DNA from: Callorhinchus milii
Lineage: Eukaryota
Assembly: GCF_018977255.1 (NCBI RefSeq)
Contig: NW_024704743.1
Span: 5,334,001-5,398,000, forward strand
Direction of reading: 5' to 3'
DNA: 64,000 bases
The notes under the pieces: model-generated
The model's database searches: none
Seen by the model: only the letters and a program-made list of their open reading frames with translations
Told to the model about the DNA's origin: nothing
Made by a program: the position numbers and the translations under genes
Shown: positions 1 to 64,000 of the stretch, in pieces
Position numbering within the stretch: position 1 is the stretch's first letter
Layout: each line of letters begins with the position of its first letter

Positions 1-651
1 GTGGCAGAGCCGGGCGATGTTGCGGAAGTGGGGAAGGCAGAGCGGGTCATGGTACAGATGTAGAGTAGAAAGGGCAGTTGAGGGTCAAACAAGACCCCAA
101 GGTTCCAGACTGGCTTAGTAAGGTGGAGTGTGCAACCATGGATGGTGTTGCTGTCAGCGTCTGAGGTGTGGAGGCGCTGACGGGAGTCAATCAGGAGAGC
201 CTCAGTCTTTTTGACGTTCAACTGAAGGAAATTAACTCTCATCCAGGACTTGATGACTGACAGACATTCTGTCAGGACAGCAATGGTCCTGGAGTCAAGG
301 ATGGAGGCAGAGAGGTAGAGTTGGGTGTCATCCTCATACATGTGGAAGTTGACCCCATGTCTGTGGATGATGTTACCAAGAGGGAGCTTATAGATATTGA
401 AGAGGATGGGCCAAGGATAGAGCCCTGAGGAACTCCGCATGAGGGGGCTTGAGGAGAAAGCGTTTGCGGAGATGAAGTGGAGATGGTGTGAGAGGTACGA
501 TCTGAACCAGTCAAGGACAGAACCGTGAAGGTTGAGGTGAGAGGAGAGGCAGTGGATGAGGATAGGGTGGTCAACGGTGTTGAAGGCAGTAGAGGAGGTC
601 AAGGAGGATGAGGAGGCAGAGGGAGCCCTGGTTGCAGATGGACAGAATGTC
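1..651 (-). mobile_element. L2-clade LINE RT fragment (frameshifted)
   Basis: SLCLLILLDL, CGVPQGSILGP and FLQLNVKKTE segments on minus strand. Confidence 0.85.
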
Positions 652-669
652 ATTCGTCACTTTGACTGG

Positions 670-1431
670 GCTTCTTCTCGCTTCCACCCAGTCACCTGTG
701 GGGTACCCCAAGGATCCATCCTTGGCCCCCTTCCCTTCCTCATCTATATGCTCCCTCTCGGTGATGTCATTCGCAGACATGGGGTTAACTTCCACACGTA
801 TGCGGATGACACTCATTTCTACTTCTCCTCCTCCAGCTGTGACCCCCAATCCCCTGATGTTCTGTCAGCTTTTCTGTCGGACATCAAGAGCTGGCTGAGC
901 GCAAACTTCCTGCAGTTAAATATCAACAAGACGGAAGCTATACTGTTTTCTCCCGTCGATATCTTCTGTCCAGCGGTTCCCCAATTACTCCAGTCCATGC
1001 AAATCCCACTGGCTCCCTATCACAGAGCAGATTGACTTCAAGATACTCACTCTAGTGTTTAAATCCCTCCATTCCTTGGCACCCCACTATGTCTCTAACT
1101 TCCTCTCTCCCCACAGCAGTACCTGCTGCCTTCGCTCGACTGAGTCCAGCTTCCTCCGTGTCCCCCGAATCCTCTGCTCCACCATCGGGGGCCGTGCCTT
1201 CAGGCCACTACTCCTTGAAACTTTGGAACTTCCTCCCTCAACCCCTCCACCTCGCCCCTCCTTCCCCATCTTCAGGTCGAACCTGAAGACCTTCCTCTTC
1301 GACCTTCGCGCCTACGGTCACCTTCCCCCTCCCCTTGACTTACCCTCGGGCTCCGACATCGTTAAGTGCTCTGAGACACCGCCCGGTATGGAGGGCGCTA
1401 TATAAATGCAAGTTGTTATTGTTGTTGTTGT
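670..1431 (+). mobile_element. L2-clade LINE RT fragment and 3' end
   Basis: CGVPQGSILGP...FHTYADDT...WLSANFLQLNINKTE; IGGRAF; tail GGCGCTATATAAATGCAAG(TTG)n. Confidence 0.88.
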
Positions 1432-1544
1432 TTCTGTGCTGTGGGCGGCACGGAAACCCGATTGGAGGGGTTCGTGATGGGAGTGGCGGGAAAGGAAGGA
1501 AAGAAGCTGGGAAGCAATGACTCATTCCAGTACCTTGGAGGTAA

Positions 1545-1800
1545 TTGGTAAAAGAACTAGAGGGGAGATGTGGACAATTTTTTTGACATAGAGAGTCATT
1601 ACGGTCTGGAATGCACTGCCTGAAAGGGCAGCGGAAACAGATTCAATAACAACTTTCAAAAGGGAATCGGATAGGCACTTGAAAAGGACAAATATGGGGA
1701 AAGAGCGGGGAGTGGGACTGATTGTGCAGCTCTTGGAAAGAGCCGGCACAGGCATGATGGGCCGAATGGCCTCCTTCTGCACTGTAATATTCTACGATTC
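1545..1800 (+). mobile_element. CR1-clade LINE 3' end
   Basis: TGGAATGCACTGCCTGAAAGGG...GATGGGCCGAATGGCCTCCTTCTGCACTGTAATATTCTACGATTCT. Confidence 0.8.
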
Positions 1801-2514
1801 TGTGTGGGGAGGGTTAGTGTGTGAGATGTGTGTGTGTGGAGGGTTAGTTAGTCAATTGGCGGATCACTTTTCCGGGGGTGATAAACCCTTCAAAAAAGAA
1901 AAAAAGAAATAATAATTTGTTCTCTCAATCCACGACTGTTTGTGGGACACAGCCGTGTGCAATTGACTGCCACGTTTCGCCCACCAAATATACAGTCAAT
2001 TCACTTCACAGTATATCCTGTGAAGCGCTTTGAGACGTCTCAAATGCAAGGATTATCATATTTGTTTTATTGTGTCTGAGATGTGTGAGTGGGGAGGGTT
2101 AGTGTTTGAAATGTGTGCGTAGGGAGGGTTAGTAACAAAGATGTGAGAGTGGGGAGGGTTAATGACAGAGATGTGAGATGTCCCCTGCTCTACGGGTTGC
2201 GATGTATCTAACAAGCACTTTGCATGGAAGCTCCACTTTAGATAGAAAGTCATTACAAAGACAATCCTTAAAACCATGTCCTGTTCAACTGTATTACACA
2301 CAGAGACTTCAATTATTAAGCAGTCACTCATGTACTGATTAATATTTAACTCTCTGAATAATCACTGCTTGTTTAATACTGCACCAGGTTTGCAATGTTT
2401 AGCCCATTAATCTTTGATGATCACCAGAAGAAGGAAAAGTTTTGATTCCACCCCCCCTCCCATCGTCTGTGCAGTGTTGATGAACTGTGTTTGGGAGCAG
2501 AGGGAAAAGTCTGA

Positions 2515-3351
2515 AAGAGAGAGAGAGAGAGATAAGAGAGATTAAAGGGAGAGAGAAATGAGAGAGATTAGAGACAGAGATTAGATAAAGAGAGAGATTA
2601 GAGAGAGAGATTTAGAGAGATATATAATAGAGAAAGAGAGAGAGAGAGAGATTGGAGAGAGAGACTAGAGAGATAAAGATTAGAGAAAGAGAAATATTAG
2701 AAAGAGAGAAAGAGATTAGAACGAGAAAGATTAGTTAGATTAAAAAGAGAGAGAAATGTGAGAGAGAGATTAGAGAGGTTAAAAAGAGAGAGAAAAATGA
2801 GAGAGAGAGATTAGGAAAAGAGAGAGATTAGAGAAATTAAAAAGAGAGAAATGAGAGAGGGTTTAGAGATAGAGATTAGAGAACGAGAGAGATTAGAAAG
2901 GGAGAAAGAGATTTGAGTTTAAAAAGAGAGCAAAACGAGAGACAGAAAGATTCGAGAGAGAGAGAGATTAGAGAAATTAAAAAGAGAGAGAAATGAGAGA
3001 AAGAGATTCAAGAGAAAGAGACTGGAGAGAGAAAGAGAGATTAGAGAGGTAGAAACATTAATGAGAGAGAAAGAGATGAAAGAGATGAAAGAGAGTTTGG
3101 CGAGATTCAAAGAGAGATTAGAAAGAGAGATAGAAATAAATGACAGAGAGATTAGAGAGAGATGAGAAAAATAGATAATCAGAGAAAAAGAGATTAGTGA
3201 AGTAGAGAGATTTATGATAGATGGATGGAGATAGAGAGATAGAGCAATATGGCGTAAAATAGAATAATAGAGCCAAATTGTAATAGATAGAGCAACAGTG
3301 ATAGGTTGAGCGAGATATAGTGATAAATGGATGGATAAATAGAGAGAGACG

Positions 3352-3440
<89 letters not shown>

Positions 3441-3620
3441 GTGGGTGGGTATCTACCTACCTACCTACCTACCTACCTACATACATACATACATACATAG
3501 AGTGAAAGAGTGAGAGATAGAGCAATAGGGAGATAGATAAATAGATCAGAAGATATATACATAGGGTGGGTGGGTAGGCGAATAGAGGGATACGGGGAGA
3601 GAGAGATGCGAGACCCTACA
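2515..3620 (+). repeat. GA-rich low-complexity tract and tetranucleotide microsatellite chain
   Basis: GAGAGATTA-type units, then (GACA)n (GATA)n (GGGT)n (ACCT)n (ACAT)n at about 3350-3500. Confidence 0.9.
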
Positions 3621-4794
3621 TCACATGAAGGGCACTATATAAATGCTTACAGACATATGTACATGTACAAACACACACCCAGACACACATATACAGTGAA
3701 CTCAAACTCCCGACGTGGGACGCGAACACATGCTGAATGGTAGAATTTGGATGCTTATTAAAATGATCCCATGAGGTGAGCAAGAGAGAATCGGGAGCGG
3801 GAGCAGTCAGAGAGTCTAATTTGAGACATTTCTCAGTAGATTTCTTAATTAGAAATAGATAATTATCATTATTTTTGATAGAGAAAGCGAGAGAGAAAGA
3901 TAGAGCAAGACAGAGAGATCGAAAGACAGAGGCTGAGACAAACAGGGAGAGAGTCAGGGAGAAAGAGATAAGAGAGAGACACAGTGAGAGAAGCAGAGTG
4001 AGATAGGAATAGAGAGAGAGAGAGAGAGAGAGATAGCGAGAGGATGGGAGGTTTGTGGAGGAAGAAAGATTACGTGAGCTGTTTATTGGGGCGCGGGTGG
4101 TGGTGGAGGGGTGGTCAGGTCCACTTTACTGTATACAGTGATAAACCAGCTAATCTCTTGCTGGAGGCTTAGTAATGTTGTGCTGATTTCAGCTCGGGTC
4201 TGAAACGCTGTACTCTGTCCAGCGCCTTTGGGACGTCCTCCCGACGTGAAAGGCACTATACAAATGTAATTTTGTTGTTGTTGTTGCTGCACCTTATCGC
4301 TATGTGATCACAGGCCAGTTCAACTATCTGCTCCTCTCACCTGCTCTGACCTGCCTGGCAATGGTCAGCAACAAACTCAGTCCCCTCCTAAGAACATAAA
4401 AAACATTAGAATTTGTTGGGCGAAGGAACACACTCAGCTCCCCCCCAGTCGGTCTTGTCTCCCAGAACCTTGCATCCACAGGGTGAGAAAGCGTTGGTGT
4501 TACGGTGCCTGTGGTCACTGTTTTTTCCCAAATGACCCAATCACCGTCTTTCCGCCACTCTCTGTGACACTGGGCAGTGTCGCTCTGGGACCATGAAGGG
4601 TGCTGTATAAATGCAAATTGTTGTTGTTATTATTGTTGAGCTGCCTCAGTCGCTCTGCTCTCACTCCCAGCTCAGGAGGCTGGGGTTTAAACCTCAGCAG
4701 GTTCCAGCAGGTTGGACTGCCCATCTCTCAGAGAGCCCCCTCCTCCCCCACCCCCCGCCCCCACCCCCGCCCTGCACTCAGTGCCCTCCTCAGT

Positions 4795-5082
4795 AGTGAC
4801 TGTATATTTTGTGGGCGAAACGCAGCAGCCAATTACACACAGCAATTGACCTACACACAGTCGTGGATTGATCGACCAAATTATTATTTTTTTTTTGAAG
4901 GGTTTATTACCCCCGGAAAAGCAAACCGCAATCGACTAACAACCGGGTTCCTACTTACTGCTCGGTAAACAGATGCATGTGGAGTAAGGAAACTTGCCCA
5001 TCGTTTCGCCCTGTCCGGGAATTGAACCCAGGTCCTCTCATCACATGCCAGGCGAGTGCTCTAACCACTGAGCTACAGGACT
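4795..5082 (-). mobile_element. tRNA-derived SINE, type A, tail missing
   Basis: Minus-strand head GTCCTGTAGCTCAGTGGTTAGAGCACTCG...GGGTTCAATTCCC and shared body. Confidence 0.85.
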
Positions 5083-6589
5083 TTCACAGTAAATCCTGTG
5101 AAGCGCTGAGAGATGTCCCCATAAAAAGACCCAGATTTTGTGTCAAAGAAAACACCTGAATTCCTTGTTAAGAAATCCCATTAAGACACAGGCGTGTTGG
5201 ACTATCACTTCAGTCAGTGCGATGAGCCGGTGAGTCAGACATTTATATCCCCTCCCCCCCTCCTCCCCACCCGCCTCCCTATTATGTGCATCATTCAGGA
5301 ACTTGCCTTCAAAACGCTGAGTTTGAATAAAAGGGTCCCATATGTGAAGGCATTGCATTAATAATTCATAACACTTCATATTAACTCTACCGTCTCTTCT
5401 CCTTCCCCCTTCTTTGCCCCTGTGAGGGGAGGCAGAGCAGTAAAAACATAGCAGCACAGCACAAGCCTAGCACAACACCCCAGGGTGCAGAGGAGATGTG
5501 GACAAGGAGGCACCTGTGGGTGGGGTGGGGGTGGGTGGGGGGGACAGAGGTGGGCCGAGTTCACAGTGCCCAGCCCCCTCCTTTCCCATTTCCTGGCCAG
5601 CAATTCCCCGGAGACAATTCTTCATTCAATTCATTGCTGTCTGTGGGACATTGCTGTATGCACTTTTGGTTCCTGTGTTCGCCCACAAAGCACACAGTCA
5701 CTACAATAAATCCTGTGACACGCTTTGAGACGTGAAAGGTATCCTGTCTCATCTTTTTCAAATGCAAGGTTTATTATTATTTATTTATTATTATTCTTGT
5801 TGATGCTCTCTCGATCAGATCAATGAGAAACCCATTATAAACCTCTGCCCTCATCAATCCGCGATAAAATGGATATATTTTTCAAAGAGTCATAGAATCA
5901 AAGAATATTACAGCAAATCTACTCTAACAAAAAACCCCTCATCATCTTTTCCATTTTTCGTTAAATTTAACAATTTCACTAATTCTGGCCTCTCTGCCCC
6001 TGGTCTCCTCTCTGTCCTTGTCTGGCCTCATCTCTGGGGTGTGACCTCTCCTCACCAGGCTATCACCCCCCCCCCCCCCCCCCACACACACACGTACACA
6101 CAGAACTAATAGAGGGCACTGCAGACGGACCAGTTGCTGGTTTCACCGCTCGAACCCTGGGAACCTTGGGCAAGTTGACCTCCGCCTTGGCTGAGATCAA
6201 ACCAATTTTTTTTTTCTGTTTTTTTCCCTTTCTGTCTTGAATAATAATCCTTGCATTTGTTATCGATGGGTTATATCAAATGTAAGGGCTATAAGGTATA
6301 TAGCACCTTCGTGTCAGCAGGGTGTGTGAAAGGCGTGACAGAGAGCAGGGTAGCGCGAGAGAAGAATCAAACTCAGAAATCTCCCACATGGACACAAATC
6401 CTTATCGTCAGAGGTGGGAGAAATAATTTCTTACAAATAAAGGCAGTGAAAAACTGCGGAAAACTCTTAACGTTGGGTCTGGATTTGGAAGCCAAATTGC
6501 TTTCCAATGGAAACAAAAAAAGGTGAGACAGGATTCCGGTGTCAAGGCCGAGACTGGGAGAATTTCAGGCTTCAGGTGCTGCTGAACTA

Positions 6590-6841
6590 GGCTGGGGTTG
6601 GCTTTGGTCGGGATTGGTTTGGGTTTGGGGGTGGTGTGGGTTGGGGGCTGAGGTGGGGTTGTGCTTGGGGGTTGGGTTGGGGTTGGGTTGGGCAATGTCG
6701 GAATCGAGCCAGCCCTCTGTGACGCTCTCCAGTCCAAGGTTGGGGAGACAGAGAGATGGAGAGAGAGATTGAGAGAGAGGGGAAAAAGGGAGGGAAAGAG
6801 AGACAGACTGATGGAGAGAGAGACAGGAGAGAGCAAGCAAG

Positions 6842-6876
<35 letters not shown>

Positions 6877-7140
6877 AAGGGGAGAAAGACAGGGAAAGAG
6901 GAGGGAAAAGAGCGATAGAGATGGAGAGAGGTGGGGAGAAAGAGAGGGGGGCAGAGAAAGAGAGAGAGAGAGAGTAGGGGGAGAAAAAAGAGGGTGAGAA
7001 AGAGTGGGGGGGGGGGAAGAGTGAGGGAGATGGAGAAAGGGAAAAAGAAAGGGAGAGAGAGAAAGGGGGAGAGAGAGAAAGAGAGAGGGGGGAGGGGGAG
7101 AAGAGTGAGAGAGAGAGAAGGAGAGAGAAATAGGGAAAGT
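6590..7140 (+). repeat. GGGTT/GGGGTT-rich tract followed by a purine-rich GA tract
   Basis: Multiple G3-G5 runs at 6590-6692; GA-rich 6745-7140. Confidence 0.8.
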
Positions 7141-7829
7141 TAAACCTCGGAGTGTCAGCAGGAATAGATATGGCTTTAAAAAGTTTTTTATGCTAGTTGC
7201 GACAGAAACCAGCGACGGGAATGTGTGAGTGTGTGAAATCCACCTTAATGTGTTCTGAGATTGCCTTTGCTCCACACTCGCTCCGCAGGATTCACATCAG
7301 CAAATCAGCAAATCCCACAGAAATATTCCAAACGGCACCTGAGCCAGAGTCATGCCGCTGAACTCAACCCGTATCAGCCTCATTCACATGACAATACAGG
7401 GAATATTTCAGATATTGTAAGCGAGTCTATACTTTCCAAAAAGTCCATCAGTCAGCTCTCTCTCTCCCTCCCTCCCTCCCTCCTCCCTCCCTCTCTCCCT
7501 CCCTCCCTCCCTCCCTCCCTCCCTCCCTCCCTCCCTCCTCCCTCCCTCCAGCGCCTTGGGACGTCCTCCTGACGTGAAAGGCACTCTACAAATGTAATTT
7601 TGTTGTTGTTGTTGTTGTGTCTGTCTGTCTGTCTGTTTGTCTCCCTCCCTCCCTCCCTCCCTATCTGTCTGTCCCCATGTCTGTCTCCCCGTCTTTTGAT
7701 TTCATCCTTTCTTTCTCTTTTTCTCTCTATCCTTCCTTCCTTCCTTCCTTCCTTCCTTCCTTCCTTCCTTGCTTGCTATGATTCTAAGATATATAGAGCC
7801 CCTCATGCAGGGTAGCGTCCCAAAGTGCT

Positions 7830-8045
7830 TATACCAGGGATAAGGGTCTATAATTATGTGGAGAGACTAGAGAGACTGGGATTATTCTCCTTGGAGCAGA
7901 GAAGATTAGGAGAGATTTAATAGAGGTGTAAAAGATTGTGCGGGGTTTTGATAGAGTAGATAGCGAGAAACTGTTTATTCTGGGCGAGTCGGTAACCAGA
8001 GGACATAGATTTAGGATAATCGACAAAAGAACCAGAGGTGGGGCA
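7830..8045 (+). mobile_element. CR1 ORF2 C-terminal fragment
   Basis: GDLIEV*KIVRGFDRVDSEKLF...TRGHRFRI. Confidence 0.8.
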
Positions 8046-8063
8046 CGAGGTGATCAGAACATT

Positions 8064-8255
8064 GATTCCACACTTGGGAGCAGGCCCCACCATGTCCCAC
8101 CGGTTGGCCCAGTGTTCAAGATGGAGAGTGCAAAGCAACAGGTTCCCAGGTGAGCCCGCCAGCAGCACAATATCATCTGCAGACAGAAACGCCACAATCC
8201 TATCAAAAACAGGCACCTCGTCCTTTCCCAAGATACCGTCCACCACGTCGTTGAG
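8064..8255 (-). mobile_element. Non-LTR reverse transcriptase fragment of a clade other than L2/CR1
   Basis: LNDVVDGI...RIVAFLSADDIVLLAGS...LEHWANRWDM...KCGI (degenerate YADD region). Confidence 0.6.
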
Positions 8256-8734
8256 GCATCATTGATTCAACACAACGCTACAGGTTAGGGAAAGCGAGAG
8301 AGAGGATGGGGGTGGGGTTTCTGGGGGCAGGGGGTTTCTGTGATCTTAAGGAACAGAGAAAAGCAGGAAAATACAAGCCAAGGGTTGCAATTTATACAGT
8401 ATATACTTTGGGACGTGACTTGTGCATGTGACTGCCAGGATGGTGTAAGGTGCTTGGGATGGACCTTGGTCTTCTTTCGTCCAGCAATTCTTAGGTTCTT
8501 ATGTTTTTATGAGGGAGAGAAAAACAAACCCACTCAGGCAGAATGGGATTACAGTCGTCTGGCCCTTCAACCTTTGCTGAGGATTCGAGGCAAAGAAACA
8601 TGTGAATATTTAATCAGAGAGAAAGAAAAACACAAAATGCTATTTTTTCGAAAGTGCTTTAAAAATTAAGCACCTCAGTTTATTTTTTTCTGTATTTCTG
8701 ATTACTCTTGTGTTTCTCAAAGTTCTGTGTTCAT

Positions 8735-9197
8735 TCACCCCGACAATCCCTCCGCCTTTGCCCCGTCACGCTAGTTCTTTGCCCGGCTCCACTTCATGAA
8801 CGGATCGATTTCAAGATCCTCTCACTCGTTTTCAAATCCATTCATGCTCCCGCATCCCCCTACCTATCTGACCTGCTTAGCCCCAACTCCACCATCCTCT
8901 GCCTCGGCCTCGGCTGGCTCTGGCCTCCTGTTTGTCCCTCGTCCCCTCCGCTCCACCATTGGCGGCCGTGCCTTCAGCCACTATGCCCCCGAAACTCGGG
9001 AACTCTCTCCTTCAACTTCACCCCCTTGCCCCCTCCCTCCCCACTTTCAAATCCCGACTAAAGACCTTCTTTTTTGATCGTGCTTACGGTCACCTCCCCC
9101 CTTCCTCTGCTCCTGGCTCGGGGTCAGACTCCGCCACTGTCAAGCACTCTGGGAAGCTACCCGGAGTGAAGGGCTCTATATAAATGCAAGTTGTTGT
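8735..9197 (+). mobile_element. L2 3' fragment
   Basis: ERIDFKIL, IGGRAFSH, FKSRLKTFFFDRAY, tail ATATAAATGCAAGTTGTTG. Confidence 0.85.
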
Positions 9198-10229
9198 ACT
9201 GTATGACCGGCCTGCAGCTGGCCATACATCACTATAACAGCTTCACGTTCAGAATATCACCCTGGCCTTCGGCCTAAACAACACAACGTGCTGTTTTCTT
9301 TCTTAAAACATTTTTCTGGTTTAAAATTTGCAATTATTGGAAAATTGTACCGTTCAGTCTTTTTTTTCACCTGCAAAATTGCAACTCCCCTTTGAGATAC
9401 TGCTGTGCGCAATTGGCTACCGCATTTTGCTCACAAAAATATAGTCAATTCACTTCACAGTATATTCTGTGAAGTGCTTGGAGACCTCCCGAAGACTTGA
9501 TGAGGCGCTATATCAAATGCGAGGATTATTTTATCATTATTATATTCTCCTGTCGTAAAAGGCGCTGTGTCAAATGCAAGGATTATTTTGTTTCTCCCAC
9601 CAAGTACACAGTCAATTCACTTGAGTCCCTCTACCTATCTCCCCCCCTCCCTCCCTCTTTTACCTTATCCATCTCAAGGCCAGGCCTTTCAGTCGTCTTT
9701 CCCCCCCACCCCTCTTTCGGCTCCTACCCCCAGTTCGGGCACCCAGCACCTTGAGATATCCTCCTGATATGAAAGGCGCTGACCATGTCAACGTAAATGT
9801 GCATGGCGGTCTCTGTGTGACAGTGTGCGGAGCGGGAGCCTGCGTGCTTTGTTCAGTCAATGAACGCTGACTGGACAGAACGGCATGTCAGCCTTCCCTC
9901 TCCCATTGCAGTAATTAGTGAGCGCGTTAAGAGGGGAATCAATCCGTGGCTAACCTCTGGGTCCACCCTGTCAGGCAGTGCCAACCTGGAGACAGACTGG
10001 AGCAGTGGGGATCAACAAGCCCAAGCCTGCTCGCCTGCCCAGGGACTGACACAGCTCCCGACAGACTGAGCTTGTGCTTTTAATTGGCCACCTATCCGCA
10101 GGAGCAGCAAGAGACTTATTGTTATTAATAATAATAATAATTCTGTGGATTCCTGTAGCTTAGCGGTTAGAGCACTCGCCTCGCAAGCGAGAGGACCTGG
10201 GTTTGATTCCCGACAATCCCCAGAGCATT

Positions 10230-10860
10230 CTACCTGCCTAACGCTATTAAAATACGTCTCCGTTCTCTCCCAGCTCCCTCGTTGCTCATCACACCAGCCT
10301 TTACCAGGCTCCACTGGCTCCAAATTACCGAATGGATTGATTTCAAGATCCTCTCACTCGATTTCAAATCATTTCAGGCCCTCGGAACCGACCTGCTACC
10401 CCACATCCGTGCCATGACCTGCTCTGCCTTTCCCCCACCTCCGCAACATCGCCCGGCTCTGCCACTGCCTCACACCGCAGACCGCCGAAACCCTCACACA
10501 GAGGATACAGTTCAAGATCCTGGTCCTCACCTTCAAAGCCCTCCATGGCCTCGCTCCCCACTACCCCTGAGACATCCTAACCCCCTACAATTCTGCCCGC
10601 TCCCTCTGCTCAGCGGGCTCCGGCTTCCTTCACACCCCCCACCTCACCAACTGCACCACTGGCGGGCGGGCCTTCTGCCACTCTGCTGCCACCCCCTGGA
10701 CCTCCATCCCTCAGTCCTTCCACCTCGCCCTCTCCCTTGCCTCCTTCAAACCTTGTCTCAAGACCCTCCTCTTCAACCATGCTCTCGATCACCCTGCTTC
10801 CCCCACTGCTCTCCACCCTCCCCGATCCCGACCCCCAGCTTGGGTCTAAAACACTGACCA
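10230..10860 (+). mobile_element. Composite L2 3' fragments
   Basis: RLHWLQITEWIDFKIL; second piece RIQFKILVL...LKTLLFNHA. Confidence 0.8.
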
Positions 10861-10867
10861 TTGGTGG

Positions 10868-11430
10868 ACACGAAACACATCCCCTTACGTCCTGAGCCCA
10901 AAACACACGAAACACCACCTCCCTTACGTCCCAAGCGCAAAAGACACAACACCCGGCCCCCCCTGACATCCTGAGCCCAAAAAACACCAAATAACATGAA
11001 TAACCTAACATCCCCTCCCACCCAAAAAACACGAAACCACCCCCCCTTATATCCTGAGCATAAAAAGCACGAAAGGCACCCCCCCCCCCTTATGTCCCGA
11101 ACCCAAAAGACACAAAACACCCCTCTGAGTTCCTGAGCTCAAAAAACACAAGACCCACCTCCCTTATATCCTTTGCCCCCAAAACATGAAACCCCCATCC
11201 CTTACATCACGAGCACAAAAAACATGAAACAACCCCCTTACGTCCCGAGCCCAAACCCCCCCATACTTACGTCCCAAGCCCAAACCCCCCCATTTACGTC
11301 CCAAGCCCAAACCCCCCCCAACTAATGTCCCAAGCTCAAACCGCCCCCACTTACATCCCAAGCCCAAACCCCCCCCACTTACGTCCCAAGCCGCAAAAAC
11401 ACAAAACACCCCCTACCCCCTTATGAGACC
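10868..11430 (+). repeat. Minisatellite, about 16 units of 26-40 bp, core CCCCTTACGTCCCAAGCCCAAA
   Basis: Direct reading of the tandem units. Confidence 0.88.
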
Positions 11431-12539
11431 AAAAGACAGTATATTCTGTGAAGCGCTTTGGGACGTCTAGAAGACATGAAAATCGCTATATCAAATGCAA
11501 GGATTATTATTATTATTACTGTTATAATTCTTATAATCCCAAGGAGACTCATCTTACCTCACAAACTCAAAGAATGGGGAAGAAGGGAGAAGACAGAAAG
11601 GAAGCAGAAGTAGTGCTTTTCTTGAGCTCGTGTGTGTTTTGGACTATGATTTTGAACTAATCTTGGAGATTAGTGCTGGCAACGGAAGCAAAGATCACAA
11701 AGTAGTTGTAATCTACATATAATTGTAGTCTATATATAAATTGTATATAGTTGTAATCTACATATAGGCAACAGCTGCCTACACTTCTAATAACTTCTAA
11801 TAATTTCCAAGAATATTCATGCAAACTACACACCAAACTCTTTTTTAAAATAAGCACACCTCAAATTGAAAAACCTCGAGACTAGGGCTATTTTTGTGGC
11901 ATTTGGGACTAACTGGAAACGAGGTGTCTGACAGTGACAGGTAAAGACATCATTGTTGGTGATGAATCAACCAATATGGTCACAAAGAAATTGAAAAATT
12001 TTGCAACTTCTTGCAGTATTGATTTTCTGCCAGAAGATGGTGCAAATATTACATCCAGAGGTCCTTCAGCCTGTTTGATCTCATCCTTCCAGAATACCCA
12101 CCCTAAAGTCTTCTTACCAAAACAATGTTTTAAATGTCCTCAATCACCCAATGTGGTTATCAGTTCCAGTCGTAATCATCCTCTGGGTAAAGAAATAGTT
12201 TGAAAGGCAGAAAGCTCCTACAGCGATTAATCAACTAAAAGTCAACAAATGTGAGAAACGATTACACATAATGCTCATTGTCTCTCATACATCATTCATT
12301 CTCTCATCTCAAAAAAATAACCTTGGTCCCTCGGAATGATCAGACAGATATAACTTCTGTAATGGTCACGTCTAACTTAGTACAATAGTTATAATGGTAT
12401 TCTGGGCCAATAAATCCCAACGCTCCTTATAACAGAGAATAGCAACGGTGGGACAGCTTTCGTCTCAGTACCCTGAAAAAGAAAAAACAAGAAGTTATTA
12501 GTTCTGCTGGAAACACACGCATCTACGCTGGCAAGTACA

Positions 12540-14150
12540 CAAAAATACCAAATTACATGTGCAAAGCGCCTTTCACATCGGGAGGATGTCCCAAGGTGTT
12601 GGACAGTTAGGGATTTGGACCTGAGGACGGGGGCTGGGATTAGGGATTTGGACCTGAGCACGGGAGCTGGGATCAGGGAGGGTGGAGGGTAGGAGGGTGG
12701 CTGAAGGCGTGGTCGAAGAGGAGAGTCTTGAGATGTTCCTTGAAGGAGGCAAGGGAGGAAGCGAGGCAAAGGGAATGTGGGATGGCGTTCCAAAGGGTAG
12801 GGGCAGAGAGGCTGAAGGCCTGACCACTGATGGTAGGGCGGGGTATGCGGAGCAGGCTGCAACTAGCTGAGCGGAGGGAGCGGACAGACTGATATGGGGT
12901 TAGCAGGTCAGAGAGGTAGGTAGGAGCAAGGCTGTGGAGGGCCTTGAAGGCGAGGATGAGGATTTTGAACTCTATCCTCTGGGGCATGGGGAACCAGTGG
13001 AGCCGGGCGATGGCGATGGGCGGGTGATAATAATAATAATCCTTGCATTTGATACAGCACGTTATCATGTTTTCGAGATGTCTCAAAGTGCTTCACAGGA
13101 TATACTGTAAAGTGAAGTGACTGTATATTTTGTGGGCGAAACGCGGCAGCCAATTGCACACACCAGCGTCCCACAAACAGTCACGGAGCCTAGTGTGGAT
13201 GAGGGTTTTGACAGCTGGAGAGGTGAGCAGTGGCAGAGCCGGGCGATGTTGCGGAGATGGGGGAAGGCAGAGCGGTGTGGGGTAGAAAGGACAGTTGGGG
13301 GTCAAGCGAGATGGCAAGGTTCCGGACTGGCTCAGTGAGGTGGAGTGGGCATCCTTGGATGGTGATACTACCTTTGCCTGAGGTGTGGAGAACCTCAGTC
13401 TTGTTGACGTTCAACTGTAGAAAGTTAGCTCTCATCCATGACAGACATTCTGTTAGGACAGCAGTGGTCCTGGAGTCGAGGGTGGAAGCAGAGAGATAGA
13501 GTTGGGTGTCATCCGCATACATGTGGAAGTTGATCCCATGTCTGTGGAAGATATCACCAAGAGGGAGCATATACATGCTGAAGAGGAGAGGACCAAGGAC
13601 AGAGCTCTGAGGAACGATGCACGAGACAGTGTGGGGGCTGGAGGAGAAGCTGTTTCTGAAGACAAAGTGGAGAGGGTGTGAGAGGTAGGATCTGAACTAC
13701 TTAAAGACAGAACCTTGAAGGTTGAGATGAGAAGAGAGATGGTGGAGGAGGATAGTGTATCAAAGGCAGCAGAGAAGTCAAGGAGGATGAGGAGACAGAG
13801 GGAGCCTTGGTCACAGATGGATAAAATGTAATTTGTCACTTTGACCAGGGCTGTTTCTGTGCTGTGGCCAACATGGAAACCGGATTGGAGGAGTTTGTGT
13901 AGGGAGTGGCGGGAGAGGAATGAGCGAAACTGGGAAGCAATGACTCGTTTCAGGACCTTGCATTTGGAAGGTTGGGGGTGGGGCGGTAATTTGAGATGGG
14001 TCCAGGGAAGGTTTTTTGAGGATGGGGTAGTGACAGCTGTTTTTAAGTGGGTGGGAACAGTGTCAGTGGACAGGGAAAAGTTGATGATGTCTTTGAGTAG
14101 AGGGGCAAGGAGGTGGAGCTGTGACGTAAGAAGAGGGGTAGGGATGGGAC
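12540..14150 (-). mobile_element. About 1.6-kb L2 remnant with a SINE nested at 13027-13187
   Basis: LLILLDFSAAFDT, FHMYADDTQLYLS, RLHWFPMPQRIEFKIL, 3' stem-loop tail. Confidence 0.88.
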
Positions 14151-15027
14151 ATTGTACAGGACAATACAGAACAATGTCCAGCTATAAAGGGCTCGCCATC
14201 AAAGAAACAATCTACTGACACTGCTCAGGGCTGCATGTGAAATGTGACCATCTGGATGAGATGTTCTCAGAGTGCTGCTATTTGTAGAGGGGTAAGAAAA
14301 GCCAAGCAACAGAAAACTCTCCTCCAACAGATACTTGCAAAGCGAGTGCTCTAACCGCTGAGCTACAGGGCTCCACAGTAGTGACATATACCCAAGCAAT
14401 AATCAGCGTTTTGAGAGAGGGGAGAAATGGGAAGGAAAATTGCCCCAAAATACGTGGTTACATGAAAGAAATAAGTCTAAAAGAGTAGCCAAGGGAGAAA
14501 TAATCACATATGGAATATTCAGGTAAAATGCATTAAATAATCCAGGTGTAAAACATCCAGGTGTTGGGTTCTTGTTGAATACGAACACCAGCATGGACTA
14601 GTTGGGCCAAAACCCTCAGAGCACAATAAGCAGAAAGTTATTTGAAACAATCAGAACATGCTTCATAATTACTATTATTACCTATTACCTCATCCACTCG
14701 CACTCTTAAACTGTCTCTCGGACATTCGTCCCTTGTGCTCACTCAGGATTCTCCGTATGTGTGTCTGTGTGTCCATGGGAACCATGTTTCGCTCAAAGTA
14801 GACTTTTGGCTAGAAGTTGAGGTGCAGAAGCATATTTGCAGAGAATGGCAGGTGCTGTAGTTCTAAAGTTGCAAACAGGATTGTAAGGTAGGAGTATAGT
14901 AAAGAAGATTGTTCTTAACTTAATTTCCTGGGCAAGAAATAACGTCAAGGCAGGCATCTTAACCATGTGCCTCCTTACAACACGGTCCCTTGATGTCTCT
15001 TCATACCTGTGGATGTGCACCACACAA

Positions 15028-15270
15028 GGCAGGGCAAAACCTTGGGCAAGTTTCCTTACTCCACACACCTAATAATAATCCCTCCAAAACAATAATAAAT
15101 TTTGAATCCACGAGTGTTTGTGGGACGCTGCTGTGCGCAATTGGCTGCCTCGTTTTGCCCACAAATATACGGTCGATTCACTTTACAGCATATTCTGTGA
15201 AGCGCTTTGAGACATCTAGAAGATGTGAAAAGCGCTATATCAAATGCAAGGATTATTATTATTATATTAT
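15028..15270 (+). mobile_element. 5'-truncated SINE, type B body
   Basis: CTTGGGCAAGTTTCCTTACTCCACAC...AAATGCAAGGA(TTA)n. Confidence 0.85.
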
Positions 15271-16521
15271 AATACACATCATACTGTATCTTGCTTCTTG
15301 TCAGTAAACTATTCTCCAAAAACACAATGAAAGGGTTTTTTCCCTACTTTTCTTTCCCTTCCGATCTCTTATGCCACCAAGCCTCAAACATGCATTGGAT
15401 GGTGTCCTGCAAAATTCCTTGAGACTTGGGCAATGCTGGCTAAATACCGGAACATAAAACAGAAAATAGGTAGCAAAATATTTACAATTGTAATAAATTT
15501 ACATTCATATAGCACCTTTCACATCTGGAGGACTTCCCAAGACGCTGGAATCTTTAACTTAATGCTTTAAACTTAGCTGGAGGTACAATTGATCCCAAGG
15601 GTGCCACAGAGGAATTTCATGTGTCCTCAAATCATTTAGCATAAACTAACATTGAGATAAGATTAAATAAACATTCTAACCGCCTGAAAATTACATAATT
15701 AACCTTTGAATCTGTTTAGGCACACTGTCAACCTCAATTTTACACATAATGCCATTGCAATAGGAGATCGACATTTTAAACCAGGAGCAAAGAACAGCGA
15801 ATCTCACTCACTATGGATGCAATGGGTGCAGACTGAATACCACATTAGCTCTCGCAAAATTTCTATCTATTTGTTTGCTACCTGCCTAACACATTCTGGT
15901 ATTGGAGACAGAGACAAAATGAATGATTCCTAATGATGACACTGGGCATAGCATACAAAACATCAGTCCAGGCGTTAGATATCAGATGAGTATCAATGAA
16001 GAGATTAACTTATTTCAAGTAATAACAACATGTTTTGCTGTACACAACATGACAGACTGTGAAGTAACCTTACTTACAAAAAAAAACTACCCTCGACAGC
16101 TTGATTACTTTGCGACGGTTCTCACCCCTTTATGTAACCCACAAAGTTGAGTAACGCAAAGTGTTTTCAATTCTAAGTGCAAATCCTTGTAAAGTTCTTG
16201 TGGAACTTAGCTACCGAGAGCAACACGACAGGTCGACGGATATCCTCAATTGACTTACAGTCCATGCAGTCAAGATGCTTTCCCCAGTACCTCGCCCCTT
16301 GCTTCCCCATCTTCAGGTCGCTCCTGAAGACATTCCTATTTAACCGTGCCTACGGTCACCTCCCCCCCTCCTTGGCACCGTGCTCCGCCGATGTTAATCG
16401 CTCTGGGACACTATCCTGGATGAGGGGACACTAAATAAATGCAAGTTGTTGTTATACTTATTTCCGGTGGTGGAGGCAGGGGCTGAGCGACCGCTCCTCG
16501 ATCACAAACTACCAACGGCAG

Positions 16522-16556
<35 letters not shown>

Positions 16557-16969
16557 ACGCCCTTTACCGGCACACTACACCAGTAAAAAAAAAGTGTTTT
16601 AAAACAAAAAAAAATCCTAAATAAATAAATTATTGGGTCGCTCAATCCACGACCGTTTGTGGGACATTGTGGGACATTACTGTGCACAGTTTGCTGCCGC
16701 GTTTCACTACACTTTACAGTCTATTCTGTGAAGCGCTTTGAGACGTCTTGAAGACGTGATGAGGCTCTATATCAAATGCAAGGATTATTATTATAATTGC
16801 TTTCGTGTTAGGGGGTGGTGCGGGAGGCAACCCTTCCACTAAAAGTCACTTTACATAAGAACGTAAGAAATGCTAGACGATAAAAGACCGAGGTCCATCC
16901 AGTTCGTCTTCCAACCTTCCTGGCGGTCACATGCACATGTGTCCCAAGTTACCTATGTACTGTATCCCA

Positions 16970-17655
16970 GTGTTAGTTGGTCAGCCTGGCTCACACTTGT
17001 GGGTCCAAGCCCCAAGTCAGGACGGTGAGAATCCAGTGTAATGCTGGGAGTATGCTGTATTGTTGGAAGTACTGTCTTTCAGTTGAGTTGTTTAAAAAGA
17101 CCCTGATATCCCATCTGCCCGGTTGGGGGCACTATTTGAAAAGAGTTTCTCGCTGACAACCCCCGGGACTGTTTGGGGGACATTGCCGTGCCCGAATTGG
17201 CTAGAGCATTCACCTGTAAAATACACAAGTCACTGCACTTCACAGGAAATTCTGTGAAGCGCTTTGAGGCATTCTCCTAAAGTTTTCTGCCATTTCATAC
17301 TCTTTCAACTTGGATTACTTGGTAGCACTCTTAACAGCAGATTGTGGGTTCAAGCCCCACTTTGAGAGTTGAGCTACTGGGAAGGGTACTACATTGTTGT
17401 TGGTTCTGCCCTTCGGATGAGACATTGAACCAAAGTTTTGTTTGCCCGTTCAGGCAGTACATTAAAGATTCTGTAATTGTCAACAATTCGATCTACTCGA
17501 TCTACCACTGTTTGTGGGACACTGCTGTGCGCAAATGGCGTTTCGCCCACAAAATATACAGTCAATTCACTTTGCAGTACATTCTGTGACGCGCTTTGAG
17601 ACGTCTCGAAGACGTGATAAGGCGCTATATTAAAATGCAAGGATTATTATTATAT
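16970..17655 (+). mobile_element. Two tandem older Deu-type (SacSINE1-like) SINE remnants
   Basis: GTGGGTTCAAGCCCCAC...GGATGAGACATTGAACC...TGTTTGTGGGACACTGCTGTGCGCAAA. Confidence 0.6.
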
Positions 17656-18764
17656 TAGTATTTAGTTGCTCAGCGACAGACCATCATAGGCTGGAACCCT
17701 CCCTCCCTCCTTACAGTTTGCCACACAAATCCACCTCGCTGTTTGATCCTGGACTTTTCAAATGGGCCAGAGGAAATCTCTAGTGCATCCTCAGGAGCTC
17801 AGAACCATAAAGGAGACCTCTTTTCAAACAGGTCAATATGCCACAAGTTGATCTGCATTGGGATTGACTTGTTATCCTTGAAGGGAATAATTGGATGGAG
17901 ACTTGTGTGGACTATTAACACCAGCATGGACTAGTTTGGGCCAAATGTGTAATATTACTTGATCCAAATCAAGGGTATGTTTTGTAGCTTCTTTATTTGG
18001 ATTTCCAAGCACTCAATAACCAAGCACACTCAACCACACACTTTGTACCACGCCCAGTATCCTTTTGTACTTCCTGCCCTTCGTTCTCGGTCCTTTGCTA
18101 ATTGTCAATTTACTCTTACAGGCGTATCCAACAAAATGTTTCCTTGCTGCAACAATCTATAGAATTCTTAAGAACACAAGATTGGTTTGGATGAAGAAGG
18201 CCCTCTGGCACATCCTTCCAGAAGGATCCTTCCAATGCTCAACATCCTACCATTTTATTATTATTATTATTACTCCTCTCCTCCCCCATCACGGATGGCA
18301 TCAAGCTGTTTTTTTTAAATATTACAGTGTCCTAGCCTCAACAACAACTTGCATTTATGTAGCGCCCTTCACCCAGGATAATGCCTTGGAGCTCTAACAT
18401 CTTCCCTTGGCAAACTGTTCGTATTGTTCATTACCCTCACGGTAAAGGAAACCTCCTGGTATCTGTCCTGAAATTGCCGTTTACAACTCCTGTCGTTCGA
18501 CTCGACTATGTTTATGACAATTTTTTGGCTTTGGTTTCTGTACCACTATGGTCTTTGGTGGACATTACTTAGATGTTCCATTGTATTGAGGTAATTTTGT
18601 TTCTTCCCATTTTCTACCTTTGACAATCTTTTACTGTCCTACTTTTAGCCCTACTATACCTCACCAGTTTTTGATCTATCTTGTTTTTCTCTACTCTTCA
18701 TGACAGTGCAATAACATTATTAATCTTTGAATTCAATTCGGTATCTCAGTTGACTATAGCTCCC

Positions 18765-18956
18765 AGTTTCATTTTCCAATAAGGATTTGCTGTTCCACGA
18801 AACATTTGTCATTGTGAAACTGAAACCAATTTCATGTTTTCAAAAGTGCAAAACAGTTCTTAAAGCAAAGCTGCAAAGTATGTTCTACAATGCTCACAAA
18901 GAGTTGTGTTTTAACCGGATGAAAAGTATAATAAATTACACATCAATTTCCCGGAA
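18765..18956 (+). promoter_or_regulatory. Interferon-response cluster upstream of PARP14-like gene (two ISREs and a GAS)
   Basis: AGTTTCATTTTCC 18765-18777 (ISRE consensus AGTTTCNNTTTCY); GAAACTGAAAC 18816-18826; TTCCCGGAA 18948-18956 (STAT GAS); 335-530 nt before the ATG. Confidence 0.7.
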
Positions 18957-19225
18957 GGAAATGCAAACTTTTAAGAAAAGCTTTCAGATTTTTTTAAAAA
19001 GAAAATGGGAGTAAGATAAGAGTATTTCGGTGGGGGTGGGCTGCAACTCGTCAATGATAGAAATATGATTTCACTGTTTTCTATTCAGAAAGGATTCTGT
19101 TGAGTTATTCTGTAGTAGTTTTCACTGCATTCTAAAAAAAANTGGCTTGCCTTTCTATTTTTCTGCATTTATAATATTAACTTAATTTACAAAGCAGTTC
19201 ATTGGGTGAGTATCATATTTGTGAA

Positions 19226-19243
19226 CCGCCCACTTATATAAAT
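19226..19243 (+). promoter_or_regulatory. Possible core promoter (GC box plus TATA-like)
   Basis: CCGCCC 19226-19231 then TATATAAAT 19235-19243, about 50 nt before the ATG; transcription start not determined. Confidence 0.35.
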
Positions 19244-19290
19244 CAACTCATTCAGACAGATTCTTGAGTTCAAGTTTAGATGCCTTGAAG

Positions 19291-19471
19291 ATGGCTTGTG
19301 GAGGGATAGTTTATTCTGTCTATGTGACAGGTTTGTCACAATTTAAGAAAAGAACAGTTGAAAATAAGCTAGCTGCTTACTTTCAAAGTAAGAAGAAGTC
19401 TGGTGGTGGAGAGTGTAATGTAAATATCCTTGAAAATGGAGAGGCAATGGTAACTTTCAACGAGAAACATG
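19291..19471 (+). CDS. parp14: PARP14-like exon 1 (RRM-like N-terminus)
   Basis: AAG ATG G start; [15 protein letters not shown]...[19 protein letters not shown]...MVTFNEKH; donor G|GTATGT, phase 1. Confidence 0.88.
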
Positions 19472-22400
19472 GTATGTTTTGCTGTAGTTTTACATTTAAA
19501 ATTAGTTTGCAATACAGTGAGACTGAATTCAGAATATAATAGCAACAAATTGCATTTATATAGTGTCTTTCACATCGGGAGGATGTCCCAAGGCGCTGGA
19601 CAGTCAGGGTTTGCACCCGTGCTGGTGGTTGGCATCAAGAGGGGTGGAGGGCAAGGGTGGTGAGAGGGTGACTGAGAGCACGGTTAAAATTACTGGCTAT
19701 GGCGAGAGGAAGATCGTGAAACGGGTGCTGAAGGAAGCAAAGGAGGGGGTGAGGCGAAGGGACTCACCAGAGTTCCAGGGAGAGGGGCAGAATGGCCTGA
19801 CTGCCGATGGTGGGGGGTGCAGGGCGGGGGAATGGATAGGTTGGTAAGTCGCAGAGGTAGCGAGGAACAAGACCGTGGAGGGCTTTAAAAGAAAAGCAGT
19901 TTGCATGTTATTGCGGCATTTGTTTGCATGTTATTATTCATAGTGCAAATTCTTTTTTAAAAAAATTATTTTTTTTGTTCCAATTAGGAAACATTTAAAT
20001 TGTAATTTTACAGCTTTTTCCAAATAAAATAAAATGAAAGTTGATTTCCTTGAGTTGAATCCCCTGGAAATCCCCCACCTTCTTGTGAAACTGAAAGAAA
20101 ACTTTTGCAGCTTAAGGCTCAGTCAGTTCTTAAAGTAATTTCCTGTTTTAAAACTATTACAACCGTTGAACACAGTTATTAAATCAACATGAAACCAAAA
20201 ATATAAACAAATTGTTCGCAGGTTCTTTTCGTGTCGACGATGCCATTTTACTGTTCATCAATCCTAAAGCTCTGAAAATATTTGAAAACATTAAATACAA
20301 ACATGGTGGAAATCCACAACAGGACAGGATGTATCAGAAAGAGAAAGTAACTTAGCTTTTTGTTTGTCAGCTTCCATAAGAACTTTTGTTTCTGTGCGTC
20401 CTTGTCTTAGTTGCACACATAATTTGTTCGTTTAAAACACCGTCTTAATTGGCTTCCGCCCGGCAGTGGTACAGTATCGTTTAAATGTAAAGAAAAGTAA
20501 AACTTTTCAGGGTGAAAGTGTAAAAGCTGCTGACTTTTTGGACTCAAGGATTATCGAAGCAATTCCTTTTATGAATCATGGACTGTGATCCCGTCCACCA
20601 CCTTCTTTCCTCATGCCTGGAGAACACAGGTGGCTGGGGAGGAAATCATTCTAGTTAGACACGCAACAACAACAAATTACATTTATATCACATCAGGAGG
20701 ACGTCCCAAGATGCTGGGTAGTCTTGCACCCGAGCTGGGGGTTGAAATCGAGAGGGGTGGAGGGCAAGGGGTGGGGGCGGTGAGGGTGGGAGTGGGGGTG
20801 GGAGAATCACCAAAGGCACGGGTTCTGACCCACTTACGCCCCAACCCACAACCTGCTGCCTCCGCTCGACTGGCATCCTGTATTCTGCTCGTGCCCTCCG
20901 TTCCACCATTGGCGGCCATACTTTCAGCCACTACGCCCGAAACTCTGGAACACTCTTCCTCTATTCCTCCATCTCGCCCCTTCCTTCCCCATCTTCAGAT
21001 CGCGCCTGAAAACCATCATCTTCGACCGTGCCTACGGTCACCTCCCCCTCCCCCCCAGCTCGGTGTCGTGCTCATCCACTGTTCTGTACCTTCTTTTAAC
21101 ATGTATTTTTGCAGCTATGTATTGTTGAGCGCTTCAGTAAGCCTGTGTGCTATTGATGGCTTGGTGTTTGCGCTATTGGAAAGCTCGTGCAGTTACGCAG
21201 CTGCGGTGTATAGCTTTAAGAGCGATTTAAAGTCCATAGCCAGTAATTTTATTTAAAGGAAAATAGCTCATCAGCGACATCAAATATAGAATTGGCAATA
21301 ATTTGGTGGGAACTTCCCTTTGCTATAGTTATAAAGAACTGGTAGAACCAGTCGTCTTGCTGACTCTCATTACAGAAGTTACACCTCAAAATAGGGTACT
21401 TGCACTCACAGAGAAGGGACTAACAGAGAGGCCGTTTAGTTCACTACACAGGAAACATTTTGGGTGTTTACATTAGGGGTGCGAATCGTCGCAGTGTGAC
21501 CACATCTGTATTATCATGGATGTTGTCACACCCATGGCTATATATGGACTCTTTCAAATATTCCAATAACAAACCTCAGCATTGGAATTGTGATCCCATT
21601 CTCCACCTTTTTTGCCCATGCCTGAAGAACCCAACATTCACATAGTGCCTTTCACATCGGGACGATATCCCAAAGTGCTGCGAATTGGAATCAGGAGGGT
21701 GGAGGGCAAGGGAGGTGAGTGGGAGAATGACCGAAGCACGGTCAAAGCGGAAGGGCTCGAGATGGGCCTTGAAGGAAGCAAGGGAGGGGGCGAGGAGAAG
21801 GGACTTGCCAGAGTTCCAGAGGGGCAGAAAGGCTTGACTGCTCGAGCGGAGGGAACGGGCAAGTTGTTGAAGGTTTTAGTAGCTTGCAGAGGTAGGGAGG
21901 AGGAAGACTAGGGAGGGCTTTAAAAGTGAGGACTAGGATCTTAAGCTCGAACCTCTGTGATGTAACTCCTGGGTAAATGAAATGAGTAAATTCAATACAA
22001 AATTTTGGGTTGCCCAACCATTATCAATTTGCAACATGCACCAATACAGAATAAACAATACCAGGCCACTAGTGATGGACGATCATGCAAGGGAATACAC
22101 TTGGTCATTTTAAAAGAAAATAACAATCTGTGAGGAGCAAAATTAAAGTTGATTCTTGTAAGATATAATATAATAATAATAATCCTTGCACTCGATATAG
22201 TGCTTTTCACATCTTTGGGACGTCTCAAAGTGCTTCGCAGAATATACTGTAAAGTGAATTGACTGTATTTTTGTGGGCGAAACGCGGAGGCCAATTGAGG
22301 ATGGCAGTGTCCCACAAACAGTTGTGGACTGAGTGCCCAAATTATTATTGTGTTTTTTTTCTTGAGGGATTATTATCAGGCGTGTGGAGTAAGAAAACTT

Positions 22401-25400
22401 GCTCAAGGTTTCGCCCCCTGCCGGGAATCGAACCCAGGTCTCTGGCTTGTGAGATGAGTGCTCTAACCATTGAGTTATAGGACTCCCAAGCATTCTAGTT
22501 GGAATATAGTTAGTACAGCAAAAGTGTATTAAAACGTCCCTCAAAATAGCACCAGCTTGCTTATGAATTCACAGGGAGTTCATGGTACCTATCATAATAA
22601 TAATAATAATAATAATCCTTGCATTTGATATAGCGCTTTTCACATCGGGAGGACATCCCAAAGCGCTTCACAGAACACACTGTAAAGTGAATTGACTGTA
22701 TATTTGTGGGTGAACGCGGCACCAATTGCGCACAGCAATGTCCCACAAACAGTCGTAGATTGAAAATAACCAATTTATTATTGCTTTGTTTTGGAGGGAT
22801 TATTATTAGGCTCTGTGTGGAGTAAGGAAACTTGGCCAAGGTTTCGCCCTCTGCCTGGAATTGAACTCAGGTCTCTCGCTTGCAAAGCGAGTGCTCTAAC
22901 CACTGAGCTACAGGACTCCACATCCACCTAGTGAGGAATCAAACCCACACTTGTTGGATGTTAAACGACAAATTAGTGACTATCCTTCTTGAGGGGAGGT
23001 AAGCGAGGTTTTTTCGGAGTTGAACTGGCTCCAAGGTGACATGTTTGGCAACCGAACGAAGGAATCGAACCAGCCCTCTGTGGTGGTCTTTGTAGTCCGT
23101 TTCCTGAACCATGCAACTACGTAGTACACCAGGGCACTGCTGATGACAGCACAGCACAGCCCGGCTCATAGGCAGGGCCTGGAAGGACAGACCAATCACC
23201 GGGTGCAGGGAATTATTCCTCTCAAAGCCAAAGTTTTCTGCCATTTACAGTGGAAGTGAAAGTAAAGTACTGTAGTTCCTTTTTTTTATAACAATGATGA
23301 AGTATTCCTTCTGCTTCTACAGCAAATCCTTGTTCTAATGCACTTTGATGTAAATGTGGGCTCACTTATAGGACAATTGGGGTTTGGACCCTGAAATTTA
23401 TTTACCAAAAAATCCAAAATGATGGCAGAAAACTTGCCACTGTGCTTCAGAACTCTGACTGGCTTCCCATGCGCTAAAACATGACCGACTTTGGGGTCAT
23501 TTGGTTGATGTTGGCGATGACCCTCAAGTCAGATATTGTTTAGATTGGGAAGCCAGTCAGCGCATGCATCTCTACTCTAATCAACGCCCCCCCCCACCCC
23601 GCCCCACCCGCTGACTCGGGCCTTCTGTGCATCCCTTGACAAACCCTTGGTTGCTCGACCCCTACACATCACCATTGGCAGCTGTGCCTTCAGTTACCAC
23701 GTCCCGAATCTCTGAAACTCCCTGCTTCAATCTCTCGCACCTGAAGACTTTTCTCTTTGACCATGTCTAAGGCAGATCCCCCTTTTCCCCGTCTAGGTGT
23801 TCAGGGCCTCAAATCCTTACAGACGTAAGGAGTGATAGGAGTGATGGGTGGTTGGGTAGGTGGAAAATGGATGGATGCCAATGAATCCATTTGACCATCT
23901 AATTTTGATAGAGGTGATTTTTCAACGTTCTCACTTGGCATCTTTCTAGATATTAATTGAAGTAATAATTTGGAATATTTTTAATTTTAGCACAAAAGTC
24001 TGTCTTGGAAAGGAAGCACTTCATTACCATTGAAGGAAAAAGCATTCCGCTAACTGTAAGCCAGGAAAGTGATAAAACCAGCATTCCTGAAGATGTCCAA
24101 GATCTTACCTCACCGGTAAGTGTAACCTCTGCAATAAATGTAAGATCCTGTTAACTTTTCCCTGTTTCATTGTTTTACTTTAGACACAGAGCATGCAACA
24201 GGCTGAACAAATTATTCTTTATTGATAATTTCTGACCTTTTTAATTCTTTTACATTTTCTATTCCACATAGCCCAGCAGAGCATTGACCTCAAGGCCCTT
24301 GTCCTCACCTTGTAGAGTAGAGAGTGATGGACTCACTGCTCCTTATCTCTTCAATCTCCTCCACCCCTGCTGTTCTGCCCATAACAAGGCCAGATTAAGG
24401 GATTGGGGGCTTCTAAACCAGATCACATTTGGGAGGCCCTTTGAACTATGCACCAAAATATGCAACAATACCTTTCTAAAATACTTTCTTGCATCACTTC
24501 ATAGTTGCAAACATGTCAACCCCACGATCAAATCTTATTGTACAGGTCAGTTTGTGCTCAGTTGACATGATTTTGATCTATTCCAGGCAGGTCAGGGCGA
24601 AACCTTGGGCAAGTTTCCTTACTCCACACGCCTAATAATAATCCCTCCAAAAAACCAAAAACAATAATTAAATTGGTCATTTTCAATCTACGACTGTTTG
24701 TGGGACATTGCTGTGCGCAATTGGCTGCCGCGTTCGCCCACAAATATACAGTCAATTCACTTTACAGTGTGTTCTGTGAAGCGCTTTGGGATGTCCTCCC
24801 GACGTGAAAAGCGCTATATCAAATGCAAGGATTATTATTATTATTATTATTATTATTTGATCTATTCTGGATCATTGTAGATCTGAGTGTGTATTTGATG
24901 AGACTCACCTTTGAGAATGAGCGTTCACATTCACAGACTGTTACAAGTCGTGTTAAGAACATACAAAAGAGCAACTGCACACATTTGGAAATGTTGACTC
25001 TACCAAATGATTCTGCTTCCATATACTCTGGCAGTTTTCTCACACTTAATACGTGACATGAAATCCAGAAAGTGCAAGAATGCAAAAATACTGTCTATAT
25101 TAAAATCTTTCAAATCTTGCCAAATAATTTTGCAGGAAGACATTACCCCAATTAAGATCAACATCAATCAAGGCTGACTCATGTTTTTTTCCTGTAAATA
25201 ATAATAATCTTAACAATAATCCTTACATTTGATATAGCGCTTTTCACGTCTTCGAGACATCTCAAAAGCGCTTCACAGAATATACTGTAAAATGAATTGA
25301 CTGTATATTTATGGGCGAAACGCGGCAACCAATTGCGCACAGCGGCGTCCCACAAACAGTCGTGGATTGAGTGACCAAATTATTATTGTTTTTTTTTCAA

Positions 25401-28400
25401 AATTATTATCCCGGAAGAACGATCCGCCAATTGACTTACAACCGGGTTCCTGCCGGGAATAGAACCTCAATTTAATTGAGGTTGCCGCAAATCATGCCAA
25501 GAATATTTTGCTCTTGGAGCTTCAAAGTCCATGTATCCATTGCAGAGCATATTGCCATCGCAGAAGATATTCAGTTGGCTGCACCTGCACTGTTCCTGGT
25601 TTGTTTCAATTTGAGAAGTAATTTCATTGCTAAAGTTACTAAAACTAAAATTCGGAAAATTCCGAAGTAAAATTCAGATTCTTTTTAATTGACTGTTTAA
25701 ATTTTCAGGTCAAGGATGCTTCTAGCAGTAAACCTGAAGGTAAGAGCAAGCAGCCGTCACTGAGAATTGGTCCCATCTATTGATGAACAAAATTAGATGG
25801 CGAATATCCAATCAATAATTTTGTCACATACATCCTGAAAAATAAAACCTAAATGGGGTAGAGGAGCAAAGGGATCTAGGGGTACACATACACAATTTAC
25901 TAGTAGTAGCAACGCAGGTAAATAAGGCCATAAAAAGCAAACCAGGCATTGGGATTCATTTCTATGGGGATAGAAATGAAATGCAGGGAAGTGATGGTAA
26001 ACTTCTCTAGAACCTTGGTCAGACCACACTTAGAATACTGTGTGCAGTTCTGGTCCCCACATTATAGAAGGGATGTAGAGGCACTGGAGAGGGGGCAAAG
26101 GAGATTCACAAGGAAGATCCCCGATCTGAGAGGTTATATGTATCAGGAAAGGAGGGTAGGGGGTGACCTGATAGAGGTCTTTAAATGAAAGGTTTTGGTA
26201 GAGTAAACATAGGGAAGATGTTTCCACTTGTGGGGGAGACCAAAACCAGGTGCCATCAATATAAAATAGTCACAAATAGATCAAATAGGGAAGTTAGAAG
26301 AAATTTCTTCACACAGAGAGTAGTGGGAATGTGGAACATACTACCCACAAGGAGTTGTTGAGGCAAATAGATTAGATGTATTTAAGGGAAAGCGAGAGAG
26401 GTACATGAGGGAGAAAGGAATAGAAGGTTATGCTTGAAGGCTTAGTTGAGGAAGGGCAGGAGGAGGTTCATGTGGAGCATAAACACCGGCATAGACCAGT
26501 TGGGCCGAATGGCCTGTTTTTGAGCTGTATATTCTAATGTATTCTAATATGCTTAGATTTTCTGAAGTCATTTGATAATTTTTGAAGTTTTTAAACAGTT
26601 TATAGGATCCCTTCATGTGGGAAGGTGTCTCGGAGCGCTGAACAATGGGATTTGGGGTCAACCTGGTTCGAAAGGGGAGGTGACCAAGGGATATTTTTCA
26701 AGTAGGATAGGTTCCTTTGTCTTTAGGTTTGCGATTTTTAAACACAGGTTAAAGTCCAAATCGTTACAAATATAGGATTAGTGGGTTTAACACCTGTTTT
26801 TTGGATCAAGTGAGACTGAAAGTTTGCCAATGAAATTTCCCTCTGCTTCCAATGGAATGCACTCTCCCTTGAAAGACACACACTCCTGAACGAATTCTGA
26901 AGAGTATTAGGTGCAGGTTGGCAAGAGCTAGCGTTGGTTTACTGCTGGAGATGCAGACACTTGTTCAGTTAGGACTGTTATAGCTTTGGATTGCAGATAT
27001 AGCAGGCGCTGAGCGGGAAGTAGGGACTGGTCTGCCCGTCCAAGTCCGGTCAGAGAGCCAGGCTGGCTAGTGTGTCATCAGCGGTGCCTTGGAGTAAGTA
27101 AGCCCACCTGGCTCAGGAACCGGGCGACTGAGACAGTCCCAGAGTAATGTGACTCGATTCTGATATTCCGTTGTCAAGCACGTCACTTTGTTACCAGCTC
27201 AGTTCAAGGCGACCCTGATTATAATGAGGATAGCATCTAAATGTCTTTTTTGTCTCGATAATCTATGGATGGGAATTACATTTCATGGGGGTAAAAAAAA
27301 TGTCTTTAGTAGAATTCTAGATTTCTGACAGACAAAATCAGCTGCTGTTCCAGTCATCCCGGAAATGTAAGTTGTGGTTGGTCTCACAGAGCATGAAAGG
27401 AAGTGAAGTTAGCAGTGCAGAATGCAACAGACTCACAATCGGAACACCCCGCCTCGTGCATAAAGCCGAATGGAGGTTCATGACCACATGGCTGCCGTCA
27501 AGTAAAGGAGTAGTGTACCAACAAGTAATCTACACTGAAAGTTGATCAAGTGCCCAAGAAGCAGAAAAAAACATTTAGTAGGCCTAGGGCTCTGCATAAA
27601 ATCATTGTGATGCTTCTGTTATTATCAGATCTTTCACAGAGTTCTAACATTCCCCTTCCTTCACCCTGTGACCTAATCATAATTATAGGTTTTCATACAA
27701 ATGATTTGCACTGCTCAGTGCTTGTAATACAGTATAATGCACTTTTATGTACAATAATGCCTTTCTTCTCGGCAGGATGTCTCAAAAGAGCTTCACGGGT
27801 TATTCTGTAAAATGAAGTGATTGTGTATTTTGCAGTGTCAGAATGTGTGTCAGAAATAACATTTTTACAGTCAGGAAAGCATAGGAGACATAGAAATTCA
27901 TTACTTTTTATATTTGTAATGTTTTGGTTCATAATTTACAGTAATCTTCCACTTTATCTCACCAATAGTTCCACTGAGCAACGTACAGAACAAAACACTG
28001 GAGGGAAGTGATCCAGTTGAATCATCGCGTGTTTGTATTAAAGTAGATACTGTAAAATTTTCAAGGGGAAACGTCGACTTTTTCATTGAATGTTGTATTG
28101 GCACATCATCTTTCCACATGCGACATACCAATGAAGCTACAACGTTTATTCTGGAATTCACCGATGACACTGGTAAGGTTAAGAAAAATGGTGATTCGGT
28201 TGTCCCAATCATTTGTGAATTGAAGTTTTTTAACAGTCGGAAGCTATGTAGAATGTCAATGGAGCAAGACATCCAAAAATGTCTTTGATGTACCACACAA
28301 AAGACTTCTTTACACGTGTCTCACACAGAGGGTTGTGAAAATGTGGAATGCACTGCTCCAGAAGGCAGCCCACATTCAATCAATTGAGATATTAAAATAT

Positions 28401-31400
28401 ACAGAGTATACAGAGATATTTTCTTACAAACAGCTCAATGGTCCATGTTCTTACTCCACAGGAGTCTCCACTCATTCCTTGTCCCTGCCATTCCACTCTC
28501 CCCTTCCCATCTGTGAAAGATCGAATCGGGGGGGTTTGGGGGGTGGTTTAGCATCTATACTATCTGATTCAACCATCGATTTAGGCACTGAGTACCACAA
28601 TCTCACTAACCTCTGCATAAAGCAGTTCTTCCTAAATTCTCTTATTTCTCTTAGTCGCTATCTTAAAGCTATAAATGCAAGGATTATTATTATTAATTAG
28701 CTGTACCTGTTGCAGCTACACTTGCAACCAAAGGATCCAATATGGAATGTAGATTTCAGTGATACCACTCGCAAACCATTATGCCAAAGACACTGTGTGT
28801 ACACCTTAAGCAAAATTGTGCGATGAGCTGTTTGGGTCATAGCTCATCAACGATAGAAGATTCAAAATGGAGTGATCTCTGCTGCTGGGGGCCATTTTGC
28901 TGTGTTCTTGCATGTCTTTCTGCGTCAAAGTCCCGCCGGGCTGTTCTTTAAGCGAGAAACTCATTTTGTCATGCTTTGTAGTCGTTTACAAAACCGAGGC
29001 CCTCCTGATTGCCGAGCGGGCCTTCAGCCACTCTGCCCCCACCCTCTGGAACTCCATCCCACAGTCCCTCTGCCTCTCCCCCTCCCTTACTTCCTTCAAG
29101 ACCCATCTCAAGATCCTCCTCTTCAACCATGCCTTCAATCACCCTCCTTCCCCCCTGCCCTCCACCCTCCCTGATCCTGACCCCCAGCTGGGGTCCAAAA
29201 CACTGACTGTCCAGTGCCTTGGGATGTCCTCTCGATGTGAAAGGCGCTATATGAATGTAATTTTGTTGTTGTTTACGCATTCAAGTCCAGCCGTGCTGTT
29301 CTTTGAGTGGGCAATTAATTTTGCCATGTTCTTGCATGCCTTTCTGCATGAAAGTCCAACGGTGCTGTTCTTTGTTCTTCAGTTTCATTTAATCGGCCTT
29401 CTCTCTTTTGTCTGACATTTTTATTTGTCCTTGAAAGGGTTGATCTTCACTTCTTAGGCATCTTTATCCCTTAAGATTAAGAAAATGTGCTTTTGGGAGG
29501 ACTCCTATGGGAGGGCTCCTGTTGGGAGGACTCGAGGGAGGCCTCAGTAAGAGGACTTCAGTGGGATGACTCCTTGTTGGGAGGACTCCTGTTGGTAGCA
29601 CTCCTGTGGGAGGACTCCTGTTGGGAAGACTCCTGCTGGGAGGACATCTTGTTGAAGTGCATACATGTATGATGAGCTTGTTTAGGTTATAGCTCATCAA
29701 TGATAGGAGATCCCTGAAAACATATATGTCCATGATATCATCCTTTCCAATGAAGTATAAATCATGTCTCTACGTCAACCGGTTATTGGCGGAAAGACAG
29801 ACATGTAGACAGACATTTGGTCTTTATCAATATAGATGAGTGAGGGATATAGATTTTGGAAGTATTTTAAGGGTATGGAAATTGGATTAAATGATCTGCC
29901 ATTATCTAATAAATTGGTGAAATGGGCTGGAGCCCTCAATTTCCTATGTTCCTACAAAATTGGGGATGTTTTGTGGAGGGTTTCATGCAGCAGGCTGGTA
30001 CCTACTGAGTGATGGTATCGGCTGGGTATATATGGTTTGAGGAAGTAGTAGAGGTAGAGTGGGGCAGTGATTTAAAAGTGAGAATGAGGATCTAGAACTC
30101 TGTTTACTGGGAGGTGAGGAGTCATTGGAGCTGGGTGAGGATAGTGGTAAGAGTCTCATAAAGTAGGGGATTTCAGTCTTGAAGACAGCTACCTCATATG
30201 GTCAAGTCACCAAGCCTGTGCCATTGGTCTGCTACCATGCTTGCCTGTCCTTCCGCTATGATCCATCAATGTGGCACTTGATTCCATTTCTACCTATCCC
30301 AGTACGTTTCATTATGTTTCATCCAATGTTTTTTCTTCCCATTCCTGCTTGGGGAACAGCAGGGCTTGGTTTTTGGTTCAGTCTTATTTCTTACCCAGAA
30401 GCTTCTCCTTTTATGGCATCATTTTCAGATATGGAGTTAGATTCCATGTGTACAAAATAATCATCCTTGCATTTGATCACGTCTTCGAGACACCTCACAG
30501 CACTTCACACAATATACTGTAAAGTGAATTGACTTTATATTTTGTGGGCGAAACGCAGCAGCCAATTGTGCATAGCAGTGTCCCACAAACAGTTGTGGGC
30601 TGAGTGACTAAATTATTATTTAATTTTTTTTAAAGGGATTATTATACCCGGAAAAGTGATCTGCCAATCAATTAACAACCGGGTTCCTATTTACTGCTAG
30701 GTGAACAGGTGTGTGGAGTAAGGAAACTTGCCAATATTTCAACCTGCCCGGGAATTAAACCCAGGTCCTCTCGCTTGCGAGGCAAGTGCTCTAACCACTG
30801 AACTACATGGACGACATTCTGAGGTTCCACTGACTCTCAGTACTCAAAAGGATTGATTTAAAATCTTTGTCAAGATTTAAAATCCCTTTAAATCCCTTCA
30901 CAATCTTGTCCCTCTTTATTCGAGGGACAAATTTAATTCAACTATTGAGTGGTGCAGTGTAAGAGTTTCTTTTCAAATTTAACTTGATTCAAAATATCCG
31001 TTACCTTGTCTTTCATTTGTGATGCATTTTTCATAGTTGCTCGAACTTGCAGTGACAACTGATCCTTGTTCTTCAGAAATATTTTGGCATCTGGGAGCAC
31101 CTTTGACAAATTATAAGTGCTTTAAATACTGTCTTCGTTCTTTTCATTCAGTTTAATAATCTTTTACTCATTTTGCAGGTGCAAAATCATTGGCAGTGAT
31201 CATAAAGTTTGGATAATTTCTATTGCAGGTGGAGTGATAATCTTAACAGCTTTGTCTTTTCTTTTCAGTGATCTTACTCTTTGTTTCCTTTAGATTTGAA
31301 CAAAGCTGTTCAAAATTTAAGCAGGAGTTTGCTGGAAATGAAAGTGACCGCCATCCAACTCCCAAGAACAGCCCAGCTTCGAGTTACTCAACTTCCGAAG

Positions 31401-34400
31401 TCCATAACACAGGATCATCTTGAATTGTACTTTGAACATGAACTCAAAGGTCTCGGCCCAGTGAAGGCTGTTTTAGATGAAGCTACACAATCAGCAATAA
31501 TAGACTTCCCGGATGCAGAAAGTAAGATATCAAAAGTCTTGGTGGTTCTGACGAAGGGTTGTGGACCTGAAACGTTGACTCACTTTCATTTCTCCATAGA
31601 TGCTGCCTGACCTGCTGAGTGTTCCCAGCGACTTCTATTTTTATGTTTTATTGTTTGTTAAACTGGTATTTCTACATTCACCTTATTTCAAATGAATAAA
31701 TTTTGAACATTTCTTTTCCAATACAGCTGTCGAGCGCATCCTGTCGAAGCCCCATTACGTGAGTAAAAATACTTTAAAAATTCATCGTTATTATGAAAGC
31801 CAGAAATTGACCGAGTTTGCAACTGAGTTTGACACTGAAGAGCCTGGACCATCTAACCAGGAGAAGGACTCTGAATCATTGGATCGTGAATCATTGGATC
31901 AAAGGAGCAAAGATGATATTGAAGTTAACAGCAACCTTGTCACAGAAGAATGCATCTTCAAAAACAAATACTATGTTCAGATTTTGAGTCAGCAAAATCT
32001 AGAGGAAAACTTTTCTGCTGTTCAGTTTCATTTTGACATGCCCAACAATGTGGTGCAAATTACAGGGAAGGAAAATGAGGTATTCAAAGTTCAGCTAAAA
32101 CTCTTCAACAAAGGAAACCAATTAGCAATCAACAAGATTCAACTATCAAAATATTTAAGAATGTTTTTGAGCGGTTTGAACAAAGAAGACTTCCTTACAT
32201 CCCTATTTTTAGACTCAAAAATTAATGTAGCATGTTCATGCGATGAGGCTGAAGATGGAGTAGTTATGTATGGTGCTTCAGAATACCATCTACGAAAAGG
32301 TGAAGAAAAGCTCAAGATGACATTTGCGGAAGACAAAACACCAATTCCAGAAGATTTTTGTTTAAACAAGCAAAATGATTTCAGCCGGTTGATAAAGGAA
32401 ACTGCAAGATCTTTGAAAGCAAATCATCACGAATTGAAGAACGTAGAGGAGAATTATCTGTTGAGCCACTTCCTGGAATCAAAAGCTAATTCAGGTGTTC
32501 CCAACTGCTTGATCCTTGTTGGATATAAGATCATTATCAATGAAGCAAAGAAATGCATAGAAAATTACATTTGGGAAAACTCGCCTTGTGAGATTGTTAT
32601 TGATGTTGAATCGCCTGGTGTCTTTGAATATGTGCAACGATTTTTTAATTTGTCAGAGGTGCTCCAGGATGCTAAAATAGAGTTTCTGAAGAACAAGGAT
32701 CAGTTGTCACTGCAAGTTAAAGCAACTATGAAAAATGCGTCACAAATAAAAGACAAGGTGACGGATATTTTGAATCAAGTTAAGTCTGAAAAGAAACTCT
32801 TACGGCAACCTGGTGCTGTTCAGTTTTTCGACAAAAACCGAGACCTGCTGAAGAAGCTGGAAAACCCATACAAATGCATCATCCACATAGCGAGTCAGGG
32901 AGAGAAACAAACAGATGTTACCGTTTCAGAACAATCACAGACCATGTCTACAATTGACTTTCTGAACAAATTTAAAATATCAGTCGTGAAAGGCAATATA
33001 ATCCTCAGTGACGCTGAAACAATTTTGCACCCAACAAACAAGTCTCTGGATTGTACTTCTGGATTGTCAAAAGCACTTGTAGATGCTGCTGGTCATGAAC
33101 TTCAACGAGCCTTAAATAAACGCCAATCTCATGTTCAAGGAGGTGAGGCCTTTATAACGAAAGCAGGAAAATTACCCTGGGAATTTATTGTTCATGTAGT
33201 TGGAACCAAGCCCCTGTCTTTAACAGAAAACCAAGAAGTTCTTAAAGCGGCCATAGTAAAAGCTCTGTGTCTTGTTAATGATAATTTTTCAAAGTCTATT
33301 GCAATTCCTGACTTTCGTCTCGGAGAGTCTGAATCCTCAGCAACAGTTATAGGGAAGGCTATCAAGGAATATTGCCAAGAAGTGAACAAACCATGTCTGA
33401 CTGATATCCGACTTGTATGTGGCGACGACAACTCTGCTAAAGCAATGAGCAAGGCTTTGAAGAAAATGATGGCGCCTGGGTCTAAGACTTCAAAGTTCTC
33501 AAACTTCATGAAATTGTCTTTCATACAAAGCAAGAAGCAAGAAACCAACAAAGAACTCAGCGCATCCAATGAGCAAACTAATGCTGCCGTGACCACAATA
33601 ATACCAGACCCAACAGGCAGCACAGGGATAATTTTTACAACTCAAGAAGGTGTACGAGTTTCTTTAATAAAAGGAAACATTGCAGAACAGAAGGTAAATT
33701 ATGGTGAAAATAATGATATATTTTTAATAAAGATAACTAATTCAAAAAGGCTCAATACAACCATAAATAAATAACAAATACTTTTTGGGGGGTCAGACAC
33801 TTGAGGAAACCCATCACTGTGCTTAAGAGTATCCAAACCAAGCTGAGATTTCCATGAATCCCACCTACATATGCAAATTCTAGAGATAGATTGTTGGAAT
33901 GGAATGTGCGCTCTCTCCTTAATCCTTGCATTTGATATAAATCTTTTAATGCCAGGAAGAAGTCTCAAAGCGCTTCACAGGATTTTACTGTAAAATGCAG
34001 TGACTGTGTATTTGGAGCCAAACATGATAATAGTAATCCTTGCATTTAATATAGTGACTTATCATGTCTTCGAGCCGCCTCAAAACAGAATACACTGTAA
34101 AGTGAATTGATTGTATATTTTGTGGGCGAAACGCGGCAGGCAATTGCGCACAGCAGTGTCCCACAAACAGACATGGATTGAAGTGACCAAATTAGTGGTT
34201 ACTCGATCCAAGTTATTGGTCACGCATGTTAGCCAATTTGCGGATCCCATAAAAAAAATCATGAAGTGATTGACCAATTTTATCTGGAGGGATTGTTGAC
34301 CAGGACCTTGGGAGAAACTGTTCACTCTTTGCTTTCCGAGGAAAGAAAGCCTAATTCCTGACAACCTTTCTTTTACAGGTTGACGCCATTGTGAACACTG

Positions 34401-37400
34401 TGTCACATGATATGAATCTTTCATACGGAGCTGCGTCTAAAGCGATTGTGCTAAAGGCTGGGGATCAGTTACAAGTGAACACAAACAATGCCAAAGGGTC
34501 CACAACATTTAAGTCTGGAGATGTTTTACCCGTCAGCACTGCAGGGTGCAAATTACATTGCCAGACAGTTTACAATACCATTTGTTGCCAGTGGAGCAAA
34601 GCTCAAGATTCTAAACCTGAAAATGTAAGTGTCCTTATTGCGGTTGTGTTTCCTATTCAATATAAGTTTCAATTCCACTGATTTATGAAAATGCTATCTT
34701 CTATAAAGCTGAACTTGAAAAAGCTTCTCGTTGCAACTCCCTTCTTGCTTGAGTAATATTTTTAATTGATCACTTTGGGAAGACGCCCTAAAGGCACTTA
34801 ACCGTAACGGCCGTGAGCTGCTGGTGGGAGCTGAAGTATAATAATGATCCTTGCATTTCAAATAATGCCTTATCATGCGGCTGAAACGTCCTGAAGTGCT
34901 TCACAGGTTTTACTATAAAGTATAGTATCTATGCATTTGTAGGCGAACTCTAACATAACATCATTATGTGTATTCATGTTTTTCACAATAGGTGCTTGAA
35001 ACAATAATCCAAAAATGCCTGGAAAATGCGCATAAAAGTCAATACAAATCAATCAGCTTTCCTGCTATCGGTACGGGAAATCTGTCATTTCCAAAAGATC
35101 TGGTAGCACAAACATTTCTTGAGGAAATAAAGAAATTCAGCAAAGCAAATTCATCCTCTTCACTTAACGAAGTGAATTTGGTCATATATGAGAAGGATCT
35201 GGAATGTTATCAGGTATGCATGTCTGTGTTTTTCTGGTATAAGTAATAGTATTGCTGTTGCATGCAATATATTCATTTTTATTGTTACAATTTAATTTTT
35301 TTTAATAAAGATTGCCTTTATCAGCAATAACATTTAAAGATCAACTATATGAAGTACTTTAAATGGGTAAATTATGTTTACATTTCAATGCTGGTATTTA
35401 TCATATAAAATGCCTTCAAATGTTTGATTCCACTTTAAAAGGAAAACATATAAGATATCTTGAACCTTTGCAGGCGTTTGAAGATGAAATGTTGATAACT
35501 TCAGGAATGCCGGCCAATGAACTGCTCATCGTAAGAGAAGAGAGGAACATCAGAAATGTGCATCCACCAACAGGAACCACAAAAGGTACAAATAAAAACT
35601 TTGATATCAAACTCTACATTGAGTCTTTGATCGAAAACGCTTTCTTCTACCTCTGGAACATTTTCTTCCAATGCCCTTTCTTTATTCTTTATTCACAACC
35701 CAATTGCAATCTTTATCTGTTATCACAGGTAATTGTCAATTGCAGCCATTTTGTTCAGGCCGATCACAGCAGTTGTTTGTGCCAGCAGGGCCCCAGACAG
35801 CAGCAGCAACAACAACAATTTACACTTATTTAGCGCCCTCCACGCCGGGCGGCAGTGGTGGGAATGATTAATCGGTAATTGACCCACTGCTCACAAATGC
35901 ACTGAAAAATCAGCTATTTCACCTCATTATAATGCGATATTGCATTTTATGGTTCCCCAAAACGAGGCCTCACTGTATAATAATGTCCCATTCACCATAT
36001 ATATCTCTGACAATGCAGTGTTACCCCAGTAATACACTGAAGTGCCAGCCTAGACAATGAGCTCAAGTACCGATGTCGGGCTTGATCCCACGATCTTCTA
36101 ACCTACAACAACCAACAAATTACACTTGTATAGGGTCCTTCACATCAGAAAGACATCCCAGGGGGCTGGACAGGCCGGGTTTTTTGGACCCAGGCTGGGA
36201 GTTGGGGTCAGGAAGGTTGGAGGACAGGGCGGTGGGGAGGGTGGCTGAAGGCACAGGTTGAAGAGGAAGGTCTTTAGACGGAACTTGAAGGAGGCAAGAG
36301 AGGGCATGAGGGGGAGGGATTGCGGGATAGAGTTCCAGAATGTGGGGGGTGGGCAGAGATGTTGAATGCCTGACCAGCAATGGTGGGGCGGGAAGTGTGG
36401 AGGAGCTGAAGAAAGCCGGTGTCTGCTGAGCGGAAGGAGCGGACAGAATGATATGGGGTTAGGAGGTCGGAGAGGTAGCAAGACCGTGGAGGGCTTTGAA
36501 GGTGAGAACGAGGGTTTGTACTCGATTCTCTGAGGGATGGGGAGCCAGTGAAACCGGGCAAGAATGGGAGTGATTGGTTCAAACCTAGAGGCAAAACCAG
36601 TAATAACTGAGCCAAATTGACAGCATGTAAATCAGCTATGTATTGTTGGGATATTTTTTTTGTGGGTTTGACATGCTATGATATTTATTGGTTTCATTTC
36701 TGTTGTATATCCAGAGCAGGTTTTCAATTCACCGGTTCCTTCTGTTACCATACCCATTGAGGACATAACTATTGAAGTATCATGCAAAAAGACTAAAACA
36801 ATATATGCAGATGCAGAAGTGGTGCTCAGGAGTGACTCCAAAGGTGAGGTCAACTTTTAATTTACTTAATTGTTTTCTGAATCCATTAATGTTACAGAGG
36901 TATAAGCAATTTCATTTCATTTCTTACAGTGAAAGGAACTGATGACATTAAGATAACAAAGGAAGGATCAACATTTTTGGTTTATTGTCGAATCAAACCT
37001 CAAGCAGACTTGGCAAATATTTTGTTTAAAGCCTTGAGTAAATGTGAAGGCAAATATTTTGGATCCGTGTGTATCCCTGTTCCTCAATACATTCTTTCAG
37101 GCAAGTATTTGTATTCTATGTTTAATAGAGTGCTTTAAGTCATATCATGATCCAGCAACTGTCCTGCCAGCCTTTGGAATTCGCTCCTCCAGCCTTCAAT
37201 CACGCTATCGGCCTTTAAATCCTGCTTAAACACCTATTTCTTCGACATGCCTGCGGTCACCTCTCCTTATAATAATCTTTGCATTTGATCACAACAGCAC
37301 TTTATCATATCTTTAAGACGTCTCAAAGCGCTTCACCAAATATACTGTAAAGTGACTTGATAGTATATTTTGTGGGCGAAACGCAGCAGCCAATCGCGCA

Positions 37401-40400
37401 CAGCAGTATCCCATAAACAGTCATCGATTGAGTGACCAAATTATTTTAATCTATTTTGAAGGAATTATTACCTCCGGAAAAGCAATCGACTAACAACCGG
37501 GTTCCTACTTACTGCTAAGTAAACAGAGGTGTGTGGAGTAAGGAAACTTGCCCAACGTTTCGCCCTGCCGGGGAATCAAACCCATGTTCTCTTGCTTGCG
37601 AGACGAGTGCTCTAACTGCTGAGCTACAGGACTCCTTGCTTGGCTTCTGACTTTGTCGCGGTGCGCAAACTAGTTGCTGCATTCACTTACCAAATACACA
37701 GTCAGTATGCTACTGTAATTCCTATGCAGCACTTTGAGATATCTCAGACACAGCGTGGTTGCGTGATGAGGGGCTAAATCAAATACTAGGATTATTATAA
37801 GGAACCCAGGAAATGAAATTTGAAGTCAACTCGTGATTTGTAAATTTCAGCTGATTTGGATTTAATTGTTTGGTGATTTTTTTCAACAGGAAAGATGCCA
37901 GACCGGGTAAAATCATTCGCTGTGGCAGTTTTGGATGCTGTTTATCAATTCACAGAAACAAAGCACACATCACTTACACAAGTAACAGTGAGTGATTGCT
38001 CACCTGAATATGTGAAAGTATTTGAAGAGCTGAAGAAAATCAAAGTAGAAAAGAGTGGCTTGGCGTCCGCAATGTCAAGTATGTTAATTCTTAAGATATA
38101 AACAGTGAAGGGAAGGATATTTGTACAATAACAATTTGCATTTATATAGTGCCCTTCATGAGGGGTAGCGTCCCAGAGAGCTTGAGAGTGGCAGAGTCTG
38201 ACACCGGGTGGGGAGGGAGGTGGCAAGACGGAGGGATTGAGAGAGAGTTTCAATAATGTGATAAGACAAGGTCAAATGCAAGGATTATTATTATTATCAA
38301 CTGGATTTGGCTGTGAATCCACTGGAGTCCAAGTTATAAAATGCCAACTGAGGAAGCTGTTGTCAAGTAAAATAGGATTAATTAACTATTTGCCATAGCT
38401 GATGTATGCTAAAAAAAGTTATGAGGTTTTGCATTAAATCACATTGATTCTTGGAATTAGTTTATTGGTTTATTCGGTTATATTGGATTTGAATGTTAAG
38501 TTCTTTCTTTGCTTCGCAGAATTGTATTCTTGGGTGAGTGGAAGCCAAGTGCCTGATGATAACCCTGAGGTGGACGAGTACGCATTCAAGCCAGTGGTCT
38601 TTCAATTCTACTTCACAAATAATGGAAATATTGACCAAGCTTGGGATGATATTCAGAAGTTAGTGAATAAAGAACAACTGGAAAAAAAAATACCGCTCAG
38701 TGTATCCCATGAAAAATTTACTGTTGATGATATTGAAGAAATAATGGAGTCTTGCAGAGTTATGCATGTATCAGTCACCATCCACAAAACACACATATAT
38801 TTGTCTGGATGTATAACTGATGTATGCTCTGCTCAGGATACTATTTTTAACGTGTGCCAAAAGATAGGAAAAAGAGAAATTATGTTACGTGAAGAAATGT
38901 TTCTCATGGAAAAAGTGTGTTGGAAATTCAAGATGGAAAATCATTGGGACAAGTTCAATCCAACTATGAATGCCCATATTGAAAAGGCTTTCAATAAAAG
39001 AGAAAATGAAGTAAAAGTAGAGACAGAAGAAGGATGCTTTTTTGTGTTTGACTTCAAAAACAACATGTGCACAGATGACGAGGGAGTCTCTGTTCGCATA
39101 TGTCGAGCATGTCCTGCAGGTAAGGAACTGACATTTATTCATTCTCTGAGTTTCTTGAGTTTTGCCTTTTTAATCCTAGTGAGAAATGCTTAACCTGCTG
39201 GAGTTCCACCCATAAGCGTATGCTGACAAGAGCAATGTGGTATCATGACCTTAACAGACATTTCGTCTAACTATTTTCGGTCACGACAACGTGCAGTAAT
39301 CCTGCGAAACGCTTTGGGATGTCCTCCCAACGGGAAAGGCGCAACACCAAATTTAAGGATTATATATAACAGTCCATCTTCATTTCAGATGACATCCTTC
39401 CAGACAACTGGGAGGATGTAGAAGACCAAACCAAATTCTCTGAAGTACTTCTGAAACCTGACTCCTCAGAATATAAAGAAGTAGCTGATGCTTTTTCGCA
39501 AACCTTAGGAGATCAAGCAAATCTGCCAACATTCAAAATTGACAGTGTAAGTCTAAATCTTTTCTGAACATACAGGCATAACGGAAATGTTGAATGTTAC
39601 TGATATTACAGTTGCATAAAGATAAATTATGATGGCTATCTTATTAAGTGGAAATATCCAGGGCGGAAATCGATGAATGAAGAAAGGTTTATTGAATGGG
39701 AATATTCCAAATCTTGAGCTGAGGTAATGGTATATGTCACCATCTGTCCCATCTCCTCTCCTATCACAGGACCCTTCTTGTTATAATCACAAATACCCTA
39801 CCTTCCCCTGCTATTTCTCCTGTGCTCCTGTTGTCAATCCTGTTGATCCACAGCTGTCCTCCCTACCCCACAGCCGATCCCTGACCAGGACCATTTTCCT
39901 GTCAAGCACTTTGGGAAGCTACCATACATGAGAGGCACTATGTAATTGCAAGTTGTTGTTGTTGTTGTTGTACGCATCGACTTCAAACATTTCCTTCTCC
40001 AACAAGACTCTCCATCCATGAACTCATCTTGGATAAGTACATCCTTGATCTCACTGAGATTCAGCTGACCCCTCTCCCTCATCAAGGCCACTCTCAAGAC
40101 TCCCTCATCAAGACTGATAACATCTTGCTTCTGGCTCCAACTTCTACAATTTCTTGGCCTCTCTCTCTCTCTCCAACTCACTGAATGTGCAATCTTGGCA
40201 TTCAGTTTGACTCAGCTCATTTCCTCCCTCACATCCATTTTATAATCCTGACCACTTTTCTGCTTTTTGCCGCATCACCCACCTCAGTCTTATCTGCCAC
40301 ATTTTTTACCTCAAAGGGTCGCCCAATACCCAAGGTGAAAAATGTTGTCTTTTAAAGCAGTGAGTTCTGGAGATTGGGAGCATAGTGGCTGAAAGCACAT

Positions 40401-42021
40401 GCGCCAGTGGTGGAGCGGAAGGTTTGAGGGATGTGCAGAAGGCCCGAGCCAGCTGAGGGATTGGGCGGGTAGAGAAATGGGTTGCGAGCAGGTTGGAGAG
40501 GTAGGGTTAGAGCTAACTGTGAGTAAAACTAAAACGTCAACTGTAAAAAGTGATAACTTGAGATAAGTGAAAAGACTAAAAAAATGGTTTCAGAATAACC
40601 TGATTTTTGTTTTCTGAAATGTGTATCAGGAGTCTATCAATTAGATTAAGATAGTTTTGTGTAGAATAGACCAGTAGAGACTGCAACCAAGCATCAACTT
40701 TTCAGTTCAGGGTTTACTACACTTGCAGTTTCTATATTTGATGATCTATTTTTAGTTGGATATTCAGATATGAAAATAATCAATGTTTGTGAATGACAAC
40801 AGATCAAACGGATCCAGAATCCCACTCTTTGGCGTCTGTATGTTGCAAAAAGAAACGAAATGAACAGACTTGCACCACTAACTCAGAATGAAAAAATCCT
40901 GTACCATGGAACATGCTCAGATGTGTGCGCTAAAATCAATGCAGATGGTTTCAATAGAAGCTACTCTGGAGCAAATGGTAAGTACAACATACGCCGACAT
41001 TCAATAGCTGTGATTATGACTATCCTCCTTGGTGGGGGGGGGGGGGGGGGGGGGTGGGGTGGGGGAAGCTTGGTCTCCTTTGAGCTAAACCGACTCCAAG
41101 GTGACATGTTTGACGATGGAATGTCAGAATCAAAACTGCCCTCTGTGGCTCAGTGTTCCACTTTCTTCAACCGTGTCTTCAGCTCCCCTCTCGACTCTCT
41201 ACCCCCTCCTCGCTCCCTCCCCTCACCCTGACCATTTCCCCTCTGCTCGGGTCCCGACCCAATGGTCCAGCGCCTAGGGATGTCCTCCCGATGTGAAAGG
41301 CGCTCTATAAATGCAATCTTGTTGTTGTTGTTGTGACTAAGCCATTATGTGACCACGTTATAGAGAATGATCCCATTTAGAATGCTCTGGATAACCTAAA
41401 GGAATTTAATGTGGAGATGTATTTGGCAATTTGTACTGGTGCTCAATAGATATCCATTGGCATTTCATCAAGAATATCAATTATTTAATCTGTGAAGTGA
41501 CAATAGCCTTGTTTCTTGTACATAGCACAATGGACAGGCAGTATCCTATGTTTTAGTGCTTAGCTTGCAGGAAGTGGGATCAGGAACGCCCAACAGACCC
41601 AAAAGTGGGGCATTTTTAATGCAGATCTTCGGTACACCAGTTGCCATTTGTAAGTCCATATATGACTGAACTCTATGCATGCAGTAAATTCCTGGCAACT
41701 GAGTATCAACCATTTTTTCCCTTTTCAGCTGTTTTTTATGGAGATGGAACATATTTTGCAATAAATGCAAGATATTCTGCAAGCGACCAGTATTCGAAGC
41801 CTGATGCAAAAGGATTCAAACTCATCTACAGAGCGAGAGTTTTAACTGGAGAGTATGGTCAGGGGCAGAAAGGCCTGAAGGAGCCTCCGCTCAAAAATCA
41901 ACAAGGAGGCCCAGACCGCTATGACAGTGTCACAGATCAATTACAATCTCCCAGTATGTTTGTTGTGTTTCAGGACAATCAAGCCTATCCAGAGTATCTC
42001 ATTCAGTTTCTTACTAAATAA
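19291..42021 (+). CDS. parp14: PARP14-like mono-ADP-ribosyltransferase, whole gene model, 16 coding exons, 1676 aa
   Basis: join(19291..19471,23991..24115,25709..25739,27969..28172,31294..31521,31727..33693,34379..34624,34992..35213,35474..35585,36715..36843,36930..37100,37890..38078,38520..39119,39389..39546,40803..40977,41729..42021). All splice phases compatible, 5031 nt. Motifs: [13 protein letters not shown] (PARP14 N-terminus), macrodomain [23 protein letters not shown]...GFNRSY...YGDGTYFA...QAYPEYLI. Ortholog versus paralog is not established. Confidence 0.9.
19538..19890 (-). mobile_element. L2 3' fragment in PARP14-like intron 1
   Basis: Reverse complement of tail CAGCGCCTTGGGACATCCTCCCGATGTGAAAG. 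Confidence 0.8.
20066..20097. promoter_or_regulatory. Intron-1 NF-kB plus IRF element
   Basis: GGAAATCCCC 20066-20075 (reverse complement GGGGATTTCC, kB consensus) followed by GAAACTGAAAG 20087-20097. Confidence 0.6.
22165..22486 (-). mobile_element. tRNA-derived SINE, full length
   Basis: Head GGAGTCCTATAACTCAATGGTTAGAGCA, B box GGTTCGATTCC, (TTA)n tail. Confidence 0.88.
22594..22919 (-). mobile_element. tRNA(Ala)-like SINE, type B, full length and young
   Basis: GGAGTCCTGTAGCTCAGTGGTTAGAGCACTCGCTTTGCAAGCGAG; near-identical to copies at 24584 and 58894. Confidence 0.92.
23455..23560. repeat. Imperfect 106-nt palindrome
   Basis: CTGACTGGCTTCCCA / TGGGAAGCCAGTCAG (15 bp perfect) enclosing GACTTTGGGGTCAT / ATGACCCTCAAGTC. 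Confidence 0.8.
23991..24115 (+). CDS. parp14: PARP14-like exon 2
   Basis: [29 protein letters not shown]...LTSP |GTAAGT; resembles PARP14 RQKVLERKNH...KLTV; phase 1 to 0. Confidence 0.85.
24385..25190 (-). mobile_element. Decayed hAT transposon remnant, interrupted by a SINE
   Basis: Minus-strand [32 protein letters not shown] (hAT C-terminal dimerisation motif), continuing IMSTEHKL...FDRGVDMFA beyond the SINE; terminus-like CAAGGCCAGATTAAG at 24385. Confidence 0.75.
24584..24855 (+). mobile_element. SINE type B, 5'-truncated, with 12-bp TSD
   Basis: TTTGATCTATTC at 24572-24583 and 24856-24867. Confidence 0.92.
25200..25465 (-). mobile_element. SINE type A, partial
   Basis: Reverse complement of Deu-type 3' part and GGAACCCGGTTG body. 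Confidence 0.85.
25709..25739 (+). CDS. parp14: PARP14-like exon 3 (31-nt mini-exon)
   Basis: [24 protein letters not shown]; needed to convert phase 0 to phase 1. Confidence 0.7.
25850..26555 (+). mobile_element. CR1 LINE ORF2 C-terminus and 3' end
   Basis: [33 protein letters not shown]...GDLIEVFK; tail GGGCCGAATGGCCTGTTT...ATTCTAATGTATTCTA. Confidence 0.9.
27969..28172 (+). CDS. parp14: PARP14-like exon 4 (RRM-like)
   Basis: CAATAG| VPLSNVQ...SSRVCIKVD...FFIECCIG...[17 protein letters not shown]; phase 1 to 1; an in-frame alternative acceptor exists at 27942. Confidence 0.75.
28697..29836 (-). mobile_element. Non-autonomous Helitron with both termini, carrying an L2 insertion and internal tandem repeats
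   Basis: Minus strand: A|TCTATATTGATAAAGACCAAATGTCTGTC... and ...GTTGCA-8nt-TGCAAC AGGTACAG CTAA|T; no TSD. Confidence 0.75.
29494..29646 (+). repeat. 15-bp minisatellite (GGGAGGACTCCTGTT)n inside the Helitron
   Basis: About 10 degenerate copies. Confidence 0.8.
30456..30812 (-). mobile_element. SINE type A, full length
   Basis: tRNA head, CTGTTCACCTAGCAGTAAATAGGAACCCGGTTG body, Deu-type 3' part. Confidence 0.88.
31294..31521 (+). CDS. parp14: PARP14-like exon 5 (RRM-like)
   Basis: CCTTTAG| DLNKAVQ...[20 protein letters not shown]...[18 protein letters not shown]; phase 1 to 1. Confidence 0.88.
31541..31650 (+). ncRNA. Minimal type I hammerhead ribozyme motif in a Penelope-type terminal-repeat fragment (PARP14-like intron 5)
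   Basis: CTGACGA 31548-31554, extra A, stem II GGGT/ACCT, GAAACGTT 31569-31576, followed by GATGCTGCCTGACCTGCTGAG...CCAGC. Confidence 0.65.
31727..33693 (+). CDS. parp14: PARP14-like exon 6 (1967 nt; KH-like region, macrodomain 1, start of macrodomain 2)
   Basis: ATACAG| open frame matching ORF 31759..33774; macro-like [19 protein letters not shown]; ends [14 protein letters not shown], phase 0. Confidence 0.92.
34379..34624 (+). CDS. parp14: PARP14-like exon 7 (macrodomain 2)
   Basis: [39 protein letters not shown]...[14 protein letters not shown]...PEN |GTAAGT. Confidence 0.9.
34992..35213 (+). CDS. parp14: PARP14-like exon 8 (macrodomain 2)
   Basis: [18 protein letters not shown]...[20 protein letters not shown]...ECYQ |GTATGC. 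Confidence 0.92.
35474..35585 (+). CDS. parp14: PARP14-like exon 9
   Basis: [18 protein letters not shown]...PTGTTK G|GTACAA; phase 0 to 1. Confidence 0.75.
36110..36570 (-). mobile_element. L2 3' fragment
   Basis: [19 protein letters not shown]...[18 protein letters not shown]. Confidence 0.85.
36715..36843 (+). CDS. parp14: PARP14-like exon 10 (degenerate macrodomain 3, start)
   Basis: [32 protein letters not shown]...SDSK G|GTGAGG; phase 1 to 1. Confidence 0.75.
36930..37100 (+). CDS. parp14: PARP14-like exon 11 (GC donor)
   Basis: TTACAG| VKGTDD...[31 protein letters not shown]; only the GC donor keeps frame with exon 12. Confidence 0.75.
37269..37635 (-). mobile_element. SINE type A, full length
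   Basis: Head GGAGTCCTGTAGCTCAGCAGTTAGAGCA, body, tail. Confidence 0.88.
37890..38078 (+). CDS. parp14: PARP14-like exon 12
   Basis: [27 protein letters not shown]...SLTQVTV...SAMS A|GTATGT; resembles macro-3 tail VAEAIIDAIEDF. Confidence 0.8.
38520..39119 (+). CDS. parp14: PARP14-like exon 13 (KH-like plus WWE)
   Basis: TCGCAG| ...[26 protein letters not shown]...FVFDFKNNM...[15 protein letters not shown]. Confidence 0.9.
39389..39546 (+). CDS. parp14: PARP14-like exon 14 (ART domain start)
   Basis: [17 protein letters not shown]...[18 protein letters not shown]...FKIDS |GTAAGT. Confidence 0.9.
40803..40977 (+). CDS. parp14: PARP14-like exon 15 (ART domain)
   Basis: [19 protein letters not shown]...NEKILYHGT...[17 protein letters not shown]. 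Confidence 0.93.
41729..42021 (+). CDS. parp14: PARP14-like exon 16 (ART domain end, stop)
   Basis: [25 protein letters not shown]...YSKPD...RVLTGEY...YDSVTD...[26 protein letters not shown]. Confidence 0.94.
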
Positions 42022-42577
42022 GTGAGATTACAGAATTGCTGAAGATATAGCTGCACTGGAACAAACAGGCTAACATAATAGTGTCCCTGAAAGAAAAAAC
42101 TTTGTGTGTTATAGTTTATTAAAAATATAAATTACAATATTGAAAAGAAAGCACATGGATAGTGTACCCTTTGTATCTCTCCAAGGGCTTTCGTCAAATT
42201 GGTTGTAATGTGCTTAACTATATTTCAGATTATGGTTAGCATTAAGAGATGTGCAGTTTTAATGTTTTGCAAGTCATGCGGTGCCTCTTCTGATTTGAAA
42301 ACAGAAGATGTGGTGAAATCATATTGTTCAAAGTTTATTAGCTAACAATTGCACAAATTACCCCAAGGCTACTTTAAGAATGTATTTGGATTTATTTGTT
42401 GCTTTTTATAGATGTTGCTCGTGACAATTTATTGCAGTTTTCTTACCAATGGCACAGCTCAGTTCTCCAGTTTAGATTGCTTTTGCATAAGATTTTCCCC
42501 ACAAATTAGAGTAATCTTGTAATCTCACTGCACGTCAAATTAAAGCAACCAACTGATGTAACACAATTTGCTTCCTA

Positions 42578-42591
42578 AATAAAATATTAAA
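42578..42591 (+). terminator. Polyadenylation signal of PARP14-like gene
   Basis: AATAAA 42578-42583 then ATTAAA, followed by GT/T-rich sequence, about 560 nt after the stop. Confidence 0.55.
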
Positions 42592-43896
42592 CTACTTACG
42601 TGGTATTTTCCCATTTCTGTATATCTAACATAGCGGCAGCAACAATTTTTGCCTCTCCATATGATGGAACCACATGGAATACCGCATTGTCACAGGTGCC
42701 GTCCTTCGAATGACATATTAAACTGAAGGTTCATCTGCAGATTTAGGTGAACATTAAAGATGCCATGTCATGACTCAAAGAGAAGGGATTTTCTCCCAGT
42801 GGCCAACAATCCTCCAGATAAAACTGTTCATTGCTGGTTGTGGGAGACTGCTGTGCGCAAATTGCCACCTTCACCCGATAACACATTTGCTATACTTTAC
42901 AATAAAATCTTGTGAAGCATTTCAAGATGTTTGGCAACATGATAATGAGCTATATGCAAAGGTTTTTACATTGAACAGGTGTAATTTTGTGATCCTCATG
43001 TGTTGCCCTCACTGCCAATAGTTCCCAGCGACAGATCACAAGATTAGCCCCAGTGAAGAAGACCCCTTGGGCCATCTGATCTCATCCCTCCAGAATACCC
43101 AGCTAACCGTTCCCTACCACCCACTGCCCGCCCCCCCCCCCACCCCTAACCCCACCCCCCCACCCCCAACAACTCACACAAAAATATCCAATATATGGTG
43201 CTGGTTCAGTTCCGAAATGACTGAGGAAGAAAGACTCATCAGAAGTCAGGTGGGAGCAGGGGAAAGTGGGTTCAGTCCAAAACCTGTTAAAGAAAGTAAA
43301 TCGTAATTGTCCTAACAAACATGATCACCTCACAAACGGCACATCACTCACAATCTATAAATCTATTATAGAATACTTATATTCTATAAGTATTCAATTA
43401 TTCAAACGCACAAACCAATAGAAGTATAGAACTCTATTGTGTTTTTCATGAAGGGGAATAGCTACTTGAAAATAACTCCAGGTTAGAGTTTCAAATGTGT
43501 GCCTTGGAAATTTCCTCACGCCTGGTATAGAGTATGGAATGGAATATGTACGTTCTCGAGAGCTGTGTTCTGCTTACCTGATTCCAGAAAGTATCAGACA
43601 CAGGTTGGCAAGAGGCAAGGCTTGGGGACCCCAGCTGTTATTAGATTAAATGCGCAATTGGCTGCCGCGTTTAGCCCACAAAATACAGTCACTACACTTT
43701 ACAGTATATTCTGTGAAGCTCTTTGAGACATCTTGAAGACGTGATAAGGCGCTATATCAAATGCAAGAATTATTGTATTATTATTTTAAATGTTGGGCTT
43801 GACTTGTAATGTTCAAGGTAGCCAAGTGGGAAGAATCCCTGCTCCCAGGGTCTGCCTCTCCAAGTCCTTCCGATGAGCCAGGCTGGCTGGACTGTT

Positions 43897-44460
43897 AACA
43901 ACAACTTGTATTTATATAATGCCCATCATGCGGGGCAGCATCTCGGAGCGCTTAACAGTGACGGAGCCTGACGCCAACCCGGGAGGGAAGGAGGAGGGGA
44001 GCAAAAACACAGTTGAAGAGGAAGATCTTCAGTCTTGAGCTAAAAGTGATGGCAAAACTGAGAGATTGGGGAAAGTTCCAAAGCATTGTGGCTTGTGGCT
44101 GAAAGCTTGGCCGCCGATGATAAGAGCGGAAAGGTTGAGGTTCAAGGAGGAGGTCAGAGACAGCCGAGGTAGTGGAATTGGGAGAAATCAGGTCAGAAAG
44201 GTAGGGAGTGGCCAGGACGTGAAGGGATTTCTAGATATGTGACAGGTTCTTGAAATTGATCCATTCTGTGATAGGTAGTCAGTGGAGTCTGGCGAGGACT
44301 GGTGTTATGGGGGTATGGAGTTTAGTGTGGGTGAGTATACAGGCGGTGGAGTTCTACCAATTGTAGTTTGTGGACCATGGAGCTGGGGAGACCGTCGAGG
44401 TAGGCATTCGAATCGTCGAGGCAGAAGGTAACAAATTTGGCTGCGTTGGTGGTGAGGTAT
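43897..44460 (-). mobile_element. L2 3' fragment inserted into an unclassified older repeat
   Basis: (CAA)n tail at 43897; TSD-like TGTTAACA 43893-43900 / TGTCAACA 44461-44468. Confidence 0.75.
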
Positions 44461-44769
44461 TGTCAACAGTGTCCTGGAGTACTGCAGCCCTGCCTGGCTC
44501 AGGAACCAAACACTTCATTCTGCAAACTACTGAGAACCCAATTCTGACAGGCATATCAACTTGAATTCCACTTGAAGCCATTTCAGTCCAAGGAGATCCC
44601 GTCCACCATTAGAGGATGACTACAATCAGGTGGCGGCATTAAGTAAAATACAAACTACATTTCAAACCATTTAGTACTGTAATTACAAAAGAAAAACAAA
44701 TATATTTTTAAATATTTTAATGACTGTACATGATCTTTTGCATATACAGCTGATATACAGGACAGAATA

Positions 44770-47704
44770 TCAAGCACTGGAAGCTGCTTTATTCAGCAGA
44801 AACGAAAAATTACATTACATTTAAAGACACCAGGGCTAGAAAATTTGAAGATTTCCAAACAATGATAAAAGAACTTTGGTTTATTTTTTCTTCCTCGTCA
44901 TAATTCCTCTGCTCTTCTGACACTATTTGAAAGCAGTTTCACGACGTAAGCAATCATCTCATGCAAGCCAATGCACACACAGCCCAAAATTGTCCCATTG
45001 CACACCCCGGGCAACTTGTAGAGTGACAGACAGATTGGTTTAAAGCGTAGCAAACCATGTTTTCAGTTGTCCTATTGGTAGCTGATCCATCTATTTGTAC
45101 AAAAAAAATTGCATCCCGTTTTGGCAATCCCAACACATCAAATGTTTGGGTTGTGCAAATATACAGACAAGAGATTGCCACCATCATGAGGGGTAAAAAC
45201 ACAGAAGTACCTACCATACTGCTGAACTCCAGGTGTAACCTGGAATCTTAGTCTTGTAACAAGATGGACAACAAATATATTTCATTCTGCAGCATCGACA
45301 GTTCTCCAAAAACAAGTGACATAAATACAACCATGCTTATAAAATAATTCTGAAGTCTAACTATCCCCAAGTGTTAATATAAATTGGTTTCCATAATATT
45401 TCAATATTTCATATTTAAGGCACAATAATACCTGCGTGAAGCATACCTTGAATAGACTTCACTGACCACCACGTTCAGTGATTTAGTCTAGGGCCAAATG
45501 CAATTATCAACATTACATCAACTAACACAAGTCACTTGATGCACTGGTCAGTGAAATACAAGCAGAGAAATCTTCACTATGATTTAGTATTGACACAGCA
45601 AACAGTTTATCACACAGCAACTTGTGCACTCAAGAAAGTGTAGGATTATGAATCGAGTCTTGATTTTCTGTAGTGGACAACTAGGAATTCTCACAATGTT
45701 CTTTGCTCTTACACACATGTGTGTGTGAGAATGTTAATAAATGCCAAGGGACAATCCTCAGTGTATTATAAAAGTAACCAACAAAAACTATTGCACAATG
45801 ATAGCACAAAGTAGACAACGGGCTTCAAAAAAGGGGCTCCTTTCCATTTTTTTTGTAATAAATGTAGTCCTCACGTGTTTAAAAAAACTGTTGCGACTAT
45901 CGTTTAGGTTAAATATGAAAGTTAACTAGAATTAAATCAGAGTTAAATAAATGATTTACATAGAAAAATTCCACTGATCGGTACTGATATTGGAAGATAT
46001 GAGTTGGGAATGGGATTATCCCTATGTAAGATTTACTCCACTGTAAGTGCACACCGCCAGTTAGTCAAATTTCACCCCAAAAAGTGTGCCAGAACTGCCA
46101 GCAACTAACATTGGGTTCGACCTTTGACGCAATAAGGAGTTATAAACTACCTCTTCTGTACTTCTGTCCAGGGACATTTGAGAGTGATGGATATGTTTCA
46201 TTGATAATTCAGAAATATTGCTGCGCTACTCAACATTTAGAGCTTGCAAATACACATTCCGTTTCAGAAAAATATAATATAAAGTATTTCAAAAGTTAAT
46301 AAGGGTATGAGATTCAGTTAAGAGTTCTGACAATTATACCGCACCGATTAAGAACTGTACTTAGCCAGTATAATTGTCTTCATACCACAGAACATTTTAA
46401 ATGTCCAAAATTAAAAAGGAGGAATTGCCGCTAGTAAGCTTTTAGAGCTGGTTTGAGCTCGCCATCCGATATTTTAGGGCTTCATCCAATTTTCAGGTAC
46501 TTAATACCCACCTAACTCTGCATATCTACATCTAAAACAGAGTCCATTATCTGATACATAGCTGACATTAGAATTCGATGAAGCAGTTTCAAATTATTTG
46601 TACAATAAGCAGTTTTTATTTGGACTGAAAACAGCCAGTGCCACCACACAGGAATCATTAACTTCCTGGAAGTTAGTTTGTGCTCCAGAGAATGGTACGA
46701 AATGGACTCTTTTCTGCAATTTCTCACAAAGCTGGTTCTCAGGGAGAACATCAGAGAGGCACTAAACTGATGCTAATGGCTCCACAGAGGGAAGTAAGGC
46801 TTAGAACAAGGACTCATCACATTGGGAACACCTCCCATTGGGCTCATTTAAGAATAGCATTCTCTATCTTTCCTACGATAAGGAGATCTAAAGGGAAAGA
46901 AATCACGTTAAAAAGCCCACATCTCCATGAACAAAGGGCAAAAAGTAAAATAGTTAACCTACTTTGAACAGTTGTAGAGATCATTCTAAAGAGCCTGGAG
47001 GAAAGGGGGATGTAAATTGTGAATCATCTCCTCACTATTTGCATCTGTTATTTCACTGGGAAACACATCGTGTGACTTGTGTTAAAGATGGCGGGCAGAA
47101 AAGCCGAAAGATTTACACAATAACGCCGCTGTCTAAATGTATAACTATTCACTGCAAGACCACTATAAGAAGCATCAACTGATTTGTCAATGAGACATGC
47201 ACATATCGGTACTTGTATGAATGGAAGATTCCCCCTTCTGCATCCTTCACAAACATCTAATATCACCTACTCAGCATTTAAAAGTTTCATAATCACATTG
47301 ACCATATTTACAGGTAACCTTGATCAACATACCTCTCGAGCTGTAGTTTACAGGCTTATATAGTGAAGACATTTTCCTCGACCAAACAAAAGTACAGCAT
47401 GTACAGACACCACAGGTTATCTAAACAAGTCACACCAGTAATTGTTTTGTTTATATATATGTATATAAAAATGTAAAGTAAAAACTTACTTCACTGATAA
47501 AAGTTTTAAAAATTAAATATGCGTAAAGCAGTGACAAAATAAGTAAAATATGTACTAGTAGGTGAGAGTTTGTGTGTAAAACGAGGTGCATTTCATTGGC
47601 ACATGTGCAAAGCTTTAGATGTGATGCTGGTGCTCCTGGGATGATTGAAAAAAAAGTACTAAAAAGCCTTGGTGACCGATCTGGATACTGGTTTGTTGCT
47701 TTGC
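44770..47704 (-). other. esyt2: Probable esyt2 3' UTR (about 2.9 kb)
   Basis: AT-rich and free of recognisable SINE/LINE copies, unlike the flanking introns; AATAAA on minus strand at 44788-44793. Confidence 0.6.
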
Positions 47705-47750
47705 CTAGGTCTGGGGCTGGTGCCTAGTGCCGTCCTCTGTTAAATCATAC
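47705..47750 (-). CDS. esyt2: esyt2 last coding exon
   Basis: CTGCAG| (W)[17 protein letters not shown]. Confidence 0.94.
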
Positions 47751-50700
47751 CTGCAGCACAAATACATCCAATTACATATAGGATAGCATACTCAAACATC
47801 ACCATTCTTTAACACTGAAAGCACAGAGATGTCCTACAACCCTGAGAGATGCTACATAATCACCTACAAAATACAGATACGCATTATAGTAAATCCTGCA
47901 AAGCACTTTGAGATGTGGGTTCAAAAAGTTAACACATTTGCTATCTGCCGATAAGTCTATCTATGTAAAGTAAGCAGCTTCCCGGCTCAACTACAGCTAC
48001 AGAAAGTATTTGGTGACTTGAGACCTGGCTTTGTACTTACCACTGAGTGCTGCCTCGAGCCACTTCTTCTGTCATCTCTATTAGGAGCTGCAATAAAAAA
48101 AAATTGTGATTTAATAATGTGTTAAGATATATGATATATATCACTATTAAACAACAATTTAATAGGTTAGAAAGAGATTTTCACAATCCATCCAGGTAGA
48201 TGTTCAATCTACATAAAAATCACAAATTTGGTTTGGAAGAAGGTCCTTCAGCTCATCCGATCTCATCCCTCCAGATCAACCACCCATCTGATCCCTGAAC
48301 ACAGCATCAAGCTATTTTTTTAAATGAGATCTAGCCTCTTCCACCTTTATTTGCACAAACAAAATGATTGTTGCTAAAATATGGTTTCATTATCAGACTT
48401 CGTTTGCGATCTCCGCTGGTGTTCAGTTTCCTTCCAGAGAACAGCGGTTGGTGCAACAACAACAACAACAAGATTCCATTTATAAAGCGCCTTTCACGTC
48501 AGGAGGACGTCCCAAGGCGCTGCACAGTTGGGTCATGACCCGAGCAGGGGGGAAATGGTGAGGGTGAGAGGAGGGGAGGGAGCGAGGAGGGGGGAAATTA
48601 TCAGGGTGAGGGGAGGGATGGGAGGGAGCGAGAAGGGGGGAAATGGTCAGGGTGAGGGGAGGGAAGGGAGGGAGGGAGCGAGGAGGGGGAAGAGAGTCGA
48701 GAGGGGAGCTGAAGGCTCGGTCAAAGAGAAAGGTTTTGAGACCGGCCTTGAAGGAGGAAAGGGAGGAGGCGGCGAAGGCACTGGGGGATAGAGTTCCAGA
48801 GCCTGGGGGCTGAGAGGCTGAAGGCCCGACCACCAATGGTAGGGCGATTGGGGCGGGGGACGTGGTGCATGCGCCGACGTGCATTGAATTGGAAACCTGT
48901 TCCTTTCTTAAGTGGGAGCATAGAATGAGAAAATAAATTAACGCCGAAGTCCAGCGTTAAATTGAAACAAACAACTGTAAACATATCAGTAAAAAAGTGT
49001 ATCTCACATGATAAGGGCCCCTCGCACATGAGCTGGGAGGAGGCCAGGGTTTCGGGATGACTTTTCTGGGGATTCTGCTCCATTAGCTTTGGGGCTTCAG
49101 CATTTGTCGATACAGGAGATGGAGTGGGTGGGGGTGATAACTATGATATAGCAGGCTTTGTCTGGCCATGAAGAGTGCAGGCTTGTGAGGCCCTTTCTTG
49201 TTCCATGGTGTCTTACATAGCAACACAGGAAAACAGGAGGAGGCCATTCTGCCCATCGAGCCTGTTTGTCCTTATTTATTAGATCCTGACAAATCATTTA
49301 ATCCCAATGCCCCTACTTTTTTCATAGACAAGCCCCTCCCCTTAATTTCTAAACCAAAGTTATCTTCCTATATCTTTTAGACATCCCCATTAATTCCACC
49401 ACTACAGTTTTCTAGTGTGTCTGGTCCACTTGAGAGCTCTCTTGCATCTGACTCAGAAGGTTGTGGGTTCAAGCCCCACGTAAGGACTTGAAACTCATAT
49501 AGTCTCCAGCGCAGTGTTGGGCATGGGCAGTCTGCCATGAGGTATCCCTGTTTGGATGAGATTTTAAACTGAGGTCCATTCTACCTGCCCAGGTGGACAT
49601 TAAAGATACTATTTGAAAAGAGAGTGGAGTTTCTCCTGGTGCCCTGACCAACCAATCCCCAAATAAAAGGAATCACTCACTCCATGGCTGTTTGTGGGAC
49701 ATTGCTCTGAGCAAATTAGCTACCGCATTTGCCCACAAAATGCACATACTTTAAAGTATATCCTGTGAAGCGATTTGAGATATCTCTATTCTGCCCATCT
49801 ACACGGCAAATTTTGACCCATATACATCAATCTATGCAGGAAATTCTGAAGAAGTATTTTCCTATTATTAGTGGGGAGTAGTCTCATTAACCTGGTGGGG
49901 ACAGTCAATAGAAGGTCAAACCTGGATGTGCATTAACTCAGCAAGGGTTAATTTCTTCAAAAGAAGCCACAAATGATCTACGTTAATCCACTGATCTCAT
50001 ACATTTCAGCAATGAAAATCGGAGACTTTTTGGGGGTGAGGGGGACGTGGGGGGGAGGGGTTAGTAGGGTGTCTGACACATATGGAAACTCATCACCGTA
50101 CTTAAGAGAATCCAAACCAAACTGAGATTTCCATTTATCCCACCTCACATGGAAAGCCCAGAGATAGATTGTTGGAATGGAATGCACACACTCTCCCTGG
50201 AGGGACCCATCCTGCTTACCTAATTCCGAAAAATACTAGGCGTAGGTTGGCAAGGGCCAAGGTTTGAGTGTGCGTTGTAAATGAAAATAAAATAGAATAA
50301 AATAAGGGAAAGAATGTGAGAACGTGACACTTACCTTTCCGAGCAGCCCTTTGTCTCTGGACAGGAAGCCACCGCTGTTCTTCACAGCTACATCCAGAGT
50401 TCGTTTTTGGACCTCTGCCTGTGATACGCTGAACTCAAACCTACAAAAGAAACAATCTTTAGCAGGGATTCTGTGATACCAATCACCCTCCTACCGCCAT
50501 CACTAGATCACGCAAAGTCCCATTCCAACTGAAGAATTTGCATAGAATGTACAGCAAGGTATCAAGTTATTTGGCCCAACTCGTCTATGTCAGTGTTGAT
50601 ATTCCACACGAGTCTCCATCCACTCTTTACTTCCTCCCACACCTTTCTCCCTCGTGTGTACATATATCATTCACCAAATGTGTGGGATGTTGCTGTGTGC

Positions 50701-53700
50701 AAATTGCCTTTACATTAGCCTACAAAATACACAGTCATTGCACTTTACGTTACATTTACAAAGCGCTTTAGGACATCCTCCTGACATGAAATGCGCTATG
50801 CCTAACGTAAGGATTATTATTACTATCTAGTTTCATCTTCACTACAGCTACAGTATCTACGTTGACCACCGATTCTCACTATCTTCTGCGTGAAGGAGTT
50901 CCTCCTAAATTCTCTTGTAGACTCTTTGTATCTTATGGTTGTGTCCCCTGGTTACAGAGTGGAAACAGTCTATATATGTTAACCTTATCATACTCTTTTA
51001 CAATTTTAAACACTTCTATTTGGCCCCCTCTTAAACGTCTTTCCTTTACGTCTCTAGCGAAAAAAGGCCTAACAACAACAATTACATTCGTACAGCGCCT
51101 TCCACGTCGGGAGGATGTAACTAGACCTTCCTGACTGAAGCAACCTGCCAGGCTTGGTATCATCTTTGTAAACCTTTAGCATTTGTTGCGAGAAGCCTTC
51201 TTAACAGGCAGCAATTGATAACAGTGGAAGAATGCTAGGCAAGTGTGCTGCATTCTATGTTGGCCAGGCACCAATGTCTCCGATGAGAATTTAATAATTC
51301 TCCAGGTGTAGGAGATTAAAATTGGGTGGCATCACGGTCTCATTGTAGACCGTAAGACCATTCAACATGAGATTTTATCAAGGATAGAGGAGAGACAGCA
51401 ACAACAATAACAACTGATATTGATATAATGCCTTTCATACTATGAACATCTCAAAGCGCTTTACAGAGATGATGCTGGAACTGAGCAGGGAGGGTAGGGA
51501 AAGACCAATAACTGGAGGTGCAGTGAAAGAGGTGGGTTTCAGGAGGGTTTTAAAGAGAGGGGTAAGGTGGTTGGATTCTGAGAGGGAGATTCAGAGAGTA
51601 AGGGCATAGCAGCTGAAAGCTCGATCACCAATGATGGGGAGATCGGGGGCAGGGAATGTGGTGCAGACCAGAGTTTGCTGAACAGAGTGAAAAGATCCCA
51701 GAAAATGTGTGTGTGGGGTGGGGGGAAGGCATCTAGCAAATTATAGTTGAGGGTGAAGATCCTTATTTCGAACCAGTGATATTACGGATATATTTCTGTA
51801 TTCAAATATATGAATATACACATGTGCACATACATACGTATGCATAACCTAGTTGCCAAACTTATAGAAAGACGCATTGACTAAAAGTAAGAAAGGCAGA
51901 TTCATACCTTTCACTGTTACTCTCTGAAAGTTTCAAAATATTATTAGAAAAGTAAAACGAATGACTGTACTGTGATATCCAGGGGGCGAAATGAGAAATT
52001 CAAAACGCTGTGATACAGTGGAACCCCATTATAAAGCATTTTGTTAGAATGTAGATTTGCTTACTGCGAGGTTGGTGTTTGGTCCCTGACAATTACTTAC
52101 CGGAAATATCAAAAATGCACAGGCTTGGCCATTTCGTCACTCCATCACATGTGCACAGAAAGGCAAAACACTGGCTGGAATTTAGACTCTCTGAGCGTCT
52201 GTGCACTGTTATGGCGCTGACTGGCGATTGTGCCTTTATAGCGCTGACCAAGTAGTTGGGATTTTATGGATCTGACCTTTCCACATTATTATGGGGCTCC
52301 GCTCTTTTTTCAGGTAACATAAGTAGATTTGCTTTTACAACAGTACAAAAAATTTACATTTACACAGCGTCTTTCGTATCAAGGGGAAAGTCCCAAGGTG
52401 CTCCACAGTCCTGGCTTGGCACCCGAGCTGAGGGTGGGAGCCGAGGGGGTGGGGAGGGAAAGGATGACCAAAGGCGCAGTCAAAGTAGACCTTGAACCAA
52501 ACCTTGAAAGAAGTGGGGGGAGGGAGCGCATTGGAGGGTCTCCGGGATGGAGTTCCAGAAAATAGGGCAGAAAGATCAATTGACGATGGTGGGCGGGGAT
52601 CATGAAACAGGCCAATGCCCGCTCAGCAAAGGGAGCAGCCAGTTTGGTACCTACGTTTCGTCGTACACTGGATTTAACTGTTTCTTCAGCACTGATGTTT
52701 TTCTCCTTCCTGATCTTCGCTTGTCGGGCAGTAAGTACAACCGGGCATAGGGGTCTGACCCATCCTCAGAGAAAGCTATTAGATTACTGCGGAGAAAGAC
52801 AAAATATCACAATTTAAAACTGCAGGTGAGAGGGCCATCTGGTCCGATTATCCTGGGGTATCCTTTTCTGTATACTGCAGAGAGACACAGAACATTAACA
52901 CTGAGCATTAGCAATGAGCTGGGCCAATAGAAAACTGCGTAAATATTTGTCAAAATTGCGGGGAAATTTGACCAACCTTGCGGGAAATTGCAGGGGCTGA
53001 TTGGCGCTATTGAGGTACATTTTTACTGCCAACCTACATTTTTATCACTTATTGATGAAAACTAAACATGAGGAAATAACACATATTAGATTGTTGCTAA
53101 ATTAGTTTTAGTTTCTTCTTTAACAAAAACTGGGTGGGGGGGAACACCAGGGCAGGCCCAAAGGGGATTGAGTCCTGTCATATTGCTCGAAATCATTGGC
53201 TGCCTGGATCTCACAGACCCCTCGTGTCCTTTGATAGTTTGTGATCCTCGCCCATCCCCGAGGTGTCTTTGCATTACCTACCGGCAGCCATGTACAACCA
53301 CAATGAGCTTGTTTCGTTGAGAGCTGTGCCGAATTGTCAACTGAATCTGACCCAGCGGTGACTGGCCAAGAGTTGTTCCACTGCAATATAACAGAGGCAT
53401 TTACTGATCATTGCATCTTCCAACAACAGCCACAACAACAACATATTACATTTGCATAGTACTGTCATGTAGGGAGGACGTCCCAAGGCACTGAACAGAC
53501 AGGGATTTGGACGCGAGCTGGGTCAACATAGATCAAAAGTACACTGATCGCCATCTTTTTCTGCCTATTTGTGTGGATGTTGATGATCCCACGACAATGT
53601 CTGAAAAGTGAATGGAGTTTCTCCTCGTGCTCTGGTCAATCAAACCTCCAGCTTAATTGGTTTATGTGGCACCTTGCTGGATAAAAACTGGGTGCTTTGC

Positions 53701-56700
53701 TTGCCATAAGTACATCAGCACAATTGTCAACAGTGCTTTGCACCACTGATGTCATAGGCACCATATCAAATATAAGGATTATTCTTTTTCGCTGACTTTA
53801 CATAGAATTTGCAGCAACAACACAGGCCACATTCAGCACAACTCTTGTTTGACTGTTTATACTCCACATGAGCCTCCATCCATCTTATTCCCCCCGTGCG
53901 TCTCTATTCTCTCCTCTCTCATGTATTTTCATAATAGGATTTCCCTCTGAAAAGCTAGAAAGCGAAAAATCACTTATTTTAGCATTCCACATACATTAGA
54001 CTCCCACAGAAGTGAGTGATGGCATTTTGATCCCTGTTAGATGACTTTTAAACTCGGAAGCAACAAAGTTGCCGGGAGTAGAAATTTTTTAAAAATCGGC
54101 CTGTTTGTTCCTTTACCAAGCCTTTCCTACAAAATACACGGGAAAATTTTGTGAAGCATTTTGAGACGTCCTCCTGACAACGAAAGGCATTACATGAAAT
54201 GCAAGAATTATTATTATTATTATTATTATTATAAGGGTCACGTTTACGTCATGTGGTGCCTTTGCTGAATGATCAATTTCTGAGTCCACAAGTGTTACAA
54301 ATACACATTTATCATTATTTTACGCGATGAATACATAATATTAGTGCGAGAAGCTGCTGTTTCAGGGACTCTGGTATCGATGCCACGGGGAGACAAGGGC
54401 CGAGAGCAGCTGCCCAGGCCGATGGCAGGCATCGATACCAGAGTCCCTGAAACAGCAGCTTCCCGCACTAATATTATGTTTAAGCAATTAGCATTCGGAC
54501 GAAAAACTGACTACCGTTTCTTCCCATGGACCAGGCCGCTGCTGTGGGGACATTTCTACAACACGTGGGGCCTAACTGATCGCAGCATACTCATGCCGTA
54601 AGTATTTGTGACCACCAGGTGGCACTCTTGAAGGCACTCTGTTCTGTGGTCATGACCAGTTGCATTGCTGGAGTCACTTATACAATCCCCACTGAGATGG
54701 AGCCCGTTTATTAAGAGACACTGCCTACTCAAACGGGGCCATTTCGGTCTCTCCAAGACACATTCGAACACCCACTCGGCCTCTGGGCAGCGAATTAAAT
54801 GAGGTGTTTTGACTTGCTTTTTGAAAGAGATAAATAGAGAGAGACGCTTTTTTTCTAGAAAAGAAAATACTTCAGCAAACACGGGTTTATTACGGGCACC
54901 CTTCATGAGGATCATTCTGTTTAAACCGATATCGACAGCGGCGACTAGGTTTAACCAGTTCCCTGCAGAGGGAATGAAAGCTGTACTTTTGTAGCTGCCG
55001 CAGTCTCTGCCGTAACTCCTGCGTGGCGAATGGTAAGGATATATCGGAAGCGATGCTCGGGGTGGGCTCCTTGTTTGAGAGGTGTGACGGCGAGCCTGTT
55101 TGACTGGAGCTGGTGTGACCCGATGGTGTTCTCTGCAGACTGGTAGGCCTCTGCGGGCTGGGGGACGAGGCGCTCTCTTTCTCCAGCTTGTCAGTCTTTT
55201 CAAGCTTCTTGATGCTTTCGGGGTTTAGTGGGCCCGGGGTGCCTTTGCTTGACTCTGCGGCTGCTGCCCCAGACTGGGCTTTTGGTGTTGGTTTTCGGAT
55301 ATCCTTGCTGTACTTTTTTAACTGAGTGGACGACTGACGATCCGGAGACCGTTCTTGCTTTTCAATACAAAGTATCTACGAAGAACAAGGAAACGGCATT
55401 AGAGACAACATATATATTGCTCTATCCTGTAGCTCAGTGGTTAGAGCACTCGTCTCGCAAGCGAGAGACTGGGTTTGATTCCCGGCAGGGCAAAATGTTG
55501 GGCAAGTTTCCTTACTCCACACGCCTCTGCTTACTTAATAGTAAGTAGGAACCCACTTGTTAGTCGATTGGCGGATCGCTTTTCCAGGGGTAATAATTCC
55601 GTCAATAAAAAATAATAATAAATTGGCCACTTCAATCCACGGCTGTTTGTGGGACACTGCTGTGCGCAATTGGCTGCTGCGTTTCGCCCACAAAACATAC
55701 AGTCAATTCACTTTTCCAGTCTATTCTGTGAAGCACTTTGAAACGTCTCGAAGATGTGATAAGCTGCTATATCAAATTCAAGGATTATTATTATTATTCT
55801 TGCAGCAAGTTATCCAGTGACTGCTGATCAAAACATTTAGAAAGGAAATATCAGCAGATGTCAACAACAACAACTTGCATTAATATAGTGCCCTTCACAT
55901 GTGCCCTCCTAAAAAATGGTCATTCACTTCTGTCTGTTTGTGTTACACCACTGTATGCAAACTAGCTGCTGTGTTTAACCAAAAATACACGATCATATCA
56001 TCTTACAGATGATAATGTGCAGAGCTTTGAGACAACCTCTCAATGTAAAATCCTCTCTACCAAACGTAAGGCTTATCATTATTATTATTTTATTGGGCCG
56101 CTCCCAGCTAATGCCATCTCAGGTGCAACAACAGAGCAGATTGCTTTTAATAATAATAATAATAATAATCCTTGCATTTCCCAAATGGGAACATTGGTAA
56201 GTGGAGGCATATCAGATGCCTCACTCTAACACAAAGGACCCCCCCCCACCCACCCATGTCAATGTAGATCGAACTGAAACGTTCCCAAGAGTTGGCAACG
56301 TGGACGTCTGTTTTTCTTAATTAAGAAATCCATTAAGAAATACTGCAAAATTAGAATTCCTATTTGAGCCTGGAGGAACAACACAGGGGAAAAGGGAATA
56401 TTTTACTTATGCACTGCCAACTGAAACCACTGGACCATTTTACTATCATGCAAAACAAAATAATAGGAGAAAGCAACAGCCCATGAATACATGCTCTTGT
56501 GGAGTGAACACACAGTTATTCTGTTATTTCCTGCTCAACAGCTCAGGAAAGTGAGTTTTTAAAACGTTGCTATGAGCGTGTTGAATATAATTTTATGTCA
56601 TTGAAGCCTATTGTAATGGAATATCCTCAGAATGGTTTTATGCAACCTTGGTGGCCTTACTTTAAACAGGCTGTCAACCAATGAAACAAGTCAGTGGCAT

Positions 56701-59700
56701 ATTTGTGACTGAATAACAACAACTTGCATTTATATAGCACCCCTCACGTCCCAGAGCAGTTCTGCAACAGTTCCATCGTTGGTTTGAATTTACCGCCAGC
56801 TCATAGGATTGATAATTGGGGAACAAAAGGGATGAGGTTTTCTTTCCCCAAACACAAACTCTTGTTATCGGCTTGGCTCACTCTTTCCTCTGAGAAGGTT
56901 TTGATTTCAACTTCTGCGCTGGAGAATTTTGAGCTCATGATATAGGCTGACCCCTCAACAACAACTTGCATTTATATAGTGCCGCTCATGCAAGGTAGCA
57001 TCCCAAAGCACTTACTCCAGTGCAGTGTTGGTAGAGCGCTGCATTCTCGGAGGAGCAATCCTTCAGATAAAATGTGAAGGTCCTGATTGCTTGTTCGGGG
57101 AGATGATAAAATAACCTATAACTGTTTGTTTCATATAGTCCCTGTACCACGGCCAACAAATCCTCCAGTTAAATTGATCATTCAGTTCATCGCTGTGTGT
57201 AAATTTCCTGCTGCTTACAAATAGTCATTACACTTCAAAGGAACTACTGCAAAGTGTTTTGAAATGCATCAGATGCAAGGCATATCATTGTACATACCCT
57301 GAGTACTATCTTCATCTTGAGTGTGCTGTTGGGGCCAGAGTGCTTCAGTTGGAATCGCTGATTCAGAGTCAGGTCTTCAGCTTCCAACAGCTGTTCAAGA
57401 CGCAGGTTATAAGAACCCAGTGAGCACTGGTGATGGTCGTCTTTAATCTGGGGGTGTGGGGGGGAGGAGAAAGAACTGTAAGCGGCAGGGCATTGAGTGA
57501 AAGATATATATAAAGATGAAAGCAAACCTAGATGTTCTCTGCGTTCTAGGGACAATTAGTGAGGTCAGGCTGTGGTGCTCCAACGTACTATGGAGCTGAA
57601 CGCTGCAGGTGCTCTGATGGCAATTTTCAGTCTTGGCTGGGACAGAACTGGAAGCCAGAAGCCAGCTCCTTCCACAAAGGCTGACAGGGAAATACAGCAA
57701 ATCCACCAATAGAAACAGAAGCCATGTAAACAGTGTTGGTATGTATCCTATAGTATTGGCCAGTGGCTCCCTTATTGCTCGTTGTTTTATTTTTGTTTTG
57801 CCATTTCCTGAAAGAGCTTCCAAACTTTTAACAAACAAGAAAACAGACCGTTGTAAATTGATATTAGAACTACTAGGAAACATCATCCCAATTCTGTTGG
57901 AAACTTTAGCTGTTCTGATTGTGTTAGCTGCACTAAAAAACCCAAAGAGATTGCCTTTTTAAGTTTTATTGTTAAATAATATTCTACTGAGGGAATTGAA
58001 TCCAAACAGAAATCCAATTTATTGTGAGTGTATTGCAGCACAAAAAANCTCTTTTCTCCAACACTTTTACCCTAAACATTGTACCTCAACATCCAGCTCT
58101 TGGGTTTGAGGATTGTGAACAAAGAAAGTAAACGCCTCTTCCCAAACTGGTTCTGTAGTCCGATACCGGATCTGCAAACAGCAAGAGAAGAATCATTGAT
58201 GAATCAGTGATAAAACCTTTTCCTTTCTCCGTTTCCTTCAATGCAATCTTTGCATCTTCCTCACAAAAGGTCTCTTCTAATGAAGCAACAATTTCACATT
58301 CAACTCAAATAGAAGCTCTTAGAATGTAGGGTAAGCTTTAGGAAGCTGTACAGAATAGTGTTGTTACTAGCATCACAATGCTGGGGGTCAACATTGTCAA
58401 GGCAGTATGACACAAGGGCACAAGGTCCAGAGTTGTGAAAAACAATTTTAGGACAGACAAGCAGACATCAGGAAGTAATCCCTTACATAGAGGATAATCA
58501 ACAGTTGGAAAAGGTTACTAGGAACAGTGGGCCAGCCACACTGGACACACTTTAGAAACAGCTGGTTACACCAACAGGAAGATTGGCATTCAGAAAGGCC
58601 AAGTTTAAAAGGATTTCTTCATCTGAATCTCTGCAGTTATCTTATGAACTATGTCCTCTTGTGAAAATATATCTGATGTGTTGGCCTGGCTCAGTCGGCA
58701 GCACTCTCCTGAATCAGAAAGTTATGGGTTCAAACCCCACGTCGGGACTTTGAACTCACAGTCTAGGCTCACACTTCAACATAGTGGTGGAGGAGCGCTG
58801 CACTGTTGGAGCTGTCATCCTTCAGGCGAGACGTTAAAACTGAAGTACTGTCTGATTGTTCAAATGTTAAAGCATTGGAGTCCTGTAGCTATTGGAGTCC
58901 TGTAGCTCAGTGGTTAGAGCACTCGCTTTGCAAGCGAGACCTGAGTTCAATTCTAGGCAGAGGGCGAAACCTTGGGCAAGTTTCCTTACTCCACACAGAG
59001 CCTAATAATAATCCCTCCAAAACCAAAAACAATAATAAATTGGTCATTTTCAATCTACGACTGTTTGTAGGACATTGCTGTGCGCAATTGGCTGCCGCGT
59101 TCGCCCACAAATATACAGTCAATTCACTTTATAGTATATTCTGTGAAGCGCTTTGGGACGTCCTCCCGACGTGAAAAGCGCTTTATCAAATGCAAGGATT
59201 ATTATTATTATTATTAAAGATCACACTCCCCTACTTGTTTTTCCCCAGTGTCCTGGTCAACAATCCCCCAGATAAAATTGGACATTTACTTCATGGCTGT
59301 TTGTGGGAAATTGCTCGGCGCAAATTGGCTGCTGCATTCGCCTACACAATGCAGGCATTACACTTTCCAGTTAATCGTAGCAAGCGCTTTGAGACATCTT
59401 CCCAACATGGGCTACACTAAATGCAAGGATTATTATTATCTTCAAAATATGTATGGTAAAGTTGAGAAGCCTAGATTTAGAATATCACTAGGGCTGAAGA
59501 GTAGGGGAGAAGCCCAGACAAGTTATGACCCAGTGGCTTGTTTATCCTTATTATTATAGCCATGTTACAAGTCCTAAAGATTGGTTTGGATGAAGAAGGC
59601 CCTTTGGCTGATCTGATCTCATCATTCCAGAACACCCACCTTAACCCCCCCCACCCCACCATTGCAGCATCCAGCTGCTCTTTAAATGGGTCCAGTGGCC

Positions 59701-59988
59701 TGGCCTCAACCACTTTTCCTGGCAAACTGTTTCCAGCTGTTGATTACACTCCGAGTATCTGTTTGCAATGGTTCAAAAATCATTATGTGGTGAGTGTGTG
59801 TGTTTACCGGGATTAATATTGTGGTCTACAAAGAACAAGCAATGCAGCTGAATGATAAATTTGTGTTGTTGCTACAGGTAAACACAGGGCTTGGGAGGAA
59901 AATAGCTGCTTACCTTACTTTCAAATGTGTTGTGCCCTACTGACAACTGGACAAATGGGTTAGGTTCGCTGTTCATTTTCTTTCCGAA
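47705..59988 (-). CDS. esyt2: Extended synaptotagmin-2, 3' portion (9 coding exons; C2B end, linker, C2C); 5' part outside window
   Basis: complement(join(47705..47750,48041..48087,50335..50440,52655..52786,53282..53380,54987..55375,57298..57447,58085..58171,59914..59988)). All GT-AG and phase compatible. Peptides [46 protein letters not shown] match ESYT2. Confidence 0.95.
48041..48087 (-). CDS. esyt2: esyt2 penultimate exon
   Basis: [29 protein letters not shown]. Confidence 0.92.
48454..48875 (-). mobile_element. L2 3' fragment with internal ~40-bp tandem duplications
   Basis: [32 protein letters not shown]; stem-loop tail. Confidence 0.88.
49425..49785 (+). mobile_element. Older Deu-type SINE
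   Basis: TCAGAAGGTTGTGGGTTCAAGCCCCAC...GGATGAGATTTTAAACTGAGG...GGTGGACATTAAAGAT...TGTTTGTGGGAC. Confidence 0.75.
50335..50440 (-). CDS. esyt2: esyt2 exon (C2C)
   Basis: [47 protein letters not shown]. Confidence 0.95.
50535..51180 (-). mobile_element. CR1 3' fragment interrupted by SINE/L2 tails
   Basis: [20 protein letters not shown] on minus strand. Confidence 0.7.
52016..52304. mobile_element. Tc1/mariner (Tigger/pogo-like) MITE
   Basis: TA|CAGTGGAACCCCATTATAA at left; degenerate inverted copy TTATTATGGGGCTCCGCTC at right. Confidence 0.6.
52655..52786 (-). CDS. esyt2: esyt2 exon (C2C)
   Basis: [57 protein letters not shown]. Confidence 0.95.
53282..53380 (-). CDS. esyt2: esyt2 exon (C2C)
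   Basis: TTGCAG| (N)[40 protein letters not shown]. Confidence 0.95.
54333..54479. repeat. 52-bp inverted repeat with 43-nt spacer (MITE-like)
   Basis: Arms 54333-54384 and 54428-54479 are reverse complements with one mismatch. Confidence 0.9.
54987..55375 (-). CDS. esyt2: esyt2 exon (C2B-C2C linker)
   Basis: [25 protein letters not shown]...[36 protein letters not shown]; 389 nt. Confidence 0.93.
55425..55798 (+). mobile_element. SINE type A, full length, antisense in esyt2 intron
   Basis: TCCTGTAGCTCAGTGGTTAGAGCACTCG...GGGTTTGATTCCC...AAGGA(TTA)n. Confidence 0.9.
57298..57447 (-). CDS. esyt2: esyt2 exon (C2B end)
   Basis: [62 protein letters not shown]. Confidence 0.94.
58085..58171 (-). 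CDS. esyt2: esyt2 exon (C2B)
   Basis: [39 protein letters not shown]. Confidence 0.93.
58675..59440 (+). mobile_element. Older Deu-type SINE split by a young type B SINE (58874-59215)
   Basis: Host breaks at GTTAAAG (58866) and resumes TTAAAGATC (59214); insert has tRNA head and (TTA)n tail. Confidence 0.85.
59914..59988 (-). CDS. esyt2: esyt2 exon (C2B)
   Basis: [37 protein letters not shown]. Confidence 0.92.
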
Positions 59989-61479
59989 CTGGAATGTAAG
60001 ATAAAAACTTTTGAAGTCAGCTGAAGGAAACATAAATTCAAAGTTATTTAGTAATTAGTAAAAATGGCGCATTCCGGGTCAGGCTTTGAAACTCACTCAT
60101 TCCTCTCCCACTGCCCCTAGAATAAATTAAGACATTGATGTTACAGGTATCTTTTACAAGCGGCTACAGAGGTACATTATATTAAGTGGGTAGGTGAGTA
60201 ATATTAATAGGTGAGCATGATAACAAACGAATGCTATAATTGGAGTCTTTTCCACAGTAATTTTTCACCCACCCCCAAAAAGTCACACTCTGAAATACCA
60301 TTTGTTGCAATTAATAGAATGACAGAAAGCATTACAGCACTCTGTTTCGCTCTTTGTGCTTGTGCTGGTGTTAGCTCCCACATTGAAGTGAGCTACAGTA
60401 TTTAAGCAGATCTTTCACCCAATCTTATGTCAAGGGGATGTTATTCTAAATAAAAAATACATTTAATGCTGTGCACATGACAATCTGTGTTTAGGAGCAG
60501 TGTCAAAAAAACAACACAAACCCTGTAATATTTGCCACCGACCAAGATTTCAACTGCACCCCCTTTATAAAACGTTTGATTTTCTCAAAAAAAGTCAATT
60601 AAACAAATCAAGTCTGATTTTGTTCAGTCAGCCAGATGTCTGACACATATGGAAACCCATCACCGTACTTCTTTCTATATTTTTACAAATTCCATTCGGC
60701 ATTATGGCCTCCAGAGGTTTATCCACAACTGAGATATTAAATTAATTTGATCTGTTGACCACTGTAAAGTTTTTACATTGCTCATAATTTCCTTCCATCT
60801 ATTGGCTTTTAAACCTCAATCTAATCATTTTAAAAAAAGATCAGACAGGTGTCGGGAACAAGTAAAAACCCACCACTATGTTTAAGAATAACCAAACCAG
60901 ATAATTTCACATAAGAATGCCACGTAGACATGTGTCTGCAATGGAATGTGCTCTCTCTCCCCGGATGTTCGAAAGAGCCAAGAACCTTAGTGTCTGCATT
61001 GAGGTACTGCTAGAGTTGAACTAGATAAAACTGCATAGTTTGACACTAAGAGCCCTGTCTGGCAAGCTCCCAACTGTTTGGGCGTTTACCTATTTAACCA
61101 TGGATCTTTTGATACACCCTCTTCACTCCTAGTCAGAATATATTTAACCTGGACCTTATCCAACTTAGCTCCTTGCAAACCTGCTGCCTTCTACATTTTC
61201 CTCTGGGTTTTTTTTTCTTAACTTTTCCCTCACCTGCAGCTCTTTCAAAAGCTGCTTACATAAAGCTCGAGTATTGTGCCTGTTTTGAGACAGTTTTGCA
61301 GTCCCGTTTGTCTACTCTGGGAAAGATCCTATACATAGAAAGAAATTAGTTTTTCCCTTTAACCTAACTAACAATACTCTGGATGAATTGGTTATTCATC
61401 TCAATGTTGTTTCTGGCACAAAATCTTGATATTAATTACAATGCACAATGTAAATTTACATTTATATAGCACCTATTAG

Positions 61480-62270
61480 GCACTGACAGCATCAGCATCC
61501 AGGGATGCACAATCCACCTCACCAAGCCAGTCCAGAACCTTGGCGTCTTGTTTGACGCTCAACTGTCCTTTCTACCCCCACATCCGTGCCATGACCCGAT
61601 CTGCCTTCTCCTATCTACCCAACATCGCCCGGCTCTGCCACTGCCTCACCCCTCAGGCTGACGAAAGTCTCATCCACACATTCATCACATCTCGACTACC
61701 CCAACTCCCTGCTTGTCGTCCTTCCCAACTCTTCCCTCCACAAGTTGAGATCATCCAGAACTTTGCAGCTTGTGTCCTCTCCCGCACCAGGCTCAGTGGC
61801 CCTATCATCCCCGACCCTCGTCCGGCTCCATTGGCTCCCCATACTCCAGAGGATAGAGTTCAAAATCCTTGTCCTCGCCTTCAAGGGCCTTTACGACCTT
61901 GCCTCTTCCTACCTCTATGACTTACTGACCCCATATCAATCTGTCCGCGATCTCCGCTCAGCAGGGTTGGCCCTCTCCATGTGCTCCTCCCGGCCCACTC
62001 CACCATCGGCGGTTGGGCTTTCAGCCTTTCTGCCCCCACCCTTTGGAACTCCATCATACATTTCATTCTCCTCGCTCCCTCCCTTGCCTCCTTCAAGGCG
62101 TGTCTCAAGACCCTCCTCTTTGACCGCGCCTTCGGCCACCCTCCTACCCTCCCCGTCCTCCACCCTCGCCAATCACGAGCCCCAATCCCAGGTCCAAATC
62201 CCTGACTGTCCAGTGCCTTGGGACATCCTCCCGATGTGAAAGATGCTATACACAAGTCATTTTGTATTGT
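61480..62270 (+). mobile_element. L2 3' portion
   Basis: [43 protein letters not shown], tail. Confidence 0.88.
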
Positions 62271-64000
62271 ATCAGGTTGAGAGGACGTCTCAAGCTGCTT
62301 AATGGTCCTGGCTTTGCACCCGAGCTGGAGGAGAGAGCCCCCCGAGAGGTGGTGGAGAGAGTAAAGATGACCAATGGCATGATCACAACTCAAATTATTT
62401 GTGAAGCACTTCAAGACGTTGCGACATCATGAAATACCATGTAAATGCAAGTTCCTTCTGGCCAGAAAATGATTCTGCGACAATACTTTCTCACCAACTC
62501 CTCATTCCCTTTCATCACTTTGCAGTTGCCTCCAGTAGCAGAGAGGAGCTTTGTGTTACCTGGTCATTTTGTTGTGGTAAATGTCTGCCTCAGTTGATAG
62601 CACTCTTGCCTCGGAGTCAGAAAGCTGCGGCTTCAAGCCCCGAGTTGAAACCTCGGCTCATGTTCTTGGCTGTCATTATTAGAGGTGCTGTCGTTTTGGA
62701 TGGGATGTTAAAATCAAAGTCCTGCCTGTCTGTTCAAGTTCCCTGCACACTGGAGAAGGTTTCTCCCAGTGTACTGGTCAAACTACCCTCCAGCTTAAAG
62801 CGACTCTCACGCTTTCCGCCGAAAGCAGTCACTATACTTGAGAGTAACTACTGCGAAGGACTCAGAGATATTGCAACTCAATAAAACGCTAAAATAATGC
62901 AAATTCTTTCTTAAATCAAACGTTTGATAAAGAGCAAAGTGAAAAAAGTAAGATTTCATTCATAAGATTTTAAAAAATGTGTTGCATTCCTTTAACTTTA
63001 TTTTCCAAGCGTTAAAAAAAAGGCAAATTCAACATCAATTTTGCTTACTCTTCAGTCAAAATCATACATAAGAAAATTACAAAACATTCCGCCACCCTTC
63101 TGATAATCATGCTTTTGTTGCACAGATGGTCATTCATTGGATTAGTTGAAATGAACAGAGTTCACTGAAGGTTGCAAAAAGTTCACATTTCTCATGAAAA
63201 TAAAAGTGCTGGAAGAGTAAAGTAGGACAACTGGGCATTTGAAAAAGAGAGGGGAAAGGGTAAGGGGATGTATCTAATGCGTCACTTAATGACACAGGAT
63301 CATACCTGCTTGTTAATTTCTCTTTCATTAGCTTATTGATCTGTTGTGCATATCTGGGGGGGAGGGGGGGTGTCTGTCATTAAATTCACAATTTCCAGCG
63401 CTCCCAGCTTTTTCCTTTTTACCTTGCAGATTTTTTTATGGTGCATGGTTCTGGACCACCTAGGCACTATAACTACAGGTATTCACATTGCAATGGCACC
63501 TCATAGGTACAAAAGCAGCTGCGGAATCCCCAGATTAACCCTGCAAGCGACACGTGCCACATAATTCACCAACCCAGAGTACCAGCAAGTTACCAGACTG
63601 GTATCATGAGCAAATCTTCTTCCAAGCACTTGTATTGAATCTGCTGGCATTGAGCATCATTTGTCTTAAAAACAACTCTCTTAAAGTAAAATGGGCTGAG
63701 AGACTCAACTGCTGCAGATGTCATAGAGGGCTGAGTGAGCTTCTCTGACACAAAAAAATCGCTGCTCCGCATGTGTGCTATAGTAGTTCACTTCCACTGT
63801 TGTCTCCTATCAAAAGGAATGATTTCCTGAATACTCTTGTACTTTGCACTCGTAACCCATCACTAGGTACAATTTAAACAGTAATGGTTACTTGACATGT
63901 TAAATGCCTCTGTGAGGAAGGCAAGCCTGAGGAGGGGAGGATTTGCTGAAGTCCGGGGAAGATTTTCCTTGAAATGCAAAAATTTGCAGGGCTATGGAGT

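What the first reader, a model, noticed from the sequence alone, without database searches (positions are those of the whole stretch)
32960..38078. PARP14-like protein with degenerate macrodomains 1 and 3 but intact macrodomain 2 and ART domain: a possible writer-reader lacking the eraser
Seen: macro 1 reads KGNII...TILHPTN...CTSGLSKAL...[13 protein letters not shown] where ADP-ribose-binding macrodomains carry GD(I/L), VVNA(A/S)N, GG(L/V) and PAISSG(V/I)FG. Macro 3 (exons 10-12) is shortened and lacks the GDIT, VN, GVS and AIGTG motifs (it reads [13 protein letters not shown]). Macro 2 keeps VDAIVNT, GAASKAI and [12 protein letters not shown]. The frame stays open across all exons, so this is not a pseudogene. 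Established: mammalian PARP14 macrodomain 1 is an ADP-ribosyl hydrolase related to viral Mac1, and macros 2 and 3 are readers. Inference: this is a divergent interferon-induced paralog that lost self-erasing activity and may use the altered folds as decoys or protein-binding modules.
Basis: partly seen in the sequence, partly recalled or inferred. Interest (0 to 1): 0.72.

Follow-up and report, generated by a model that had tools for sequence, protein, structure and literature searches.

The report
Ancient eraser-less sister gene of PARP14
This is an intact, spliced sister gene of the antiviral enzyme PARP14, shared by chimaeras, sharks, coelacanth and lungfish, that likely still writes and reads ADP-ribose marks but is predicted to have lost the ability to erase them before sharks and bony fishes parted.

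Summary
The 16-exon model is open, equals a 1676-aa database protein, and all 15 introns are spliced in RNA-like contigs; no hidden exon restores macro 3. Macro 1 is predicted to keep the fold but lacks NAxN, G831 and the loop-2 aromatic F926 (0 of 12 clade rows against 133 of 136 canonical rows); N824 and G832 survive. Macro 3 lacks the 63-nt exon for helix a1. KH1-2 are also missing. The same derived states occur in nine sharks and, where the partial models reach, in coelacanth and lungfish. Trees give a second jawed-vertebrate macroPARP lineage mirroring PARP14 proper; a shark-only duplication is rejected (AU p=1.7e-6). Only macros 1 and 3 evolve faster than in canonical PARP14 (1.8x and 3.2x); macro 2 and the ART do not. 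IRF-E and GAS motifs cluster upstream. Best reading: a likely interferon-induced writer-reader, PARP15-like by convergence, alongside canonical PARP14/PARP9 copies that keep the eraser motifs. No activity was measured, and decoy or binding roles have no support beyond a few clade-specific residues. Eraser loss in PARP14 is already published for mammals; this lineage was not found described.

The parts
18766..18826 (.). Two IRF-E/ISRE-like elements (18766-18776 minus, 18816-18826 plus) with a GAS-like site between them (18793-18801)
   Evidence: 5 strict matches in the 64-kb window (2.26 expected), 2 of them within 530 nt upstream of the ATG and 2 more about 0.8-1.05 kb downstream in intron 1
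18948..18956 (.). Second GAS-like palindrome
   Evidence: GAS matches are common in the window (54), so weak on its own
19291..19471 (+). Exon 1 coding part (ATG, RRM1 start)
23991..24115 (+). Exon 2
25709..25739 (+). Exon 3, micro-exon of about 30 nt
27969..28172 (+). Exon 4 (RRM2 region, diverged)
   Evidence: weak RRM2 Pfam hits in orthologs
31294..31521 (+). Exon 5 (RRM3)
31727..33693 (+). Exon 6: end of RRM3, short acidic linker replacing KH1-KH2, KH3 onward, macro 1, start of macro 2
31792..31944 (+). About 50-aa acidic linker where canonical PARP14 has KH1 and KH2 (block of 68-91 aa in 10 clade rows against 204-220 aa in 22 canonical and lamprey rows)
32965..33468 (+). Macrodomain 1, predicted pseudo-hydrolase: N821H (33028), A822P, H829C, G831S (33058), loop 2 replaced and 4 aa shorter (about 33307-33345); N824 (33037) and G832 (33061) kept
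33625..35491 (+). Macrodomain 2 (exons 6-9: 33625-33693, 34379-34624, 34992-35213, 35474-35491), reader motifs intact
36715..36843 (+). Exon 10 (first part of macro 3; counterpart of the canonical 144-nt exon)
36844..36929 (+). 86-nt intron at the place of the canonical 63-nt exon that encodes loop 1 end and helix a1 of macro 3; no room for it
36930..37100 (+). Exon 11 (macro 3 middle; GC donor follows)
37890..38078 (+). Exon 12 (macro 3 end)
38520..39119 (+). Exon 13: C-terminal KH region and WWE (about 38915-39103)
39389..39546 (+). Exon 14 (ART N-terminal part)
40803..40977 (+). Exon 15: ART with H1556 (40905) and the NRSY arginine R1573 (40956)
41729..42021 (+). Exon 16: ART with Y1588 (41752), M1656 (41956) and the stop; H-Y-hydrophobic mono-ART triad

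Best explanation
This is an intact, spliced member of a second macroPARP lineage of jawed vertebrates, split from PARP14 before sharks and bony fishes parted, that likely adds mono-ADP-ribose with its ART domain and likely reads it with macrodomain 2, but is predicted to be unable to erase it. Shown: gene structure, splicing, motif states, shared deletions, phylogenetic position, domain-specific relaxation. Inferred: macro 1 is a folded pseudo-hydrolase, because the pyrophosphate-binding loop, its aromatic residue and the NAxN floor are replaced. Macro 3 is a folded remnant without helix a1 and without a pocket. Both persist mainly as structural spacers in the KH-macro-KH-WWE-ART chain. On interferon induction (inferred from promoter motifs and family behaviour) it would deposit marks that it cannot remove, leaving removal to the canonical PARP14 and PARP9 copies elsewhere in the genome, which keep the macro 1 motifs. 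This is the division of labour mammals later reached with PARP15.
For: Macro 1 census, clade against canonical rows: F926 0/12 vs 133/136; G831 0/12 vs 133/136; N821 0/12 vs 133/136; A822 0/12 vs 128/136; H829 0/12 vs 126/136. F926A strongly reduces PARP14 hydrolase activity (PMC10470015); loop 1 Asn/Gly and the loop 2 aromatic predict activity (PMC10221186); loop and NAAN roles (PMC7729036). Heterodontus carries the G832E-equivalent that is used as a dead mutant (PMC10499325); coelacanth and lungfish carry Arg there. Tree-length ratio clade/canonical in 5 matched species: macro 1 1.77, macro 3 3.16, macro 2 1.01, ART 0.87; identity differences exclude zero downward only for macros 1 and 3. 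Models: macro 1 pLDDT 87, TM 0.84-0.87 to PARP14 MD1; macro 3 pLDDT 79.5, no helix between strands 3 and 4, best matches PARP15 MD2 and PARP14 MD3 (TM 0.70; Z 16.5 and 15.9, rmsd 2.6, 143-146 aligned). Missing 63-nt exon, direct splice in 4 of 4 runs. ART motifs HGT, NRSY, GxGTYFA in 10 of 10 rows that have an ART. Coelacanth and lungfish members. Trees 100/100* for both lineages; AU rejects a chondrichthyan-only origin. Promoter motifs.
Against: No activity or binding was measured. The window protein keeps N824 and G832 (10/12 and 9/12 of clade rows), so residual ADP-ribose binding is possible; the F926A mutant of human PARP14 still binds free ADP-ribose. Macro 1 evolves more slowly than linkers (1.81 vs 2.58-3.71) and has clade-specific invariant residues (H691, T750, K751, R818, K828, K832, K835; 9 rows), which a pure spacer need not have. 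The third ART triad residue varies (M, V, A) where human PARP14 has L. The coelacanth and lungfish models end before the ART, and the lungfish model before macro 3, so their enzyme status is not seen. The macro 3 fold was predicted with canonical rows in the alignment, which favours a macro fold. Interferon induction rests on short motifs; the whole-window count (5 against 2.26) is not itself significant (8 of 100 shuffles).
Confidence: 0.72

Rival explanations
1. Macro 1 has been repurposed: it has lost ADP-ribose chemistry but binds a protein or nucleic acid, or acts as a decoy for viral antagonists, as coronavirus macrodomains 2 and 3 turned to nucleic acids. This is compatible with the best explanation but adds a function.
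For: 42 of 168 macro 1 positions are invariant in 9 chondrichthyan rows, several differing from the canonical consensus. Net charge is +2 to +8 in 9 clade rows against -2 to +3 in 8 chondrichthyan canonical rows. The fold is retained. PMC10221186 cites nucleic-acid binding by inactive SARS-CoV macrodomains 2 and 3.
Against: The invariant histidine is replaced by leucine in Chiloscyllium and lungfish. The charge range overlaps other vertebrate PARP14 macro 1 (up to +6). Macro 3 has only 17 of 140 invariant positions and a linker-like rate. No dN/dS could be computed, so relaxation and positive selection are not separated.
Confidence: 0.2
2. Macro 1 still binds ADP-ribose or hydrolyses it slowly through the retained N824 and G832 and a rebuilt loop, so the protein is a weakened writer-reader-eraser.
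For: N824 and G832 kept in the window protein; Pfam Macro 64 bits; high-confidence macro fold.
Against: The loop 2 aromatic is absent in 12 of 12 rows, acidic residues occupy the phosphate-binding loop, the second NAxN alanine described as invariant in MacroD-like enzymes (PMC7729036) is T in the window protein, and orthologs carry bulky E or R at G832.
Confidence: 0.1
3. The ART is also dead and the protein is a PARP9-like scaffold.
For: The third triad position varies among M, V and A; dead ART domains occur in this family (PARP9, PMC13224862).
Against: The ART is the most conserved domain of the clade (78% mean identity, ratio 0.87); H, Y and the NRSY arginine are invariant in 10 of 10 rows, unlike the altered motifs in the PARP9-like gene and the second C6 copy.
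Confidence: 0.06
4. A decaying duplicate or a gene-model artefact (missed exon, wrong splice).
For: One non-canonical GC donor; a short 86-nt intron.
Against: Open frame of 1676 aa, 15 of 15 introns spliced, orthologs with the same gaps in 9 sharks and coelacanth.
Confidence: 0.02

Closest known systems
PARP14 (ARTD8/BAL2), canonical vertebrate gene; G000 contig C6 copy is P0042
   Same: Order RRM-KH-macro1-macro2-macro3-KH-WWE-ART, matching exon boundaries around macros 2-3 and the ART, intact macro 2 and ART motifs; best solved matches are human PARP14 and PARP15 domains.
   Different: Separate lineage, about 19-26% identity in KH and macro 1; KH1-2 absent; macro 1 catalytic motifs replaced; macro 3 lacks a 63-nt exon; lies on another contig between a large-Maf gene and ESYT2, not in the PARP9-PARP14 cluster.
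PARP15 (ARTD7/BAL3)
   Same: Predicted to work alike: active ART plus reader macrodomain, no eraser (PMC4038475, PMC10221186).
   Different: PARP15 is a mammalian partial duplicate with macros 2 and 3 only. This gene is far older, keeps RRMs, KHs and WWE, and lost function by in-place decay; macro 3 is truncated.
Mammalian PARP14 with inactive macro 1 (cow, polar bear, vesper bats; PMC10221186)
   Same: Loss of macro 1 catalytic residues in a three-macrodomain PARP14-type protein.
   Different: Those are point changes 25-65 million years old in the PARP14 ortholog itself. Here the loss defines a paralogous lineage older than the shark-bony fish split, with loop replacement, an exon loss and a domain deletion, kept beside intact PARP14.
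PARP9 (ARTD9/BAL1)
   Same: Jawed-vertebrate-age duplicate of PARP14 that specialised.
   Different: Mirror image: PARP9 keeps the eraser and lost the writer; this gene is predicted to keep the writer and to have lost the eraser.
PARP10
   Same: RRM/KH plus mono-ART without an eraser (architecture recalled).
   Different: Not its ortholog: a PARP10-like ART gene lies at G000:C2:121.9 Mb (name assigned from recalled sequence features), and the window ART scores higher against PARP14/15 than PARP10 (110 and 108 vs 88 bits).

Membership tests
macroPARP family (PARP9/14/15-like) | Macrodomain(s) and a PARP/ART domain in one protein | tested here: met
   Pfam Macro 110 bits (2 stretches) and PARP 66 bits on P0028
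PARP14 proper (ortholog of human PARP14) | Groups with canonical gnathostome PARP14 | tested here: not met
   Canonical chondrichthyan plus bony PARP14 form a 100/100* clade that excludes this gene (100/99*)
PARP14 proper (ortholog of human PARP14) | Macro 1 with NAxN, GG and loop 2 hydrophobic-aromatic residues | tested here: not met
   only N824 and G832 kept
PARP14 proper (ortholog of human PARP14) | Complete macro 3 and eight KH domains | tested here: not met
   Macro 3 block 128-140 aa against 166-174 in complete canonical rows; KH1-2 gap
PARP14 proper (ortholog of human PARP14) | Location in the PARP9-PARP14 cluster | tested here: not met
   The cluster is on G000 C6 at 10.67-10.74 Mb; the window is on C2
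MacroD-type ADP-ribosyl hydrolase (macro 1) | Macro fold | tested here: met
   Predicted model, TM 0.84-0.87 to PARP14 MD1
MacroD-type ADP-ribosyl hydrolase (macro 1) | Catalytic-site motifs (NAAN floor, glycine loop, active-site arene) | tested here: not met
MacroD-type ADP-ribosyl hydrolase (macro 1) | De-MARylation activity | not testable with these tools
   Needs an enzyme assay
ADP-ribose reader macrodomain (macro 2) | Binding motifs as in canonical macro 2 | tested here: met
   NTVS..G..S and FPA(I/L)GTG in 12 of 12 rows; 186-197 bits against a canonical macro 2 profile in 9 of 9 rows
Mono-ART (H-Y-hydrophobic PARP) | H-Y-hydrophobic triad and conserved NRSY arginine | tested here: met
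   H1556, Y1588, M1656, R1573; activity itself not testable
PARP15 | Mammalian partial duplicate holding only macros 2-3 and ART | tested here: not met
   Has RRM, KH, macro 1 and WWE; definition from PMC4038475
Interferon-stimulated gene | Induction by interferon | not testable with these tools
   Only promoter motifs seen; contigs give no expression level

The most novel reading that the evidence does not exclude
A fourth, unnamed vertebrate macroPARP, born in an early vertebrate genome duplication as the mirror image of PARP9 (writer kept, eraser lost), kept in cartilaginous fishes, coelacanth and lungfish and lost in tetrapods and ray-finned fishes, whose dead macro 1 has been turned into a new binding surface for a partner or a viral antagonist.
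Probability: 0.2. Interest if true: 0.75.

Novelty: new variant of a known kind. Interest (0 to 1): 0.57.

Why it matters
Published accounts list three macroPARP types (PARP14, PARP9, mammalian PARP15) and date eraser loss to mammals 25-65 million years ago (PMC10221186). This lineage would add a fourth type, and shows that a predicted writer-reader without eraser was fixed at the base of jawed vertebrates, at about the same depth as PARP9. It suggests an early split of PARP14's opposing activities between paralogs. It offers a natural counterpart of the engineered G832E and F926A mutants, and a folded macrodomain without helix a1, both directly testable. Practically, the database names this gene 'PARP14' and the true ortholog 'PARP14-related sequence 1', which can mislead comparative work.

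Tried and rejected
PARP10 orthology, prompted by the large-Maf neighbour: rejected. Hidden exon for macro 3: none by short tblastn of the canonical exon peptide against window 35586-37890 or in spliced contigs. ART-only trees placed the clade outside canonical PARP14 with unstarred support (84/93, 90/91), and the AU test did not reject a shark-only origin (p=0.187). That was settled only after the coelacanth and lungfish members were found. Whether the duplication predates lampreys is unresolved (86/82; AU p=0.25). The word search with shark macro 3 found 9 of 680 candidates and missed even the chimaera protein, so it says nothing on absence. The ESM Atlas search gave only scores of 0.85 or less. 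No run on record as RNA was listed; RNA status rests on spliced joints, and contigs give no level or start site. A Pfam scan of 27 candidate neighbour frames found nothing. My first loop 2 pattern was too strict (85 of 136) and was replaced by the column census. The wide structure search (pdb_via_wide) was not run. dN/dS was not possible, as no ortholog DNA was available. No complex was predicted. Two look-ups of earlier findings returned nothing.
Full report
Gene and observation. The window is G000:C2:5334001-5398000. Sixteen plus-strand exons from 19291 to 42021 join to an open 1676-aa frame identical to P0028, which the database labels XP_042187941.1, PARP14 of Callorhinchus milii. All 15 introns appear as joints in spliced contigs: 11 and 4. 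The runs are only guessed to be RNA, but they skip GT-AG introns exactly. Pfam finds RRM1, RRM3, weak KH3 and KH4, two Macro stretches, WWE and PARP; the canonical copy P0042 has three Macro stretches and KH1-6 and KH8.

Macro 1. Its best solved matches are human PARP14 macro 1. That alignment fixes the numbering: G832, G924 and F926 of the papers fall in register. The predicted model is a complete macrodomain (pLDDT 87; TM 0.84-0.87 to 3q6z, 4d86 and 3vfq). In a column census of 136 canonical rows (database proteins, isoforms included, best macro 1 per row) against 12 clade rows, F926 is kept in 133 vs 0, G831 in 133 vs 0, N821 in 133 vs 0, A822 in 128 vs 0 and H829 in 126 vs 0. Against the reading, N824 is kept in 10 of 12 and G832 in 9 of 12 clade rows, including the window protein, and D810N also occurs in 23 canonical rows. 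Loop 2 is replaced by polar or acidic residues in all 12 rows; it is 4-6 residues shorter in the chondrichthyans and of about normal length in coelacanth and lungfish. F926A strongly lowers hydrolase activity but still binds free ADP-ribose (PMC10470015, passages). G832E blocks the site (PMC10499325, passages); Heterodontus has E and the two lobe-finned fishes have R there. Loss of hydrolysis is therefore likely; loss of binding is less certain.

Macro 3. In the canonical C6 copy this domain is built from exons of 144, 63, 168 and 210 nt. The window gene has 129, 171 and 189 nt, with an 86-nt intron where the 63-nt exon would lie, and contigs of 4 of 4 runs join across it. The missing exon encodes the GVSKA helix. 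The block is 128-140 aa in 9 clade rows that have it, coelacanth included (133), against 166-170 in complete canonical and lamprey rows; exon loss is shown for this genome only and inferred for the others from the shared gap. The model (pLDDT 79.5, built with canonical rows in the alignment) lacks that helix and matches PARP15 macro 2 and PARP14 macro 3 best (TM 0.70; Z 16.5 and 15.9, rmsd 2.6 over 143-146 residues). Loop 2 is replaced as well.

Macro 2, ART and the rest. Macro 2 motifs are intact in 12 of 12 rows, and the ART motifs in 10 of 10 rows that have an ART; the third triad residue is M, V or A. KH1-KH2 are replaced by a short acidic linker in all 10 clade rows aligned. On a fixed tree of five species with complete models of both genes (Heptranchias, Carcharodon and Cetorhinus were dropped because their canonical models are incomplete), the tree-length ratio clade/canonical is 1.77 for macro 1, 3.16 for macro 3, 1.01 for macro 2, 0.87 for the ART, 0.92-0.94 for KH blocks and 1.48 for RRM3; only macros 1 and 3 have identity drops whose bootstrap intervals exclude zero. 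Macro 3 changes as fast as linkers (3.01 vs 2.58-3.71); macro 1 is intermediate (1.81).

Distribution and age. The word search gave 27 hits among 7991 candidates: the chimaera protein, nine proteins from eight shark species at 46-51%, then canonical PARP14s at 21-24%. The full HMMER search gave 963 hits; among the best 150, four stand apart (644, 411, 339, 302 bits, next 153). They are a sawshark, a Hemiscyllium/Chiloscyllium cluster, coelacanth XP_014353896.1 and lungfish XP_043919360.1. Both of the latter models end before the ART. I looked up names for 20 of the 150 and sorted all by profile; the only others leaning to the clade were four lamprey or lamprey-like proteins. A tree of RRM3, KH and macro 2 columns (trait columns left out, 24 rows) shows two mirrored gnathostome clades, each 100/100*. 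With amphioxus and Lingula outgroups (25 rows), a chondrichthyan-only duplication is rejected (p=1.7e-6). Grouping with lamprey genes is weak (86/82), and sisterhood with canonical PARP14 is not rejected (p=0.25). No tetrapod, ray-finned or ray member was seen. Rays could hide inside a 50% cluster, and only the best 150 hits were listed, so loss is suggested, not shown.

Context. The genome also holds a PARP9-like gene and two PARP14 copies on C6 whose macro 1 motifs are intact, so erasers are predicted to be available in trans. The window gene lies between a large-Maf bZIP gene about 58 kb upstream (MAFA by recall) and ESYT2. Two IRF-E-like sites 40 nt apart and two GAS-like sites lie 335-525 nt before the ATG. 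The window has 5 strict IRF-E matches against 2.26 expected, so about 0.035 per kb; two within 1 kb upstream is unlikely by chance (my estimate, about 0.001), but induction is not shown. The canonical copy has one such site upstream. parp14 is an ancestral interferon-stimulated gene in fish (10.1101/693333, passages).

Mechanism. Most likely an interferon-induced mono-ADP-ribosyltransferase that reads marks with macro 2 and cannot remove them, with macros 1 and 3 as folded remnants (0.72). Rivals: a repurposed macro 1 (0.2, compatible), residual eraser (0.1), dead ART (0.06), artefact (0.02).

What is known. PMC10221186 (methods part, results 3.1-3.3, passages and supplement searches) shows macro 1 as the only hydrolase, reports its loss in three mammalian lineages, and recognises PARP9-, PARP14- and PARP15-like types. 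Its accession list includes two members of this clade (XP_041040001.1, XP_038654292.1), but the text has no occurrence of 'shark', 'chondrich' or 'paralog'; I could not see its figures, where the clade may appear unlabelled. PMC4038475 (passages) notes extra fish and bird PARP14 copies that could serve PARP15-like roles. PMC13224862, PMC7729036, PMC11080071 and bioRxiv 10.64898/2026.04.23.720386 were read as passages; bioRxiv supplements were not seen and could bear on novelty. Searches for PARP14 with cartilaginous (3 papers), Callorhinchus (0), coelacanth (1), macrodomain plus lamprey (2) and macrodomain-PARP-chondrichthy-duplication (2) showed no description of this lineage in listings or the passages read; subscription journals are not covered.

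Verdict. Real and well supported as sequence. It is a new variant of a known kind: eraser loss is known, but an ancient paralogous lineage defined by it was not found described. Interest 0.57.

Noticed in passing
G000:C808:13039-15012 (L018-L019): The PARP14-like exon on this 35-kb contig is 96.9% identical over 549 aa to a protein labelled Lampetra planeri and 53% to other lamprey PARP14-likes. The contig is probably foreign (lamprey) sequence in the assembly, so it was not counted as a paralog.
   Followed up: partly
G000:C6:3.56-3.67 Mb (L056-L067): A second macroPARP cluster: one long gene with a motif-less macro 1 and repeated macro 3-type exons, plus several short macro 3 + ART copies, some broken. 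Relatives exist in Chiloscyllium, bichir and conger and form their own clade. Possibly another unnamed ancient lineage with PARP15-like products.
   Followed up: partly
G000:C6:10.72-10.74 Mb (L013-L014): The second canonical-type PARP14 copy has an intact macro 1 but an altered ART (HGT and YFA motifs changed, long branch), and the 63-nt macro 3 exon was not found in its 3.4-kb intron. It may be a PARP9-like eraser-only copy, and the exon may have been lost twice.
   Followed up: partly
P0165 and P0228 (lamprey PARP14-like proteins): P0165 has a macro 1 with N824 and G832 equivalents replaced while P0164 is intact; the C808/P0228 type shows similar changes. Eraser loss in paralogs looks recurrent in lampreys too.
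   Followed up: no
window:50239-50490 (minus): Exon of ESYT2 (KIAA1228 C2 domain, PDB 2dmg hit), tail to tail with the gene.
   Followed up: partly
L025:695-1530 (G000:C2 about 5,294,700): Intronless large-Maf bZIP gene upstream; MAFA by recall.
   Followed up: partly
window:37101-37889: GC-AG intron, confirmed by contig joints in 4 of 4 runs.
   Followed up: yes
window:31294-42021 exons: Of 18 exonic differences seen in four runs, 9 change an amino acid; none falls in macro 1 or macro 3. Too few to interpret.
   Followed up: partly
window:18900-19290: One contig carries 16 extra bases before 19278 and a donor-like site lies near 19010, hinting at a short 5' untranslated exon just downstream of the IRF-E pair.
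   Followed up: no
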